A DNA stretch of 64,000 nucleotides from Candidatus Methylomirabilis sp. (lineage in GTDB: Bacteria; DYJV01). The notes below the pieces were generated by a model. The model ran no database searches, had not been told where the DNA came from, and saw only the letters and a program-made list of their open reading frames with translations. The position numbers were made by a program, and so were the translations under genes. Numbering within the stretch: the first letter of the stretch is position 1; each line of letters starts with the position of its first letter. The stretch covers positions 15,520 through 79,519 of the forward strand of contig DYJV01000001.1 of assembly GCA_020722945.1 (NCBI GenBank), given 5' to 3'. Below, one piece after another: positions 1-64,000 of the stretch.

Positions 1-1740
1 ATGAAAAAATTTTATTTCAATTCAGAGTATGTAGATTATTTATACCAATACATAAGGGACAATTTCTACTCTAATTTTATTGTATCTTCTGTTAAATATA
101 ATAAAAAGATAGATGATAACTTCCACATCAATGATTCTAAACTATGTATGAAAGATTATTCAAGTATCTCCCAAAATCTCTCTCTTATAACAAAAGCTTT
201 CTACTATTCACAAAAATTTAAACTATTTTTGTCTTACGAGTTGAGAGAGGCAATAAAAAATAATGTAAAAAAAATTAAAATTGATTTTATAAGAGATAAA
301 AAAAATATAAATATTTTCTTTGAAATTCTTGAAAAAGGTTACGGTTATGCTACAACTTTGCGAAAAATGAACCAACTTAATTTTCTTACATATTTTATAC
401 CTGAATTTAAAAAGATCAAGTATAAAATAACTTACGATATGTATCACCAATATACTGTTGATATTCACTCACTGATAGTTGTTCAGGAGTTGAGAAATCT
501 TTTTTCTGGAAGTTATATATTAGAATATCCCTTTATAACTGCATTGTCTCTTAATATTCCTAATAAAAAAATTATTTTATTTGCTGGACTTTTACACGAT
601 ATTGGGAAAGGGGAGGACGGTGAAGAGTCGCATCTTATAAAAGGTGAACGGATAGTTGTCAAAATTCTTAAAAGGATGGGTATTGGTGAGAAAGAGAGTA
701 GTATAATGAGATTTTTAGTTAGAAATCATACTCTAATGATAAATACTGCTTTGAGAAGGGATATAAAAAATGAAGAGGAAGTTATAAATTTTGCTAATAT
801 TGTGAAAAGTTTAGAAAATCTTAATTATCTGTTTTTATTATCTTTTGCTGATTTAAAAGGTGTTTCACCAAAATCATTTGATAAATGGCACTATACTTTA
901 CTTCAAGATTTATATATCAAAACTTTTTCGGTTATTTCACATAAGAAATTTGAGTTTGCAACGATTCAGGATAAAATAGTTCAGGTTAAATCATTTATTA
1001 TAGAAAATATTCCACAAAAAGAGGAATCTTTTTTTGATAAGTTTATTGATAAATTATCTAGAAAATTAATTCAGAATTTTAATGAAAAAGAGATATTTGA
1101 AATATATATCTTGTTAAAGGATCAGGAGAAACTCCCTTTTGTCCATATACTGTTTAACAGTGAAATAAAAGTTTTCAAAGTTGTTGTAAAATCGTATAAT
1201 CTACATGGGATATTTAACAATATTGTTGGCATCCTTACTTTAAACAATCTAAATATAATAAGTGCAGAGATATACACAAATTTAGATGGAACAATAATAG
1301 ATATATTTGAAGTTGTTTCTTTGTATGAAGATAATTATATTGATGATAAGATAGATAAATACAAAAAATCTATAGAGGATTCCCTTAATTTAAAGAAAAA
1401 TGAAGATTTTGATAAACTGATTGAGGATAAAATATTAAAAAAAAGTTTTAGAAGTAAAAAATATAATGTAATTCCAATAATAAAATATAATAATTTAGAG
1501 AATGAATTTTTCACTATTTTAGAGATTATAGTCCAAGATTTCCCTGGAGTGCTCTATCTTATCACTAAAGTATTGTCTAAAAGAAATATAGATATACACT
1601 CTTCCAAAATTTCAACCCAAGGGATAAAGGCAATTGATACATTTTATATTACTGATATGAATGGAAATAAGATAATTGACCAGAAATTACAAGCAAAGAT
1701 AGAGAGTGAACTCCTTGATTTAATATATAAAGTTTATTAA
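1..1740 (+). CDS. glnD: [Protein-PII] uridylyltransferase/uridylyl-removing enzyme, C-terminal part (HD domain plus two ACT-like domains). The 5' end is probably outside the window.
   Basis: The ORF is open from base 1. HD-domain motifs HQYTVDIHSL and LLHDIGKG are followed by two C-terminal ACT-like repeats (VVVKSYNLHGIFNNIVGIL..., EIIVQDFPGVLYLITKVL...). No N-terminal nucleotidyltransferase domain is visible. Confidence 0.7.
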   Translation: MKKFYFNSEYVDYLYQYIRDNFYSNFIVSSVKYNKKIDDNFHINDSKLCMKDYSSISQNLSLITKAFYYSQKFKLFLSYELREAIKNNVKKIKIDFIRDKKNINIFFEILEKGYGYATTLRKMNQLNFLTYFIPEFKKIKYKITYDMYHQYTVDIHSLIVVQELRNLFSGSYILEYPFITALSLNIPNKKIILFAGLLHDIGKGEDGEESHLIKGERIVVKILKRMGIGEKESSIMRFLVRNHTLMINTALRRDIKNEEEVINFANIVKSLENLNYLFLLSFADLKGVSPKSFDKWHYTLLQDLYIKTFSVISHKKFEFATIQDKIVQVKSFIIENIPQKEESFFDKFIDKLSRKLIQNFNEKEIFEIYILLKDQEKLPFVHILFNSEIKVFKVVVKSYNLHGIFNNIVGILTLNNLNIISAEIYTNLDGTIIDIFEVVSLYEDNYIDDKIDKYKKSIEDSLNLKKNEDFDKLIEDKILKKSFRSKKYNVIPIIKYNNLENEFFTILEIIVQDFPGVLYLITKVLSKRNIDIHSSKISTQGIKAIDTFYITDMNGNKIIDQKLQAKIESELLDLIYKVY

Positions 1741-1803
1741 AAAGAGGGAAAAATCCAATTTTAATATCCCAAATTTTATAAATGAGAGGAATAAAAGGAA
1801 TAA

Positions 1804-3165
1804 ATGGATATAGCAGCTATTGACAAAAGATATATATGGCATCCTTGCACACAAATGAAGGACCATGAAGATTTTCCTATTATTGCTATAGATAAAGGGA
1901 AAGGAGTATATTTGTATGATATCTATGGAAATAAGATTCTTGATGCAATTTCATCTTGGTGGGTAAATCTATTTGGCCATTCTAATGAGAGGATAAATAA
2001 TGTTTTAAAAGAGCAACTTGAAAAACTTGAACATGTTATATTTGCAGGGTTTACTCATGAACCTGCTGCAGTTTTGGTAGAAAATATAATAAAGATTATG
2101 CCTGATAATATAAGAAAAGTTTTTTTTGCTGATAATGGTTCATCAGCCGTAGAGGTTGCATTAAAAATGAGTTTTCAGTATTGGCAGCAATCTGGAAAGG
2201 TAAGTAAAACAAAATTTGTTGCACTTAAAGGTGGATATCATGGAGAAACTTTGGGAGCTCTTTCAGTTGGTGGGATTGATTTATATAAAAAAATATATAA
2301 TCCTCTACTTTTAGAAACATTCTATGTTGATGCTCTTGAATGTTTTAATTGTAAATATGGGAAAAATAGAAACAACTGCACTGCTGAGTGTATTGAGACA
2401 ATGGAGGCTATTTTATCTCAAAATCATCTTGAAATAGCTGCTGTTATAATTGAACCTATGGTTCAATGTGCTAATGGGATGAATATCTACTCTCCTATTT
2501 ACTTAAAAAAATTGTCTTATCTTTGTCAGAATTTTAATATTCATCTGATTGCTGATGAAATTGCTGTTGGTTTTGGTAGAAGTGGGAAAATGTTTGCATT
2601 TGAGCATGCTCAAATAAAACCTGATATAATTTGTTTGTCAAAAGGTCTTACCGGAGGCTACCTTCCACTTTCACTTGTTTTGACTACTAATGAGATTTAC
2701 AATGCTTTTTATGATGATTATTTTAAATCAAAAGCTTTTCTGCATAGTCATAGCTATACTGGGAACCCTTTGGCATGTTCAGCAGCTTGTGAAACATTAA
2801 AAATTTTTAGAGATGAAAATATTTTGATAAAAAACCTTGAAAAAATTCAAAAAATGTATAATATTCTATTTGAGTTATTTTGTGACCATCCTAATGTTGG
2901 AGAGATAAGGCAGTTAGGAATGATCGCAGCACTTGAAATATTAGAAGATAAAGAAAATAAGATTAAATTTGATCCCAAATTAAGAATAGGGTTCCAAATA
3001 TATAAATATGCACTTTCAAAAGGTCTTTTGATAAGACCATTAGGTGATGTTATCTACTTTATGCCACCTTATATTATAGACGATGATGAGATATATTTTA
3101 TGATTAAAACAACTAAAGATTCTTTAGATAAAATTATTAAACAGAGAGGTAAAAAATGCCGTTAG
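1804..3165 (+). CDS. bioA: Adenosylmethionine-8-amino-7-oxononanoate aminotransferase (biotin synthesis)
   Basis: Class-III aminotransferase with BioA-typical motifs: IWHPCTQMKD, SSWWVNLFGH, ADEIAVGFGRSGKMFAFEH and SKGLTGGYLPLS (PLP lysine). Confidence 0.9.
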   Translation: MDIAAIDKRYIWHPCTQMKDHEDFPIIAIDKGKGVYLYDIYGNKILDAISSWWVNLFGHSNERINNVLKEQLEKLEHVIFAGFTHEPAAVLVENIIKIMPDNIRKVFFADNGSSAVEVALKMSFQYWQQSGKVSKTKFVALKGGYHGETLGALSVGGIDLYKKIYNPLLLETFYVDALECFNCKYGKNRNNCTAECIETMEAILSQNHLEIAAVIIEPMVQCANGMNIYSPIYLKKLSYLCQNFNIHLIADEIAVGFGRSGKMFAFEHAQIKPDIICLSKGLTGGYLPLSLVLTTNEIYNAFYDDYFKSKAFLHSHSYTGNPLACSAACETLKIFRDENILIKNLEKIQKMYNILFELFCDHPNVGEIRQLGMIAALEILEDKENKIKFDPKLRIGFQIYKYALSKGLLIRPLGDVIYFMPPYIIDDDEIYFMIKTTKDSLDKIIKQRGKKCR

Positions 3166-3536
3166 ATCTCAAAATGAAAATTATTGTTGTGGATGATTTT
3201 GCAACAATGAGAAAAATTATCAAAAATATTCTTAGACAAATTGGATTTACAAATATTCTTGAAGCAGATGATGGTTCTACTGCTCTTCCGATATTGGAGA
3301 AAGAGAATATTGATCTTGTAGTTACAGACTGGAATATGCCTAAAATGAGTGGATTAGAACTTGTTAAAGCTATAAGGTCAAATCCCAACCTTAAAAATAT
3401 CCCTGTTCTAATGGTTACAGCAGAAGCTCTTAAAGAAAATATTATAGAAGCTGTTAAAGCAGGTGTTAACAACTATGTCATAAAGCCTTTTACAGCACAG
3501 ACATTGCAGGAGAAGATAGAAAAGATATTTGGATAG
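3156..3536 (+). CDS. cheY: Chemotaxis response regulator CheY (single receiver domain)
   Basis: 126 aa with a canonical receiver: VVDDF acidic pair, VVTDWNMP phospho-Asp, MVTAE Thr and IKPF Lys. GAGAGG lies 6 nt upstream of the ATG. The start overlaps the bioA stop by 10 nt. Confidence 0.9.
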   Translation: MPLDLKMKIIVVDDFATMRKIIKNILRQIGFTNILEADDGSTALPILEKENIDLVVTDWNMPKMSGLELVKAIRSNPNLKNIPVLMVTAEALKENIIEAVKAGVNNYVIKPFTAQTLQEKIEKIFG

Positions 3537-3723
3537 TAGTTTAAATAGACTTGAGCTATCCTTTGTTCTTAAAAAATTTTTTAAATTCTATTTTATTGAT
3601 ATTAAATATGAATAATTTACCATTTTCTATATTTTTAACATATAGGGCTAAACAATTAAAAATATATATCGATCTTATTTTGATAAATATAAATATAAAT
3701 AGAAAATTTATAGGAATTAATTT

Positions 3724-4527
3724 TTGAATATCAAAGTATTAATAATTTCAGATAATGAAATTTACTTTAAGCCTATTATTGATTATTGCAACAATGACAA
3801 AAAAATATTGTTGCAGTTTGACAATAATCTAAATTTTGACAATATTGTTAAAAATAAGTTCGACATAATCTTGTTAGATTCAGCTCTTTGCAATAATTGG
3901 ATTGAATTTCATCAGAAGATAAAAAATTATAATATAGGGATAATCTTTGTTGCTATTGTTTCAGATGTATCTGTTGAGGAAGTGAGGGCAGGATTTAAAG
4001 ATGGTCTTTATGATATAATAAAAAAGGACAGTTTTTTATATGAGGGTTACAAAGTATTCCAACGGGTTCTTGAGACTGCTAAGATTTTAAAATCAACAGA
4101 AAAAATAAACCAATATTGCACTCATTCCATCAAATTTAATTTGCCAAGCGATGTGAATCTTGTAAGTGATACTGTTTTAGAAATTATCAATACAGCCAAA
4201 TTAAAGGGTTTTATCAAAGATGCTGATACTGAGAATAATCTTAGATTGGCATATATAGAAGCAATTGTTAATGCTATTATTCATGGGAATAAATCTGATA
4301 TAGAAAAAATAGTTATTATAGAGGTTCACATAGATAATATCAAAATGATTGTATCAATAGAAGATAGTGGTGATGGGTATGATGTTACTCAAATCCCTGA
4401 TCCTATTGATATCGAAAATCTTTTAAAAACTTCTGGAAGAGGTATATTCTTAATAAAATCAGTAATGGATCAAGTTTTGTTTGAGAAAAATTGTTCAAAA
4501 ATAGTATTAGTAAAGAATAGGAGTTAA
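3724..4527 (+). CDS. Receiver-domain protein fused to an RsbW/SpoIIAB-type anti-sigma factor serine kinase domain (HATPase_c_2-like)
   Basis: N-terminal REC-like fold (IISDNE, IILLDSAL, AIVSD, IIKKD). C-terminal GHKL-type motifs: ENNLRLAYIEAIVNAIIHGN (N-box), IEDSGDGYD (G1) and GRGIFLIKSVMD (G2). TTG start. Confidence 0.65.
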   Translation: MNIKVLIISDNEIYFKPIIDYCNNDKKILLQFDNNLNFDNIVKNKFDIILLDSALCNNWIEFHQKIKNYNIGIIFVAIVSDVSVEEVRAGFKDGLYDIIKKDSFLYEGYKVFQRVLETAKILKSTEKINQYCTHSIKFNLPSDVNLVSDTVLEIINTAKLKGFIKDADTENNLRLAYIEAIVNAIIHGNKSDIEKIVIIEVHIDNIKMIVSIEDSGDGYDVTQIPDPIDIENLLKTSGRGIFLIKSVMDQVLFEKNCSKIVLVKNRS

Positions 4528-4550
4528 TTAATGGGATAAGAAGTATAGAT

Positions 4551-4850
4551 ATGCAGCAAATTTTAAATTATTCATCTAAAGTCGAACGTATGCAGCACCT
4601 TTACCAAGAGCAGGGTGAGATAAATAGATTGATGTTAGGTGAGGAGTTTAAAGAAATTGCTGAGAGGTTAAAGGAGCAAGTTGTAAAAACTGAGCCATCA
4701 GATAGTCAAAACAAAATTTCAGATAAAGAAGAGTCTGATTCAAATAGTAGCAATTCCTATCATAATAATCAGGGCAGTAAAAAAGATAAAGATAAGAAAG
4801 AGATTCATGTTATAGAGGAAGAGCATTCAAATATAGATATAAAAGTGTAG
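4551..4850 (+). CDS. Hypothetical protein with a low-complexity acidic/lysine-rich C-terminus
   Basis: 99-aa ORF, co-directional, 23 nt after the preceding gene. No recognisable motif. Confidence 0.35.
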   Translation: MQQILNYSSKVERMQHLYQEQGEINRLMLGEEFKEIAERLKEQVVKTEPSDSQNKISDKEESDSNSSNSYHNNQGSKKDKDKKEIHVIEEEHSNIDIKV

Positions 4851-5013
4851 TTTTAAATTTTTCCATTTTCATTGTTCTAAATTGCTTGTCAAAAAAATAA
4901 AAGTTTGTTATTTTAACCATTAATATTTAATCTTGTATTTTCTTTTTTATAGGCATAGATATATTTGTTTAGTCTTAAAAATAAAATGATAAAAGAATCA
5001 AAAGGATTATAAA

Positions 5014-5493
5014 TTGATAAAAGAATATATTAATTCATCAGATTTCTCTATTGAAAAAGCATTGACAGAGGTCATAAATGATAAAATGCCATTCAATAAA
5101 TTACTTGGTTTTAAAGTAAATAAAATATCGGAAAATTCTGTTTCCATAATATTTGATATGTCAGAAAATCTTGTGGGGAATTTCCATCATAAAATTCTGC
5201 ATGGGGGGGTTATCTCCTCTGTCCTTGATCTGGTTGGTGGATTTAATGCTTTTTTAGCACTTTTTAAAAAAGTATACACTTCTCTTGAATCTAATGAAAG
5301 AGTTGAAAAATTAAGTAATATAGCTACAATTGATTTGAGAGTTGATTATCTAAGACCTGGGAAAGGTAATTTTTTCCTTGCAGATGCGGCTATTTTAAGA
5401 TTAGGCAATAAAATTGCAGTGACAAGGATGGAGCTAACAAACGATAAAGATGAACTAATTGCTCTTGGAACAGGGACTTATAGTGTAGGATAA
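5014..5493 (+). CDS. PaaI-family (hotdog fold) thioesterase
   Basis: HGGVISSVLDLVGG motif and a size (159 aa) typical of PaaI/YbdB thioesterases. TTG start. Confidence 0.7.
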   Translation: MIKEYINSSDFSIEKALTEVINDKMPFNKLLGFKVNKISENSVSIIFDMSENLVGNFHHKILHGGVISSVLDLVGGFNAFLALFKKVYTSLESNERVEKLSNIATIDLRVDYLRPGKGNFFLADAAILRLGNKIAVTRMELTNDKDELIALGTGTYSVG

Positions 5494-5499
5494 ATTTTT

Positions 5500-6471
5500 A
5501 TGTCAAATTATCTAATAAAAAGATTTCTAAGTATGATTATTCTTTTGTTTGGAATAACCTTGCTATCTTTTTCTGTTATACAGCTTGCACCGGGATCACC
5601 TATTGATGTAGAAACATCACTGAATCCCAAACTATCAAAAGAAGCTAAAGAGCAGCTTATCAAATTTTATGGTTTAGACAAACCTATTTACATCCAATAT
5701 TTTAACTGGCTAAAAAAAATAGTTGTTTTAGATTTTGGTTACTCATTTTCATCTGATCATAGGAAAGTTGTTGATAAAATAGTAGAGAGGATACCTATTA
5801 CCCTTATTTTGAATTTTTTGTCAATTTTGATTATTTTTATGATTGGAATTCCGATAGGTGTAATTGTTTCTATATATCAAAATAGCTTTGTAGATAAGTT
5901 TTTTTCATTTTTTGTTTTTATTGGATTTGCATTGCCTACTTTTTGGATTGCTCTTCTTCTTATGATGTTTTTTGGAATAAAATTGGGCTGGCTACCTATC
6001 TCAGGGATCAAATCATTCAATCATGAGAATCTTTCTTATCTTGCTAAAATTATTGACTATTCCAAACATTTGATTCTTCCCCTTTCTGTAAGCATAATAG
6101 GGGGTCTTGCGGGAATTTCAAGGTATGTAAGAGGGAATATGATTGAAGTTTTAAAAATGGATTGCATACTTGCTGCAAAAGCGAGAGGTATTTCTAAAGT
6201 TTCTATCTATATGAAACATGCTCTTAGGAATGCTTTGATTCCTGTTGTAACAATACTTGGATTATCTTTGCCCGGCTTAATAGGTGGAAGTGTTATTTTT
6301 GAGTCTATTTTTGGGATTCCGGGGATGGGGTTACTCTTTTATCAAAGTGTAATGGGGAGAGATTATCCTGTTATAATGGGAATACTTTTTATTGGTGCAA
6401 TCCTTACCTTGTTGGGAAACTTACTTGCGGATATATGTTATGCTTTTGCTGATCCAAGAATTAGAAAGTAG
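5500..6471 (+). CDS. ABC transporter permease, peptide/nickel (DppB/OppB-like) family
   Basis: 323-aa multi-TM protein with N-terminal IKRFLSMIILLFGITLLSFSVIQLAPGSP and the EAA-loop region AKARGISKVSIYMKHALRNALIP. Confidence 0.85.
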   Translation: MSNYLIKRFLSMIILLFGITLLSFSVIQLAPGSPIDVETSLNPKLSKEAKEQLIKFYGLDKPIYIQYFNWLKKIVVLDFGYSFSSDHRKVVDKIVERIPITLILNFLSILIIFMIGIPIGVIVSIYQNSFVDKFFSFFVFIGFALPTFWIALLLMMFFGIKLGWLPISGIKSFNHENLSYLAKIIDYSKHLILPLSVSIIGGLAGISRYVRGNMIEVLKMDCILAAKARGISKVSIYMKHALRNALIPVVTILGLSLPGLIGGSVIFESIFGIPGMGLLFYQSVMGRDYPVIMGILFIGAILTLLGNLLADICYAFADPRIRK

Positions 6472-6474
6472 TCT

Positions 6475-7305
6475 ATGTTAAATCTAAAATTTAGAAAGAA
6501 TATTTTATTTTTTTCAGGTATTATCTTAATTATTATACTCTTTATTTTTGCTATTTTTGCCCCTTATATAGCAAATTATAACCCCTCTGATATAGATATA
6601 AAAAGTATTCTTTCCCCACCATCACCAACCCACTTTTTAGGGACAGATGAGCTGGGGAGAGATGTTTTTTCAAGGCTTGTATATGCTTCAAGGGTTTCTA
6701 TCAAGGTTGCTTTCCTTGCGATAAGTATATCAGTGGTTATAGGTGTTTTATTGGGTTCTGTTTCAGGGATATTTGGAGGGGCAGTTGATTCTTTTATTAT
6801 GAGATTTGTTGATGTTATGTTATGTTTTCCAACTTTTTTTCTTATTCTTGCTGTTATTGCATATCTTGAGCCTTCTATCTTCAATGTTATGTTAATTATA
6901 GGAGCAACCAGCTGGATGGGAATCTGCAGGATGGTAAGAGCAGAGATACTCTCTTTAAAAAATAGGGAATTTGTTCTTTCAAGCCGTATAAGTGGAGCAT
7001 CTATTAGCAGGATTTTATTTATACATATACTTCCAAATGTTTTGCCAGTTGTCTTGGTATATGCAACTTTAGGGATAGGTGGAGCAATCCTTACTGAATC
7101 TTCTCTCTCTTTTTTGGGTCTTGGAGTTCAGCCTCCTAATCCAAGCTGGGGTAATATGTTGATGAGTGGTAAAGATAATATAGAATTTGCTTGGTGGCTC
7201 TCTGTTTTTCCGGGTTGTTCAATCTTTGTAACTATAATTGCTTTTAACTTTATTGGTGAAGGGTTACAAGATATTTTAAATCCAAAAAAGCTAAATGAAT
7301 CGTAA
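6475..7305 (+). CDS. ABC transporter permease, peptide/nickel (DppC/OppC-like) family
   Basis: 276 aa. HFLGTDELGRDVFSRLVYASR is typical of OppC/DppC, with the EAA-loop region SSRISGASISRILFIHILPNVLP. Confidence 0.85.
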   Translation: MLNLKFRKNILFFSGIILIIILFIFAIFAPYIANYNPSDIDIKSILSPPSPTHFLGTDELGRDVFSRLVYASRVSIKVAFLAISISVVIGVLLGSVSGIFGGAVDSFIMRFVDVMLCFPTFFLILAVIAYLEPSIFNVMLIIGATSWMGICRMVRAEILSLKNREFVLSSRISGASISRILFIHILPNVLPVVLVYATLGIGGAILTESSLSFLGLGVQPPNPSWGNMLMSGKDNIEFAWWLSVFPGCSIFVTIIAFNFIGEGLQDILNPKKLNES

Positions 7306-7927
7306 TATTTTTGAACAATATTATCAAAAATATGATAAATGGTATGATGAAAAAAAATTTGTATACTTATCAGAACTTCAACTCCTAAAAAAGGTTTTAT
7401 CTCATGTAGAAGGGTTATCTTTGGAAATTGGGGTTGGAAGTGGTAGATTTGCCTCTGAGCTGAATATTAGATATGGATTAGAACCTGCTTTTAATGCTAT
7501 TAAAGTTGCTTCATCAAGGGGTGTAATTTCTATATCAGGAGTTGGTGAATCATTACCATTTAAAGATAATTCTTTTGATTTAATTCTTTCACTTACTGTA
7601 TTTGAGTTTGTAAATGATTTAGATACTGTTTTAAATGAGATAAGAAGAGTTCTTGTTGGGAATGGAATTTTGTTAGTTTCTATTATTGATGCTGATTCTT
7701 TTTTGGGGAAAATATATAAAAGCAGTAGAGAATCTATATTTTATTCAAAAGCGAATATCTTTTCAGCTTCTGAACTTTTAAATATTCTTAACTCTTCAAA
7801 ATTTGAGGTTGTAGAAATTTATCAGACTCTTTTTAAAAAATTAGAGAAGATAGAAGAATCACAAAATTATAAAAAAGGTTTTGGTGAGGGTGGATATGTT
7901 GTTTTTAAAGCAGTAACTAAAAAATAG
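7295..7927 (+). CDS. Class I SAM-dependent methyltransferase
   Basis: SAM-binding motif I LEIGVGSGRFA plus a Methyltransf_11-like core (FDLILSLTVFEFV). Overlaps the upstream permease gene by 11 nt. Confidence 0.75.
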   Translation: MNRNIFEQYYQKYDKWYDEKKFVYLSELQLLKKVLSHVEGLSLEIGVGSGRFASELNIRYGLEPAFNAIKVASSRGVISISGVGESLPFKDNSFDLILSLTVFEFVNDLDTVLNEIRRVLVGNGILLVSIIDADSFLGKIYKSSRESIFYSKANIFSASELLNILNSSKFEVVEIYQTLFKKLEKIEESQNYKKGFGEGGYVVFKAVTKK

Positions 7928-7997
7928 TTTTATTTTTTTTATCTTTGTTGTATTTAGATTCTAATAAATAAAATTTATAAATTTGGAGGGAAGATAG

Positions 7998-8174
7998 ATG
8001 GATGATAAGTTTGTTGAAGCTATTAAAGATTTTGCAAAAAAAAATGATAACAAAATAACTTGTTCAGATGCGTGGTCTTTAGCTGACAAATTTTTAGTCA
8101 AAAGGTCAGATATGGCTGATTTATTGACTAAATTAAATATAAAAATTATAAAATGTCAATTAGGTTGTTTTTAA
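7998..8174 (+). CDS. Small 58-aa Cys-containing protein, absent from the ORF track because it is under 60 aa
   Basis: My translation: MDDKFVEAIKDFAKKNDNKITCSDAWSLADKFLVKRSDMADLLTKLNIKIIKCQLGCF. A GGAGGG Shine-Dalgarno lies 7 nt upstream of the ATG. It sits 15 nt upstream of the NifU-like gene. Confidence 0.45.
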   Translation: MDDKFVEAIKDFAKKNDNKITCSDAWSLADKFLVKRSDMADLLTKLNIKIIKCQLGCF

Positions 8175-8189
8175 TAAAGGTGATTTGCT

Positions 8190-8582
8190 GTGAACGAAGA
8201 GAAGCTAATGAAATATTTTTTAGAAGCTAAAGATCTTGGAGTGATAGATGAACCTACTACGGTTGGAATTGGGGGGGACCCTGGTTGCACAGATTACATA
8301 AAGATATACCTAAAAATAAGCCAAAATGATATTATAGAAGATGCAAAAGCTCAAGTGTTTGGCTGTCATGTTGCGGTTGCTTGCACAAGTGCCTATTTGC
8401 AACTTATAAAGAACAAAAATATAAGAGATGCGGTAAATATAAAGTCAAAAGATGTTGTGAAAGAAGTTGGTGGTCTCTCTGATAAGAAAACGCATTGTTC
8501 AGAATTAGGACCTTTAGCTCTTGAAAATGCAATTTCTGATTATTTAATTAATAAATTATATGCAACTCAAGAAGATTCTTGA
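8190..8582 (+). CDS. NifU/IscU-like Fe-S cluster scaffold domain protein
   Basis: Three scaffold cysteines in the typical context: GDPGCTDYIKIY, FGCHVAVACTSA and KKTHCSELG. GTG start; an alternative ATG is at 8208. Confidence 0.7.
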   Translation: MNEEKLMKYFLEAKDLGVIDEPTTVGIGGDPGCTDYIKIYLKISQNDIIEDAKAQVFGCHVAVACTSAYLQLIKNKNIRDAVNIKSKDVVKEVGGLSDKKTHCSELGPLALENAISDYLINKLYATQEDS

Positions 8583-8641
8583 TTTTATTTTCAATATAAT
8601 TTATAATTATAATATATTTTTTTAAAAATTAAAAGGAAGCT

Positions 8642-9976
8642 ATGAAAATAAAGATTGATTACAATTTTTGTATGGAAGATATCATAGGTAAAGATGGGAT
8701 ATCACAGAAAGAAATATCCAAATTATCCCAATCTACAGAAGAAGTTCATAAAAAAATTATTAAAGAGAGAGATAATGATATTATTGGTTTTTACAAATTA
8801 CCTTTTTTAGATTGTAAAGATATTAAAAATAAAGCAAAAATTTTTCGAGAAAATTATAAAACTTGTGTCCTGATTGGAATAGGTGGTTCAGCATTAGGGG
8901 CAAATGCTATTTTTACTTCATTGTCAAAATTTTTTGATAATAGACTTTTTATTATTGATAATGTTGATCCAGATATATTTTATGAATTGATCGATAAGAT
9001 AAATATCAAAGAAACTTTTTTTGTTGTAGTTAGTAAATCTGGTGGCACAGCAGAAACAATCAGTAATTTTTTGGTTTTTCGAAAGTATTTGATTGATAAT
9101 CTTGGTTTTGAAGAGTATAAAAAGAGAGTTGTTATAATTACTGACTCTAAAAAGGGACCACTTAGAGAGTTAGTTTTATCTGAAAATTTAGAAAGTTTCT
9201 CTATCCCTGAAAATGTTGGGGGAAGATTTTCAGTTTTATCTGCTGCTGGGTTGTTTCCTTTAAGTTTTGTTGGAATAGATATAGAGCTAATCCTTGAAGG
9301 TGCAATATATATGAGTAATATCCTCCAAAATGATAATATTTTTGAGAATCCATCATATCTTCTTGGCTCCATACACTATTTAGCGTATCATAAAGGTAAA
9401 TCTATAAATGTTTTTATGCCATATTCCTCTAAGCTACATAAAATTGCTGATTGGTTTATCCAACTATGGGCAGAAAGTCTTGGGAAAGAGCTTATAGGGA
9501 TTACACCTCTCAAAGCAATTGGAGCTACTGACCAGCACTCTCAGTTACAGCTTTTTATGGAGGGTTCAAAAGATAAGCTCGTTACTTTTATTCAGATTGA
9601 GAAATTTAAAAATGATATACTGATTCCAGAGCAAGATATAAGTTCCAAATATAAATATCTGTTTAATCATTCTATGGGAGAGTTACTTAATAATGAGTGT
9701 AATGCTACTAAGGCTGCTCTTGCTATCAATGGTATTATGAATTATACTATTTTGCTTGAAGACCTAAATCCATTTATATTGGGAGAGTTACTTTTTATGT
9801 TTCAGGTGATGACTCATTATACAGGATATTTATTTGAAATTAATCCTTTCAATCAGCCAGGGGTTGAATTAGGTAAAGAATTTACCTACTCTATAATGGG
9901 AAGAGATAATTATGCAGAAAGACATCATGAGTATCTTAATTTGATAAGCAGAAGTAAAAAAGAGTATATCTTATAG
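8642..9976 (+). CDS. pgi: Glucose-6-phosphate isomerase (short bacterial/archaeal type)
   Basis: SIS-domain motifs GIGGSALG, VVSKSGGTAETI and GGRFSVLSAAGL, plus the catalytic-region motif TDQHSQLQLFMEG. Confidence 0.85.
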   Translation: MKIKIDYNFCMEDIIGKDGISQKEISKLSQSTEEVHKKIIKERDNDIIGFYKLPFLDCKDIKNKAKIFRENYKTCVLIGIGGSALGANAIFTSLSKFFDNRLFIIDNVDPDIFYELIDKINIKETFFVVVSKSGGTAETISNFLVFRKYLIDNLGFEEYKKRVVIITDSKKGPLRELVLSENLESFSIPENVGGRFSVLSAAGLFPLSFVGIDIELILEGAIYMSNILQNDNIFENPSYLLGSIHYLAYHKGKSINVFMPYSSKLHKIADWFIQLWAESLGKELIGITPLKAIGATDQHSQLQLFMEGSKDKLVTFIQIEKFKNDILIPEQDISSKYKYLFNHSMGELLNNECNATKAALAINGIMNYTILLEDLNPFILGELLFMFQVMTHYTGYLFEINPFNQPGVELGKEFTYSIMGRDNYAERHHEYLNLISRSKKEYIL

Positions 9977-9989
9977 TCCGGAGTATTTT

Positions 9990-12900
9990 ATGAATGATGA
10001 GTTTTCAGAATTTTTTTCTGATTTTTTAGTTGAAGCAGAAGAGCATATAACCAATATAAATAATTACCTATTAGAGATAGAAAGTCAGTTTAAGCAGGGA
10101 GAAGAGACCAGTTATGAGAGAATAAATGCTATTTTTAGAGCTGTTCATACTATAAAAGGCCTTTCTGGAATGCTTGGTTTTGAACCTCTTCAAAAACTTG
10201 CTCATGCTATGGAAGATCTTATGGGTGAAGTTAGAGAAGGAAAGAAAAAGCTTTCTGAGCCTATATTTAATATTCTTTTTTTATCTTCTGATCGGATAAA
10301 TCAGATGTTAGAAGAGATTAAGCTAAAAGGTTCTACTACTACTTCCCCTGACGATATTGTTAATAATTTAAGAGAAATAATAAGTAATAACATTGAGAAA
10401 AAAGAATCACCATCTCCAGAGTCTATAAATCTTGATTTTATTGATTTTAAAATCCCTATTGATGATTTAAAAATTACAGAGATAGAGAGTGCTCTTTTAA
10501 GAGATGTAATTAGTAAAGATTTAAATGTTTTTATGGTAGTTAAAGAGATTGCAGGTGGAATTTCAGAGGATAAATTTAATAAACTGCCAATATTTAAAGA
10601 TATAGATAATTGTGCTGACCTAATATTATATAGACCCACAATAGAAAATATTATATTATCTAAAAAAGACTCTATTTTTTGTTACTTTATATTTTCATCA
10701 AATGAAAGTTTTGATACTATCAAAGATAAATTTTTTGATGAGATAAAAGTTTTGAGAGTCTCTCTTAATTTAGATAATAAAAAGATTCAGGAGAGTAAAA
10801 TGGCTGAAGAATCAAATTTTGAAGTATTCAGATTAAAGGATGCAGGTTTTGATGAATCAATAGTTGCAGAATTTTTTGAGGAAGTTGATGAGCTCGTAGA
10901 AAGTCTTGATATGAATCTTCTTGAGCTTGAGAAATCTCCTCAGGATTCAGAAACATTGAATGCTATTTTTAGAGTTGCACATACGATTAAAGGTGCATCT
11001 TCAATGTTTGGGTTTGAACCTATTGTTAAGCTTACCCACTCTATGGAGAATCTCTTTGATAACCTTAGAAAAGGTTCTTTGATTGTTAACTCACAGATTA
11101 TGGATATATTTTTTCAAGGGGTTGACCTTTTAAAATCGATGCTCTCCTCTTTAAAAAATAAAGGGATAATAGACCAAAATTTTATCCCTATTGTAAAAAA
11201 TATTAATGATATACTCAACAATAAAGGGGGATCTATCCCATCATCAAAAAGCGAAGCTGATATTTCTGAGGTAAAAGATAGTAGTAAATCTCTAAATTCT
11301 TCTAATGGACTTGACATTGATCTTGACCCAGAGTTTTACAATGCTCTTTCGGAAAAAGAGATAAATTTCATTGGTGAGGAGATAGCGAAGGGGAATTATA
11401 TATATGAAGTTGATATTATCTACCCTCAAGATGTTTTACAGACAACCTTTAAGCCATTTGAGGGATTGTTTACCGGAATAGAAATAGTTGGTGAATTGAT
11501 ATCTGTTTTACCTGATATTGGTAAAGTTCCTGAACTTTCAGATTACGACATAGAGAAATTTTACATTTCATTAAAAGTTATAATATCATCTAATCTTTCA
11601 TTTGAATCTTTTAAATCAATGCTTGCAGGGTTTTCCGATACAATGGAGATGAATTTTAAAGAATTGAATAAGAGAAAAGATGACCATATAAAAATGATGA
11701 ATATCGAAGATAAAAAAGATATAAAAATTCAAAATTCTAAACCTCAGGAGCCAATTATTGTGAAACAAGATAGTCCAATATTAAAACAGGAGGCTCCTTC
11801 AGATTCACAAGGGAAAGATAAAGCTGATTCCTCCGCTTCTAAAAAATCTGGAGCTAATACAATAAGAGTGGATTTAGAGAGACTTGATAAATTGTTAAAT
11901 TTAGTCGGAGAATTTGTTATTGATAGGACAAGATTTGCACAAATAAGTCAGGAGCTTAGAGAAAAATTCCCGCATGATCCTCTAATTGTTCAATTGAATG
12001 AAACCAACCAGATATTTGGTAGACATATGAATGAGATACAAGAAGTCATAATGAGTGTCAGGATGATACCTATTGGCAATACTTTTAACAAATACCCAAG
12101 AATAGTGAGAGATTTAGCAAAAGATAGTGAAAAGGAGATAAATCTTGAAATAAGTGGGCAGGAGACAGAACTTGATAAAACTCTTGTTGAGGAGATAGGT
12201 GACCCTTTGGTTCACTTGATAAGAAATGCCATTGATCACGGAATTGAAAAGCCTGAGGAGAGAATAAAAAAGGGTAAACCTAAACAGGGCACAATTAAGC
12301 TTTCAGCTCATCATGAGGGTAACCATATTGTAATTACAATATCAGATGATGGCAATGGAATTGATACAGAGAGAGTGAGGTTAAAAGCTATTGAGAAGGG
12401 TTTGATAAGGGAAGATGACAATATGTCTAAAAAAGATCTTCTCAATCTTATTTTTGAACCTGGTTTTTCTACGGCTGCTAAGGTTACAAACATAAGTGGA
12501 CGTGGTGTTGGTATGGATGTTGTAAAGAGAAATATCTCCAAGTTAAAGGGGATTGTTGATATTGATACATTTGTTGGTCAGGGCACTACAATAAAAATTA
12601 AATTACCGTTAACTTTAGCTATTATTCAGGTTTTAATGGTTCAAGTTGCAAGTGAAATATTTGCTATTCCTCTTCCATCTATTATTGAAACAATAAGAAT
12701 AGCAAAAAATGAGATACAGATAATAGAAAACTATGAAATGATTACATTGAGAGATTCTGTATTGCCTATTGCAAGAATTAAAGATATTTTTGAGTTAGAT
12801 GATAAATCAAATAAAGGCTCCCTTTCTTATAATAATGAACTTGAACTTGATGAAAGTGGAAAATATTTTATTGTTATTGTAGGACTTGCAGAGCAGAGAG

Positions 12901-13085
12901 TTGGTTTGATAGTTGACCGTCTTATTACCCAGCAAGAGGTAGTTATTAAATCTTTAGGAGCTCTGCTCAAAAATTCCCGAGGTATTGCTGGAGCAACTAT
13001 ACTTGGTAATGGTAAAGTTGCACTTATTTTAGATATTGGTGAAGTTATAGAAGGTCTTAAAAGTATTGGAGTTGCAACTTTTTAG
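9990..13085 (+). CDS. cheA: Chemotaxis histidine kinase CheA, long form with two HPt (P1) domains
   Basis: Two HPt phospho-His motifs: AVHTIKGLSGMLGF near aa 50 and VAHTIKGASSMFGF near aa 330. P3 dimerisation region IRVDLERLDKLLNLVGEFVI. HATPase motifs LVHLIRNAIDHGIE, DDGNGID and GRGVGMDVV. C-terminal CheW-like P5 domain. Confidence 0.9.
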   Translation: MNDEFSEFFSDFLVEAEEHITNINNYLLEIESQFKQGEETSYERINAIFRAVHTIKGLSGMLGFEPLQKLAHAMEDLMGEVREGKKKLSEPIFNILFLSSDRINQMLEEIKLKGSTTTSPDDIVNNLREIISNNIEKKESPSPESINLDFIDFKIPIDDLKITEIESALLRDVISKDLNVFMVVKEIAGGISEDKFNKLPIFKDIDNCADLILYRPTIENIILSKKDSIFCYFIFSSNESFDTIKDKFFDEIKVLRVSLNLDNKKIQESKMAEESNFEVFRLKDAGFDESIVAEFFEEVDELVESLDMNLLELEKSPQDSETLNAIFRVAHTIKGASSMFGFEPIVKLTHSMENLFDNLRKGSLIVNSQIMDIFFQGVDLLKSMLSSLKNKGIIDQNFIPIVKNINDILNNKGGSIPSSKSEADISEVKDSSKSLNSSNGLDIDLDPEFYNALSEKEINFIGEEIAKGNYIYEVDIIYPQDVLQTTFKPFEGLFTGIEIVGELISVLPDIGKVPELSDYDIEKFYISLKVIISSNLSFESFKSMLAGFSDTMEMNFKELNKRKDDHIKMMNIEDKKDIKIQNSKPQEPIIVKQDSPILKQEAPSDSQGKDKADSSASKKSGANTIRVDLERLDKLLNLVGEFVIDRTRFAQISQELREKFPHDPLIVQLNETNQIFGRHMNEIQEVIMSVRMIPIGNTFNKYPRIVRDLAKDSEKEINLEISGQETELDKTLVEEIGDPLVHLIRNAIDHGIEKPEERIKKGKPKQGTIKLSAHHEGNHIVITISDDGNGIDTERVRLKAIEKGLIREDDNMSKKDLLNLIFEPGFSTAAKVTNISGRGVGMDVVKRNISKLKGIVDIDTFVGQGTTIKIKLPLTLAIIQVLMVQVASEIFAIPLPSIIETIRIAKNEIQIIENYEMITLRDSVLPIARIKDIFELDDKSNKGSLSYNNELELDESGKYFIVIVGLAEQRVGLIVDRLITQQEVVIKSLGALLKNSRGIAGATILGNGKVALILDIGEVIEGLKSIGVATF

Positions 13086-13108
13086 ATAAAAAAAGGGAGG
13101 GTATTTAA

Positions 13109-13444
13109 GTGGATATTAAAAAAAATGTAGAAGGTAGTATTTTTATAATTCAAATTGATGGGAATCTAATTCTTTCTGATCTTAAAGAGGCAAGAGATTT
13201 TGTAAAAAATTGCATTGATAACGAAAATGCTACCGAAATAATTTTTAATCTTGATAATGTTGATTTTATAGATTCTGCAGGTATAGGTTTTATTGTATCT
13301 GTTTTTAAATCTATAAAATCGAGAAATGGTAAATTTGGACTTGCATGTCTTAAATCAAAGCCTAAAGAAGTCTTTAAACTGACAAGGCTTGATAAAATTA
13401 TCCCTATTTATGATAATGTAGAGAGGGCAAAGCAGGAGCTTTAA
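13109..13444 (+). CDS. STAS-domain anti-sigma-factor antagonist (SpoIIAA/RsbV-like)
   Basis: 111 aa. VDFIDSAGIGFIV keeps the phosphorylatable Ser of the DS(S/T)G motif. GTG start with GGGAGGG upstream. Confidence 0.8.
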   Translation: MDIKKNVEGSIFIIQIDGNLILSDLKEARDFVKNCIDNENATEIIFNLDNVDFIDSAGIGFIVSVFKSIKSRNGKFGLACLKSKPKEVFKLTRLDKIIPIYDNVERAKQEL

Positions 13445-13445
13445 G

Positions 13446-13943
13446 ATGATAGAGGAGAATATAAATAATCTTTTAAAGAGTGAAGATTTTGAGACAAAGA
13501 TTAAATTTGATAATAGGGTTCAGATGGTTGGCTTCAAACTTGGCAATGAAGAGTATATGGTTGAAATCAATAAAATCCGTGAGATTATTATGACTGCTGA
13601 AATTACCTATGTGCCAAGAGTTTCTGCTTACTTTGAAGGAGTTATAAATCTTAGAGGTCGAATAGTCCCTATAATAAATCTCAGAAAGAAGTTAAATATG
13701 CCCATTCAGGAAATTACCAGAACTACAAGAATTTTAATTATGGAAATACTTGATATGAGTGTAGGTTTTATTGTTGATAGAATTACTAAGGTTATTATTA
13801 TTCCTGAAAAAAATATAGATGCTACACCTACAACTTTTGGAAGTATTGCTGCAGAGTTCATAACTGGAGTGGGAAGATTTGAAAACAAAATAATTGGGTG
13901 GATAAATGTAGAAAAAATAATTGAAGATTGCATGGTAAAATAA
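13446..13943 (+). CDS. cheW: Chemotaxis coupling protein CheW
   Basis: 165 aa with a CheW-fold signature: VGFKLGNEEYMVEINKIREI and GVINLRGRIVPIINLRKKL. Begins 1 nt after the STAS gene stop. Confidence 0.85.
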   Translation: MIEENINNLLKSEDFETKIKFDNRVQMVGFKLGNEEYMVEINKIREIIMTAEITYVPRVSAYFEGVINLRGRIVPIINLRKKLNMPIQEITRTTRILIMEILDMSVGFIVDRITKVIIIPEKNIDATPTTFGSIAAEFITGVGRFENKIIGWINVEKIIEDCMVK

Positions 13944-15385
13944 TGGAGGTTGTTTTAGGAATAGATTTTGGAACAACTAATTCAGTTGTTGCAACATTTA
14001 TTAATAACCAGCCAGCAATCATAAAAAATAAAGATGGCAATAATATTACACCTTCTGTCGTATCTTATTCTAAGGATAAAGCCTTATTAGTAGGGGATTC
14101 AGCTAAAAGGCAGATAATTATAAACCCTGAAAATACAATCTCATCAATTAAACGCTTTATTGGAGATAAAAAAAAGTTTAAAGTTGGGAATGAATTTTTA
14201 TCTCCTCACGAAATTGCTTCAAAGATATTATCATATATAAAAGAATCTGCTGAAGCTTTCTTTTCTACTCAAATTTCAAAAGCTATTATTACAGTTCCTG
14301 CATATTTTACAAATAATCAGAGAAATCTTACAAAATTAGCGGGTAAATTAGCTGGTCTTGATGTCCTTAGAATTTTGAATGAACCTACTGCTGCTGCTCT
14401 TTCATATGGGTTTGATAACAATTTTAAAGGGAATATTATGGTTTTTGACTTTGGTGGAGGAACATTTGATGTTTCTATACTTGAAGTTGAAGATGGTGTT
14501 TTTGAGGTAAAATCTACAGCAGGCAACAATTTTTTAGGTGGAGATGATTTTGATTTTAGAGTTGTTAATTTATTAATTGATGATTTTAAATCTAAATACA
14601 ATATTGATTTAAAAAATGACAAAATGGCATTTCATAAAGTAAAAGAGCAGGCAGAGAAGGCAAAGATATCCTTATCTACAAGTAAAGAAGTCTTTATAAA
14701 CATCCCTTTTATCTCTGCAGATGAGAATGGAGTTAAACATTTAGAATATTTATTGACTATAGAGGAATTTGACAAAATAACAGAAGATTTAGTTGATCAA
14801 ACATTGGTATGTGTAGAAAATGCATTAAAAGATGCTTCTATGACCCCTGCAAATATTGATAATATAATATTTGTCGGTGGCTCAACCCAAATAAAGCAAT
14901 TTTCTGATAAAATTTATCAATTTATGGGGAAACATCCTGAAAAAAATATTAACCCTATGTTTGCTGTTGCTATGGGAGCTGCTATACAAGGTAATATAAT
15001 TGCAGGGGATAAGAAAGATATAGTTTTACTTGATGTAAATTCCCTTACTCTTGGTGTTGAGACAAAAGGGAATATATTTGTCCCTATAATAAACAGATGC
15101 ACTACAATTCCTGTAAGGGAGAGTAGGCTTTTTACTACTGTGAGGGATAATCAAGATAGCGTCAACATAAATATTTATCAAGGGGAAAGCAATGATTGCT
15201 CATATAACTCTTTTATTGGGGCAATACAATTAACAAATATCCCTCCTCAACCTAAAGGTGTGCCCAGAGTAGAAGTTATTTTTGATATAGATGTTGATGG
15301 AATACTTAATATCTCTGTTATAGATCAAAAAAATGGTTGTAAGCAGGATATGACTGTTGATAATTGTTTTTTGGAGAGTCTATAA
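13943..15385 (+). CDS. Atypical Hsp70-family ATPase (nucleotide-binding domain plus beta substrate-binding domain; no helical lid)
   Basis: Motifs GIDFGTTNS, VPAYFTNNQR, ILNEPTAAAL, DFGGGTFDVS and FVGGSTQI, then SBD-beta (LLDVNSLTLGVETKG ... INIYQGE). About 480 aa versus about 610-640 for DnaK. I place the start at ATG 13943, which shares one base with the cheW stop (TAATG). The ORF track offers 13928. Confidence 0.85.
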   Translation: MEVVLGIDFGTTNSVVATFINNQPAIIKNKDGNNITPSVVSYSKDKALLVGDSAKRQIIINPENTISSIKRFIGDKKKFKVGNEFLSPHEIASKILSYIKESAEAFFSTQISKAIITVPAYFTNNQRNLTKLAGKLAGLDVLRILNEPTAAALSYGFDNNFKGNIMVFDFGGGTFDVSILEVEDGVFEVKSTAGNNFLGGDDFDFRVVNLLIDDFKSKYNIDLKNDKMAFHKVKEQAEKAKISLSTSKEVFINIPFISADENGVKHLEYLLTIEEFDKITEDLVDQTLVCVENALKDASMTPANIDNIIFVGGSTQIKQFSDKIYQFMGKHPEKNINPMFAVAMGAAIQGNIIAGDKKDIVLLDVNSLTLGVETKGNIFVPIINRCTTIPVRESRLFTTVRDNQDSVNINIYQGESNDCSYNSFIGAIQLTNIPPQPKGVPRVEVIFDIDVDGILNISVIDQKNGCKQDMTVDNCFLESL

Positions 15386-15391
15386 TATATA

Positions 15392-16315
15392 ATGAATAGA
15401 GAACAATATTATACATGCTTAAAAACTTTGAACCTTGACAATAGTGCTTCAATAGAAGACATCAAAAGAGCATATAGACTTTTAGTGAAGAGATACCATC
15501 CAGATATTGCAGGGAAAAGTGAATTCTGTGTTAATAAATTTAGAGAAATTACTAAGGCTTACAAGATATTACTGAATGAAAGAATAGATGTTTCATGTGA
15601 AACTAATAGTAGGAATTTTGCTTCTATTGTAAATAACCTTTTTTTGAAAAATTTAAATCTTAATAATTGTTTGTCCATTTTTAAAAGGAGTAGAAAATTT
15701 GAAGATGTTAAGTTTGACAAACTTTTTCTAAAAGAGGTTGACTCGTCAGTTCTATCTTTGGGTGAGGATGAGCTTATTTTTAGGTTAGAAGGGAGTGCAA
15801 ACCTCTATGTTATGGTTGAAGCAGTAAAAGGATTATATAAGATTGCTTCTTTAGATGCTCTTATTGCAATAGTCAGTAATTATTATAAATACAGTAAAGA
15901 TTTAAAACTTTTTGTATCTTTCCTTACCAAAAAAAAGATTGATATTATATCTCAGTGGCTAAATGAAATGATATTTTACGATAACTATAATATTTTAATA
16001 TCAGTGTTATCTTATCTTTACAACATCAATGAGGATATTAAAGAGAGAAAATTAATAAAAAATTTTATAAGTGATAATATAGGTTTACTTAAATTTGAAG
16101 CATCAAAATTTTCTATTATATATAAGGGTGTTTTTTCAAGTAATGAGTTAAAATTTGGTGAAAAGTTGCTTTTTTCAAAAAAGATAGATGACCAGCAGCT
16201 TGGTGTTGCTCTTGGAGTTAAAAAAAAATTCAGCAATGTAAAGATAGGGAAAATTTTTGTAGATCTTGGATTTTTAACTTATAAAGAGCTTGAAGAGATT
16301 TTAAAAGATAGATGA
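15392..16315 (+). CDS. J-domain protein with an uncharacterised 240-aa C-terminal region
   Basis: N-terminal J domain with HPD (IEDIKRAYRLLVKRYHPDIAG ... ITKAYKILLNE). No Gly/Phe or zinc-finger region. Begins 6 nt after the Hsp70 gene. Confidence 0.8.
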   Translation: MNREQYYTCLKTLNLDNSASIEDIKRAYRLLVKRYHPDIAGKSEFCVNKFREITKAYKILLNERIDVSCETNSRNFASIVNNLFLKNLNLNNCLSIFKRSRKFEDVKFDKLFLKEVDSSVLSLGEDELIFRLEGSANLYVMVEAVKGLYKIASLDALIAIVSNYYKYSKDLKLFVSFLTKKKIDIISQWLNEMIFYDNYNILISVLSYLYNINEDIKERKLIKNFISDNIGLLKFEASKFSIIYKGVFSSNELKFGEKLLFSKKIDDQQLGVALGVKKKFSNVKIGKIFVDLGFLTYKELEEILKDR

Positions 16316-16340
16316 TCCTATAAACTTAAAAAAGGTTAAT

Positions 16341-17723
16341 ATGAAAGTAGGATTTTACAATTTTAATTATAAAAACAGTAATTTTGAAGTTTATAAAATA
16401 AAAGATATAGATGAATTGCAAAAAAAAGATATTGATTACCTTTTTATTTTTGCTGATAATGAACAAGAATTTCAAAATATATTGTCAAAATTATTTACTC
16501 AATCTTTAGAAGTAAAGTTTATACCTATATTAGAAAGAAAAAACCTTAAATTAATATCAAAATTTCTTTCTATGGGAGCAGTTACATTTATTTCTGAACC
16601 TTATGTTGAGAATATTGAAAAGAATTTATTACTACTTTCCAAGATAGATAAGCCTGAAAAACTTTCACCTTTTGTTGAAGAATTTGAAGGTATTATTGCC
16701 AAAAGTAACAAGATGTTTGATGTTTTTAGCACAATTAAAAAAGTTGCAAATAGTAGTTCTACTGTTTTGATAACAGGTAGTAGTGGGACTGGTAAAGAGC
16801 TTGTTGCTAAAGCACTTCATAATAGAAGTAGCAGGCGTGATAAACCTTTTGTTCCTATCAATTGTGGTGCTATCCCTGAAAATTTATTGGAGAGTGAATT
16901 ATTTGGTTTTGCAAAAGGTTCTTTTACAGGTGCAAACTCAAATAAAGTTGGTAAATTGCAAATTGCAGATAAAGGGACACTATTTCTTGATGAGATAGGG
17001 GAAATGCCACTGCAGTTACAGGTAAAGTTATTAAGATTTCTTCAAGAAGGTGAAGTCCAGCCGATTGGTTTTGATAAACCTATAAAAGTAGATGTAAGAG
17101 TCGTTGCAGCTACAAACAAAAATTTAGGAGTTCTTATAAAGAATAAACTTTTTAGAGAGGATCTCTTCTTCAGACTGAATGTCATACACATTGACCTTCC
17201 TGATTTAAAAGATAGAGATGGTGATATCATGCTTCTTGCTGAATATTTTTTTAAGAAATTTACCAAAAAAAATCAGAAAGAGGAGCTTCTTGATGGAATC
17301 TCTGATGAAGCTATCTATATTATGGAAAATTACAGTTGGAATGGGAATGTCAGAGAGCTTGAGAATACAATAGAACGCCTTGTTATTCTGAAAGATTCTG
17401 GCTCTATACTCCCTTCAGATTTGCCTGCAAGATTTTTTGATAATTTTGATGATAGTGCAGAGTCTCTTGCTATTAGAAACGAGGATAATGATTTAGAATC
17501 TTTATCTTCAGATAGAAACTTCGAGGAGAAAGAATATCTTAATTCTATAATAAAAATTAGCAATGAGGGGATTGATCTTAACAATATAATTGAAAATCTT
17601 GAAACCAATCTTATTATTCAGGCATTAGAAAAAGCTGGAGGTGTAAAAGAGAAAGCAGCAAAACTCCTTAATATTAAAAGGACTACACTAATTGAAAAAT
17701 TAAAACGTAAAAATCTTATGTAA
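16341..17723 (+). CDS. Sigma-54-dependent transcriptional activator (bEBP) with a degenerate receiver-like N-terminus
   Basis: AAA+ motifs GSSGTGKE (Walker A), ESELFGFAKGSFTGA (GAFTGA variant), LFLDEIGEM (Walker B) and NVRELEN. C-terminal Fis-type HTH AAKLLNIKRTTLIEKLKR. Confidence 0.85.
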   Translation: MKVGFYNFNYKNSNFEVYKIKDIDELQKKDIDYLFIFADNEQEFQNILSKLFTQSLEVKFIPILERKNLKLISKFLSMGAVTFISEPYVENIEKNLLLLSKIDKPEKLSPFVEEFEGIIAKSNKMFDVFSTIKKVANSSSTVLITGSSGTGKELVAKALHNRSSRRDKPFVPINCGAIPENLLESELFGFAKGSFTGANSNKVGKLQIADKGTLFLDEIGEMPLQLQVKLLRFLQEGEVQPIGFDKPIKVDVRVVAATNKNLGVLIKNKLFREDLFFRLNVIHIDLPDLKDRDGDIMLLAEYFFKKFTKKNQKEELLDGISDEAIYIMENYSWNGNVRELENTIERLVILKDSGSILPSDLPARFFDNFDDSAESLAIRNEDNDLESLSSDRNFEEKEYLNSIIKISNEGIDLNNIIENLETNLIIQALEKAGGVKEKAAKLLNIKRTTLIEKLKRKNLM

Positions 17724-17731
17724 TCGAAATA

Positions 17732-20293
17732 ATGAGAAAAACTTTATATATATTTTTTATTTTATCTCTATCTACTCTTATATATTCAGCAAATCTAAAT
17801 TATCTTTTAGATATAAAATACAGAGATTTTCCTGATAAAAAATTTGTAAGATTGGTTTTATACCTCTCCACGCCTCCACTATTTCAAGAGATAAAAAAAA
17901 AAGACCCATATAATGTTGAGATAGTTTTAACTGATACAGATATAAAAAAATTTTATGGTAATCTAAAAATCCCATCTCAATTTATAAACGAAATATCTAC
18001 AACTCAAAATAAGAAAAATTTAGTAATAAATATAAATCTAAAATCTGAAATAGTTGAATGGAGTCATATAAAATCAGATGCCCCCCCATTACTTTATATA
18101 AAAATAAGCACTAAAGATGCCAAAACACTTGAACCAAATAATATTGAAGACAACGGAACTTTACAAAAGTTTGACAATGCTACCCCAAAACAGCTACCAC
18201 CTTCTCAAAAAATTATTCAAGACAATAGTTCAAAAATAGTAAAAAGAGACAATTTAACCAAACTTCATTCAGCGATAGATAATGGAACAATTTTGGATAA
18301 TAAAAGTTCACAGATTAAACAAGATAAAAAGATTGAAGTTGACGAGAATATTTTAAAGATAAAGATTGATGAAGCAAGAAACTTTTATAATAAAGGTTTA
18401 CAGCTTATGGCAGAAAAAAAATATACAGAAGCTATAGATATCTTTGATTATAATGTAAAAAATAGTGACAAAACAAATCCTTTTAATTTTAAGTCGAGAT
18501 ATAGGATAGTTGATTGTGTATATTATAATGGTGATCCAAAAGATGCAAAGTTGTATATGAGTTTAGTGAGGGAGTATATTGATTTGATAAGTAATTATCC
18601 TGACAAAGATGAGACTGGTTGGGCAGCTTTTCAACTTGCTAATTGCTATAAAAAAATGGGTTTCTTTGAAGAAGCATTAGGAAGCTACAAATATGTAATT
18701 AAATATTTCCCCGATTCTGAATATAAAGTCAATGCATCTATTGAGGAGGGGAATATACTATATTTATTGAAAAAATATCAAGATGCACTTAATAGTTACA
18801 AAGAGTTACTCACTAAATCGCCAGATTCTGTAATTGGGAACAACCTTAGATACCTCATTGGGAACTGTTTATATGAATTAAAAAAGTATAATGAAGCGAA
18901 AAATATTTACGAAGAAGCTCTCAAAAGGGATACTACTTTTGCGGATAAAAGCCCAGAAATGCTTTATAATATTGCAAATACCTATTTTTATCTAAAGAAG
19001 TATACTGTTGCAAGGGAGTATTTTATGAAAATAAGAAATCTTTTCCCTAATAGCAACTATTTTGACCTATCTCTATTAAAAATAGGGGAGACATACCTCC
19101 AAGACAAAGATTATAATTCTGCTCTATATATATTCAAAAGAGTTGTTGATGCTACTGAAAATACTGATAATATTATAGTTGCAAGACTTGAAATGGCAGA
19201 TATTGGACTTGAAAAAAAGATAAAAGATAAAGATGTATATGAAAAATATAAAAATTTCTTAGATCCTGATACTGCATATAATTATATTATAAATAATTAT
19301 GGCAACAATGAACTTGTCCAGATTGCTATGTCAAGGTTGATAAACTACTATTTAGACCAGAGTAGAAATAATGATGCGTTGATCTATCTTGAAGAGTTTT
19401 ATTCAAGATTTCCTGAAAGCAATATCAAGCAAAAAATGGATGAAAAGATGTTGTTAGCATTAAATAAGTATATTCTTGATTTATTTAAAGTTTACGATTA
19501 TGGGAAAGTGATATACTTTTATGAAAAATATAAAAATAGCTATTTAAAAGAGTTTAAACCTCTTGATGTGTATAAAGCTATCTTTTTATCCTACAAAAAT
19601 CTTGATTTAAGTGGCCAAGGTCGAGATATATTAGAAAATTTATCAGCTAAATATAATAATGACCCTGACATTCAGTTTGAATTAATTGAAGATAGTTATA
19701 AAAGTAAAGCTTATAAAAAAGTTATCCTTGAAGCTGGAAAATATTATCAAAAATATCCTGAATCAAAAAAGATTAATAGAGTTAAATTTTATGAAGCATT
19801 ATCGTATAAAAATCTTAAAAATTATCAGAAAGCGTCAAATATACTCTTTGATTTATTAAAATCTGATATTGTTAATGAGGATAAAGGGAGAGATGTTTTT
19901 TATCTTGCAGAAATATTTAGAGAAACAGGTGATTATGAGAATGCTTTAAAGCTTTACTCAACTGTTACAGAAAATTATAATGAGGAAATTTTAGGGAAAA
20001 ATATAATTAAAGATTCATATTTTTATGCGGGGTATATGAAATATTTATTGAAAAATTATCAAGATGCTGTTAATGATTTCACTAATTTTAGAAATCTTTA
20101 TCCTGAACATCATCCAGATGAAGTTATTTATTATATAATAAGTAGCTTTGCTAAAAATTCAAAATATGAAGAAGCACTCAATTTTTTTGAAAATAATAAA
20201 AATAATTTTAAAAATGAAGCTTTTTTAAAATTATCATCTGAAGTTATAGATAATATTAAATGGAGTCAAAAGTTAAACCTTGATGGAAAATAG
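17732..20293 (+). CDS. Secreted or periplasmic TPR-repeat protein with an AMIN-like N-terminal domain
   Basis: Signal peptide MRKTLYIFFILSLSTLIYSA. An N-terminal beta-rich segment resembles an AMIN domain (VRLVLYLS ... VEIVLTD ... LVININLK ... LLYIKIS). About 600 aa of TPR-like repeats follow, with recurrent Y..A...Y..........P motifs. Confidence 0.7.
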   Translation: MRKTLYIFFILSLSTLIYSANLNYLLDIKYRDFPDKKFVRLVLYLSTPPLFQEIKKKDPYNVEIVLTDTDIKKFYGNLKIPSQFINEISTTQNKKNLVININLKSEIVEWSHIKSDAPPLLYIKISTKDAKTLEPNNIEDNGTLQKFDNATPKQLPPSQKIIQDNSSKIVKRDNLTKLHSAIDNGTILDNKSSQIKQDKKIEVDENILKIKIDEARNFYNKGLQLMAEKKYTEAIDIFDYNVKNSDKTNPFNFKSRYRIVDCVYYNGDPKDAKLYMSLVREYIDLISNYPDKDETGWAAFQLANCYKKMGFFEEALGSYKYVIKYFPDSEYKVNASIEEGNILYLLKKYQDALNSYKELLTKSPDSVIGNNLRYLIGNCLYELKKYNEAKNIYEEALKRDTTFADKSPEMLYNIANTYFYLKKYTVAREYFMKIRNLFPNSNYFDLSLLKIGETYLQDKDYNSALYIFKRVVDATENTDNIIVARLEMADIGLEKKIKDKDVYEKYKNFLDPDTAYNYIINNYGNNELVQIAMSRLINYYLDQSRNNDALIYLEEFYSRFPESNIKQKMDEKMLLALNKYILDLFKVYDYGKVIYFYEKYKNSYLKEFKPLDVYKAIFLSYKNLDLSGQGRDILENLSAKYNNDPDIQFELIEDSYKSKAYKKVILEAGKYYQKYPESKKINRVKFYEALSYKNLKNYQKASNILFDLLKSDIVNEDKGRDVFYLAEIFRETGDYENALKLYSTVTENYNEEILGKNIIKDSYFYAGYMKYLLKNYQDAVNDFTNFRNLYPEHHPDEVIYYIISSFAKNSKYEEALNFFENNKNNFKNEAFLKLSSEVIDNIKWSQKLNLDGK

Positions 20294-21683
20294 TGTTGTA
20301 ATCATAAATAACAATCTCAAGACTCTGGAGCAATTCTCTGAAATAATAAAAGATTTACAGTTCAAGCCTCTCCTTTTTCACGATGTTGCAGAGGGTTTAA
20401 AATACATAGAACGTAGCACCCCATATCTATTAATTACAGATATATTTTTCAGTGAGTATAGTCCTGAAGAGTATTGGAAAATCTTAAAATCATTAAGTGT
20501 TGCACCTATCCTAATTGTATCAGATAAACCTTCAAATGAATTTGGTCCTAATATGATTCGTGATGGTGCGATCGATTATTTACTCACTCCTATAGAAAGA
20601 GAGCAGATAAGGTTTATATTTGCAAAATTAAAATTAAAGGAGAAGAGGGATAAATTTATTCACAGGCAGTTTATCACAAATAATGCTAAAATGTTAAAAA
20701 TTCTTAAAGTTGTTGAAGTTGCTGCTAAAAGTAAATCCACTGTCTTTATAAGGGGAGAAAGCGGAGTTGGTAAAGAGTTGATTGCAAGAATGATTCATGA
20801 AAAGAGCAATAGGAGTAATGGACCATTTGTTGCTGTTAATTGTGCTGCACTACCTGAAAATTTATTAGAAAGTGAGTTGTTTGGCCACGAAAAGGGGAGT
20901 TTTACAGGAGCAATAAATACAAAGCTTGGTAAATTTGAATTAGCAGATACAGGAACAATATTATTGGACGAGATTACTGAGATGAGTTTTCCACTTCAAG
21001 CAAAACTATTAAGAGTGCTCCAAGAGAGGGAGATAGATAGAATAGGTGGAAGAGAGCCTATCAAAATTGATATAAGAGTTATTGCTACTACAAATAGAGA
21101 TATAAAGAAGATAATAGATGAGGGGAATTTTAGGGATGATCTTTATTACAGATTAAATGTTATCCCTGTCCTAATTCCACCACTTAGAGAGAGAAAGGAT
21201 GATATCTCAATACTTGGAAAATTTTTTATAGAAAAGCATTGTATGCTCAATCAGATACCGGTTAAATCAATATCTGAGTATGCAATAAAGAAATTGCAGG
21301 AGTATGATTGGCCCGGTAATGTAAGGGAGCTTGAAAATATTATTGAACGAGCCGTAATTGTAACTATTGGTAATATAATTGATCAAAATTCTATATTTTT
21401 TGAAGATGATATAGAGAGTATTTACGATAATGATATCCAAACAGAACAATGCACCAATACAGATTTGGACAACCAATACCAAATTCCACACAATAGTAAT
21501 CAGCAGGGTGGTATCTCTATAAAACCTGGAACAACTATCTCAGAGATGGAGAAAAAACTGATTGTTGAAACATTAAAATCGGTCAACCTAAACAGAACTC
21601 TTGCGGCAGAATTACTTGGGATAACTGTCAGGACATTGAGAAACAAATTAAATGAATACAAAGAGTTTGGAATAATTTTATAG
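20280..21683 (+). CDS. Sigma-54-dependent transcriptional activator with a pseudo-receiver domain
   Basis: REC-like N-terminus lacks the acidic pair and the conserved Lys (VVIINNN, LLITDIFF, DYLLTP). AAA+ motifs GESGVGKE, ESELFGHEKGSFTGA, LLDEITEM and NVRELEN. Fis-type HTH AAELLGITVRTLRNKL. TTG at 20280 or ATG at 20283; overlaps the TPR gene stop. Confidence 0.85.
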   Translation: MMENSVVIINNNLKTLEQFSEIIKDLQFKPLLFHDVAEGLKYIERSTPYLLITDIFFSEYSPEEYWKILKSLSVAPILIVSDKPSNEFGPNMIRDGAIDYLLTPIEREQIRFIFAKLKLKEKRDKFIHRQFITNNAKMLKILKVVEVAAKSKSTVFIRGESGVGKELIARMIHEKSNRSNGPFVAVNCAALPENLLESELFGHEKGSFTGAINTKLGKFELADTGTILLDEITEMSFPLQAKLLRVLQEREIDRIGGREPIKIDIRVIATTNRDIKKIIDEGNFRDDLYYRLNVIPVLIPPLRERKDDISILGKFFIEKHCMLNQIPVKSISEYAIKKLQEYDWPGNVRELENIIERAVIVTIGNIIDQNSIFFEDDIESIYDNDIQTEQCTNTDLDNQYQIPHNSNQQGGISIKPGTTISEMEKKLIVETLKSVNLNRTLAAELLGITVRTLRNKLNEYKEFGIIL

Positions 21684-21708
21684 AATTTTGCGAGTATAAA
21701 TCAACTAT

Positions 21709-24069
21709 ATGAATTTTAATAAATACAAAAAAGTTTCCAACCCTGTTCAGTATCTTGGACTTGATATAAATTCTGTTCATAAAAATTTCGATTCTGCAAA
21801 AGTTAAATTTTTACTTGCATTCCCAGATTTATACCAAATTGCCTCATCTAATCTTGGAACACAGATTCTATATAATATAATCAATAAACATGAATATTAC
21901 CTATGTGATAAAATTTTTGCTCCAGATGTAGATATGATGAATATGATATCTAATGGAGAATTACCATATCTATCTCTTTATAGTAGAAGAGAAGCTTTAG
22001 ACTTTGATATAATAGGATTCTCTTTGCAGTATGAGCTTAGCTTCACTACTGTTTTGAAGATGCTTGAGCTTATGGGTATTCCATTATATGCAAGGGATAG
22101 AGTTGGAGATGATTCTATTCCAATTATCTGTGCAGGTGGACCTGTTGTATTTAATCCTTTGCCTGTAGCCTCTTTTTTCGATTTTTTCTTAATAGGGGAT
22201 GGAGAGGAAGCTGTTATTGAGAAATGTGAAATTATAGATAGATATAAAGGATGTGGTAAAAGTAAAATAATAGAGGAGTTGTCGAAGATAGATGGTGTAT
22301 ATACCCCTCTTTCTAATAAAAAAATAGTTAAAAAAAGATTTATTACAAATTTTAAACCTGAAGATTCTATCTATAATCCGATAGTTCCTTTAGCAAAAAG
22401 TGTTCATGAAAGGTGTGTTGTAGAGATATCAAGAGGTTGTACGAGAGGTTGCAGATTTTGTCAGGCAGGGATGATTTACAGACCTGTAAGGGAGAAAAAT
22501 ATATTAGAAGTATTAAACACAGCCAAAGAATCTATAAAAAATAGCGGTTATGACGAATGTTCTATTTTATCTCTCTCTGTAGGTGATTACTCTCTGCTTG
22601 AAGAGTTGATTTTGGGACTTAAATATCTTGATTCATCAATTTCATTACCATCTATAAGAGCTGACAAAATTAATGACAATATATTAAAAATTTTATCAGA
22701 GCGTGAAAGGACAGGTTTTACAATTGCACCTGAAGCTGGGAGTGAAAGATTAAGGGCAGTTATAAACAAAAATCTTACTGAGCAGGATATAGAAGAGTCT
22801 GTAACTTTCCTTTTCAAAAATGGGTGGAATCTTATAAAGCTCTACTTTATGATAGGGTTACCTTATGAACGATTTGAGGATGTTGAAGATATTGTAAAAT
22901 TATCTTTTAAAATTGCAAAAATAGGGAGGAGTTTCTCTAAAAACAATAGGATAAATGTCAGTATCAGCACATTTATCCCCAAGCCTCACACCCCTTTCCA
23001 ATGGTTTGGACAAGAGAATATTGATTCAATTAAGAGTAAATTAAGATATCTGAAAGATTCTTTCAAAAAAGGTAAAAATATAAATTTAAAGTGGCATACC
23101 CCTGAAATGAGCCTTCTTGAAGCTGTTTTGTCAAGAGGTGACCGAGATGTTGAGCGTATAATCTATGGTGCATACAAAAATGGTGCATATCTTGATAGCT
23201 GGGGAGATAAATTTGATTATAAATTATGGGTTCAATCCTCTGATAGCGAACAATATTTACTAAATAAGATTGCAGAGAAAAATTATCTTTTGGAAGATGA
23301 ATTGCCTTGGGATTTTATTGATATAGGAGTATCTAAAGCTTTTTTAAAAAAGGAGTATCTACTTGCAGTTGAAGGGCTTCAAACCCCTGATTGTAGATTT
23401 GATAAATGCTCAGGGTGTGGTGTATGTAGTGGAGAGTTAAAAAATATATTTTCAGAGAAAATAGATAAAGAGCATCTTAAAATTCATAATAATTTTATTA
23501 CAAATAGCGTAGCAGATGATTATAAGAGAGTTATTTTTGAGTTTGAAAAGTTAGGGGCATCCTCATTACTTGGTCAGATTGATACTACTAAGCTAATATT
23601 AAAGGGATTAAAAAACTCTTCAGCAAAGTATAAATATAGTGAAGGTTTTAAGCCAAAATTAAAAATTACTCAATCTCCACCTGCACCATTTGGAGTGGCG
23701 AGTAAAAGTGAATTTTTTGAAGTATATATTTCGCAATGTTCTGATTTTGATAAACTGGTAGAAGGTATGAATAAGTTTTTTTCTGGAATTATAGTTATAA
23801 AAAGTTATTTTGAGAATATTAACAAAATTAACCTTATGAGAGATGTAAAAGCTTCAGTTTATTCAGTAAAGATAGCTGCCCTTCCACCTATTGAAGATGA
23901 ACTTATTGAATCTATAGAAAAAGTATCTGATAAGTTTTACATAAATATCAAATACTTAAATGGTAAGCATCTTAATATTAAGAAATTCCTTGATTCAGCT
24001 TTAAAAGATTTTATTTCCCCTGAAGAGATTGATTTAATAGAGATTAGAAGAGAAAAATTTATTTATTAA
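21709..24069 (+). CDS. Radical SAM protein, apparently a fusion of TIGR03960-like and TIGR03936/DUF2344-like modules (family names recalled from memory)
   Basis: Cx3Cx2C cluster motif in EISRGCTRGCRFCQAGMIYRP. An N-terminal B12-binding-like region precedes it, and about 200 extra C-terminal residues follow the radical SAM core. Confidence 0.75.
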   Translation: MNFNKYKKVSNPVQYLGLDINSVHKNFDSAKVKFLLAFPDLYQIASSNLGTQILYNIINKHEYYLCDKIFAPDVDMMNMISNGELPYLSLYSRREALDFDIIGFSLQYELSFTTVLKMLELMGIPLYARDRVGDDSIPIICAGGPVVFNPLPVASFFDFFLIGDGEEAVIEKCEIIDRYKGCGKSKIIEELSKIDGVYTPLSNKKIVKKRFITNFKPEDSIYNPIVPLAKSVHERCVVEISRGCTRGCRFCQAGMIYRPVREKNILEVLNTAKESIKNSGYDECSILSLSVGDYSLLEELILGLKYLDSSISLPSIRADKINDNILKILSERERTGFTIAPEAGSERLRAVINKNLTEQDIEESVTFLFKNGWNLIKLYFMIGLPYERFEDVEDIVKLSFKIAKIGRSFSKNNRINVSISTFIPKPHTPFQWFGQENIDSIKSKLRYLKDSFKKGKNINLKWHTPEMSLLEAVLSRGDRDVERIIYGAYKNGAYLDSWGDKFDYKLWVQSSDSEQYLLNKIAEKNYLLEDELPWDFIDIGVSKAFLKKEYLLAVEGLQTPDCRFDKCSGCGVCSGELKNIFSEKIDKEHLKIHNNFITNSVADDYKRVIFEFEKLGASSLLGQIDTTKLILKGLKNSSAKYKYSEGFKPKLKITQSPPAPFGVASKSEFFEVYISQCSDFDKLVEGMNKFFSGIIVIKSYFENINKINLMRDVKASVYSVKIAALPPIEDELIESIEKVSDKFYINIKYLNGKHLNIKKFLDSALKDFISPEEIDLIEIRREKFIY

Positions 24070-24323
24070 TTGATTTTTTTTAATACTTTACAGTATGGCA
24101 TCAAGTGGTAGTTATAAAAACTATAAAACCGTGAGAGGATAAAAAAGTGGAGTATTCTTGAATTAGGGTGTTTAGAGTTATTAAATTTTAAGCTCTTTTC
24201 AAAGATATTTATTGTAATATTGTTTAATAGAATAATCTCTATTTTATCTCTAAAATTTAAACTATTTATCAGGTATCTATTTGTTATGCATTGGTTTTTT
24301 ATTTTATAAGAAGATAGGGGGTA

Positions 24324-26999
24324 ATGATGAAGCTGAAACTTAAATACAAAATATTAATTCCTATTGTAATCTTATTTTTAATCTTTATTCTTGGTGTAGT
24401 TTTCTTTATAAAACAAGATTTTAACTCTATTTCAAGGTATTTCATCGACTCAAATGTTCAAACAACGGTCAAGCATATTCAAGATAGTATTAATATGAGA
24501 GGTGAGCGTTGTATCTTTGCTGTTTCAGGGCTTTCTACTAATACTCTTGTTTTAGATTCTTATAGAATGAATGACTCAATGGCGAGGAGATTTTTACGGA
24601 CATATGTTGACCCTGTTGTTAATAAAATAAAGTTGGATACAGGATTAAAAGATGTAAAAATTCATTTTCACAGAGCTCCAGCAAAGAGTCTTTTGAGATT
24701 ATGGAAAAAAGAGGGTGATAAAGATGGAGGTGATGACCTTAGCAGTTTTAGAGAGACTATACTTGAAGTTGCAAAGAATAAAAAAGCAGTTAAAGGTATA
24801 GAAATTGGAAAAGAGGGTTTAGCTATAAGGGGGATAGTCCCTATTTTTGATAATTCGGCTAATTATATCGGTTCTGTTGAAATAGTTGATAACTTTGAAA
24901 ATATAATTAACTCTCTTAATAATCCAAAACTGAAAATATCTATCTTTGTAAAAAATGAGTTTACTAAGTTGCTTAAAGATTCTTTAAATAACCCTAAAAT
25001 AGGTGAATTTACTATTTTAAAGAAAGAGCAGTATGATGAATTTAAAAACTATTTTTCTGCTCAATTTTTAAAGCAGGGAGTTGAAAAAACTGTTGTTAGT
25101 CAAAATAATCCTAACTCTCTTGAGGCTGTTTTCCCAGTTAAAGATTTTAAAGGGAGAGTTGTTGCTGTTGTTACTATGATTTATGACATATCTGATGTTG
25201 CATCTCTTGTAAAAAAAGATATAATTAAATTTATTGGAATTACTTTGACCATATTAGTTCTATTTATCATAGTTCTTTTCTTTACTTTAGGGTTTTTAGT
25301 TTCTCCTTTATTAAAAGTAACAGAGACTCTAAAAGCTATCTCTGAGGGGAGTGGTGATTTAAGTGTCAGAATAGATGTCAAAACCAACGATGAATTTTCA
25401 GAGCTTGCAAATTACTTTAATAGTTTTGTTCAAAAGTTAAATAATATGATCTTTGATATAAAATTGTCAAGCCAGAGTATAGAGCGAGAGAATATAGTTT
25501 TACTTGAACAGGCATCTACTATTTTAAAAAATAGTAATGATATTTTTGATAACATCTCCTCAACTGCATCTGCTTCTGAAGAGATATCTTCTGTCTTATC
25601 ATCACTTGCAAGCAGCACAAATCTCTTAAAAAGAAACAGCAATATAATGATGGAGGAGAACAACAAGCTATTTGCTGATATTGAAGATATTAACAAATAT
25701 ATAGAAAAACTTGACCATATCGTAAAAGATGTAATTGAATTTACAGAAAAGAGCAGTAGAAGTTCAAATACTCTTGAATCAAACTCTTCAGATATCAATA
25801 ATATAATTCTTGATTTTGGAAATGTTCTTAAAAATATTTTCAATGCTATTGAAATAGTAAAAGGTTCTGCTGCTAATATATCTGATTCAATCAACTCTGT
25901 TGCTTCAGCAGTAGAGGAACAGGCAAAGAGTATCGATGATGTTTCTGTTAGAGCGAATGATTCTTATAAGAGTTCTGAATATAATGTAACTCTTATAGAA
26001 GCAAGTAAAAAAGAGATGGATAAAGTAGTAAATAGGATGAATAATATAGGTATTACAATAAAATCTCTTGGTGAGACAATGGGTAATCTCTCAGAGTCTG
26101 TTAATAATATAGAAGAGATAATTTCTTTGATAGATGAAATTAGTGAACAAACTAATTTACTTGCTCTTAATGCAGCGATAGAAGCCGCAAGGGCAGGAGA
26201 AGCAGGTAAAGGTTTTGCTGTTGTTGCTGATGAAGTTAGGAAACTCTCTGAAAGGAGTGAAGAGGCTACCAAAAAGATAAAGGAGATTATTGGTCTAATG
26301 GTAAAAGAGGCGAATCTTGCCTCTAATAAGAGTGAAAAAGGTATAGAAGAGATGGATAGTGGTCTTACTATGATATCTGATACAAGTAAGCAGCTTGAAA
26401 AGATAGTTGAAGAATCTTATAAATCTAAAAATTTTGTCCATCAAATTGCTATTGCATCATCTGAGCAGAGGGAAGTTGTTCATCAGATAACAAATTCAGT
26501 TTCTGGTGTTGTAGATAAAGTTAATGATATTAATGCAAAAGTTGTTGATTTTTCTGATAATCTCCAGATAGTAAAAGATGAATTTGACAAAATAATAAAT
26601 TCAAATAAAGATATATCTGCTGAAATAGAGCAGCAGAAGATAATTACTGGGGAGCTAAAAGATTTGACTGTTGAATTAGAGGATATAAAAAATCATACAA
26701 AAAATATTGCAGTAGAGTCTATCTCTGCTGGGAAAATTGTTTTACTTGCTATTAATGAGATGTCCAATCAGATAGCTTCAATAGAGAGTGGTTCAGAGGA
26801 GCAGTCGATTGCTTCAAACTCTATTTCACTTTCTATTAACAATATTAAAGATATGAGTGATAATCTTAAAAATATTTCTGAGGAAAATCAGAAAATCACT
26901 GATGAAATTAGCAAGATTACCAGCGGACTTATGAAATTAGTTGCAGGCTTTAAACTTAAAAGAGATGTTTCTATAGAAGTTAGAGATAGTAAGATATAA
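24324..26999 (+). CDS. Methyl-accepting chemotaxis protein with an extracytoplasmic Cache-type sensor and a long cytoplasmic signalling domain
   Basis: TM1 ([20 protein letters not shown]). Cache-like segment ([14 protein letters not shown] ... GDDLSSFR ... [13 protein letters not shown]). TM2 and HAMP. Highly conserved hairpin [38 protein letters not shown]. Confidence 0.9.
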
Positions 27000-27039
27000 G
27001 TTTATTTGAGTTAAAATTTTATAACTGAGGAGGTAAACC

Positions 27040-27870
27040 TTGTTTAAAAAGATACTTTATATTTTATGTTTTTCATCTCTTATCTTATTTTATAATTTTG
27101 AATTGTTTGCTAAGAATATCAAAATTATTACAAGTATCTATCCGATATTCGAAATAACCAAAAATATAATCCCGGATGGATATGAGCTTAATTTTGTTGT
27201 TCCTGCAGGTGCAAATCCACATACATTTGAACCTACTGTTAACAAAGCTACTCAAATCAAAGAAGCGGATCTATTTATCTCTGTTTCAAAACATTTTGAT
27301 GGTTGGATAGAGAAATTTATAAAAAATGATTGTAGAGTTATTTATCTTGAAGAGGATCAGAAGAAAAATCCCCATATATGGTTGTCCCCAACATTAGTTT
27401 TAGAAAAGTTAGATAAGATAAATCGTGCAATAGGAGATCTATCACCTGAAGATAAAGCTACTATTGATAGCAAAGTCCAATCGTATAAATCTCAGATAGA
27501 AAAATTAATTTCTGATTCAAAAGATAAACTTTCATCTATAAAGTCTCGTAATTTTATCCAATATCACCCTGCATGGGATTATTTTGCTTCCGATTTTGGA
27601 TTAAATATTGTTGGAACACTCTCAAAAGGTGAAGGCTTGGTGATCTCCCCTCAAAAATATAACCAGCTTATTGATAGTGCAAAAAAAAATAATGTCCAGT
27701 CAATTATAGTGGATCTTAAAGGACAGGAGGAGATTTTGAGTAATTTTTCAAAAGTTACAAAAGCAAAGATATTGAGGCTGGATCCACTTGGAAGGCCTCC
27801 GATTACTTATTTAGATTTAATAAAAGAGAATGTTTCAAGGATTGTTGAAGCAGATAAAATTGTCAAATAG
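27040..27870 (+). CDS. Metal ABC transporter substrate-binding protein (ZnuA/TroA family)
   Basis: Signal peptide, then GANPHTFEP and NPHIWLSP motifs typical of cluster-9 metal-binding proteins. TTG start after GAGGAGG. No cognate ATPase or permease gene lies adjacent. Confidence 0.75.
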   Translation: MFKKILYILCFSSLILFYNFELFAKNIKIITSIYPIFEITKNIIPDGYELNFVVPAGANPHTFEPTVNKATQIKEADLFISVSKHFDGWIEKFIKNDCRVIYLEEDQKKNPHIWLSPTLVLEKLDKINRAIGDLSPEDKATIDSKVQSYKSQIEKLISDSKDKLSSIKSRNFIQYHPAWDYFASDFGLNIVGTLSKGEGLVISPQKYNQLIDSAKKNNVQSIIVDLKGQEEILSNFSKVTKAKILRLDPLGRPPITYLDLIKENVSRIVEADKIVK

Positions 27871-27915
27871 CGTGTAAACCTCCATCTAATTTTTACTTGT
27901 TTATACATCTTAAAT

Positions 27916-28491
27916 TTACAGTTTACACACTTTTTTTACACCATCCCATTTTTGGAGAATTGTCTCAAAAGTTTGAGCATAAATATTATAAAAATCTTTA
28001 CTGTATAAGACCATTGCTATTTTTTCAAAATTGTTCTCTTTGCAATAGTTTAATATTGTAGAAATTGCAATTTCTGATGCCTCTTGGACGGGGTATCTGT
28101 ATACTCCTGTGCTAATGGAGGGGAAGGCTATTGTCTTGACCCCATTTTGGATAGCGAGTTTTAAAGAGTTGTTGTATGAATTCATTAAAAGTTGGGCTTC
28201 GTTGTTTCTCCCGCCTCTCCAGATTGGACCTACTGTATGTATCACAAATTTTGATGGAAGTTTGCCGGCTGTTGTAATTACTGCTTCTCCTGTAGGAAGA
28301 GATCCAATCTTTTTAATTATTTTTTTACATTCATTGAGAATATCTTCCCCACCTGCAGAATGAATTGCTCCATCAACTCCACCACCACCCATAAGAGTAG
28401 AGTTGGCAGCATTGACTATTGCATCAAATTTGACTATTGTAATGTCTCCATGAATTAGTGAGATTGTTGTATTATTGATGAGTTTATCCAT
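27916..28491 (-). CDS. Macro-domain protein (O-acetyl-ADP-ribose deacetylase / ADP-ribose binding, YmdB-like)
   Basis: GDITIVKFDAIVNAANSTLMGGGGVDGAIHSAGG and AFPSISTGVYRYP are canonical macro-domain motifs. Confidence 0.85.
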   Translation of the reverse strand: MDKLINNTTISLIHGDITIVKFDAIVNAANSTLMGGGGVDGAIHSAGGEDILNECKKIIKKIGSLPTGEAVITTAGKLPSKFVIHTVGPIWRGGRNNEAQLLMNSYNNSLKLAIQNGVKTIAFPSISTGVYRYPVQEASEIAISTILNYCKENNFEKIAMVLYSKDFYNIYAQTFETILQKWDGVKKVCKL

Positions 28492-28650
28492 TTATAACCC
28501 CCCCAATTAAAATAACTTCATCTCTTTTTTTGATATCATACGAATTTAATCTTCATTAAATAATGATTTCTAAACCGTTAAATTTAGGTAGTTTTTTAAC
28601 TATAGATGTAAAATTCTAAAATTTAGTTTGCATAAGTTTTAGGTATAGTT

Positions 28651-28694
28651 AATAAAAATAATTAATAGATGAGAAATTTAAGATTCCCCATCTA
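28651..28694 (-). terminator. Rho-independent terminator downstream of thrC
   Basis: On the minus strand, an 11-bp stem UAGAUGGGGAA / UUUCUCAUCUA (two G-U pairs; + strand 28666-28676 and 28684-28694) with a 7-nt loop. A U-rich tract UUAAUUAUUUUUAUU follows. Confidence 0.55.
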
Positions 28695-28702
28695 TTAAAG
28701 AG

Positions 28703-29755
28703 TTATCCTAATATTATTTTTGCTATTTTATCGTAATTTGCCTCTACTGTAAGAGGTTTGTCAGATATTTTAATTGCGTTGTCAGGGTCTTTTAACCCAT
28801 GACCTGTAAGAGTGCAAACGATAGTCTCTCCTCCATTAAAAAATTTCTTTGATGAGAGTTTTAGTAGGCCTGCAATGGTTGCAGCACTTGCTGGTTCACA
28901 AAATACGCCCTCTTTTTCTGCAATTAATTTGTAAGCTGATAAAATTTCCTCGTCAGAAACCATATCTATTAGACCATTAGAATCATCTCTTGCTTTTTCT
29001 GCTTGATGCCAGCTTGCAGGATTACCTATTCTTATTGCTGTTGCTACAGTTTCTGGATTGTCTATTTTGTAACCTCTCACAATAGGTGCAGAACCTTCTG
29101 CCTGAAAGCCTAACATTTTTGGTAGATTTACAGAGAGTTTCTCTTTAAAATATTCGGTGTAGCCCATCCAATAAGCCGTTATATTTCCTGCATTACCGAC
29201 AGGGAGGCAGTGATAATCTGGTGCTTTGCCAAGTGCATCTACTATTTCAAAAGCTGCTGTTTTCTGACCTTGTAATCTGTATGGATTTATTGAATTTACT
29301 ATTGTTATTGGTGATTTTTCACCTATTTCTCTAACGAGATTTAATGCTTCATCAAAATTCCCTTTGACCTGAATAACTTTTGCCCCATGCATCATTGCTT
29401 GAGATAATTTACCAAGAGCTATTTTGCCTTCAGGTATTAGAACAAACGCTTTCAATCCAGCTCTTGAAGCGTAAGCTGATGCTGATGCAGAGGTATTACC
29501 AGTGGATGCACATATAACAGCTTTTGAGCCATTTTCAAGTGCATTTGTTACAGCCATTGTCATTCCACGATCTTTAAAAGATCCGGTAGGATTTAACCCC
29601 TCGTATTTGAAGTATAGCTCTATATTTTCCCCTATCATTTCATTTATATATTTAGCTTTAATGAGTGGAGTATTCCCCTCATTAAGGGTAACAATTTTAC
29701 TCTCATCTTTTATCGGTAAAAATTTTTTATACTGTTTAATTAATCCTTCCCACAT
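28703..29755 (-). CDS. thrC: Threonine synthase
   Basis: PLP-lysine motif [36 protein letters not shown] and a 350-aa length typical of short ThrC. Confidence 0.9.
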
Positions 29756-29825
29756 ATTCCGCTCCTTTTTTTTAATAATCCTCTCTTAAAAAGAGATGGT
29801 TTGATATTTAAATTTTTTATGATTT

Positions 29826-30368
29826 TTAAATTAGTTCACTCTTTTTGAAAATTGAGAAGATTTTGTAACCCTCTTTTTCGATATTTTCAAGTCCACCCTC
29901 CTCTCTATCAACAAGAACAACTATTAATCCTATTTTGTAACCCTCTTCCTCTACTATTTTGGCTGCTTTTAGTATTGATCCACCTGTAGTTATTACATCT
30001 TCAACTATTGCAACAACATTACCCTTTTTTAAGTTTTTATCCCCTTCAATCCAAAGTTTCTTCCCATGTCCTTTAGGTTCTTTCCTCACAATAAAAGCAT
30101 TTATAGGGGATTGTTCGAGATAGCTTACTAATGCAACTGAAGTAGCAATGGGGTCGGCTCCAAGTGTAGGTCCACCTACAGCAGTTATTTGTGGGGTAAA
30201 ATTTTTTATGATATCAAACATCAATTTCCCTGTAAGATACCCACCTTCAGCATTTAATGTAGTTTGCTTGCCATCAAAATAAAAGTTGCTCTTTCTACCT
30301 GAAACAAGGGTAATTTCTCTATTTTCATAAGATAGTTCCATTATAATTTTTTTTAGTCTCTCTCTCAT
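29826..30368 (-). CDS. pyrE: Orotate phosphoribosyltransferase
   Basis: PRPP-binding motif VVAIVEDVITTGGS, with N-terminal FYFDGKQTTL and a GGPTLGADPIA region. 180 aa. Confidence 0.85.
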   Translation of the reverse strand: MRERLKKIIMELSYENREITLVSGRKSNFYFDGKQTTLNAEGGYLTGKLMFDIIKNFTPQITAVGGPTLGADPIATSVALVSYLEQSPINAFIVRKEPKGHGKKLWIEGDKNLKKGNVVAIVEDVITTGGSILKAAKIVEEEGYKIGLIVVLVDREEGGLENIEKEGYKIFSIFKKSELI

Positions 30369-30428
30369 TGCTGCTCCTTAATTTTAATATTGTAAAATTT
30401 TTATCTTTTAAATTATTTTAAAAAATAA

Positions 30429-31469
30429 TCAGGTGATTTTAAATTTTTCTCTCAAATGGTTAGAGAAAAGTTTATTTAACTCAAAGACACGTAAAGCATC
30501 GTCCTCTTTCATTGACCCTGTACCACAGCTTGGAGTAATAAAAGATTGTTTAAATAACTCCTCTCTGTCAAGACCTTTTTTGGAAAGTTGTGAAACTGCT
30601 TTATTAAAAATGGTGTCAATTTCGTCGATGGTTATATCTCGTATCTTCTCATTTGTGGGGATAATACCCCAAGCAAGAAATCCACCATTTTGAATGAAAT
30701 TTTTGATATCATCTCCATATAGTAAAAAATTATCCATATACAGAAAAGCGTCAAAATTTATAATGTTGACATTACTTTTTAAAATCAATGACCAATCAGT
30801 ATTCCCACAGCAATGAATCCCTGATAATCCTGAAATTTTGCTAAAACATCTGTTAAAAATATCGATGATAATATCTTCAGGCATATTAAAGAAAGCTGAC
30901 CCGTATGAAACCATGTAAGGTTCGTCAAAGAAGATTATCATATTTTCACCAAAAAAATCTTCCTGCCACTTACCTTTGATTCCGACGAGCTCGGTGATTA
31001 TATCACGATATTCATCATTGTATATAAGACTCTTCTTCATTTTATCTGTAACAGTAAGCCCAAAGCTTATAGGACCTGTAACATGACCTTTAAGCATCGT
31101 ATATTTTAGCTGGGAGTTATTTAAAATATTTTTTAAAAGGTATAAACATTTTGTAAATGTTTCACTTATTTTAAAAAAATTACTATTTTCATTTAATATA
31201 TTTTCGTAAAAAACCTCTTTTTCTCTGTTTGATACAATATCTGTATCAACAAAAATAGAACCTTTATCTATCGATAAAACTGCACCGGGAAGAGCTTCTG
31301 AGTATTGGATATACATATTCTCATAATTATTTAGATTAGGCATCTGTGGCCAATAAGGGAAAGAAGGGTAGTAAGATATTGCAGTATCACAGCAAAATTG
31401 AGGGGAGGTAAAAGGCATGCTTCCAATTCCGAGTGGGAGGAGATTTGCACTTATAGGACAACTTTTCAT
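30429..31469 (-). CDS. Putative Zn-dependent methyltransferase of the MetE-core / MtaA (URO-D-like TIM barrel) superfamily
   Basis: 346 aa. Candidate Zn ligands are GIHCCGNTDW (His-x-Cys) and ITPSCGTGSM (Cys). The N-terminal PLGIGSMP resembles the MetE-type substrate loop. Assignment is by motif only. Confidence 0.4.
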   Translation of the reverse strand: MKSCPISANLLPLGIGSMPFTSPQFCCDTAISYYPSFPYWPQMPNLNNYENMYIQYSEALPGAVLSIDKGSIFVDTDIVSNREKEVFYENILNENSNFFKISETFTKCLYLLKNILNNSQLKYTMLKGHVTGPISFGLTVTDKMKKSLIYNDEYRDIITELVGIKGKWQEDFFGENMIIFFDEPYMVSYGSAFFNMPEDIIIDIFNRCFSKISGLSGIHCCGNTDWSLILKSNVNIINFDAFLYMDNFLLYGDDIKNFIQNGGFLAWGIIPTNEKIRDITIDEIDTIFNKAVSQLSKKGLDREELFKQSFITPSCGTGSMKEDDALRVFELNKLFSNHLREKFKIT

Positions 31470-31525
31470 ATTTTGTGCTCCTTAAATCTTTTTTAGAGTT
31501 TTTAATTTGAGTTTTTAGTAAAAAA

Positions 31526-33514
31526 TCAGATAAAATTTCTCATATAAATTATTCTGTCCCTTAACTTTGCTGCTTCTTCAAACTCAAGATTATTTGCAGC
31601 TTTTTTCATATTTGCTTCAAGCTCTTTTATAATGGCATTAAGCTTTTTCTTTGGAAGTTTCTCTAAATCCTCAGATTGGTAACTGCTGTCAGGAATATCG
31701 AAATAATCAGTCATATATAATAAATTTACATTTTCAGCAATTTTTTTGTTAATTGTTTGTGGAGTAATACCATTTTCAATATTGTATTTTATCTGTTTGG
31801 CTCTTCTTCTCTCAGTTTCTTTTACTGTGTTCTCTATTGATCTGGTAATAACATCTGCATAAAGAATGGCTCTTCCTTCAGAATTTCTTGCTGTTCTGCC
31901 TATAGTTTGTATAAGTGATGTTTCTGAGCGTAAAAACCCCTCTTTATCAGCATCGAGTATTGCTACAAGTGCAACCTCAGGGATATCAAGCCCTTCTCTC
32001 AACAGATTTATTCCAACTAAAACATCGTAGCTCTTTTTTCTAAGCTCCCGTATTATCTCTATCCTTTGAAGTGTATCTATCTCTGAATGTAGGTAAATTG
32101 CTTTTATCCCCATATCTTTTAAGTAATCGGTAAGATTTTCAGCCATCCTTTTTGTAAGTGTAGTTACGAGGACTCTAAACCCTTTTTCAATAGTTGAATT
32201 TATTTCACCTATTAGGTCATCTATCTGATTTTTAGCTGGTTTTATAACTATTTGAGGGTCAAGTAGCCCAGTTGGTCTAATTATCTGCTCTACTATAAAC
32301 TCAGATGATTTTTTAATTTCATAATCTGAAGGTGTTGCTGATACAAAAATTATCTGATTAATCATATTTTCAAACTCTTCAAACTTCAGGGGTCTATTAT
32401 CAAGAGCACTCGGGAGTCTAAAGCCGTAATCTACAAGTGTCTCTTTTCTTGCCCTATCTCCACGATACATACCGTGGAGTTGAGGAATAGTAACATGGGA
32501 TTCATCTATTACAAGTAGATAATCTTTTGGGAAATAATCGAGAAGGGTGGGAGGTTGTTCACCTGCTTTCCTATTGGTAATGTATCTTGAATAATTTTCT
32601 ATACCTTTGCAGTAACCCATCTCTTGAAGGAATTCAATATCGTAATTACATCTCTGTTCTAACCTTGCTGCTTCTAATATCTTATTTTGAGACCTTAACT
32701 CTTGTAATCTATCTTTTAACTCCTCTTTTATGGCAGAAACAGAATTTTTTAAGGTTAATTCAGTTGCCACATAGTGGGAACTTGGATATATTGCAATTTT
32801 ATCTTTTTTAGTTAATGTCTTGCCTGTGATTGGGTCAAAATTGTATATATTCTCGATGAAATCTCCAAATAAAGTGATCCTGACTGCAATATCTTCTTCA
32901 TATGCAGGGAAAACTTCAATAATATCACCCTTGACTCTAAAAGTCCCTCTATGAAAATCGTATTCACTCCTTTCATATTGAATCTCTATAAGTTTTTTTA
33001 AAATTATTTCACGGCTAATCTCTTTTCCTGTTTCAAGGTGGAGCATCATCCCTGTGTATGCTTCAGGTGAGCCAAGTCCGTAAATACAAGATACACTTGC
33101 TATGATGATAACATCATTTCTTTCAAATAGTGAGTAAGTGGCTCTATGTCTTAACTTATCAATGGTTTCATTCACAGATGTATCTTTTTCTATATAAATA
33201 TCTGTTGTTGGGATGTAGGCCTCTGGTTGGTAGTAATCGTAATAACTTACGAAGTATTCAACTGCATTGTCTGGGAAGAAAGTTTTAAACTCCTCATAAA
33301 GCTGAGCAGCAAGTGTTTTGTTGTGGGTGAGGATTAGGGTTGGTTTGCCTATATTATGAATGACATTGGCTATTGTGAATGTTTTACCTGAGCCTGTGAC
33401 GCCTAAAAGTGTTTGGTATTTGTTATCCTCTTTGAGCCATTTTGTAAGTGAATCTATTGCTTCTCTCTGGTCGCCTTGAGGTTCAAAAGTGCAGGTTAAT
33501 TTGAAATGACTCAT
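31526..33514 (-). CDS. uvrB: Excinuclease ABC subunit B
   Basis: [11 protein letters not shown] Walker A, DESH box ([11 protein letters not shown]), a beta-hairpin region, helicase motifs [15 protein letters not shown] and QTIGRTARN, and a C-terminal UVR domain ([13 protein letters not shown]). Confidence 0.95.
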
Positions 33515-33948
33515 AACTCTTTATCTTTTTTCCTATTCTCTGCTATTGAAGAGATTTCATCAAGGAATTTCTGCTCAATTAACTTTATCTCATTAAGGTA
33601 ATCTTCATATTTTTTAGCTTTCAGGTTCTCTATTATTTTTCTCTCTTTTCTTGCTTTAAAGAGTTCTTTTTCAAGTTGTTTGAGCTGGTTATTTAGAGTT
33701 TGTAGCTCTTTGGTTTGATTGTTGAGAGTCTCGGTTACTCTTACAATGTAGTTATCTATAAGGATTAGCTCTTTGATATTTATGTTTTTCTCTTTACGAG
33801 CTTTAGATGAGGTTATTTGATTTTTTGTTTCTTGAATTTTTAGGATGAGTGCTTCTACTTCACGTTTTTTGAGCTGAAAATTCTTTATTGCTTCATCTTC
33901 TTTTATTTTACGATACTTTAGAATACTTTCAAGTTTAAATTTGAACAT
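33511..33948 (-). CDS. fliJ: FliJ-like coiled-coil protein (flagellar export chaperone family)
   Basis: 145-aa all-helical protein. N-terminal [19 protein letters not shown] and C-terminal [33 protein letters not shown] match the FliJ-family pattern. Its stop overlaps the uvrB start (ATGA). Confidence 0.5.
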
Positions 33949-34090
33949 AAAATTTTCTCAGATTCTTCAAATGGAAAATTAATTTTAAAATATTTTTAAA
34001 TTAATTTTCTACTATATACTCTCAAATTGATTTGTCAACTAAAAAACCTTTAAAAGATATGTTAAATAAATTGATAGGAAGATGTTTGAA

Positions 34091-34108
34091 GAGGGGGGAG
34101 TCCCCCTC
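34091..34108 (-). terminator. GC-rich hairpin immediately downstream of the glutamate synthase operon
   Basis: GAGGGGG-gagt-CCCCCTC: a perfect 7-bp G/C stem with a 4-nt loop, 18 nt past the stop at 34126 and in otherwise AT-rich DNA. The U-tract is weak on the minus strand. Confidence 0.4.
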
Positions 34109-34125
34109 ATATTATATTTTAATAA

Positions 34126-36471
34126 CTAATTGCTTTTCTGATCATACATATTCCAAATTCCACAAGGGCATACATAAGCACAAAAACCACAACCGATACA
34201 TAAATCTTCATTAACGGTATATTCATAAGAGTTACCCTCTTTCTCAACTCTTGTAATTGCATTTTGAAAGCATGTTTGCTCACATATCATGCAATCTCTG
34301 CAATTTCCACAAGACATACATCTATTTGACTCATCTTCAGGAGATACTCCACTATTTTTTGTCCTATCGTAATATTCATATCTAATTTTGCTGTAGTTGA
34401 TAACCTCTCTATCATCCCAATTAAAGTTGTTACCTGAAAGTAGTGAATCTATAAAATATGCAGCTCTTCTCCCTTTCCCTAATGCATCTGTAATAAGCCC
34501 TTGAGAAGTAACATCACCTATTGCAAATATTTTTGGGTCAGATGTCTCACAATTTTTATTAGCTTTGATATAACCTCTGTTGAGTTCCAACATATTTTCA
34601 GGTAAAAATTTTATATCTGGAGTTTCCCCAATAGATATAAATACAACATCAGCATCAAGATATGAGTTATCTTTGAAAAATATTTTTTTCTCGTTTTTAT
34701 CGTATTTTGATGTAAATTTGGGGTATAATATCTCTGTCCCTTTCTCTTTTGCCAACATCTGCTCTTTACCAAAACTAAGTGGTTGCTGAATATCAACTGC
34801 AATTACTTTTTTTGCACCAAGATTGTATGCTTCACAACATATATCCATACCAACATTTCCAGCTCCTATCACAACAACTTTTTTGCCTGTAAGATCTGTA
34901 GGTTTACCTATATTGATACTTTTCAAGAAAACTATCCCGGGTATAACATCCTCATAGCCTTCAAAAGGGATTACTCTTGGGGCGTGAGCACCAGATGCAA
35001 TTACTATTTTATCATAATCTTTATAGATCTTATTAAAAAGATCTCTGTCAATATTAGTGCCTGTTTTTATCTCTACTCCAATACTTCTGAATCGCTCAAT
35101 CTCTTTTTTTAATATCTCCTCAGGGAGTCTATGTTTTGGGATGCATTGATGGATTTTCCCTCCAAGTTGCTCCTCTTTTTCAAAGAGAGTTACTTTGTAA
35201 CCTTCTATTCTGAGTCTCCATGCGGCTGCAATACCTGCAGGTCCACCACCTATTACAGCTACTTTCTGATTTTTATCAGATTTTATTGAAGGTGCAGGTA
35301 AATTTATGCTTAATCTTCCGAGATAAGCTATATCAACAGGTTCATTGAGATGAATACTCCTTGAGCATGCGTCCATACAAGGGTTGGGACACACATAACC
35401 GCAAACAGAGCCGGGAAAAGGTGAATATTCAAGGACAAGTTTTAATGCCTCTTCCTCCTGCCCGTTTCTCAATAACCAAGTTCTCTTCTGTGTTGGAATA
35501 CCTGTAGGGCAGCTGTATGAACATGGAGCGTTGAATTTGTTATTTTCCCATTTTGGAATTTGTCTTCTATTCTCTCCTGTTGCAATAAAGGGTATGACAC
35601 TATTGTCTATGTCGATAAGGTCTGCGAAAATTCCACCTTTACCAACCTCTTTTTCCCATATATTATTTCTAAAATCTGAGATAGGAAGATGTTCTCTCTT
35701 TATTTTTGCTCTATCCTCTGGAGATAGACTTACTACTTTTTTCCAATCATCTATAGATTTTGTCAATTTTCTGTAATATCTTTTCCGATCGATAGCCTCA
35801 AGATAATCTTTCATATTCTCTGTAAGCCATTTCCAATCCTCTTGGTTAAGATTGTCAACTTTAACATCAGAGTAGCTAAACCCTTCAGCTTTCCCTCTGA
35901 AGTAAATTGTCCCTCCAACCATACCAACGCAAGGTCTGTATCCTAAAACGTTATTAGGATTTCTTGGCTCTACTCCACAAACAACAGCTATCCCGCCAGC
36001 TTTGAATTCAGCAAATGAATCCCCCACATCTCTGAAATACCAAGATTGAAGAGGTTCAAACCTTGGATTTCTTTTTGTCATGGTGTCGCATCTTGCTCCG
36101 CCACTCCCTTGAACATATAGTATCCCTTGAGCACCTGCGTTGTGAGCTCCATTACCCACATCTCCAAGAACAGTTATTTTTGCACCACAGTTCATCCAAC
36201 CTGTATCGTCTGAAGCTGAGCTATGAACAACTATCTCTGTGCCAAACATCCCCATGCCTCCAACTCTTTGACCGGGTGAATTAAAAACTTCTACAAGGAT
36301 AGATTTGCCATTTGGTTTGATTCTACCACCAATACCGTGTTGCCCGTCAGCATAAATTTTTAAATGAGTATACCCTTCACCCACTTTTTTCTGGATGTCA
36401 AATTCGAGATCCTTTGAAGCTACTCTCTCAGCATTTATGTTGCCATCTATTTTGATTAATTTTCTTTTCAT
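34126..36471 (-). CDS. Glutamate synthase GXGXG (alpha-subunit domain 3) fused to a GltD-like NAD(P)H/FAD oxidoreductase and a C-terminal 2x[4Fe-4S] ferredoxin domain
   Basis: N-terminal beta-helix motifs (ADGQHGIGGRI, VLGDVGNGAHNAGAQGILYVQGSGGARC). GltD-type Fe-S region (CSYSCPTGIP ... CGYVCPNPCMDAC). FAD fold VAVIGGGPAGIAAA and NAD fold VVVIGAGNVGMD. C-terminal CMSCGNCRDCMICEQTC and CIGCGFCAYVCPC. Confidence 0.8.
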   Translation of the reverse strand: MKRKLIKIDGNINAERVASKDLEFDIQKKVGEGYTHLKIYADGQHGIGGRIKPNGKSILVEVFNSPGQRVGGMGMFGTEIVVHSSASDDTGWMNCGAKITVLGDVGNGAHNAGAQGILYVQGSGGARCDTMTKRNPRFEPLQSWYFRDVGDSFAEFKAGGIAVVCGVEPRNPNNVLGYRPCVGMVGGTIYFRGKAEGFSYSDVKVDNLNQEDWKWLTENMKDYLEAIDRKRYYRKLTKSIDDWKKVVSLSPEDRAKIKREHLPISDFRNNIWEKEVGKGGIFADLIDIDNSVIPFIATGENRRQIPKWENNKFNAPCSYSCPTGIPTQKRTWLLRNGQEEEALKLVLEYSPFPGSVCGYVCPNPCMDACSRSIHLNEPVDIAYLGRLSINLPAPSIKSDKNQKVAVIGGGPAGIAAAWRLRIEGYKVTLFEKEEQLGGKIHQCIPKHRLPEEILKKEIERFRSIGVEIKTGTNIDRDLFNKIYKDYDKIVIASGAHAPRVIPFEGYEDVIPGIVFLKSINIGKPTDLTGKKVVVIGAGNVGMDICCEAYNLGAKKVIAVDIQQPLSFGKEQMLAKEKGTEILYPKFTSKYDKNEKKIFFKDNSYLDADVVFISIGETPDIKFLPENMLELNRGYIKANKNCETSDPKIFAIGDVTSQGLITDALGKGRRAAYFIDSLLSGNNFNWDDREVINYSKIRYEYYDRTKNSGVSPEDESNRCMSCGNCRDCMICEQTCFQNAITRVEKEGNSYEYTVNEDLCIGCGFCAYVCPCGIWNMYDQKSN

Positions 36472-36503
36472 TGTTTACCCCTTCAATTTGTAAGGTTTTA
36501 AAA

Positions 36504-38165
36504 TTAACAGGCGTAGTCTATCTTTAGTCTATCAGCAATAGATTTATCCATTACTGACAATCCGTCACTCATCCCAATAGGAAGTTCAGTGCTTCTACCC
36601 ATAGGTGCAAAAATTTTCTTAAGCTCTATGTTGGCTGATTTGAATATATCTACTACTCTTTCAGCAACCTTTTCTGAATCGAGTCTTTTGTATAATTTGG
36701 GATCTTGAGTTGTAATCCCTTTTGGGCAGAGTCCAAGGTTGCATACATTGCATCTATTCTTCTCATCTCCAAGACACCCTGCTGCTGCCTGCATAATGTA
36801 TTTGCCGATACTTACAGCACTTGCACCGAGCATTATCATTGCAGCTGCATTTGCTGCGAGATTTCCTGTTTTCCCAATACCACCAGCGGCAATAAGTGGT
36901 AATTCATTCTGTTTCCCTGATGCAACAAGATCAAGATAACACTCTCTAAGATTTGAAACAATTGGGTGTCCCATTTTGTCCAGAGAAACATTGTATGCAG
37001 CACCAGTCCCACCATCTTCACCATCGATAGATAGTGCTGCTGCAAAAGGATTTCTTGCAAGGTTATTTAATACTGCTTTGGCGGTCTTTGTGCCAGATAT
37101 CTTAGGATAAACAGGGACCCTGAACCCAAATGCCATGCTCATAGATGTCAGCATTTTTGCAACTGCTTCCTCAATTGAGTATTTTGTCTGATGAGTTGGT
37201 GGAGATGGGAGGTCTACATTCATAGGAACTCCTCTTATTTTTGCTATTAGAGGTAAAACTTTTTGTGCCATTAACAATCCACCATCACCAGGTTTTGCAC
37301 CTTGTCCATACTTAATCTCTATCCCAGCAGGGTCCTCTTTCATATGAGGGATTGCATGTATTATCTCGTCCCACCCGAAATAGCCTGATGCTATCTGTAA
37401 AATCATATACTTTATAAATCTCGATTTTAGTAATCTTGGAGGAGCACCACCCTCCCCTGAACACATTACAACAGGTAGCTTCTCCACTTCGTTCAGATAG
37501 GTAACTCCCATAATTAGTCCCTCCCACATTCTTGGAGAGAGTGCACCCATTGACATAGAGCCTATCATAATTGGGAATATTTCTCTTACAGGTGGAACAA
37601 ATGCAGTATCATCAATAAAGAGAGAGTTATCCTCCTCTTTGCAGAATATTGGAAGTTTCTCTGCTGGCAGAATCCTTCCAATGTAGGATCTTATATTAAA
37701 TTCATGCCTCTGTGCATCAAGTGCAGGATCAGTAAGCATGGATATCCTTGTGAATTTTAATTTATCGAGAGTTGAAACATCGGGGTCGTTTCTTCTACCT
37801 CCCCGTTTGTAAGGTTCTCCATCTTGATTCTTGTGTATCAGAAATTTGTTTGAAGGATTAAACTCAGGAAATATGGCATTATTTGGGCAAACCATATTAC
37901 ACATATTGCATCCGACACAATTTCTGTTTATATCGGTAACTTGTTTTATCCCATGAACAACTTTTTTTACAGTTTGTGGTGTAGGGAATGGTCCTTCGCT
38001 CTCTACTAATCTTTTTACAAAAACAGCAGGCTCTATTGCTTTGACAGGACAAACAGCAGTGCATTTACCGCATCTTGTGCATTTTGAAGAATCCCAATTA
38101 ATTATATATGGTAACTCTTTTAATGAAAGTTTATGGTTGTAGTCTTGCCTAATTTTTGGTTCCAT
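36504..38165 (-). CDS. Glutamate synthase FMN-binding (alpha-subunit domain 2) protein with an N-terminal 2x[4Fe-4S] ferredoxin domain
   Basis: CTRCGKCTAVCP and CVGCNMCNMVCP ferredoxin motifs, then the GltS FMN-domain signature (IEIKYGQGAKPGDGGLL, IDGEDGGTGAA, AAGGIGKTGNLAANAAAMIMLGA). AGGAGA SD. The start lies 46 nt inside the upstream gene. Confidence 0.85.
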   Translation of the reverse strand: MEPKIRQDYNHKLSLKELPYIINWDSSKCTRCGKCTAVCPVKAIEPAVFVKRLVESEGPFPTPQTVKKVVHGIKQVTDINRNCVGCNMCNMVCPNNAIFPEFNPSNKFLIHKNQDGEPYKRGGRRNDPDVSTLDKLKFTRISMLTDPALDAQRHEFNIRSYIGRILPAEKLPIFCKEEDNSLFIDDTAFVPPVREIFPIMIGSMSMGALSPRMWEGLIMGVTYLNEVEKLPVVMCSGEGGAPPRLLKSRFIKYMILQIASGYFGWDEIIHAIPHMKEDPAGIEIKYGQGAKPGDGGLLMAQKVLPLIAKIRGVPMNVDLPSPPTHQTKYSIEEAVAKMLTSMSMAFGFRVPVYPKISGTKTAKAVLNNLARNPFAAALSIDGEDGGTGAAYNVSLDKMGHPIVSNLRECYLDLVASGKQNELPLIAAGGIGKTGNLAANAAAMIMLGASAVSIGKYIMQAAAGCLGDEKNRCNVCNLGLCPKGITTQDPKLYKRLDSEKVAERVVDIFKSANIELKKIFAPMGRSTELPIGMSDGLSVMDKSIADRLKIDYAC

Positions 38166-39268
38166 ATTTTTATCTCCTCTGCTCCTTGTTGAACATAAAT
38201 AAAATCATATTTCATAGGAAAAACATCGTTTTTTATGTCTCTATCTGGTATAGCAGATGTAATTCCACATATTTCAGACATTAATGCAATTTTCCCTCTA
38301 ACACCGCCAACTGCTCCTGGTCTCAGCTTCTTTGAATCTTGAACCATAAATACAGTATTATCTTTATCACATCCTATTATGCAGTTGGGCCCATCGATTG
38401 TGAGCATTCTCAAAGATTTCTTTATTAATTTTAATATTTTGATATCTTTTCTTGTAGATTGCTCAAATTCATGGTCAAACATTGGGGTGATAATATCTTT
38501 GTAATAAATTAGAGGGTATTTTAAAATATTTCTTGAATAGTGCAAGATATGTGCAAAAACTTCACTATCACTATTATAGCCTATATATCCGGGTTGTTTT
38601 CTGCTTGTAAGGAACTCTTTTATAGGTATAAAAGCTGTATTTTCACCATTTGTCATGGTAAAGTATCCTTGTATGAAAAATGGATGGCATGCGTAGAGGT
38701 TTATTGCATAATTTGTATTTTGTCTACCTTGTGCAAAAATTATTTTTGCTTTTAATGAATCTTGTTTGTCAAGACCAAAAAAAGTTCCAACATCAAGGGG
38801 GTCACCTATCTCTTTTAAAGTGATTGTATCTGGCCAAAATGAAAAAACAGTGATTGAACCATCCAATTCACCAATTGCTCTTATTTCGAGCCTTGTTTTG
38901 AGATAAAAATCTTCCTTCTCCTCTTCTGTTTTATCTTTAAAGTAGAGAGGGTAATCGTATACATTGACGATGTAATGCTCTTTCGGGATTATGTCACTTG
39001 AATTTTTTAGGTTGAGATTTGGCTTCCACCTATATTTTATTTGAAAACCTTTTTCATGCATAAAAGCGTTTAGTTTTTCATAACCTACTGCTGTTGCAAT
39101 ACATGAAAGTATAGGGAACCCCTTAAAATCTTCAAAATTGCCTCCAAGATCTCGTAAAACAAGCCCTAATCCTGAAGCATCATGCCCCTCTTTCATTGTC
39201 TCAAGAGCTACAATGTTTTCAAAGGGTGAAAAGTAAGAATTTGAAACAATTGCACTTAACCTGCACAT
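38120..39268 (-). CDS. Glutamate synthase class-II glutamine amidotransferase (alpha-subunit domain 1) protein
   Basis: Starts MCRLSAIVS, with the Ntn-hydrolase Cys at position 2. GHDASGLG motif. First gene of the three-gene split glt operon. Confidence 0.75.
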   Translation of the reverse strand: MCRLSAIVSNSYFSPFENIVALETMKEGHDASGLGLVLRDLGGNFEDFKGFPILSCIATAVGYEKLNAFMHEKGFQIKYRWKPNLNLKNSSDIIPKEHYIVNVYDYPLYFKDKTEEEKEDFYLKTRLEIRAIGELDGSITVFSFWPDTITLKEIGDPLDVGTFFGLDKQDSLKAKIIFAQGRQNTNYAINLYACHPFFIQGYFTMTNGENTAFIPIKEFLTSRKQPGYIGYNSDSEVFAHILHYSRNILKYPLIYYKDIITPMFDHEFEQSTRKDIKILKLIKKSLRMLTIDGPNCIIGCDKDNTVFMVQDSKKLRPGAVGGVRGKIALMSEICGITSAIPDRDIKNDVFPMKYDFIYVQQGAEEIKIWNQKLGKTTTINFH

Positions 39269-39481
39269 TAAATTCTCCTTGCTTTAAGGTTATTTTTAAA
39301 AAATAGGGTAAGATAAAAACAAGCAATAGCCATTCCAAAATTTTTATTAGTTTGTTAATGTGTAAAATTAGTTACTCTGATTATAATTGTAAAGTTAAAG
39401 AAGATCGCATTTTTAAAGTAATTTTTATATTTTTCAATTTAATTTTCAAAGAGCTATCCTGACTAATTTTAAGTTAAATAT

Positions 39482-39526
39482 TTGATACATGTTTGTTCTT
39501 TATCTCTGTATTGATACAAATTTGTT
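39482..39526. repeat. Direct repeat TTGATACA-NN-TTTGTT (x2) in the intergenic region upstream of the glt operon
   Basis: ttgatacatgtttgtt (39482-39497) and ttgatacaaatttgtt (39511-39526) share 14 of 16 bases and start 29 bp apart. They lie 214-258 bp upstream of the start at 39268. Confidence 0.5.
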
Positions 39527-39590
39527 TTTATTTTTTATGGAATTGAAACTCTCTTTATAAATATCTAAATTGAGTAAAAAGGAATGGGTG

Positions 39591-40466
39591 TTATGGCACA
39601 ATTAGATTGATAAATTTGTCTGATATTTCAATTCTGTTTATTGATTGAAAATCTTGGAAAAAATCACCATCAAATTGAGAGTAGAGATCTTTGCTATTTA
39701 AAATTTTTATTTTTCTCCCCTTTATTGTCTCTTTTGTAAAAAAAATTGTTAAAAGTGACAATTTTGTTAGCTTTCTGATAATAAGTATTTCAAAATAATC
39801 TTCAAATAGTGATGCATTCTTAAAAATTTTGAAATTCCCTCCATATTTTTCTGTTTTATTTAATATTAATGTCTCTACATTGTATTTTTCTCCATCTATT
39901 TCTACTGTAAATTCTCTTAACTTATTTAAATTGTTGAGGCATTTAAAAAAAGATAAAATATATGATACAACTCTAAACCTCTTTTTCAAGTCAAGGTTTA
40001 CTTTTGAAGTTACAAAACCGTCAATCCCCACTCCACAACTAAAAATAAAATATTTTTTAAAAGTTCCACTCTCTGATAGAGCAACACCCAATGTTACTTT
40101 TTTACTTTTACCATTAAAAATGGTTAAAAGATTTTTTTCTATATTTTTTGGTAATAGCAGCTCTTTTGCAAGGACATTTGCAGTGCCAAAGGGGATGATA
40201 CCAACTTTTACATTATGGTATGTGGATTCATAAATTAATCCCTCGGCTATTTGATTTATTGTTCCATCTCCACCCACTCCAATTATAGTTGTTTCTTTAC
40301 CATTATACTCTTTTGAAATTTCACGAGATAATATCGTTGTGTGACCTGAATAACTTGATTTGACTATTTTGTAATCGGTTTTCCTCTGTTTGAAAAACTC
40401 CTCTATAAAGTAAATATCCTCTTTTTTTGCTTTTGATAAAGGATTGACTATAATAAAAAATTTCAT
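39591..40466 (-). CDS. Diacylglycerol-kinase-family lipid kinase (YegS/DagK-like)
   Basis: DAGK catalytic-domain motif IIGVGGDGTINQIAEGL and GIIPFGTANVLAKEL. 291 aa. Confidence 0.8.
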   Translation of the reverse strand: MKFFIIVNPLSKAKKEDIYFIEEFFKQRKTDYKIVKSSYSGHTTILSREISKEYNGKETTIIGVGGDGTINQIAEGLIYESTYHNVKVGIIPFGTANVLAKELLLPKNIEKNLLTIFNGKSKKVTLGVALSESGTFKKYFIFSCGVGIDGFVTSKVNLDLKKRFRVVSYILSFFKCLNNLNKLREFTVEIDGEKYNVETLILNKTEKYGGNFKIFKNASLFEDYFEILIIRKLTKLSLLTIFFTKETIKGRKIKILNSKDLYSQFDGDFFQDFQSINRIEISDKFINLIVP

Positions 40467-40471
40467 AGAAA

Positions 40472-41374
40472 TTAACCTAATTGTAATTTGAATTTTTTAA
40501 TAAGTAATCTGCTAATGTAAAAAGATAGAAATCCTATAAAAATCCCCCCTAATATATCGAGAATATAGTGAAATCTGAGAAAAAATGTTGAAATAGATAG
40601 TAGTATAAAGATAGTTAGAAAAAGAGGGAATAGATTCTTTGTAATCTTGGAATATATTAGAACAATTAGAGCAATTGCAACATGAGAGCTTGGCATTGCT
40701 GAACCTGGTAACTCTCCATGTTTGTAGAAAAAAGATATTATATCTTTAAATAAACCGCCATTTATAGGAAAGTGTTTAATTTCAAATGGACCTGCTAATG
40801 GAATGAAAATGTATAAAATATAGCAGATATAGTATGTAAGCATTAGAGAGAAAAGGAATTTATGAAAAATTACTCTACCCTTTTTGTAAAGGATAAAACC
40901 TAATAAAGGGATAATCAGGTAGTAAGAGAAGTAAGATAGGTACATTATTTCGTTTAGTAAAAAATTATTTTTGGTCAAAGTTAGGAGAGTTATCCCAATA
41001 TCCAAGCCAAAAAGCTCTTCCTCTAATGTGTAAAAATATTTATCCCAAAAACCTTCAAAGAAAATTTGGTTAAGATACCCGGTCTGTTTATATAAAAATG
41101 ATACAATAATCAGCGGATACCAATTTCTAATCAGGAGTATAAAAGATAATATCTTATGAGTAATTGGTTTGTAAGGGGTTGAGAGCTTGTTATAAAAATT
41201 TTCTGAGCTGATTTGCTCTAAAATTAAAATAAATATATAAATGCCAAAGATAAAGGTAAGATGAAACAGAATATTAGCTTTATAATGAATCGGATTCTGA
41301 GCCCCGATAATGATTAATATTTCAACAAGAGTAAGATAAATGAATGTTATTTTGTCTGTAAGGGTTAGAGCCAT
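40472..41374 (-). CDS. Integral-membrane PAP2-superfamily phosphatase/phosphotransferase (AUR1/sphingomyelin-synthase-like motif arrangement)
   Basis: Multi-TM protein with GSAMPSSHVAIAL (C2-like SxH) and RFHYILDILGG (C3-like HxxxD). Confidence 0.65.
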   Translation of the reverse strand: MALTLTDKITFIYLTLVEILIIIGAQNPIHYKANILFHLTFIFGIYIFILILEQISSENFYNKLSTPYKPITHKILSFILLIRNWYPLIIVSFLYKQTGYLNQIFFEGFWDKYFYTLEEELFGLDIGITLLTLTKNNFLLNEIMYLSYFSYYLIIPLLGFILYKKGRVIFHKFLFSLMLTYYICYILYIFIPLAGPFEIKHFPINGGLFKDIISFFYKHGELPGSAMPSSHVAIALIVLIYSKITKNLFPLFLTIFILLSISTFFLRFHYILDILGGIFIGFLSFYISRLLIKKFKLQLG

Positions 41375-42369
41375 CGCTGTTCTTTATACCATTTGTAAGT
41401 CTCTTTTACTGCTTCGTGAAATGTTTTTTTAGGTTTGAATTGGAGTATGGATGCTGCTTTTGCTGCTGAGCATTTCCATGATGGCTGTAATATCTCTGAT
41501 AATTTATCACTATTTAGAAGTGGGGGGTATCCTGATACTCTATAAAATAGGTTAATAATTGGGGAAATTGATTTTATTAAAAATTTTGGGATAGTAATTT
41601 TTAAAGATTTTTTATCCTCTGCTTGTTCAATTGCTGATAAGATGTCTAAAATAGTATGTGGTTGTTCGTAACTTAGAAAAAATGTTTGATTCAATGCAAG
41701 TTGGTTATTTAATATTTTTATAATAAAATTTACCAAATCATCCACGAATAACAAGCTATAAGAGTTTGTTAGCTCCCCTGAAATTAATGAAATTCCCCCT
41801 TTTACCATTTTAAAGTAGCTAAGAATGTCTTTGTCACCTGGTCCAAAAACAGCAGGTGGTCTTATGATTGTGTAGGGAATCTTGCTTTTTATAACCATTT
41901 TTTCTGCAATTAACTTGCTCAGACCGTAATTTGATACTGGTCTTGGAGTAGAAGTTTCATCAGGTGTTTTATTTATAGATGGTCCACATGCTGCCAAGCT
42001 ACTTATGAATATAAATTGCTTGGCATTTACTTTTTTTGCAAATTTTAATAGTTCAACTGTTGTAAGAGTATTTGAAATATAAAAATTATTACTGTTGATA
42101 CTTTTTGTCAGACCAGCTATATGAATAACGATATCTATATTTTTTACTTGATTTTTGTGATAATTTTTATTTATATTTAAGATATCATCATTAATAATCT
42201 CTATATTAAAATGCTTAAATTTATTGATATTTTTTCTTGATATAACAGTGAGTTCTAAATCCTTGATAACACTCATTTTTGAAATAAGGTTGTAGCCAAT
42301 AAATCCATTTGCTCCTGTAATTAGAACATTCATAAGTTTTATTGTATGATTAACGACAAAGTTTGTCAA
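41365..42369 (-). CDS. NAD-dependent epimerase/dehydratase-family (extended SDR) protein
   Basis: Rossmann motif VLITGANGFIGYNL and catalytic YGLSK (YxxxK). Overlaps the downstream PAP2 gene by 10 nt. Confidence 0.8.
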   Translation of the reverse strand: MTNFVVNHTIKLMNVLITGANGFIGYNLISKMSVIKDLELTVISRKNINKFKHFNIEIINDDILNINKNYHKNQVKNIDIVIHIAGLTKSINSNNFYISNTLTTVELLKFAKKVNAKQFIFISSLAACGPSINKTPDETSTPRPVSNYGLSKLIAEKMVIKSKIPYTIIRPPAVFGPGDKDILSYFKMVKGGISLISGELTNSYSLLFVDDLVNFIIKILNNQLALNQTFFLSYEQPHTILDILSAIEQAEDKKSLKITIPKFLIKSISPIINLFYRVSGYPPLLNSDKLSEILQPSWKCSAAKAASILQFKPKKTFHEAVKETYKWYKEQRWL

Positions 42370-42394
42370 TAATCAAAAAATATAAAAATAAATA

Positions 42395-42429
42395 TTGACA
42401 ATTTTAAATCCTAATGATAATTATTCTTA
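42395..42429 (+). promoter_or_regulatory. Candidate sigma-70 promoter with an overlapping Fur/PerR-type box upstream of rubrerythrin
   Basis: TTGACA at 42395-42400. GATAAT at 42416-42421 (15-nt spacer), or TGaTAATTA as an extended -10. Bases 42412-42429, TAATGATAATTATTCTTA, match 14 of 18 positions of the classical Fur-box consensus ATAATGATAATCATTATC. Confidence 0.4.
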
Positions 42430-42460
42430 ATAATTTTTTTATAAAAAAAAGGGGGGTTAT

Positions 42461-43036
42461 ATGGCATCATTAAAAGGTTCAAAAACAGAGAGAAACATCC
42501 TTACTGCTTTTTCAGGAGAGTCTCAAGCAAGAAACAGATATACCTATTTTTCTTCTCAGGCTAAAAAAGAGGGTTTTGAGCAGATAGCTTTTATCTTTGA
42601 AGAGACTGCAAATCAAGAGAAGGAGCATGCTAAAAGATTATTCAAGCTTTTGGAGGGTGGAGAAGTAGAAATTTCTGCAACTTTCCCTGCTGGTAAAATA
42701 GGTAGCACAGTTGACAATCTTCTTGAAGCTGCTGGTGGCGAACATTACGAATATTCTGTAATGTATCCAGATTTTGCCAAAGTTGCAAGAGTGGAGGGCT
42801 TTGAAAATATTGCAAGAATATTTGAAGCTATTGCAGTTGCGGAGAAGTTTCATGAAGAGAGGTATAAGGATTTTGCTAAAAATATAAAAGATGGCAAGGT
42901 GTTTAGCAAGGGTAAAAGTGTTGTATGGAGATGTAGAAACTGTGGCTATGTTCACGAAGGGGAGACAGCATTAGATGTTTGCCCTGCTTGTGCTCATCCA
43001 CAGGCTTACTTTGAAATTATATCTAAAAACTGGTAA
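42461..43036 (+). CDS. rbr: Rubrerythrin
   Basis: Diiron four-helix-bundle motifs (ESQARNRY, EKEHAKRL, GEHYE, EKFHEERY) and a C-terminal rubredoxin-like CRNCGY ... CPACAHP. GGGGGG SD. Confidence 0.9.
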   Translation: MASLKGSKTERNILTAFSGESQARNRYTYFSSQAKKEGFEQIAFIFEETANQEKEHAKRLFKLLEGGEVEISATFPAGKIGSTVDNLLEAAGGEHYEYSVMYPDFAKVARVEGFENIARIFEAIAVAEKFHEERYKDFAKNIKDGKVFSKGKSVVWRCRNCGYVHEGETALDVCPACAHPQAYFEIISKNW

Positions 43037-43099
43037 TAAGTTGGAAAGTTATAGGATATTACCAATTTTTATGAGTGATTTTTATAAAAGGGGGTAGAG

Positions 43100-44320
43100 A
43101 TGCAAGATAATTTTAAAGCTCTAAAAATAAGTGATAATGTTTATTGGGTTGGTGCTATAGATTGGAAAATAAGGGATTTTCATGGATATCTTACCAGCCG
43201 AGGGACAACATACAATGCGTATCTTATAATTGCTGATAAGGTAACATTGGTAGATACAGTAAAATCCCCATACATGAAGGAACTGCTTTCAAGAATTTCC
43301 TCTGTAATTGATCCTAAAAAGATTGACTATATAATTTCTCAGCATTCAGAGATGGACCATTCAGGGTGTATTCCTGAAATTATAAATATTATAAATCCTG
43401 AAAAAGTATTTACTTCAGTTGCGGGGGCAAAAGTATTAAAAGAACACTTTGATTTTGATTATGATTTGACTCCTGTAAAAAATGGGGAGAGTATATCTTT
43501 GGGTAATATGAATTTATCTTTTTATGAAACCAAAATGCTTCATTGGCCTGAAAGTATGATATCTTACCTTGACAAAGATCAGATTTTATTCTCCCAAGAT
43601 GGTTTTGGGCTTCACCTTGCAACATATGAGAGATTTTCAGATCAGCTCCCTGAATATCTATGGTTTGAAGAAGCAGCAAAATATTATGCAAATATCCTTC
43701 TCCCTTATTCAAAACTAATTTTGAAGTTACTTGATACTCTCAATGCAATGAAGCTTAACATTAAAATTTTGGCAAATGATCATGGTCCTATTTTTAGAGG
43801 GGGTGATATTTTTAAAATAATTTCTTATTACAGTTATTGGGCGACTCAATCCCCTACAAATAAAGCTGTTATAATTTACGATACAATGTGGAACAGCACA
43901 GAGCTTATGGCTCGTGTAATAGCTGAAGGTCTTTTTTCGGCTGGGGCAATCCCTGTGGTAATGTCTACAAAGGTTTCTCACCGAAGTGATATTATTACTC
44001 AGCTTCTTGATGCAGGTGCTATGGTGGTTGGAGCACCTACTATAAACAATATGATGTTTCCTGAAATTCAGGATGTAATGTCTTATGTCAGAGGACTCAA
44101 ACCTGAAAATCTTATAGGGTTTACATTTGGTTCTTACGGTTGGAGTGGCGAAGGTCCCAAACAGCTCAAAATTTACCTTGAAGAGATGAAGGTAAAAATT
44201 ATAAGGGATGAATTGAGAGTCAAAAATGTTCCTAAAGATGCTGCACTTAAAGAGTGTTTCGAAGCTGGAAAGGCTTTGGGTGAAATTATAAAGGATTACC
44301 CTAAATGCAAATTTCTTTAA
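43100..44320 (+). CDS. fprA: Flavodiiron protein (FprA-type O2/NO reductase): metallo-beta-lactamase-like plus flavodoxin-like domains
   Basis: Diiron motif SQHSEMDHSG (HxExDH) in an MBL fold. C-terminal flavodoxin-like domain (AVIIYDTMWNSTE ... GAPTINN ... FGSYGWSGEG). Confidence 0.85.
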   Translation: MQDNFKALKISDNVYWVGAIDWKIRDFHGYLTSRGTTYNAYLIIADKVTLVDTVKSPYMKELLSRISSVIDPKKIDYIISQHSEMDHSGCIPEIINIINPEKVFTSVAGAKVLKEHFDFDYDLTPVKNGESISLGNMNLSFYETKMLHWPESMISYLDKDQILFSQDGFGLHLATYERFSDQLPEYLWFEEAAKYYANILLPYSKLILKLLDTLNAMKLNIKILANDHGPIFRGGDIFKIISYYSYWATQSPTNKAVIIYDTMWNSTELMARVIAEGLFSAGAIPVVMSTKVSHRSDIITQLLDAGAMVVGAPTINNMMFPEIQDVMSYVRGLKPENLIGFTFGSYGWSGEGPKQLKIYLEEMKVKIIRDELRVKNVPKDAALKECFEAGKALGEIIKDYPKCKFL

Positions 44321-45075
44321 AAGATTACCTTGAAGAGCTTTACCAAAATTACAACAGAAGAGATTTTGTAAATCCTGATCCATTGCAGTTTCTTTATCTT
44401 TATGATGATCCAAGGGATATCGAAATTGCTGCAATGGTTGGAGCATCACTTGCTTATGGGAGAGTTGAAATAATAGTAAAAAATTTAAGCAGTATATTTG
44501 CTAAAACAGGTAAACCATTTCAATATATTTTGAGAAAAAAAGAGAGTGATATAAAGAGTGATTTTGTAGATTTTAAACATAGATTTACAACCGGCAGAGA
44601 GATATCAGATATGTTTATACTTCTTAAAAGGATATATGATAGCGGCTTGTCTCTATTTGATTTTTTTTACAACATATATAGAAATTCTGATAATAATCTT
44701 ATTGTTACTCTTCAGAAATTTTCCAATCATTTTTCAAGTTGTGATTCACTTATCCCTGATGTATGCAAAGGTAGTGCCTGCAAACGTCTTTTTCTTATGC
44801 TGCGATGGCTTGTCAGAAAGGACAATGTTGATCTGGGACTCTGGGATAAACTCCCTTCGAGTGAGCTAATTATCCCACTTGATACACATATGTTGAATAT
44901 TTCATTGAAATTAAATTTTATTAAAACAAAATGTAATTCATTAAAAAATGCAATTGAAGTTACAGAAAAATTTAAAAAAATTAATTCTATGGATCCGGTA
45001 AAGTATGATTTTGTTCTTACCAGATTTGGTATTAGAAGAGATTTTGATATTAATCAGCTTGTTTTTTTATCTTAA
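44305..45075 (+). CDS. Conserved hypothetical protein (DUF2400/TIGR02757-like; family recalled from memory)
   Basis: 256-aa soluble protein (DPLQFLYLYDDPRDIEIAAMVGASLAYGRV ...). Overlaps the fprA stop by 16 nt, so it is probably co-transcribed. Confidence 0.4.
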   Translation: MQISLKDYLEELYQNYNRRDFVNPDPLQFLYLYDDPRDIEIAAMVGASLAYGRVEIIVKNLSSIFAKTGKPFQYILRKKESDIKSDFVDFKHRFTTGREISDMFILLKRIYDSGLSLFDFFYNIYRNSDNNLIVTLQKFSNHFSSCDSLIPDVCKGSACKRLFLMLRWLVRKDNVDLGLWDKLPSSELIIPLDTHMLNISLKLNFIKTKCNSLKNAIEVTEKFKKINSMDPVKYDFVLTRFGIRRDFDINQLVFLS

Positions 45076-45099
45076 TTTTTAAATTGAAGGAGGTTTTCT

Positions 45100-46389
45100 A
45101 TGGATTATCCATTATGGATTATACCAGGTATTAGTGGTGCAATGGTTATTGCAATTAATGCAATTCTTCATGTTTTAATCTCGCATTTTGCTGTTGGCAT
45201 GGGACTTTTTGTTGCTGTTGCAGAGCTAAAAGCTATAAAAAGTGGTGATAGAGATTATGTTGATTTTGTAAAAAATAGTAGTAAGCTTATTCTTCTTATC
45301 TCAGCAATTATAGGTGCTTTGACAGGGGTAGGGATATGGTTTACCATTGCTCTTGTTTCCCCTTCAGGGACTAGCTCTCTGATACACAATTATGTTTGGG
45401 GATGGGCTATTGAGTGGATTTTCTTTGTTCTTGAGATAGTTGCAATTCTTGTCTACTACTATACATGGGATAAAGTTTCAGACAAGTTTCATAATTTTGT
45501 TGGATGGCTTTATTTTATTGGTGCATATTTAAGTCTTGTTATTATAAATGGAATAATAACATTCCAGCTTACTCCAGGCAACTGGCTCAAAACTCATGCT
45601 TTTTGGGACGGATTTTTTAATCCTACTTACTTCCCTTCCCTTGTTGGAAGGTCAGGTATATGTTTCTTTCTGGCAGGAGTTTTTGCAACTCTTGTTTTAT
45701 CATTTATGAAAAATATGGATATAAAAGCCAAAGCTGGTAGGTTGGCAGGATGGTTCTTGATTTTTGGGATTATCTTGACTTACTTAGGGTTCTTCTGGTG
45801 GCAAAATGCTATCCCTGCTCAAGTAAGACAAAACTTTTTAGGTGCAAACACAATACTTACAGATTTTTACAAATATGCTTCTATGCTTGGGATAGTTACT
45901 TTTGTAATAGCATTTATCTTTACAATGGTTGTTCCTAAAAAGATGAATATCGTAATTTCTCTTATACTTCTTATTTTATCTCAGCTTGCTTTTGGTTATT
46001 ATGAATTTACGAGGGAGAGAGCGAGAAAACCTTATGTAATAGTTGATTATATGTATTCACACGGTATTTTAAAAAGTGAAGTTGAAAAGCTCAATAAAGA
46101 TGGGATATTGTCAAAAGTAAAATGGGCTAATCCAAGGCACTCCCAAGACCCAATAGTTGTTGGTAGAGCTGTTTTTGATGCTCAATGTATAATTTGTCAC
46201 GATCTACACTATTTTAATGCAAAACCTTTATTTGATAATATCAAAGGTATGGATTCTGAAAGTATAAAATCTGATATTCTTGAGTCCCTTGATGCTAATC
46301 CTCTTATGCCCCCATTTATTGGGAACGAAAAAGAGAAAGATGCACTTGCTCTCTACTTAGAATATTTAGGTAAAAACGTAAAAAAATAA
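45100..46389 (+). CDS. Cytochrome bd-family (CydA-like) membrane protein with a C-terminal monohaem cytochrome c domain
   Basis: TM1 with conserved His (NAILHVLISHFAVGMGLF). A TM3-like acidic pair AIEWIFFVLEIVAILVYYYTW resembles the CydA E99/E107 region. The C-terminal soluble domain has CIICH (CxxCH) and a distal LMPPF Met. GGAGG SD. Confidence 0.55.
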   Translation: MDYPLWIIPGISGAMVIAINAILHVLISHFAVGMGLFVAVAELKAIKSGDRDYVDFVKNSSKLILLISAIIGALTGVGIWFTIALVSPSGTSSLIHNYVWGWAIEWIFFVLEIVAILVYYYTWDKVSDKFHNFVGWLYFIGAYLSLVIINGIITFQLTPGNWLKTHAFWDGFFNPTYFPSLVGRSGICFFLAGVFATLVLSFMKNMDIKAKAGRLAGWFLIFGIILTYLGFFWWQNAIPAQVRQNFLGANTILTDFYKYASMLGIVTFVIAFIFTMVVPKKMNIVISLILLILSQLAFGYYEFTRERARKPYVIVDYMYSHGILKSEVEKLNKDGILSKVKWANPRHSQDPIVVGRAVFDAQCIICHDLHYFNAKPLFDNIKGMDSESIKSDILESLDANPLMPPFIGNEKEKDALALYLEYLGKNVKK

Positions 46390-46401
46390 AGGAGGATTAC
46401 T

Positions 46402-47490
46402 ATGGATAAAGTTTTAAATTTAATTCCATCACCAGATGTTTCACCATTACCAAGTCCACCAGAACTTTTTATATTCTTTATAGTGTTTACATTTATCATT
46501 CATATACTATTTATGAACTTAACACTTGGTGGAAGTATTCTATTTGTGATTTCAAAATACTTCTCAAAAGACAAATTTAAAGGCATTGCAAAAGAGATAG
46601 GGTCAGTAAATACTTTCAATATCTCCCTTACGATTACTACTGGTATTGCTCCACTCCTTTTCTATCAGGTTGTTTATGGTCAGTTTTTTTACTCCTCCTC
46701 TATCTTGCTTGGTTGGAAGTGGCTTTTTGCATTAATTGCAATAGTTTCTGCGTATTATGGATATTATCTTTACAAAATGAAACCGGGTTATCTTAAAGAT
46801 GGTGAGGATGCTGGCGGTGGATTTGTGGTGGTTGCTACTGTGTTGTTCATCTATGTTGCTCTAATGTTGACTACGAATACAGTGTTGTCATTAGAGCCTG
46901 ATAAATGGTTAAGTATTTACAAAGGAAAATCATCAGTTTTTTCTCTTACCGAAATATTTCCAAGATTACTCCATTTTATCTTTGCTTCAATTGCATTTAC
47001 TGGTGTATTTCTGATGGTCTATTCAAAGTTGAGAGGCAGCCTCTCGAAAGAGCTAAAAGAGGCTATGTATGATTTTGGTAAAAACTCTTTTGTTTATGCT
47101 ACGATGATTCAGATACCTGTTGGTTTGTTTTTCCTCTTTTCACTAAAATCTGAGGCAATGGCTCTTCTACTTGGTGGGAGTAAAGTAGGATTCTATTTCT
47201 GGTTAATAGGTATGTTTACTGCGTTTCTTGGTGTTTACTATGTTTTTAAAAAGAGAGAAACTACTCTACTTTTATCTACTTTGATACTTGTATCAATTGT
47301 TTGTATGTCAATTGTAAGGAGAGTTGTTGAAGATGGGTATTGGAGTAAGTATTTTGATTATGCTACTCTTAAAGTTGCTGCTCAATGGGATGTGTTTGGA
47401 TTATTTGCTATTCTTCTCGTTGCTCTTCTTGTTCTTCTCTTTTACACTTTGAAAAGAAATGTAAAAGAGCTCTCAGAATTTAAAAAGTAA
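46402..47490 (+). CDS. Polytopic membrane protein, putative partner subunit of the bd-like oxidase
   Basis: 362 aa with about 8-9 predicted TM segments. GGAGG SD, 12 nt after the preceding gene. No diagnostic motif. Confidence 0.45.
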   Translation: MDKVLNLIPSPDVSPLPSPPELFIFFIVFTFIIHILFMNLTLGGSILFVISKYFSKDKFKGIAKEIGSVNTFNISLTITTGIAPLLFYQVVYGQFFYSSSILLGWKWLFALIAIVSAYYGYYLYKMKPGYLKDGEDAGGGFVVVATVLFIYVALMLTTNTVLSLEPDKWLSIYKGKSSVFSLTEIFPRLLHFIFASIAFTGVFLMVYSKLRGSLSKELKEAMYDFGKNSFVYATMIQIPVGLFFLFSLKSEAMALLLGGSKVGFYFWLIGMFTAFLGVYYVFKKRETTLLLSTLILVSIVCMSIVRRVVEDGYWSKYFDYATLKVAAQWDVFGLFAILLVALLVLLFYTLKRNVKELSEFKK

Positions 47491-47498
47491 AATTTTAT

Positions 47499-47540
47499 GA
47501 AAAGGCACTTAAATGTGCCTTTTCTTCTATATTTTTTTCT
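47499..47540 (+). terminator. Rho-independent terminator after the bd-like oxidase genes
   Basis: 10-bp perfect stem GAAAAGGCAC (47499-47508) / GTGCCTTTTC (47515-47524) with a 6-nt loop, followed by TTCTATATTTTTTT. Confidence 0.75.
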
Positions 47541-47672
47541 ATTGTTTACCTTTTCAAAATTTCAAATCTTATTTTCAATGTAGCGGATGAGTTTAATAAA
47601 AATTTAAAATTTTAATATATTCTCTGCTCTGCTCTTTTTTTCATTATAAAATTTAATATTTGAAATTTATTC

Positions 47673-47699
47673 TTGAAAAAACTTTCCTTTTTGTATAAT
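47673..47699 (+). promoter_or_regulatory. Candidate sigma-70 promoter for the purH'-purD operon
   Basis: TTGAAA (47673-47678) and a perfect TATAAT (47694-47699). The spacer is only 15 nt, which lowers confidence. Lies 34 nt upstream of the ATG at 47733. Confidence 0.35.
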
Positions 47700-47732
47700 G
47701 GTTATTAAAATAAAATAGTGTTTGGAGGAATT

Positions 47733-48332
47733 ATGAATATACAGACTGCTTTGGTAAGTGTATCTGATAAAATTGGAGTTGTTGATTTTTGTGACTCTCT
47801 TCAAAGAATGGGTATCAAAAAGATACTGTCCACAGGTGGCACCGCTAAGTTACTCTCTCAATCTGGGATAAAAGTTACAGAAGTTTCCTCATATACAGGT
47901 TTCCCCGAAATGATGGACGGACGGATAAAGACTCTCCACCCTAAAATACATGGTGGACTACTTGCATTAAGAGAGAATCCTTCTCATGTCAAAAAAGCGA
48001 AAGAGCATTGCATAGATATGATAGATCTTCTTGTGGTGAATCTTTACCCTTTTAAGAAAACTATTTCAAATCCTAATGTCCATTTTAAAGATGCTATAGA
48101 GAATATAGATATAGGTGGTCCTGCAATGATAAGAGCTGCAGCTAAAAATTTTAAAAATGTTGTTGTTCTTGTTGATCCAGATGATTATCTTAAGGTTTTA
48201 AAAGAATTGTCAAATGATGGGGATGTTTCATATGAAACAAGGTTCTATCTTGCTGTGAAAGTTTTTCAAACAATGAGTGATTACGATGGAGCTATATTTA
48301 ACTACCTCAAAAAAGAGATGGAGAAAGTATGA
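47733..48332 (+). CDS. purH: Stand-alone IMP cyclohydrolase (MGS-like N-terminal domain of PurH); no AICAR transformylase domain
   Basis: [38 protein letters not shown] and [15 protein letters not shown] are PurH N-domain motifs. The protein ends at about aa 199, where the AICARFT domain normally begins. I prefer the start at 47733 (GGAGG 5 nt upstream) over the track's GTG at 47718. The stop overlaps the purD start (ATGA). Confidence 0.8.
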
Positions 48333-49615
48333 AAATTTTAGTTATTGGGAGTGGTGGAAGAGAGCATGCTCTTATTTGGAAAATAAAGCAGAATAAAAAT
48401 GTTACAAAGATTTACTGTGCACCCGGTAATGCAGGTATATCTCAATTAGCTCAATGTGTTCCGATTGAGCAGGGTGACGTAGATGGGCTGCTTAAATTTG
48501 CATTAGAAGAGAATATCTCTCTCACTGTTGTAGGTCCCGAAGAGCCTCTTGTTAAAGGGATTGTTGATGCTTTTCAATCAAAAGGGCTTTCAATCTTTGG
48601 TCCCCCTCAAAATGCTGCAATACTTGAAGGTAGTAAAGTTTTTGCAAAAAATATGATGAAACGTTACAATATACCAACTGCTGATTTTGAAGTTTTTGAT
48701 AGTAGCCAAGATGCAATTAATTTCCTTATAAAAGCGAAATACCCTCTTGTTATTAAAGCTGACGGGCTTGCTGCAGGTAAAGGTGTGATTATTTGTAAAA
48801 ATTTTGAGCAGGCAAAAGATGCGGTTAGTGATATAATGGTTGACAAAATTTTTGGTGAAGCTGGAGATAAAATTGTAGTTGAGGATTGCCTTGTTGGAGA
48901 GGAAGCATCTTTTATTGCTGTTACTGATGGGAAAACTATTTTGCCCTTTGATTCATCTCAGGATCATAAGGCTGTTTATGATAATGATGAGGGACCAAAT
49001 ACAGGTGGGATGGGAGCATACTCTCCTGCACCTGTAGTTACAAAAGATGTTTATGACAAAATAATCTCAAGAGTAATGAACCCTCTTATTGAAGGATTCA
49101 AAAGGGAGAATATCTCATATAAAGGGGTTATCTATGCAGGCTTGATGATTACAAATGGAGAACCTTATGTTCTTGAATTTAATTGTAGATTTGGGGACCC
49201 AGAGACACAGCCTCTCCTTATTAGGTTGCAGAGTGATATAGTGGAGATATTTGAAGCCACCATTAACCATAGCTTGGATAAGATCATCCCAAATGTTAGA
49301 TGGTCAAATTCCGCATCTGTATGTATTGTTATGGCTTCAGGTGGTTATCCTGGGCATTATCAGAAAGGATTTTATATATCAGGTCTCGATAATTTTAATC
49401 AAGATAAAAATGTTATGATTTTTCATGCAGGGACAAAATTAGTTGATGGTAAAGTTGTAAATAATGGTGGTAGAGTTTTGGGAGTTACGGCTCTTGGTTT
49501 TTCAATCAAAGAAGCTATAGAAAATGGGTATAATGCGGTAAGTAAAATTAGTTGGCAGGGTGTTCATTATAGAAAAGATATAGGTAAAAAAGCTTTAAAA
49601 TATTTTAAATCATAA
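48329..49615 (+). CDS. purD: Phosphoribosylamine-glycine ligase
   Basis: [45 protein letters not shown] and GGRVLGVTA are typical GARS motifs. Confidence 0.9.
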
Positions 49616-49624
49616 GAGGTCTTT

Positions 49625-49879
49625 ATGGAGAAAAGGAAATTGACATTGAAAGATATAGATAAATTAATAGCAGCAAGGAAGAAATTAGTTACATTTTCGA
49701 TAATAGTTGCTTTTGGTGCAATGGTTGGTGATTTTACATTTACTCAAGATTTCTTTAAACATGTAGATGCACTTGGGGTATTTAGTATATTTGCATTTGC
49801 TTATGCAGGTTACAATGAATGGGTTTTGAGAAAATTATTAAGAGGAAGGGATGAGATCAAAAATGGAGGAGCAGAGTAA
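49625..49879 (+). CDS. Small hypothetical membrane protein (two predicted TM segments)
   Basis: 84-aa ORF 9 nt after purD, with hydrophobic stretches FSIIVAFGAMVG and VFSIFAFAYAGY. No motif recognised. Confidence 0.35.
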   Translation: MEKRKLTLKDIDKLIAARKKLVTFSIIVAFGAMVGDFTFTQDFFKHVDALGVFSIFAFAYAGYNEWVLRKLLRGRDEIKNGGAE

Positions 49880-51761
49880 GCTACATCTTATTAAATCGAA
49901 GCTAAAAGATTTTCCAATCTTTAAAAAACTTGACAATATCCGCATTGATGAGCTTTGCCAAAAGAGTGACATCATAGAAGTTGAAGCTGGCAGTGTAATA
50001 TTTAAAAAGGATGAGAGTTGTCAAAAGGGTGTTTTTTTAGTTGTTGATGGGGTAGTCTCCATTGATAATTCTGAAAAAAGTGTTTCCTACAAGGTTTCTA
50101 ATGGTGATTTTGTTGGGTTGACAGCTTTTTTAGGTAGAAGAACATACCCTGTTACTGCAACTTGTGTTGAGGATAGTGAGCTTATATTTCTTCCTGATAT
50201 CTGAATTTACCGCCTGATTGGGGAGGATCCTGATTTTAAAGATTTTTTTCAGAAAAAACTTAACAAGATTCTTTCTGAAAGTAGAATAAAAACTTCTGAT
50301 AAGATATTTACGACTACTTATAGACCTGTTGGTTCTTATATGACTTCCCCTGTTGCAACAATCCCTGAATTAACCTCTTTTTTTGATGCTATAAAAATTA
50401 TGGGTGATCAAAAAATAGGTTCTCTGATAATTGTTGATGCTCGCAACTATCTAAAAGGATTATTGACTACCAAAGGTTTAATACATAATTTTTTTAACAA
50501 GTATCCAGACAAAAAAGTTAGTGATCTTACAGCTATAGATTTTATAAATAAAAAGCCAGTTACTATCCCTCCTGAGTATCCACTTATTGAAGCACTTTAC
50601 GAAATGCAAACAAGAGATGAGGATTATGCTGTTGTATGCAACAAAAATATACCTGTGGGGATAATCTCTGCAAAAGATGTTTTGAGAATTTTATTTAAAA
50701 GTGCTTCTGTTTATGAATCTCATATTGATAATGCAACTACTTTGTCAGAGTTAAAAGATATTCACTCTAATCTCTTTAAGATTGCTGAAAGCCTTTTCCA
50801 GAATACAAGATTTATATCTGATGTTTTGACTATCCTATCTTCTATTCATCTAAAAATTCAGAAGAGAGTTTACGATATCTCTGCTTCTACCTTTAATGAA
50901 AAAAATGAACATAATATAAATATTTATGATGTTCCTCACGCTTTTATTATTATGGGTAGTGGAGGAAGGCGAGAGATGAATCTTGATCCTGACCAAGATA
51001 ATGGTTTTATACTTGGTGATAATATCACTGATACTGAGAAAAAAGCCATTGATGAATTTGGAAAACTCCTTGTTGAGAATCTTGCTTTTGTTGGATATGA
51101 AAAGTGTGAAGGGAATGTAATGGTTACCAACCCTGAAATGAACAAGACCCTCTCAAAGTGGAAAGAGGATATCTCTTCTTGGATAGATAATCCGGGTCAG
51201 TGGGGGATTAGATGGTCTTCCATTATTTTTGATTTTGATTGTCTTTCAGGAGATGAATCACTTTTATGGGGTATGAGGGAGCATATCCTGCAAAAGATAA
51301 AACAGAAGCCAGTATTTTTACTTCAAATTCTTCAGAGTGACTCTACTCATGCAATCCCATTATCTATATTTGGTTCTTTCGTTACAGAGAGTAAAGGTGA
51401 GAGGAAGGGAACATTCAACCTTAAACGAACAGGGTTGATGTTTATTGTTGATATTGCAAGAGTTTTTGCACTTTATAAGGGGTTAACTGATCTAAATACG
51501 AGACAAAGGTTGAGACATCTTGAAAGGCTTAATGTTCTTTCAGAAGGTTTGGTTCAAAATGTTCTTGAAGCATATGAAGTTATGGCTAATATCATTTTGA
51601 TGCACCAAATTAATCAATCTAAAAATAATGAAGCACTTGATAAATTTATCAATCCTAAAAAGCTTTCTGTCTATAAACAGGAGAAATTAAAAGAAGCATT
51701 GAGGACTACATCCAAATTTTTAGATACTGCATTGAGCTATTTCAGTGGTTCGCCATTTTAA
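49851..51761 (+). pseudogene. cNMP-binding / tandem CBS / DUF294 nucleotidyltransferase signal-transduction gene interrupted by one in-frame TGA (50202-50204)
   Basis: ORFs 49851-50204 and 50340-51761 are in the same frame. The 135 nt between them has no further stop and reads DI*IYRLIGEDPDFKDFFQKKL..., continuing the cNMP-domain C-helix. Downstream are a CBS pair, then a GlnD-like NTase region (IIMGSGGRREMNLDPDQDNGFIL) and a DUF294_C-like tail. Joined length is about 636 codons. Confidence 0.65.
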
Positions 51762-51775
51762 CTAAAATATAAAAT

Positions 51776-52480
51776 TTGGATGCAACAATGATAAAAAATA
51801 TATTTAGCAAAATATTATCAAATAAACCTATCTCTATAAATTCTGACCCTATTGTTTATTTTGTCCATAAAACCTTAAGTAGCTATGATAAAACAAAGTT
51901 ACTTACTATTCCTATTAAAAGTGCTACATTTTCAGTGATTGATACTGAAACAACGGGGTTGGATCTAAAAGAGGATAAGATATTAAGTATCGCAGCAGTT
52001 AAAATAAAAAATCTTAAAATATATGATATTTACAATACATTTTTAGAGATAGACTCAAAAATACCTGAAGAATCTAAAAAATTTCATGGGATAGATGATG
52101 AAAACCTGAAAGATAAGCCTAAAATAAAAGAAATTTTCCCAGATTTTATAAATTTTATAAAAAATTCAGTTATAGTTGGGCATCATATAAAATTTGACAC
52201 TGAAATGATCAATAGAGAGTTAAAGAGATTTTACAATATAAAGTTGCCAAATTACCAGATTGACACAGGGATGTTATTTAATTTTCTTACAGATGGTGAG
52301 GGGAATACAAGTCTTGATGCACTTATGGAAAGATTTCATGTAAAGTGTGAGGATAGGCATAGTGCTCTCGGTGATGCGATTGCGACAGCAGAAGTTTTTA
52401 TAAAAATTTTATCAAAATTTGGGAGTAGATTTAAAACCTTTGAAGATTTACAAGGTAATAAACTTTTATTAAGTGATTAA
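51776..52480 (+). CDS. DEDDh 3'-5' exonuclease (DNA polymerase III epsilon-like domain)
   Basis: Exo I VIDTETTGL, Exo II VGHHIKFDTEMI and Exo III HSALGDAIATAEV. TTG at 51776 or ATG at 51788. Confidence 0.8.
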   Translation: MDATMIKNIFSKILSNKPISINSDPIVYFVHKTLSSYDKTKLLTIPIKSATFSVIDTETTGLDLKEDKILSIAAVKIKNLKIYDIYNTFLEIDSKIPEESKKFHGIDDENLKDKPKIKEIFPDFINFIKNSVIVGHHIKFDTEMINRELKRFYNIKLPNYQIDTGMLFNFLTDGEGNTSLDALMERFHVKCEDRHSALGDAIATAEVFIKILSKFGSRFKTFEDLQGNKLLLSD

Positions 52481-52565
52481 GAGGGTCTTGATAATACTAA
52501 ATTAGAACTATTTTCTGGCTATTTTAAAGAGTAAACTTTATTAATTAAGTTATTAAGAGGGCAAA

Positions 52566-54455
52566 ATGGATTTTTCAAAGGAAGATTTAGAAATTTTATG
52601 TAGAAAATTTAAAAGAGTATCTTTTACTCCTAATGAATTTGAAGAGCTAAATACACTCTTTCAAAATGATTATATCTCCTTTTTTGATAAAATTGCCAAA
52701 AAATATATCGAATGGAACAAAGATTATTGGAAAGTTGTTGATGATTCTGAATATCCTGATGTCAAATGGTTTACGAAGGGGAGACTTGATGTATGCTACA
52801 ATATTTATGAGAAGTTTCTTGATACTGATAAGAAGAATAAAGCTGCTTTTATATGGGAGGGGATAGATGGTCAGGAGAAAATTTATACATATCAGACCCT
52901 TTTTTCTGAAGTTTCAAGGCTTGCTTTTGCTTTAAAGAAGATAGGGGTCAAAAGGGGGGATAGAGTTTTTCTCTTTCTGCCAAACCTTCCAGAAACGGTA
53001 GTTGCTATACTTGCTTGTGCAAAGATTGGTGCTGTGCATGTTGTATATAGCTACAAATTCTCCTCTGATGCACTTTTTGACAGGATATTAAATTGTAAGC
53101 CTAAGATAATTATAACCGCAGATGGAAGTTTTGAGGAGGGTTATTACAAAGTTAAAAGTAAAATAGATGCAATTATGCCTAAAATTGAAAAAATGATTGA
53201 TTATGTCATAGTTGTGAAGCGGACAAATAGAAAGATAAAAATGAATCCCTTCAAAGATATATGGTATCATGAGCTTGTTGACTCTGTTCAATATGCTGAG
53301 GCTGTAGTTGATAAAAAACTTTTTTCTGAATCTGAAGATAATCTTTTTCTCCTATATACTGCAACCAATCAAATTATCCCTAAAGGGATGGTTCATACAA
53401 CAGCAGGTTATCTTTTATGGGTTTTTTATACTACCAATCTGATTTTTGATTTTTCAGAGACAGACACTTTTTGGTCAATATTTGATTTGCCATCTATAAT
53501 AAGCATAAGTTACGGTATTTATGGAGCATTGTCTTCTGGAGGGACTACATTTATTTATGAAGGAGTAATTGATTATGAAGATGCTCAGAAATTTTATGAA
53601 ATAGTCCAAAGATACAAGATTACAAAAATATATTCCCATCCCAATACTCTCAGGAATCTTATGAATGCAGAGCTTAAAAAAAAGGTGAGTGGAGATACAA
53701 AGAGTATTAGATTAATTGCAACGAGTGGTGAAACACCGAGTAAAATTTTATTTAAATGGGCTTATGAAGTCCTTGGGAATAAAGTTACTCCTATTATAGA
53801 TATTTGGTTTCAAAGTGAGACAGGGGGAGCTCTTGTATCGAGCATTCCATGCCTTGTTCCACCCAAAATTGAATCTATTGCCAAACCACTTCCGGGAGCA
53901 GATGTCTGTATAGTTGATACAATAGGCAATCCACTTCCAAATGATAATATGGGGAATTTAGTTATAAGAAAATTTCATCCTGCTCTTATAAGAGGGTTGT
54001 GGGATGACCACGATACATTTAAAAATCAATATTGGAGAAGATACAAGGAGAAAAGATATTTTTTTACAGGGGATAGTGCATATGTAGATAAAAATAATTA
54101 TATTTTTTTAAAGGGGAGAGTAGACAATATAATCAATATCCAGGGGAAGAGACTTAATCTTCTTGAGATAGAAGCTGTGATACTCAAAAATAAAAAGATA
54201 GAAGAAGTGGCAGTTATTTCTTACAACCATCCAAGAAAAGGATCTATCTTATCAGCTTTCTGTGTGTTAACTCATTTTATTTCGAGTGATTGGGAATTGT
54301 CTGATCTTGAGAATGAAATTAAAGAGAAAGTTAACAACGATGTTGGTGATTGGGTAAATCTTCAAGAGATAAGATTTACTCAGATGCTTCCCAAATCTCC
54401 GTCGGGTAAGGTATTAAAAAATCTCTTAAAAGAGATTGCAATAGGTATGGAGTAA
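52566..54455 (+). CDS. Acetyl-CoA synthetase-like AMP-forming enzyme with a degenerate phosphate-binding loop
   Basis: Colinear with Acs: AAFIWEG, LACAKIGAVHVV, PKGMVHTTAGYL, WFQSETGG, TGDSAYVDKNNYIFLKGRVDNIINIQGKRL and LPKSPSGKV. The canonical YTSGSTGKPKG reads YTATNQIIPKG here. Confidence 0.75.
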   Translation: MDFSKEDLEILCRKFKRVSFTPNEFEELNTLFQNDYISFFDKIAKKYIEWNKDYWKVVDDSEYPDVKWFTKGRLDVCYNIYEKFLDTDKKNKAAFIWEGIDGQEKIYTYQTLFSEVSRLAFALKKIGVKRGDRVFLFLPNLPETVVAILACAKIGAVHVVYSYKFSSDALFDRILNCKPKIIITADGSFEEGYYKVKSKIDAIMPKIEKMIDYVIVVKRTNRKIKMNPFKDIWYHELVDSVQYAEAVVDKKLFSESEDNLFLLYTATNQIIPKGMVHTTAGYLLWVFYTTNLIFDFSETDTFWSIFDLPSIISISYGIYGALSSGGTTFIYEGVIDYEDAQKFYEIVQRYKITKIYSHPNTLRNLMNAELKKKVSGDTKSIRLIATSGETPSKILFKWAYEVLGNKVTPIIDIWFQSETGGALVSSIPCLVPPKIESIAKPLPGADVCIVDTIGNPLPNDNMGNLVIRKFHPALIRGLWDDHDTFKNQYWRRYKEKRYFFTGDSAYVDKNNYIFLKGRVDNIINIQGKRLNLLEIEAVILKNKKIEEVAVISYNHPRKGSILSAFCVLTHFISSDWELSDLENEIKEKVNNDVGDWVNLQEIRFTQMLPKSPSGKVLKNLLKEIAIGME

Positions 54456-54562
54456 CTGATAATCTGTTAAATACAGTAAACACAGTGAAAAATAAATCTT
54501 TTAGTAATATATACAACAATATGTATAAATAGATATTATGGAGTAGTAAATATCTTACTCAA

Positions 54563-55585
54563 TTAATTCCTGATCTTTTGCCAGAGCTCCTTGAAATTTT
54601 GAAAAACTATTTCAGGTAAAAGTTCTTTCTGACAAATAAGCTTTTCACACTTTTTCTTTCTACAAGGGTTGCATCCCACATCTACTTTTACAACTCTATT
54701 GTTTCTCCCCCAAGGTTTGTTAATTTCAGAATCTGATGGACCAAAAAGAGCAAGCACGGGGATATTGAGAGTGGATGCTAAGTGCATTGGTCCTGTGTCA
54801 CCTGTAATAAAAAGATTAAGTTTTGATATAATAACCATCAGCTCTTTCATATCTGTTTTGGGTGATAAGAAAGAATTGTTATGCTCTCCAAGAGGTTTTA
54901 CTCTCTCCTCTTCACCTGGTCCCCATGTAATTATAAATCCAAATTTCTCATCTTTGAATTCTTGGGATATCATCTGTATCAATTTGTTGTAATAATTAAT
55001 TGGCCACTCTTTGTATGAGCCAAATTTACTTGTGCAGGGGTTTAAGCCTATAAAAAATTTATAATTACCTATCTTTGAAAAGAAATTTTCCACCTTTTTT
55101 ATCTTTTCAGGTTCTATGAAAAAATTGCTCTCCAACTTTTCTGGAATTTTAAAATCATTAATGAAATGTGAAATAAGATGAAAATTTTTCTCTATCCTTG
55201 TAACTTTTTCAGATATACTATTTACATGAATGTTGTTAAAAAATGAGTTAAACTCTTTGCAGTTTTCCCTGCTGTAACCCACCCTTTTTTTTACCCCTGA
55301 AAAGGCGGAAATTAGACCACTTTTTAATATTCCGTGAAAATCAAGAATGTAATCAAAATTTTGAGATCTAATATCTTTTAGGATATCAAATATTTTAAAA
55401 TAATTTTTTCTTGGAATAGTGTAGAGTTTATCAATATCGGGATGATTCAGCAGAAGATTTGATGCCCAGTCTTCAGCAATCCATGAAATTTGAAGATTTT
55501 CAAAATGATTTTTTAGATAAATAACAGATGGGACTGTTCTTATAATGTCTCCAACAGCTCCAAGTCTTATTACAAGTATTTTCAT
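54563..55585 (-). CDS. Glycosyltransferase family 9 (ADP-heptose:LPS heptosyltransferase-like)
   Basis: N-terminal MKILVIRLGAVGDIIRTVP and C-terminal GDTGPMHLASTLNIPVLALFGPS are GT9 hallmarks. Confidence 0.85.
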   Translation of the reverse strand: MKILVIRLGAVGDIIRTVPSVIYLKNHFENLQISWIAEDWASNLLLNHPDIDKLYTIPRKNYFKIFDILKDIRSQNFDYILDFHGILKSGLISAFSGVKKRVGYSRENCKEFNSFFNNIHVNSISEKVTRIEKNFHLISHFINDFKIPEKLESNFFIEPEKIKKVENFFSKIGNYKFFIGLNPCTSKFGSYKEWPINYYNKLIQMISQEFKDEKFGFIITWGPGEEERVKPLGEHNNSFLSPKTDMKELMVIISKLNLFITGDTGPMHLASTLNIPVLALFGPSDSEINKPWGRNNRVVKVDVGCNPCRKKKCEKLICQKELLPEIVFQNFKELWQKIRN

Positions 55586-56187
55586 TTATTTTTGCTGTAT
55601 AATACAGGATTTAGAGATGGGTCGTTATACATTTTAAATTGATAATATACTTTGTGAATTTTATTCCCATTAAAAAGGTCTAAAATTAATTTGTCAAATG
55701 CGTTTAGCAGGTCATCTCGTTGCATTATAAGGGTATTTAATCTATATTTACATTTTTCGATATGCTCTTCTGAAGCATCTTCTCTATCTGTTTGCTCCCT
55801 CATATGGTATATTTTGAGAGATAAGATTGTCAATCTATCTATGATGGCTCCCGGAGTTTCAGAGTTGAAAATATTGCTAATGGTTGTTATGGGGATGCTT
55901 TTTAATATTGAATCAAGCAGTATATCAAATTTTTCGATATAGTCATTCCTAATCTGGTTTTGCTTGTCAATTTCCCTTTTGATATTTGCAATAATAGAGT
56001 CATCAGAGGAGTTGTCCCTTGCTCTATCTTCGAGGTGCCATAGTGTATAATTGGCAAGGAGTATATTTAATACAGAAACTGCATTGGGGTCTGTCTCTGT
56101 AAATTGTGGGTGGTGGTCAAAGTGCCATAATTTGATATATTTGTCGAAAGTTTCTTTTAATCTATAACTGTTTTGAAAAAAAATCAT
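55582..56187 (-). CDS. Hypothetical protein (possibly DUF4254-like), translationally coupled to the heptosyltransferase gene
   Basis: 201-aa soluble helical protein containing LWHLEDRARD. Its stop overlaps the GT9 start by 4 nt. The family is recalled from memory only. Confidence 0.35.
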   Translation of the reverse strand: MIFFQNSYRLKETFDKYIKLWHFDHHPQFTETDPNAVSVLNILLANYTLWHLEDRARDNSSDDSIIANIKREIDKQNQIRNDYIEKFDILLDSILKSIPITTISNIFNSETPGAIIDRLTILSLKIYHMREQTDREDASEEHIEKCKYRLNTLIMQRDDLLNAFDKLILDLFNGNKIHKVYYQFKMYNDPSLNPVLYSKNK

Positions 56188-56274
56188 AAAAACCCCTAAA
56201 ATAAATTTGACTAATTTAGATGTTTTATATATAGAGAGTTGTTTTATTAGTCAAGTTTTTTCAAAAGGGACATT

Positions 56275-57753
56275 ATGCTTATTTACAATACATTGACAGG
56301 TAAAAAAGAGGATTTTAAGCCTTTATCTCCACCCAAAGTAGGGATTTATGTATGTGGTGTTACTGTATATGACTTGTGCCATATAGGACATGCAAGGAGT
56401 CTTATTGTTTTTGATATAATATACAGATATTTGAAATTTAAGGGTTATGATGTTACCTTTGTAAGAAATTTTACTGATATTGATGACAAGATAATAAAGC
56501 GTGCAAATGAAGAAAATATTACATACAAAGAGATCAGTGAAAGATATATCGATGAGTTTAACAAAGATGTTAAAACACTCAATATCCTGCCCCCCACATT
56601 TGAACCTAAAGCTACCGAACACATTAGTGAGATGATAAATTTTATTCAAACATTGGTGAATAAAGGGTTTGCCTATAATGTTGATGGCAATGTTTACTTT
56701 GCAGTGGACAAATTTAAAGATTACGGTAAATTATCTAAGAAAAATACAGACGATCTACTTTCAGGGGCAAGGATAGATATTGATCAGAGCAAGAGAAATC
56801 CTCTTGATTTTGCTTTATGGAAAAAAAGCAAAGATAATGAGCCTTTTTGGGATAGTCCTTGGGGCAAAGGGAGACCTGGATGGCATATTGAATGTTCTGT
56901 AATGAGCATGAAATACCTTGGCTCGACTTTTGATATACATGGTGGTGGTAAAGATCTTATTTTTCCTCATCATGAGAACGAAATTGCTCAGTCAGAAGCC
57001 TTCTCTTCATTACCATTTGCAACTCACTGGATCCATAATGGCTTTGTTAATATCAACAAAGAGAAGATGAGTAAATCCCTTGGGAACTTTTTTACTATAA
57101 GAGATACTCTGCAAAAAGTTCCCCCTGATGTTTTGAGATTTTTTCTTCTAAACTCCCACTACCACAAACCTATAGATTTTTCAGAGGAGAGTATAGAAAC
57201 CTCCAAAAATGCTTATCTGAAGCTTTGTTATGCTATTGACAGACTCCTAAATATAGTAAAAGATTTCTCTTCTAATTCAGAAATAGATGAAAATTCTCTC
57301 TCAAAAACTCAGAAAAAATTTATAAACACATTTCAATCTTTCAAAGTCAATTTTTTTAATGCTATGGATGATGATTTTAATAGTGCCAAAGCAATAGGTT
57401 TTCTATTTGAGTTTATTTCAGAATTAAATAAAATCATTAATATCCCCAATTTAAATCCTAATGAAGATTTTTTGAAACTGTTGTTTCAGATAAAATTATT
57501 TTTTGAAGATTTTTCAAAGATTACAGGTCTCTTTTCTACTCCTCCATCAGAATTTATTGAAATTGAAAAGGAGAAATTCCTTAAAGAGAGCAATATATCT
57601 GCTGATTTTATTGTATCCAAAATAAATGAAAGAAATATATTTAGAAGTCAAAAAAATTGGGAAAGTGCTGATATGATAAGAAAAGAGCTTGAAACAAAAG
57701 GTATATTTTTGGAGGATGGTAAGAGCTCTACTATATGGAAAATAATTATATAA
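56275..57753 (+). CDS. cysS: Cysteine-tRNA ligase
   Basis: Class-I HIGH (CHIGHARS) and KMSKS (KMSKSLGN) motifs, YVCGVTVYD and WHIECS (Zn site). Confidence 0.95.
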
Positions 57754-57764
57754 AGAGGTTTTAG

Positions 57765-58229
57765 ATGGATGTAAAATATATAAATCCTTTCCTTTCGGCA
57801 ACTATTAATGTCCTCAAAACAATGGCATTTACCGAATCTACACCTGGGAAACCTTTTGTGAAAAAAGATCAAAAAGCAATAGGAGATGTATCAGGGATCA
57901 TAGGTCTTTCAGGTGAAGCAGTTGGTTCTTTATCTATCACTTTTGAAGAGAGCACAATTAAACATATAGTTACAAATATGTTTGGTGAAGAAGTTAAAGA
58001 GCTAAATGACGAAGTCAGAGATGCCGTAGGTGAGCTTACGAATATGATCTCTGGTGATGCGAGAAGATTACTTCAGGATCAAAATATTAAGATAGAAGCA
58101 TCTATCCCTTCTATTATTACTGGTAAAGGCCATACAATCAGCCATATGGCTAAAGGACCTACAATTGCGTTGCCATTTACTACAGAGAAAGGGAATTTTA
58201 TAGTTGAATTTACATTAGAAACGAAATAA
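57765..58229 (+). CDS. cheX: CheX-type CheY-P phosphatase
   Basis: 154 aa. INPFLSATINVLKTM at the N-terminus and the active-site motif AVGELTNMISG (ExxN), as in CheX. Confidence 0.75.
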   Translation: MDVKYINPFLSATINVLKTMAFTESTPGKPFVKKDQKAIGDVSGIIGLSGEAVGSLSITFEESTIKHIVTNMFGEEVKELNDEVRDAVGELTNMISGDARRLLQDQNIKIEASIPSIITGKGHTISHMAKGPTIALPFTTEKGNFIVEFTLETK

Positions 58230-58295
58230 CTTGACAATAAAAAGTTAATTATGTTAGAGATTTATAAATCTTGATTTTATAGGGAAATCCTTGAT

Positions 58296-58661
58296 ATGAA
58301 AGAGTATTTTGACTATCGTAATAAAATATTAAAAGAATATTTTATAATTTCGACAATATTTCTTTCACTTTTTTTTCTATTAGGCGAGAAATCTGTAGCA
58401 TTTGGTTTTGCTCTTGGAGCTGCTGTTTCAGGTATAAATTTTTATCTTATAAGTCTAAACAATCTTAAATTACTATCTTGTTCCAAAAGTTTTTCACAAA
58501 AATATCTTATTAAATGGTTTTTTTTAAGATATCTTATGTTTTTTATCGCAGGGATTGTCGCATTGAAAAGTCCCGATATCTCTTTTAGTGGTGTTGCAAT
58601 AGGTTTTTTCTCTATACAGATGGCTATTTTTTATTCCAAAATTATTTTGAGAGAGAGTTAA
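58296..58661 (+). CDS. atpI: ATP synthase protein I (AtpI/AtpZ-like small membrane protein)
   Basis: 121-aa four-TM-like hydrophobic protein directly upstream of atpB, with the stop 1 nt from the atpB start. Positional and compositional evidence only. Confidence 0.55.
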   Translation: MKEYFDYRNKILKEYFIISTIFLSLFFLLGEKSVAFGFALGAAVSGINFYLISLNNLKLLSCSKSFSQKYLIKWFFLRYLMFFIAGIVALKSPDISFSGVAIGFFSIQMAIFYSKIILRES

Positions 58662-58662
58662 A

Positions 58663-59337
58663 ATGGAAGAGATCGGAAAAGTAGTTCAGTGGCAATTTCA
58701 ATTATTTGGCGTTACCCTCACCGTAAACATCGTCACACTCATTATGTCGTGGATAGTTTGTGGGGTATTGGCTCTATTTACATTTCTTGCCACTATAAAA
58801 ATTAAATTTGTCCCTGGTGTTTTTCAATCTTTGGCTGAGACTATAATCGCTATCTTTGATAATCTCGTAGCTGATTCCCTTGAATCAAAAGATAGGAAGT
58901 ATTTCCCTTTCATAACTACAATATTCTTATTCATCATCCTCTCTAATTACATGGGTGTTTTCCCCGGAGGGGAGGAGCCCACTAAAGACCTCAATACTCC
59001 CTTGGGACTTGGGATACTTGGTTTTGTAGTTGCTCACTATTCAGGGATAAGAGTCAAAGGTTTGAAAACTTACATTTTAGAGTATATGCAGCCATTTTTT
59101 ATAATGGCACCACTTAATATTATTGGTGAATTGGCAAAGATAGTCTCAATATCTTTTAGATTATTTGGAAATATCATGGGTGGCTCCATAATAATAATTG
59201 TTATATCGAGTTTGGTTCACAACCTTGTTTTACCACCATTTCTAAATGCTTATTTTGGAATATTTGCAGGCACGGTTCAGGCGTTTGTTTTTACTATGCT
59301 TAGTTTGGTTTATATAGCGTTACAAATAAAAGGATAA
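58663..59337 (+). CDS. atpB: F-type ATP synthase subunit a
   Basis: 224-aa polytopic protein with the essential Arg motif ISFRLFGNIMGG and C-terminal QAFVFTMLSLVYI. Confidence 0.85.
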   Translation: MEEIGKVVQWQFQLFGVTLTVNIVTLIMSWIVCGVLALFTFLATIKIKFVPGVFQSLAETIIAIFDNLVADSLESKDRKYFPFITTIFLFIILSNYMGVFPGGEEPTKDLNTPLGLGILGFVVAHYSGIRVKGLKTYILEYMQPFFIMAPLNIIGELAKIVSISFRLFGNIMGGSIIIIVISSLVHNLVLPPFLNAYFGIFAGTVQAFVFTMLSLVYIALQIKG

Positions 59338-59341
59338 TCAG

Positions 59342-60076
59342 ATGGATTTTTCTATTGCAAATATGATTGATGCTTCAGCTTTTTTTGGAGCAGGTGTATG
59401 TATGGGGACAGGTGCTATAGGAGCTGCCATAGGTGAGGGTTATACTGCTGGTGAAGCTGTCAATGCTATTTCTCAGCAGCCTTCAGTCTCTCAAAATATT
59501 CTTAAGACAATGCTTATAAGTATGGCTGTTGCAGAGTCATCATCTATATTTGCATTAGTTGTTGCGATAATACTTGTTTTTTCAGATTTCACCTCTGGCA
59601 ATTTATATACAGCCACAGCCCTTATCTCTGCAGGTCTATGTATGGGTATAGGTGCTTTTGGTTCAGGTATAGGATCAGGTTTTCCTGGTGGGACGGCTTG
59701 TAAAGGTATTGGAAGGAATCCAAAAGTTAGTAATCAGATTGTTACTAATATGCTTATTGGACAGGCTGTTTCTCAGACTCCAGCTATATTTTCAATGCTT
59801 GTAACTTTTATACTTATTTACAAAAGTTACTCTTTGGAGATCACAATTACTTATATTTCAGCTATTTTAGGTGCAGGATTATCAATGGCTTTTGGAGCTA
59901 TTGGACCTGGTATTGGTGGTGGGATTGCTGCTGCTTACTCTACTGAGGGTGTCTCCAAAAATCCAGCACTCTCTAATGTCTTGACACGACTTATGTTGAT
60001 TGGGCAGGCTGTATCCCAATCCACAAGTGTCTATGCTTTGGTTGTATCTTTTGTTTTACTATTCATAGTTAAATAA
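59342..60076 (+). CDS. Triplicated F-type ATP synthase c subunit (three fused helical hairpins, about 6 TM); the ion-binding Glu is retained only in hairpin 1
   Basis: Three about 81-aa repeats each align to the adjacent 82-aa c subunit. Helix-2 motifs are MAVAESSSIF, GQAVSQTPAIF and GQAVSQSTSVY, against [11 protein letters not shown] in the single c. Loops are SQQP, GRNP and SKNP, against SRNP. Confidence 0.8.
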   Translation: MDFSIANMIDASAFFGAGVCMGTGAIGAAIGEGYTAGEAVNAISQQPSVSQNILKTMLISMAVAESSSIFALVVAIILVFSDFTSGNLYTATALISAGLCMGIGAFGSGIGSGFPGGTACKGIGRNPKVSNQIVTNMLIGQAVSQTPAIFSMLVTFILIYKSYSLEITITYISAILGAGLSMAFGAIGPGIGGGIAAAYSTEGVSKNPALSNVLTRLMLIGQAVSQSTSVYALVVSFVLLFIVK

Positions 60077-60087
60077 AATTTTTATAG

Positions 60088-60345
<258 letters not shown>

Positions 60346-60425
60346 TTTTTATCTGCCTTACTTCCTATCTAATTAATTTTTTTTATTTGTTATTCAGGAA
60401 GTATCAAAGAGAAAGGAGTTTTTCG

Positions 60426-60851
60426 GTGATAAATGTAAATTTCACTCTAATACTACAATTAATAAACTTTATCATTCTTATGTGGTTTCTGAATAAATTT
60501 CTTTTTAAGCCTATCTTAAAAGTATTGGATGAGAGAGATAAGAAGATAAAGGGTGATATTGAAGTAAGCGACAGTATAAATTCAAAGGTAGGTGAAGGTT
60601 TGTTGAAGTTGTCATCAGAGCTCAAACAAGCCAAAATAGATAGCAATATTTTAAAAAACAGTATTATTGCAGAAGGGATCAAATCGTCCAATGTTAAGAT
60701 TGAAGCAGCCAAGAACCAAGCCAAACAAAGTATTGACAAATTAAAAGCTGAATTAGAAAAAAACAGGCAAGTTGTTGAATCTGAGATGGAGAAAGATGTC
60801 TCAGCTTTTGCAAAGATGATATCATCAAATCTTATTGGCAGACAAATTTAA
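60426..60851 (+). CDS. atpF: F-type ATP synthase subunit b' (second b-type stalk subunit)
   Basis: N-terminal TM (LILQLINFIILMWFLNKFLFKPI) followed by LDERDKKIKGDI and a long charged helix. I prefer the GTG start at 60426 (AAAGGAG 7 nt upstream) over the track's 60387. Confidence 0.7.
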   Translation: MINVNFTLILQLINFIILMWFLNKFLFKPILKVLDERDKKIKGDIEVSDSINSKVGEGLLKLSSELKQAKIDSNILKNSIIAEGIKSSNVKIEAAKNQAKQSIDKLKAELEKNRQVVESEMEKDVSAFAKMISSNLIGRQI

Positions 60852-60865
60852 CAAGGAGTCCCTAA

Positions 60866-61474
60866 ATGGATAAATTTTCAAAATATCTCAAAATTACCTC
60901 TTTTATTCTATTTTTTTCCATCTTTTTTTGTTCAATTATATTTGCTGCTCATACAGGAGCTCACGATGCTGGTCACTCTTCCGAAGAGTTTAAAGCCCAG
61001 TTGTGGGATTTTGTGTGGAAAATTATAAATTTTGGAATATTAGCTTTCCTCTTCTACAAACTACTCAAAAAACCGCTAAAAGGATTTTTATCTTCAAGGA
61101 GAGAGAAGATTGAAACAGCAATAGTAGAAGCTGAAAATTCCCTCAAATTGGCAAAAGATAGAGAGAGAGAGTATGAGGAGAAGATAAAGAATCTTGAGAA
61201 AGAGAGAGCAAAGATAATTGAGCAGTATAAACAAGAGGGAGAATTGGAAAAAAAGAGAATTATAGAGCTTGCTGAAGAGAAAGCTAAAAAAATAGTTGAA
61301 CAAGCTCAAAACATAATAGAACTTGAAATTATAAAAGAGAAAGAGGAGATAAAAAAGAAAACTGCTCAAAAAATATTAATTCTTGCTGAAGAGTTGGTAA
61401 AGAAAAATATTAATGAAGATGACCACAAAAGGATTATTAATGATAGTTTGGAAAGGATGGTGAATATAAATTGA
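60866..61474 (+). CDS. atpF: F-type ATP synthase subunit b
   Basis: A hydrophobic N-terminus and a second TM (IINFGILAFLFYKLLKKPLKGFLSSRREKI) followed by a long Glu/Lys-rich coiled coil. Its position between b' and delta fits. Confidence 0.75.
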   Translation: MDKFSKYLKITSFILFFSIFFCSIIFAAHTGAHDAGHSSEEFKAQLWDFVWKIINFGILAFLFYKLLKKPLKGFLSSRREKIETAIVEAENSLKLAKDREREYEEKIKNLEKERAKIIEQYKQEGELEKKRIIELAEEKAKKIVEQAQNIIELEIIKEKEEIKKKTAQKILILAEELVKKNINEDDHKRIINDSLERMVNIN

Positions 61475-62013
61475 TCAAATACAAAATAGCAGCTAAATAT
61501 GCAAAAGCATTGTTAGAAACAGCTAAGGAGATAAATATTGCTGATCAAATTTATAACGATTTAGAGACTATTGCTGATGTTTTTAAAAATTCTCAAGATT
61601 TCAAGATTATTATGGTAGGTGCTTTGATCGGTAAATCTGAAAAAAAAGGTATAATAGCAATATTAGCAGAAAAATATAAATTTAACAGAATAGTTGTAAA
61701 TTTTCTCAATATGCTTATTGACAGGAGTAAGATTAAATTCCTCCCTGTCATTTTTGACAAATATAGTTCACTATATAAAGAGGATAAAGGGATTATTTCG
61801 GCAACTATCATATCTGCAGTAAAGTTAGATCAAACTATCTTATCAAATATAAAATCAAAATTGTCACTTAAACTTAATAAACAGCTTGAGCTTTCAGAGA
61901 AAGTAAATCCAGAAATACTTGGCGGTGTTATTATCAAAACAGAAGGAGTTACATTTAATAGTTCTTTAAGGATGAAACTAAATAATTTAAAAGAAAATAT
62001 ATTAAAGGGGTAG
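61471..62013 (+). CDS. atpH: F-type ATP synthase subunit delta (OSCP)
   Basis: 180 aa. [15 protein letters not shown] at the N-terminus and [12 protein letters not shown] near the C-terminus are delta-subunit signatures. TTG start overlapping the atpF stop by 4 nt. Confidence 0.75.
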
Positions 62014-62017
62014 AAGA

Positions 62018-63532
62018 ATGCAGATCAAAGCTGATGAAATTAGTGGGATTTTAAAGCAACACATTCAAAATTATGATAATAAAGTAGAAGTTAGTGAGAC
62101 AGGGACAGTTCTTAGCGTTGGTGATGGTATTGCGAGGGTCTACGGATTAGAAAAAGTTATGAGTGGTGAGCTTGTTGAATTTCCTGGTAATATCTATGGA
62201 TTGGCACTAAACCTTGAAGAAGACAATGTTGGGATTGCTGTGCTCGGTGAAGATATCAATATTAAAGAGGGTGACCAAGTAAAAAGAACAGGTAGAATAT
62301 TTGAAGTTCCTGTTGGCAAAGGTTTACTTGGAAGGGTTGTGGATCCGGTTGGTAATCCTATTGATGGAAAGGGTCCTATAAAATCAGATATTTTTAGAAA
62401 AGTTGAGATAAAGGCTCCAGGTATTGTTGCAAGAAAATCTGTTCACGAACCTCTACAAACAGGTATCAAAGCTATTGACTCTATGATTCCGATAGGGAGA
62501 GGTCAAAGGGAGCTTATTATTGGTGACAGACAAACAGGGAAAACAGCTATTGCCATTGATACAATTATTAACCAAAAAGGGAAAAATTGCTACTGTATAT
62601 ATGTAGCAATAGGGCAAAAGAGATCCACTGTTGCAAATGTTATTGCAACTCTTGAAGAGTTTGGAGCAATGGATTATACCACAGTTGTTGCTGCTACGGC
62701 AAGTGAGCCGGCACCTCTTCAATATATGGCTCCATATACAGGAGTTACAATTGGTGAATATTTCAGAGATAATAGTATGCACGCACTTATTGTATATGAT
62801 GATCTCTCAAAACAGGCAACTGCATATAGACAGCTCTCTCTACTCTTAAGAAGACCGCCTGGAAGGGAAGCATACCCTGGTGATATATTCTACTGCCATT
62901 CAAGATTACTTGAAAGAGCTGCTAAGATGAGTGATGCAGAGGGAGCAGGTTCGTTGACAGCTCTCCCTATTATTGAGACTCAGGCAGGTGATGTGTCAGC
63001 ATATATCCCTACTAATGTTATTTCAATTACAGATGGTCAGATATATCTTGAAAGTGACCTTTTTTACTCTGGGGTTAGACCTGCGGTAAATGTTGGTCTT
63101 TCTGTTTCAAGAGTTGGTGGTAGTGCTCAGATAAAGGCAATGAAGCAGATTGCAGGAAGATTAAGATTGGAGCTTGCACAGTTTAGAGAGCTTGAAGCTT
63201 TTTCACAGTTTGGAAGTGACCTTGACAAAGCTACACAGGCACAGCTTGCAAGAGGTGCTAAACTTGTCCAGATATTAAAACAGGGTCAGTATGTGCCTTT
63301 GGAAGTTGAAAAGCAGGTTTTTATAATTTTTGCAGGGACAAATGGTTATCTTGACAAATATCCTAATGATGTTCTTGAAAGATATGAGAGAGAACTTTAT
63401 AGATTTGCGGAAAACAATTACTCTGATTTAATTGACAAGTTATCTAAGGAAAAGCAGATTACAGATGAGATAAAAGGGAAGTTAAATGAGATGCTTACTA
63501 AATTTGATGACGTGTTTGTAGTAGAGCAGTAA
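62018..63532 (+). CDS. atpA: F-type ATP synthase subunit alpha
   Basis: Walker [43 protein letters not shown] and [23 protein letters not shown]. Confidence 0.95.
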
Positions 63533-63544
63533 AAGGAGTAAATA

Positions 63545-64000
63545 ATGGCAGGTTTACGTGATATAAAGAAGAGAATAGAGAGTGTCAAAAGCACTCAGCA
63601 GATTACAAAAGCTATGTATATGGTTTCTGCTGCTAAGTTGAGAAGAGCTGAAGAGGGTGTAAAGAAAGTATTGCCTTACTCAGACAAGTTAAAAAAAATT
63701 ATGTCAAGTATATATTCACGTATTACAACAAAAGATCATCCTCTTATATTAGAAAGAGAGCCACAGAATGTGGTTATTATAGGAATAGCTTCAGATAGAG
63801 GATTATGTGGAAGTTTTAATAATAACCTCTTAAAAGAGATTAACAGATTTATGACCCAAAACAGCTTTAACTACTCTGCAATTGCAATAGGTAGAAAGGT
63901 TAAAGATTTCTTTTTTAAGAAAAATATCAATCTTCTATCATCGTATGAAGGTGTAGGAAATGTTGATTACAAAATTGCTGCAGAATTATCTGAAAAGCTT
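63545..64000 (+). CDS. atpG: F-type ATP synthase subunit gamma (5' part; runs off the window end)
   Basis: My translation from ATG 63545: MAGLRDIKKRIESVKSTQQITKAMYMVSAAKLRRAEE..., the canonical gamma N-terminus. Open to base 64000. AAGGAG SD. Confidence 0.85.
   Translation, partial: MAGLRDIKKRIESVKSTQQITKAMYMVSAAKLRRAEEGVKKVLPYSDKLKKIMSSIYSRITTKDHPLILEREPQNVVIIGIASDRGLCGSFNNNLLKEINRFMTQNSFNYSAIAIGRKVKDFFFKKNINLLSSYEGVGNVDYKIAAELSEKL

Follow-up and report, generated by a model that had tools for sequence, protein, structure and literature searches.

Organisation of the locus

The window, that is, the whole 64,000-nt stretch of DNA analysed, carries six adjacent genes on the + strand in the order cheA, STAS, cheW, lid-less hsp70, J-protein gene and sigma-54 activator gene (EBP1), as listed in Table 1. 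In this small uncultured lineage, a shortened Hsp70 and an unusual J-protein are encoded between the chemotaxis kinase genes on one side and the gene for a transcription activator on the other. The junctions separating cheA, STAS, cheW, Hsp70 and the J-protein gene measure 23, 1, -1 and 6 nt, respectively, and the ATG of the Hsp70 lies inside TAATG, one base being common to the cheW stop and the Hsp70 start codon; the open reading frame coordinates, gaps and overlap given in the preliminary description of this DNA are exact. The operon extends beyond the J-protein gene, as EBP1 starts 25 nt past its end. The co-direction and small gaps noted at first are true of the block, but they are general to the surrounding ~28-kb region (positions 1-27870), which has genes on the + strand only and gaps of no more than 25 nt at 14 of its 21 junctions, including the 13 nt between pgi and cheA. 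With such uniform direction and tight packing throughout, gene spacing is little proof of a functional link. Base composition is uniform.

The conserved block contains no MCP, CheR, CheB or CheY gene and no flagellar structural gene, and neither the window nor any related locus was found to contain pilus or secretion genes. A search of the Hsp70 and the J-protein for defence-system matches returned none.

Table 1. Coordinates of the features discussed, with the evidence for their assignment
Feature	Position	Strand	Evidence
CheY-type response regulator	3156..3536	+	NCBIfam CheY E 4e-48
Receiver-like domain fused to RsbW/SpoIIAB-type serine kinase domain	3724..4527	+	Pfam HATPase_c_2 E 4e-18, weak Response_reg
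pgi (glucose-6-phosphate isomerase)	8642..9976	+	Pfam PGI; 13 nt 5' of cheA
cheA	9990..13085	+	Pfam
STAS protein gene	13109..13444	+	Pfam STAS E 8e-21
cheW	13446..13943	+	Pfam CheW E 1e-35
Lid-less Hsp70, 480 aa	13943..15385	+	Pfam HSP70 E 3.5e-170
J-protein, 307 aa, whole gene	15392..16315	+	
J domain of J-protein (aa 1-65)	15392..15586	+	Pfam DnaJ E 1.5e-13
HEAT-like alpha-solenoid of J-protein (aa ~110-250)	15719..16141	+	AlphaFold2 model, distant relatives' Pfam HEAT_2
MshEN_N-like domain of J-protein (aa 254-307)	16151..16312	+	NCBIfam NF053729, PDB, Foldseek
Sigma-54 enhancer-binding protein 1 (EBP1)	16341..17723	+	Pfam
TPR protein, 853 aa	17732..20293	+	Pfam TPR families; AMIN E 0.0017
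Sigma-54 enhancer-binding protein 2 (EBP2)	20280..21683	+	Pfam

The Hsp70 and its J-protein

The Hsp70 comprises a complete nucleotide-binding domain, the linker and SBD-beta, followed by a tail of 7-9 residues, and its N-terminus, MEVVLGIDFG, agrees with those of homologues. The Pfam HSP70 match spans only profile positions 1-498 of 599, and alignment with DnaK covers residues 2-471 of the G. kaustophilus protein and reaches about residue 501 of the E. coli one; since these alignments stop at the end of SBD-beta (last strand), the protein has no helical lid, as had been proposed from its length of about 480 aa. It belongs to a clade of nine clusters of 480-482 aa, with 62-67% identity within the clade and 51-53% to canonical DnaK, and the lid is absent in every member. 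On the NCBIfam DnaK equivalog model it scores 625 bits, under the cut-off of 648. Most of the catalytic, allosteric and linker positions that were checked do not vary among the nine members, and the protein appears to retain what it needs to hydrolyse ATP, respond to J-domain stimulation and couple its domains. A small number of peripheral positions with allosteric or J-contact roles do vary, E. coli D148 being replaced by N in four members and N415 by C in the window Hsp70. The substrate arch is altered in the clade (M404 to K, A429 to V/I and I401 to V in E. coli numbering). By analogy with lid-truncated DnaK, such an Hsp70 would be expected to bind and release fast and to tolerate folded clients.

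The J-protein is non-canonical. Pfam places its DnaJ domain at residues 11-63 with the HPD motif kept, as previously noted, and this domain is matched by PDB sequences from E 2e-11 and by J domains in Foldseek at an rmsd of 1.1-3 A. The C-terminus, earlier regarded as unrecognised, can be recognised as a predicted HEAT-like solenoid followed by an MshEN_N-like four-helix bundle, a c-di-GMP receptor fold with an imperfect motif. The middle domain is all-helical in the AlphaFold2 model (pLDDT 70-90), with only weak ARM/HEAT matches in the fold search; Pfam HEAT_2 is found in distant full-length relatives, above the Pfam cut-off in two proteins, P0324 and P0332.

The MshEN_N-like domain consists of two tandem 24-residue motifs, KFGEKLLFSKKIDDQQLGVALGVK and KIGKIFVDLGFLTYKELEEILKDR; leaving the J domain aside, it is the best-conserved part of the J-protein in the superfamily. 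NCBIfam NF053729 matches the tail with E 7.8e-7 at a score of 28.8, under the cut-off of 38, and matches six of the seven J-protein family members, with a best E of 2.7e-9. In the PDB the tail has a sequence match to the GSPII domains of T. thermophilus PilF, and the top Foldseek match of its AlphaFold2 model is 5HTL, MshE with c-di-GMP (probability 1.0, rmsd 1.1 A, 50 columns); MshE, PilF and PilB have N-terminal domains of matching fold. Motif 1 has neither the turn Gly nor the hydrophobic residue after it, the spacer has 6 residues rather than 5, and both leading Arg are replaced by Lys. An isolated MshEN_N domain suffices for c-di-GMP binding, and fusions to CheA and CheX are known (PMC5013675).

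A separate clade, loss of the lid in all members, a changed arch and a non-canonical J-protein support the earlier proposal of a specialised pair, which is co-inherited and separate from the housekeeping DnaK/DnaJ.

Chemosensory proteins and downstream regulators

CheA contains two Hpt domains, H-kinase_dim, HATPase_c and CheW-like domains, and a weak P2-like region, and has no receiver domain according to Pfam. Its orthologues in all related loci share 62-65% identity, and the next-closest CheA is P0141, which likewise has a double Hpt, followed by the CheAY proteins of Campylobacterota with about 50% identity in the kinase core. This core is nearest to the flagellar-type CheA of Campylobacterota, and in one relative flgF-flgG-flgA adjoin the block, which speaks against an alternative Che-like pathway. 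The closest out-group cheA (L089) has as neighbours the genes of a YcgR-like PilZ protein, of a STAS protein and of a HEAT protein of 788 aa; these three functions recur there, each in its own gene.

The STAS gene has a GTG start and a GGGAGGG Shine-Dalgarno sequence, and its product is a SpoIIAA-type anti-sigma-factor antagonist (TIGR00377, 75 bits, cut-off 53.45). The phosphorylatable Ser lies in a DSAG motif, and Ser56 is invariant among eight STAS proteins, including the neighbours of the distant J-protein genes described below. The kinase domain fused to the receiver-like domain upstream of the block matches RsbW and SpoIIAB models at E ~1e-10 to 5e-11, and this protein may be the partner-switch kinase that acts on STAS. 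The CheY-type regulator encoded 6.5 kb upstream is a possible phospho-acceptor of the block's CheA; related loci do not have its gene next to the block.

EBP1 has a degenerate receiver-like N-terminus, an AAA+ domain with GSFTGA, and HTH_8 (Pfam); among PDB entries, FleQ matches it best (E 6e-109). Neither a conserved phospho-acceptor Asp nor a conserved Lys is present in the N-terminal 110 aa of five EBP1 orthologues. Since profile comparison of this N-terminus gave no support, its receiver-likeness rests on motif inspection. The FleQ N-terminal domain family (Pfam) has no match in EBP1, and inspection of the alignment indicated that the c-di-GMP contacts of FleQ are replaced (R144 by E/Y/Q/C, R185-N186 by K-A, and E330/R334 by Y/K). 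Both the conserved sigma-54 activator and the possible c-di-GMP link had escaped the preliminary description.

The two genes that follow are variable accessories. The TPR protein has a hydrophobic N-terminus and a weak AMIN match, and comparison with PDB and NCBIfam gave no specific assignment; its gene is present in the related loci L001 and L091, while in L003 and L085 it is missing or another gene takes its place. EBP2, with an atypical receiver (DD to NN, Lys to Thr) and a best NCBIfam match to FlbD (422 bits, under the cut-off of 750), is absent from L003 and L085.

Conservation of the block

Among 5.8 billion proteins, the family comprises nine Hsp70 and six J-protein clusters, and the J-protein is carried by only two GTDB species representatives and two JGI contigs, a narrow clade. 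The synteny check proposed earlier gave a positive result: cheA-STAS-cheW-hsp70-J recurs, together with the sigma-54 activator, in every relative recovered (L001/L002, L003/L004, L085, L086, L087 and L091). The junctions from cheW through J are -4 to +5 nt in all related loci. Wherever a locus reaches far enough, EBP1 lies directly 3' of the J-protein gene, often with a 4-nt overlap; the junction is -4 to +5 nt in L003, L085 and L086, 9-10 nt in L091 and ~158 nt in L001. Both flanks vary between loci while the six genes remain together as one inherited unit.

The pgi gene, upstream of cheA in L001, L003, L085 and L091 (Pfam PGI) and often accompanied by nifU, serves as a control, indicating that unrelated genes also stay syntenic in this clade. 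Because pgi, often with nifU, is as conserved as the block, part of the synteny reflects inheritance, not selection. Given the narrow clade and the equal conservation of a housekeeping gene, the evidence from synteny is weaker than it appears.

An exhaustive profile (HMM) search found only five distant full-length relatives of the J-protein, all with J, HEAT and MshEN-like domains. In L092, L096 and L097 a STAS gene of 111-112 aa directly follows the J-HEAT-MshEN gene at gaps of 146-460 nt; these loci represent one lineage and therefore amount to about one independent observation of STAS adjacency. In a further lineage (L094/L095) the gene is divergent from a fliN-like/fliM-like pair. No sigma-54 activator was found beside the distant genes.

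Possible function of the chaperone pair

The reading that we tentatively favour, at somewhat short of even confidence, is that the dedicated pair is a regulatory device acting on a folded signalling protein, likeliest the STAS partner-switch protein, and possibly gated by c-di-GMP. Through its HEAT-like solenoid the J-protein would pick a native client and pass it on to the lid-less Hsp70, the STAS protein or its complex being the most probable client, while the MshEN-like domain would tie this step to c-di-GMP or a protein partner. The output may be transcription, controlled by the partner switch, by the phosphorylation-independent sigma-54 activator or by both, or flagellar behaviour downstream of CheA, or the two together. 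On this view the chaperone would serve as a signalling switch and not in protein folding. The array, the STAS protein and a downstream regulator had been listed as possible clients at the outset, and all remain candidates; among them, STAS is favoured because of its pairing with the J-HEAT-MshEN gene in a distant lineage. The sigma-54 activator is linked to the pair as tightly as STAS is and is an alternative candidate client.

It is rather unlikely that EBP1 itself is the client, held inactive or having its oligomer dismantled by Hsp70/J, with the MshEN-like domain supplying the c-di-GMP input that EBP1 lacks. As its receiver-like domain is not phosphorylatable, control of the activator would fall to Hsp70/J, for which FleN acting on FleQ and DnaK acting on sigma-32 are precedents. 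The constant position of EBP1 after the J-protein gene, its nearest solved relative being FleQ, the missing Asp and Lys and the replaced c-di-GMP contacts are all consistent with this, but the distant J-HEAT-MshEN genes have no neighbouring sigma-54 activator, and the receiver-like N-terminus was seen by motif inspection and not by profile comparison.

We consider it unlikely that the pair builds, remodels or dismantles the CheA-CheW-receptor array or the FliM/FliN switch, as a c-di-GMP-responsive brake or turnover device similar in purpose to YcgR. The overlap of the Hsp70 start with the cheW stop, the fliN-like/fliM-like neighbours of a distant gene, the YcgR-like protein of the out-group cluster, the rod genes beside the block in one relative and the known MshEN_N fusions point in this direction. 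However, the FliM/FliN adjacency concerns divergent genes in one lineage, the block holds no flagellar structural gene, and no particular array component is pointed to.

A diverged chaperone paralogue may also have come to lie after cheW by chance in a compact, slowly rearranging genome, with no functional link, which we regard as distinctly unlikely. The narrow clade, the general packing of the region and the retention of pgi and nifU with equally small gaps are compatible with this, as is a sigma-70-like match (11 of 12 positions) just 5' of the J-protein gene at 15357-15386; however, promoter-like matches occur at chance level (98 found vs 92.6 expected), the six genes stay together between differing flanks, the J-protein bears a signalling-type domain, and STAS recurs beside its distant relatives. 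Finally, service to a type IV pilus or secretion system, with the MshEN-like domain mimicking the PilB/GspE N-terminus and the AMIN/TPR protein as secretin-associated partner, would fit the tail fold, the AMIN match of the TPR protein and the precedent of cyanobacterial DnaK1-DnaJ3-GrpE binding PilB (PMC12288463), but is very improbable given the absence of pilus and secretion genes from the window and related loci, the weakness of the AMIN match and the inconstancy of the TPR gene.

Comparison with known systems

The pair probably belongs to the known class of specialised Hsp70/J pairs. A full-text literature search found no described che operon with such a module embedded, in agreement with the preliminary description. 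In E. coli HscC/DjlC and HscA/HscB, an Hsp70 paralogue is likewise encoded beside its own class III J-protein and serves few native clients. HscC and HscA retain the lid and have no chemotaxis or c-di-GMP link, and the block's Hsp70 scores 454 against a cut-off of 620 on NCBIfam HscA models.

Myxococcus xanthus StkA and SglK are Hsp70 homologues involved in EPS production and social motility under chemosensory control. StkA, a non-heat-shock protein of 540 aa, is likewise a shortened Hsp70 and has a genetic regulatory role in a pathway that includes a Che-like system, with type IV pili upstream of it and Dif downstream (PMC4319316). Compared by description, StkA is longer than the 480 aa found here, and stkA lies outside any che operon, beside stkB and stkC and without an adjacent dedicated J-protein. 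Cyanobacterial DnaK1-DnaJ3(TPR)-GrpE, whose localisation requires a chemotaxis-like system and which binds PilB/Hfq (PMC12288463), shares a dedicated Hsp70/J with a repeat-domain J-protein and is linked to the motility apparatus; it differs in having GrpE, a full-length DnaK, a TPR J-protein instead of HEAT plus MshEN, and genes beside pilBTC. The PilZ-DnaK chaperones CsdK1/CsdK2 of M. xanthus, which stabilise one specific native protein (PMC10313047), also physically join an Hsp70 system to a c-di-GMP receptor-type domain; there PilZ is carried on the Hsp70 and not on the J-protein, the SBD is full-length, and there is no chemotaxis context.

The J-protein tail resembles the MshEN receptors V. 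cholerae MshE and T. thermophilus PilF GSPII in its tandem 24-residue hGxxhh...L...L motifs and four-helix bundle, but, as a putative c-di-GMP receptor, differs in that motif 1 is without the turn Gly, the spacer is 6 residues long and Lys stands in place of Arg. Known architectures include MshEN_N-CheA, (MshEN_N)2-CheX and the MshEN-UNK-HEAT of M. xanthus FrgA; a J-domain fusion is absent from the published list (PMC5013675).

STAS partner-switch genes also occur in che clusters of F7 'stage 1-2' (PMC7184735) and in Che1 of Shewanella oneidensis with CrsR/CrsA (PMC9855816), an anti-sigma-factor antagonist gene lying within the cheA/cheW cluster as it does here. Those clusters feature a linked receiver-containing anti-sigma kinase and a transcription output; unlike the block, they are complete (MCP, CheR, CheB, CheD, CheY), are gamma/beta-proteobacterial and have no Hsp70, J-protein or sigma-54 activator. 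As in Pseudomonas aeruginosa FleQ, the closest solved structure, the receiver-like domain of EBP1 is not phosphorylatable, and, were EBP1 the client, a separate ATPase partner would modulate the activator as in FleQ/FleN; in EBP1 the c-di-GMP contacts of FleQ are replaced, and the partner's role would fall to an Hsp70/J pair instead of a MinD-type ATPase.

Gene organisation and conservation of the block

The preliminary description had placed an Hsp70-like gene and a J-protein gene directly behind cheW in a chemosensory operon, with gaps of 23, 1, -1 and 6 nt from cheA through the STAS gene, cheW and hsp70 to the J-protein gene, and the coordinates return exactly these values. The hsp70 start lies, as proposed, inside a TAATG sequence, and the resulting N-terminus, MEVVLGIDFG, agrees with those of homologues. 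The co-directional, tight spacing is true of these genes but not peculiar to the five of them: all genes between positions 1 and 27870 are on the + strand, and 14 of the 21 junctions there, including the 13 nt between pgi and cheA, measure 25 nt or less, so that both properties are regional. The gene of a sigma-54 enhancer-binding protein, EBP1, starts 25 nt downstream of the J-protein gene and is part of the same conserved block.

Coordinates of features in the window
Feature	Position	Strand	Description
cheY and receiver-RsbW-type kinase gene	3156-4527	+	second gene at 3724-4527; receiver-like domain fused to RsbW/SpoIIAB-type serine kinase (HATPase_c_2)
cheA	9990-13085	+	1031 aa; two Hpt, dimerisation, kinase, CheW-like domains
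STAS gene	13109-13444	+	111 aa
cheW	13446-13943	+	coupling protein gene
hsp70	13943-15385	+	480 aa
sigma-70-like match	15357-15386	+	TTGATA-18-TATAAT, 11/12
J-protein gene	15392-16315	+	307 aa
MCP gene	24324-26999		
split glutamate-synthase-like set	38120-39268, 36504-38165, 34126-36471	-	Glu_synthase, GXGXG/Fer4, pyridine-nucleotide oxidoreductase domains
sigma-54-type promoter-like site	39322-39337	-	TGGAAT-N5-TTGCT
cheX	57765-58229	+	CheX-type CheY-P phosphatase
ATP synthase c subunit gene	59342-60076	+	244 aa; three hairpins (three Pfam ATP-synt_C stretches)

A scan of the region for promoter-like sites returned 98 against 92.6 expected, which is chance level, and a search of the block for sigma-54 promoters gave no convincing site. 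No terminator was found at any gene junction from cheA to the gene of the second enhancer-binding protein, EBP2; a single + strand site lies inside cheA, and terminator-like sites overall numbered 4 against a shuffle expectation of 4.6. The Rfam scan of the window found no RNA family. The top sigma-70-like match of the region falls in the last Hsp70 codons, just before the J-protein gene; in this AT-rich DNA, sigma-70-like matches are overall as numerous as chance predicts. An anti-phage defence or mobile island was rejected, since PADLOC gave no match for the STAS, Hsp70, J and TPR proteins, and the GC content is uniform at about 0.30. For EBP1, PADLOC returned generic RtcR AAA+ models only.

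The order cheA-STAS-cheW-hsp70-J recurs in every related locus recovered (L001/L002, L003/L004, L085, L086, L087 and L091), with junctions from cheW through the J-protein gene of -4 to +5 nt in all of them. A sigma-54 activator of 443-445 aa follows the J-protein gene wherever the contig is long enough, and the spacing is smallest in L003, L085 and L086 (-4 to +3 nt), larger in L091 (9-10 nt) and largest in L001 (about 158 nt). What flanks the block varies from locus to locus. L001 and L091 keep both the TPR protein and the second activator of the window; L003 lacks the second activator, and L085 has neither of them downstream, surE and thrS being found there instead.

The family is small. A search of 5.8 billion protein clusters gave no more than five relatives for the J-protein (42-54% identity), and among GTDB species representatives and JGI metagenome contigs it is carried by just two of each. 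The lid-less Hsp70 clade consists of nine clusters with 62-67% identity, the next matches being canonical DnaKs at 51-53%. The interest of the finding is limited by this narrow, uncultured host range. Two other search matches were set aside: the Hsp70-J fusion P0016 (770 aa) is a canonical DnaK whose sequence the assembly has duplicated internally, and is irrelevant, and the Hsp70-like and J pair of L083 (Brevinematales), with 27% identity over the J region only and another gene context, is not of the same family.

The lid-less Hsp70

The Hsp70 matches the Pfam HSP70 profile (E 3.5e-170) over positions 1-498 of 599, positions 499-599 being missing, and its alignment with DnaK runs as far as the final beta-sandwich strand, at about E. 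coli residue 501. Therefore the helical lid and the C-terminal tail are absent, as had been claimed, and all clade members are 480-482 aa long. In an alignment of nine lid-less Hsp70s with 36 canonical DnaKs and E. coli DnaK (the last verified at its landmark residues), the catalytic residues D8, K70, E171, D194, T199 and D201 (E. coli numbering) are invariant in all nine clade members. The allosteric and J-contact residues P143, R151, R167, N170 and T173 are also invariant, and K155 is replaced by R in one member. The interdomain linker is hydrophobic (I/V/L-V/I-L-L/V/I-D) and ends in a kept D393.

The substrate arch is altered. Position M/L404 is K in most clade members (Y or S in the others) and A429 is V or I, as against L and A in the 36 canonical DnaKs; I401 is replaced by V and the lid-latch partner R467 by K. 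The short terminal tail is EYPFMxNI in the majority of the clade; that of the window protein is VDNCFLESL. The window Hsp70 scores below the equivalog cut-offs for both DnaK (NF001413, 625.2 versus 648; TIGR02350, 609.7 versus 822.6) and HscA (NF003520, 454 versus 620; TIGR01991, 451 versus 709). On these sequence features, the lid-less Hsp70 looks active but re-specialised. J-domain stimulation is still expected of lid-truncated DnaK variants, and by analogy the protein should exchange substrates quickly and accommodate folded clients.

The J-domain protein

The J domain occupies residues 1-65 (Pfam DnaJ, E 1.5e-13) and contains HPD, with YHPD invariant in 10 sequences. The protein had been described as lacking a G/F or zinc-finger region, and this holds: DnaJ is the only Pfam match, and residues 66-106, a low-confidence linker in the predicted structure, are not G/F-rich. 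With HPD present and these regions lacking, the protein belongs to class III of the J-domain proteins. The C-terminus had been called unrecognised, and here the description has to be revised, as this part is recognisable as a HEAT-like solenoid followed by an MshEN_N-like domain.

In the model, residues ~110-250 form an all-helical solenoid, which by itself gives weak ARM/HEAT fold matches. An exhaustive profile search with the solenoid and the MshEN-like part against 1.84 billion representatives gave high scores from the clade itself only, together with five distant full-length relatives of 281-339 aa; about 200 further proteins match the MshEN-like segment alone, many of them with several canonical repeats. 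All five distant relatives carry a J domain, Pfam HEAT_2 repeats and the C-terminal tandem motif, and in two of them HEAT_2 passes the Pfam cut-off of 27.7 (41.9 bits in P0324 and 37.2 bits in P0332). Because these relatives carry HEAT_2, sequence comparison settles the middle domain as HEAT-like.

Two motifs stand in tandem within the last 54 residues, KFGEKLLFSKKIDDQQLGVALGVK and KIGKIFVDLGFLTYKELEEILKDR. The NCBIfam model NF053729 ('c-di-GMP-binding domain, MshE-related') matches the window protein with E 7.8e-7 and a score of 28.8 against a cut-off of 38; it matches 6/7 family members, with a best E of 2.7e-9, below the curated cut-off. Pfam T2SSE_N did not match the C-terminal domain; a sequence search of the PDB set matched the three GSPII domains that Thermus thermophilus PilF carries. 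The AlphaFold2 model of residues 236-307 (pLDDT 77) adopts the four-helix-bundle MshEN_N fold. Its best Foldseek match is 5HTL, the MshE-c-di-GMP complex (probability 1.0, rmsd 1.1 A over 50 columns), followed by PilF GSPII-A/B and the PilB N-terminal domain, with E-values that, the domain being so small, do not reach significance.

The relaxed MshEN pattern, [RKPN]hGxxhhxx[GAS]hhxxxxhxxxhxx[QNKRYWST], has 24 residues and occurs twice in tandem (PMC5013675). Motif 2 fits this pattern fully in the window protein and in the L085 homologue. Motif 1 fits in 9/9 members only with positions 10-11 freed: the turn Gly is K, D or E and the next residue mostly K or R; I19R is among the changes listed for the non-binding XpsE (PMC5013675). 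The leading Arg is Lys in both motifs, and the spacer between them has 6 residues (KKFSNV) instead of 5; in the alignment T. thermophilus PilF GSPII-C has a longer spacer too. Across ten sequences, the most conserved residues outside the J domain are those of the MshEN-like core (G256, L259, Q269, L270, L274, G286, I288 and L292). MshEN_N alone binds c-di-GMP with a Kd of 0.35 uM and is known fused to CheA, CheX and REC, and with HEAT repeats in Myxococcus xanthus FrgA; the published list of MshEN architectures contains no J-domain fusion (PMC5013675). From sequence and model, the C-terminal domain appears to be MshEN_N-like; its binding of c-di-GMP is plausible and unproven, with presence and absence about equally probable.

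Other chemosensory, STAS and sigma-54 proteins

The Che core is complete for CheA (Hpt, dimerisation, kinase and CheW-like domains) and CheW; no receptor, response regulator or CheR/CheB gene lies in the conserved block. A cheY gene lies 6.5 kb upstream, an MCP gene 2.6 kb beyond EBP2 and cheX 36 kb beyond EBP2, none of them syntenic in relatives. Chemotaxis genes (cheY, cheA/W, MCP, cheX) are scattered in this genome, cheX being an isolated gene with cysS on one side and the ATP synthase operon on the other. The ATP synthase c subunit of the window keeps the ion-binding carboxylate in the first hairpin only (AVAES) and has Gln at that place in the other two (AVSQT, AVSQS), and would, judging from the sequence, provide a single ion site for every three hairpins; the DNA shows no tandem repeat, which marks the fusion as old.

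The nearest named CheA kinase cores belong to CheAY proteins from Campylobacterota and from Hippea and are about 50% identical, a likeness that carries no taxonomic assignment. In both the window CheA and its closest out-group relative, P0141, a P2-like segment lies between two Hpt (P1) domains, both of which are complete and contain the phospho-accepting His in an HTIKG motif. P0141 shares the double-Hpt layout and 63% identity in the kinase core.

The STAS protein is a single-domain SpoIIAA-type anti-sigma-factor antagonist (TIGR00377, 75 against a cut-off of 53.45) with an invariant DSAG Ser. The gene following cheY encodes a candidate cognate kinase for STAS, a protein that looks like a phosphorylation-controlled partner-switch kinase, with a logic like that of Shewanella oneidensis CrsR; the adjacency of the two genes is not conserved in relatives, and the window contains no PP2C phosphatase gene.

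EBP1 has an AAA+ domain (Pfam Sigma54_activat, E 6e-71), a Fis-type HTH (HTH_8) and a GSFTGA loop of the GAFTGA type, and its closest solved structure is FleQ (E 6e-109). In an alignment read by eye, the c-di-GMP contacts of FleQ are replaced in EBP1 (R144 by E/Y/Q/C, R185 by K, N186 by A, E330 by Y and R334 by K). Its N-terminal 110 residues show the GA..F..PF receiver signature with neither the conserved Asp nor the Lys; a receiver assignment by profile comparison with CheY was not significant and remains a motif-level reading only. EBP2 resembles FlbD and has an atypical receiver. From their sequences, neither EBP1 nor EBP2 resembles the usual substrate of a CheA. The sigma-54-type promoter-like site of the window lies 54 nt upstream of the split glutamate-synthase-like set, and could plausibly be a target of a window activator or of NtrC encoded elsewhere in the genome. 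Considered as a candidate PflA/PflB-type flagellar disc protein, the TPR protein gave generic TPR matches only (PDB, NCBIfam) and a weak FlcA match.

Proposed mechanism and alternatives

The interpretation that a chaperone pair is dedicated to a Che-like pathway is partly supported: a specialised pair does lie in a conserved block, but its client is a proposal only. The facts to be accommodated are an intact, lid-less, re-specialised Hsp70, a J-protein combining a J domain with an adaptor and a sensor-like domain, the conservation of the block and its repeated association with STAS. On the reading that explains these facts most economically, which is the most probable one although somewhat less likely than not to be right, the J-protein would deliver a folded signalling protein to its Hsp70, and the chaperone cycle would thereby set the availability of that protein.

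STAS is favoured as the client, since no other partner turns up again beside distant J-HEAT-MshEN genes. In L092, L096 and L097 a STAS gene of 111-112 aa, with the conserved Ser kept, directly follows the J-HEAT-MshEN gene; these loci also share ComFB and RecO neighbours and therefore represent about one independent lineage. The ComFB genes of L096 (1997-2278, - strand) and L097 (3077-3358, - strand) come directly after the J-HEAT-MshEN and STAS pair. ComFB proteins are a family recently described as cyclic-dinucleotide receptors, which places two candidate receptors of this type next to each other in the distant lineage. No Hsp70 gene adjoins the J gene at the distant loci, among which L093 is too short to show neighbours. 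At the locus of P0141 (L089, 4314-7677), the first genes of a complete che cluster encode YcgR-like PilZNR+PilZ, STAS and HEAT-repeat (788 aa) proteins and are followed by cheR, cheB, cheY, the double-Hpt cheA and a pair of cheW genes. Thus STAS, a HEAT-repeat protein and a domain of c-di-GMP-receptor type recur around this kind of CheA and this kind of J-protein. Homology of the J-protein solenoid to the 788-aa protein is not supported (hhalign probability <1%).

The MshEN-like domain may put delivery under c-di-GMP control. In its full form the proposal is that c-di-GMP binding to the J-protein tail would decide whether the HEAT part hands over folded STAS (or EBP1) to the lid-less Hsp70, whose ATPase cycle would act as a switch linking the output of the chemosensory kinase, the level of c-di-GMP and either transcription or motility, and that J-HEAT-MshEN and STAS would form an undescribed, phylogenetically scattered signalling pair; taken together, this is rather unlikely to be right in every part. 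That the client is EBP1, the activator that follows the J-protein gene in the block, is unlikely. A client in the array or the flagellar switch is quite unlikely; at L094/L095 the J-HEAT-MshEN gene is divergent from a fliN-like/fliM-like pair, and flgF, flgG and flgA follow the block in L091, whose lineage is therefore flagellated. A fortuitous linkage of hsp70 and the J-protein gene to the che genes is less probable again. The gene pgi lies directly upstream in all loci extending that far and is equally kept, so part of the block synteny reflects no more than common descent in a clade that is narrow. Service of the pair to a pilus or secretion system is very improbable.

Comparison with known systems

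Hsp70s are usually seen as folding machines; the regulatory cases are few (sigma-32 control, HscC, StkA and cyanobacterial DnaK1) and their mechanisms poorly understood. The locus appears to be a minimal system, in which the Hsp70 is cut down to the ATPase and beta-sandwich and, by sequence and model, the J-protein has an obvious adaptor and a likely ligand-binding domain. The candidate clients are few and encoded alongside, and the parts are small soluble proteins for which recombinant production is possible, so that the wiring of an Hsp70 into a signalling pathway is directly testable. The J-HEAT-MshEN architecture, absent from the published MshEN architectures, may be a new class of c-di-GMP effector, and the repeated occurrence of STAS beside it suggests a form of partner switch in which a chaperone takes part.

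The preliminary description knew of no characterised che operon with an embedded Hsp70/J module, and literature searches likewise found no Hsp70/J pair inside a cheA-cheW operon, no lid-less Hsp70 family of the kind in the window, and neither the J-HEAT-MshEN architecture nor its pairing with STAS. The separate elements have precedents. STAS genes in che clusters are already known from F7 'stage 1-2' clusters (PMC7184735) and from S. oneidensis Che1 with CrsR/CrsA (PMC9855816), and Hsp70s in Che-controlled behaviour from StkA (PMC4319316) and cyanobacterial DnaK1-DnaJ3-GrpE (PMC12288463). PilZ-DnaK proteins provide a case of an Hsp70 linked to a c-di-GMP receptor domain (PMC10313047), and fusions of MshEN to chemotaxis proteins are on record as well (PMC5013675). 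The finding is a specialised Hsp70/J pair of a known kind, in a variation that is new.
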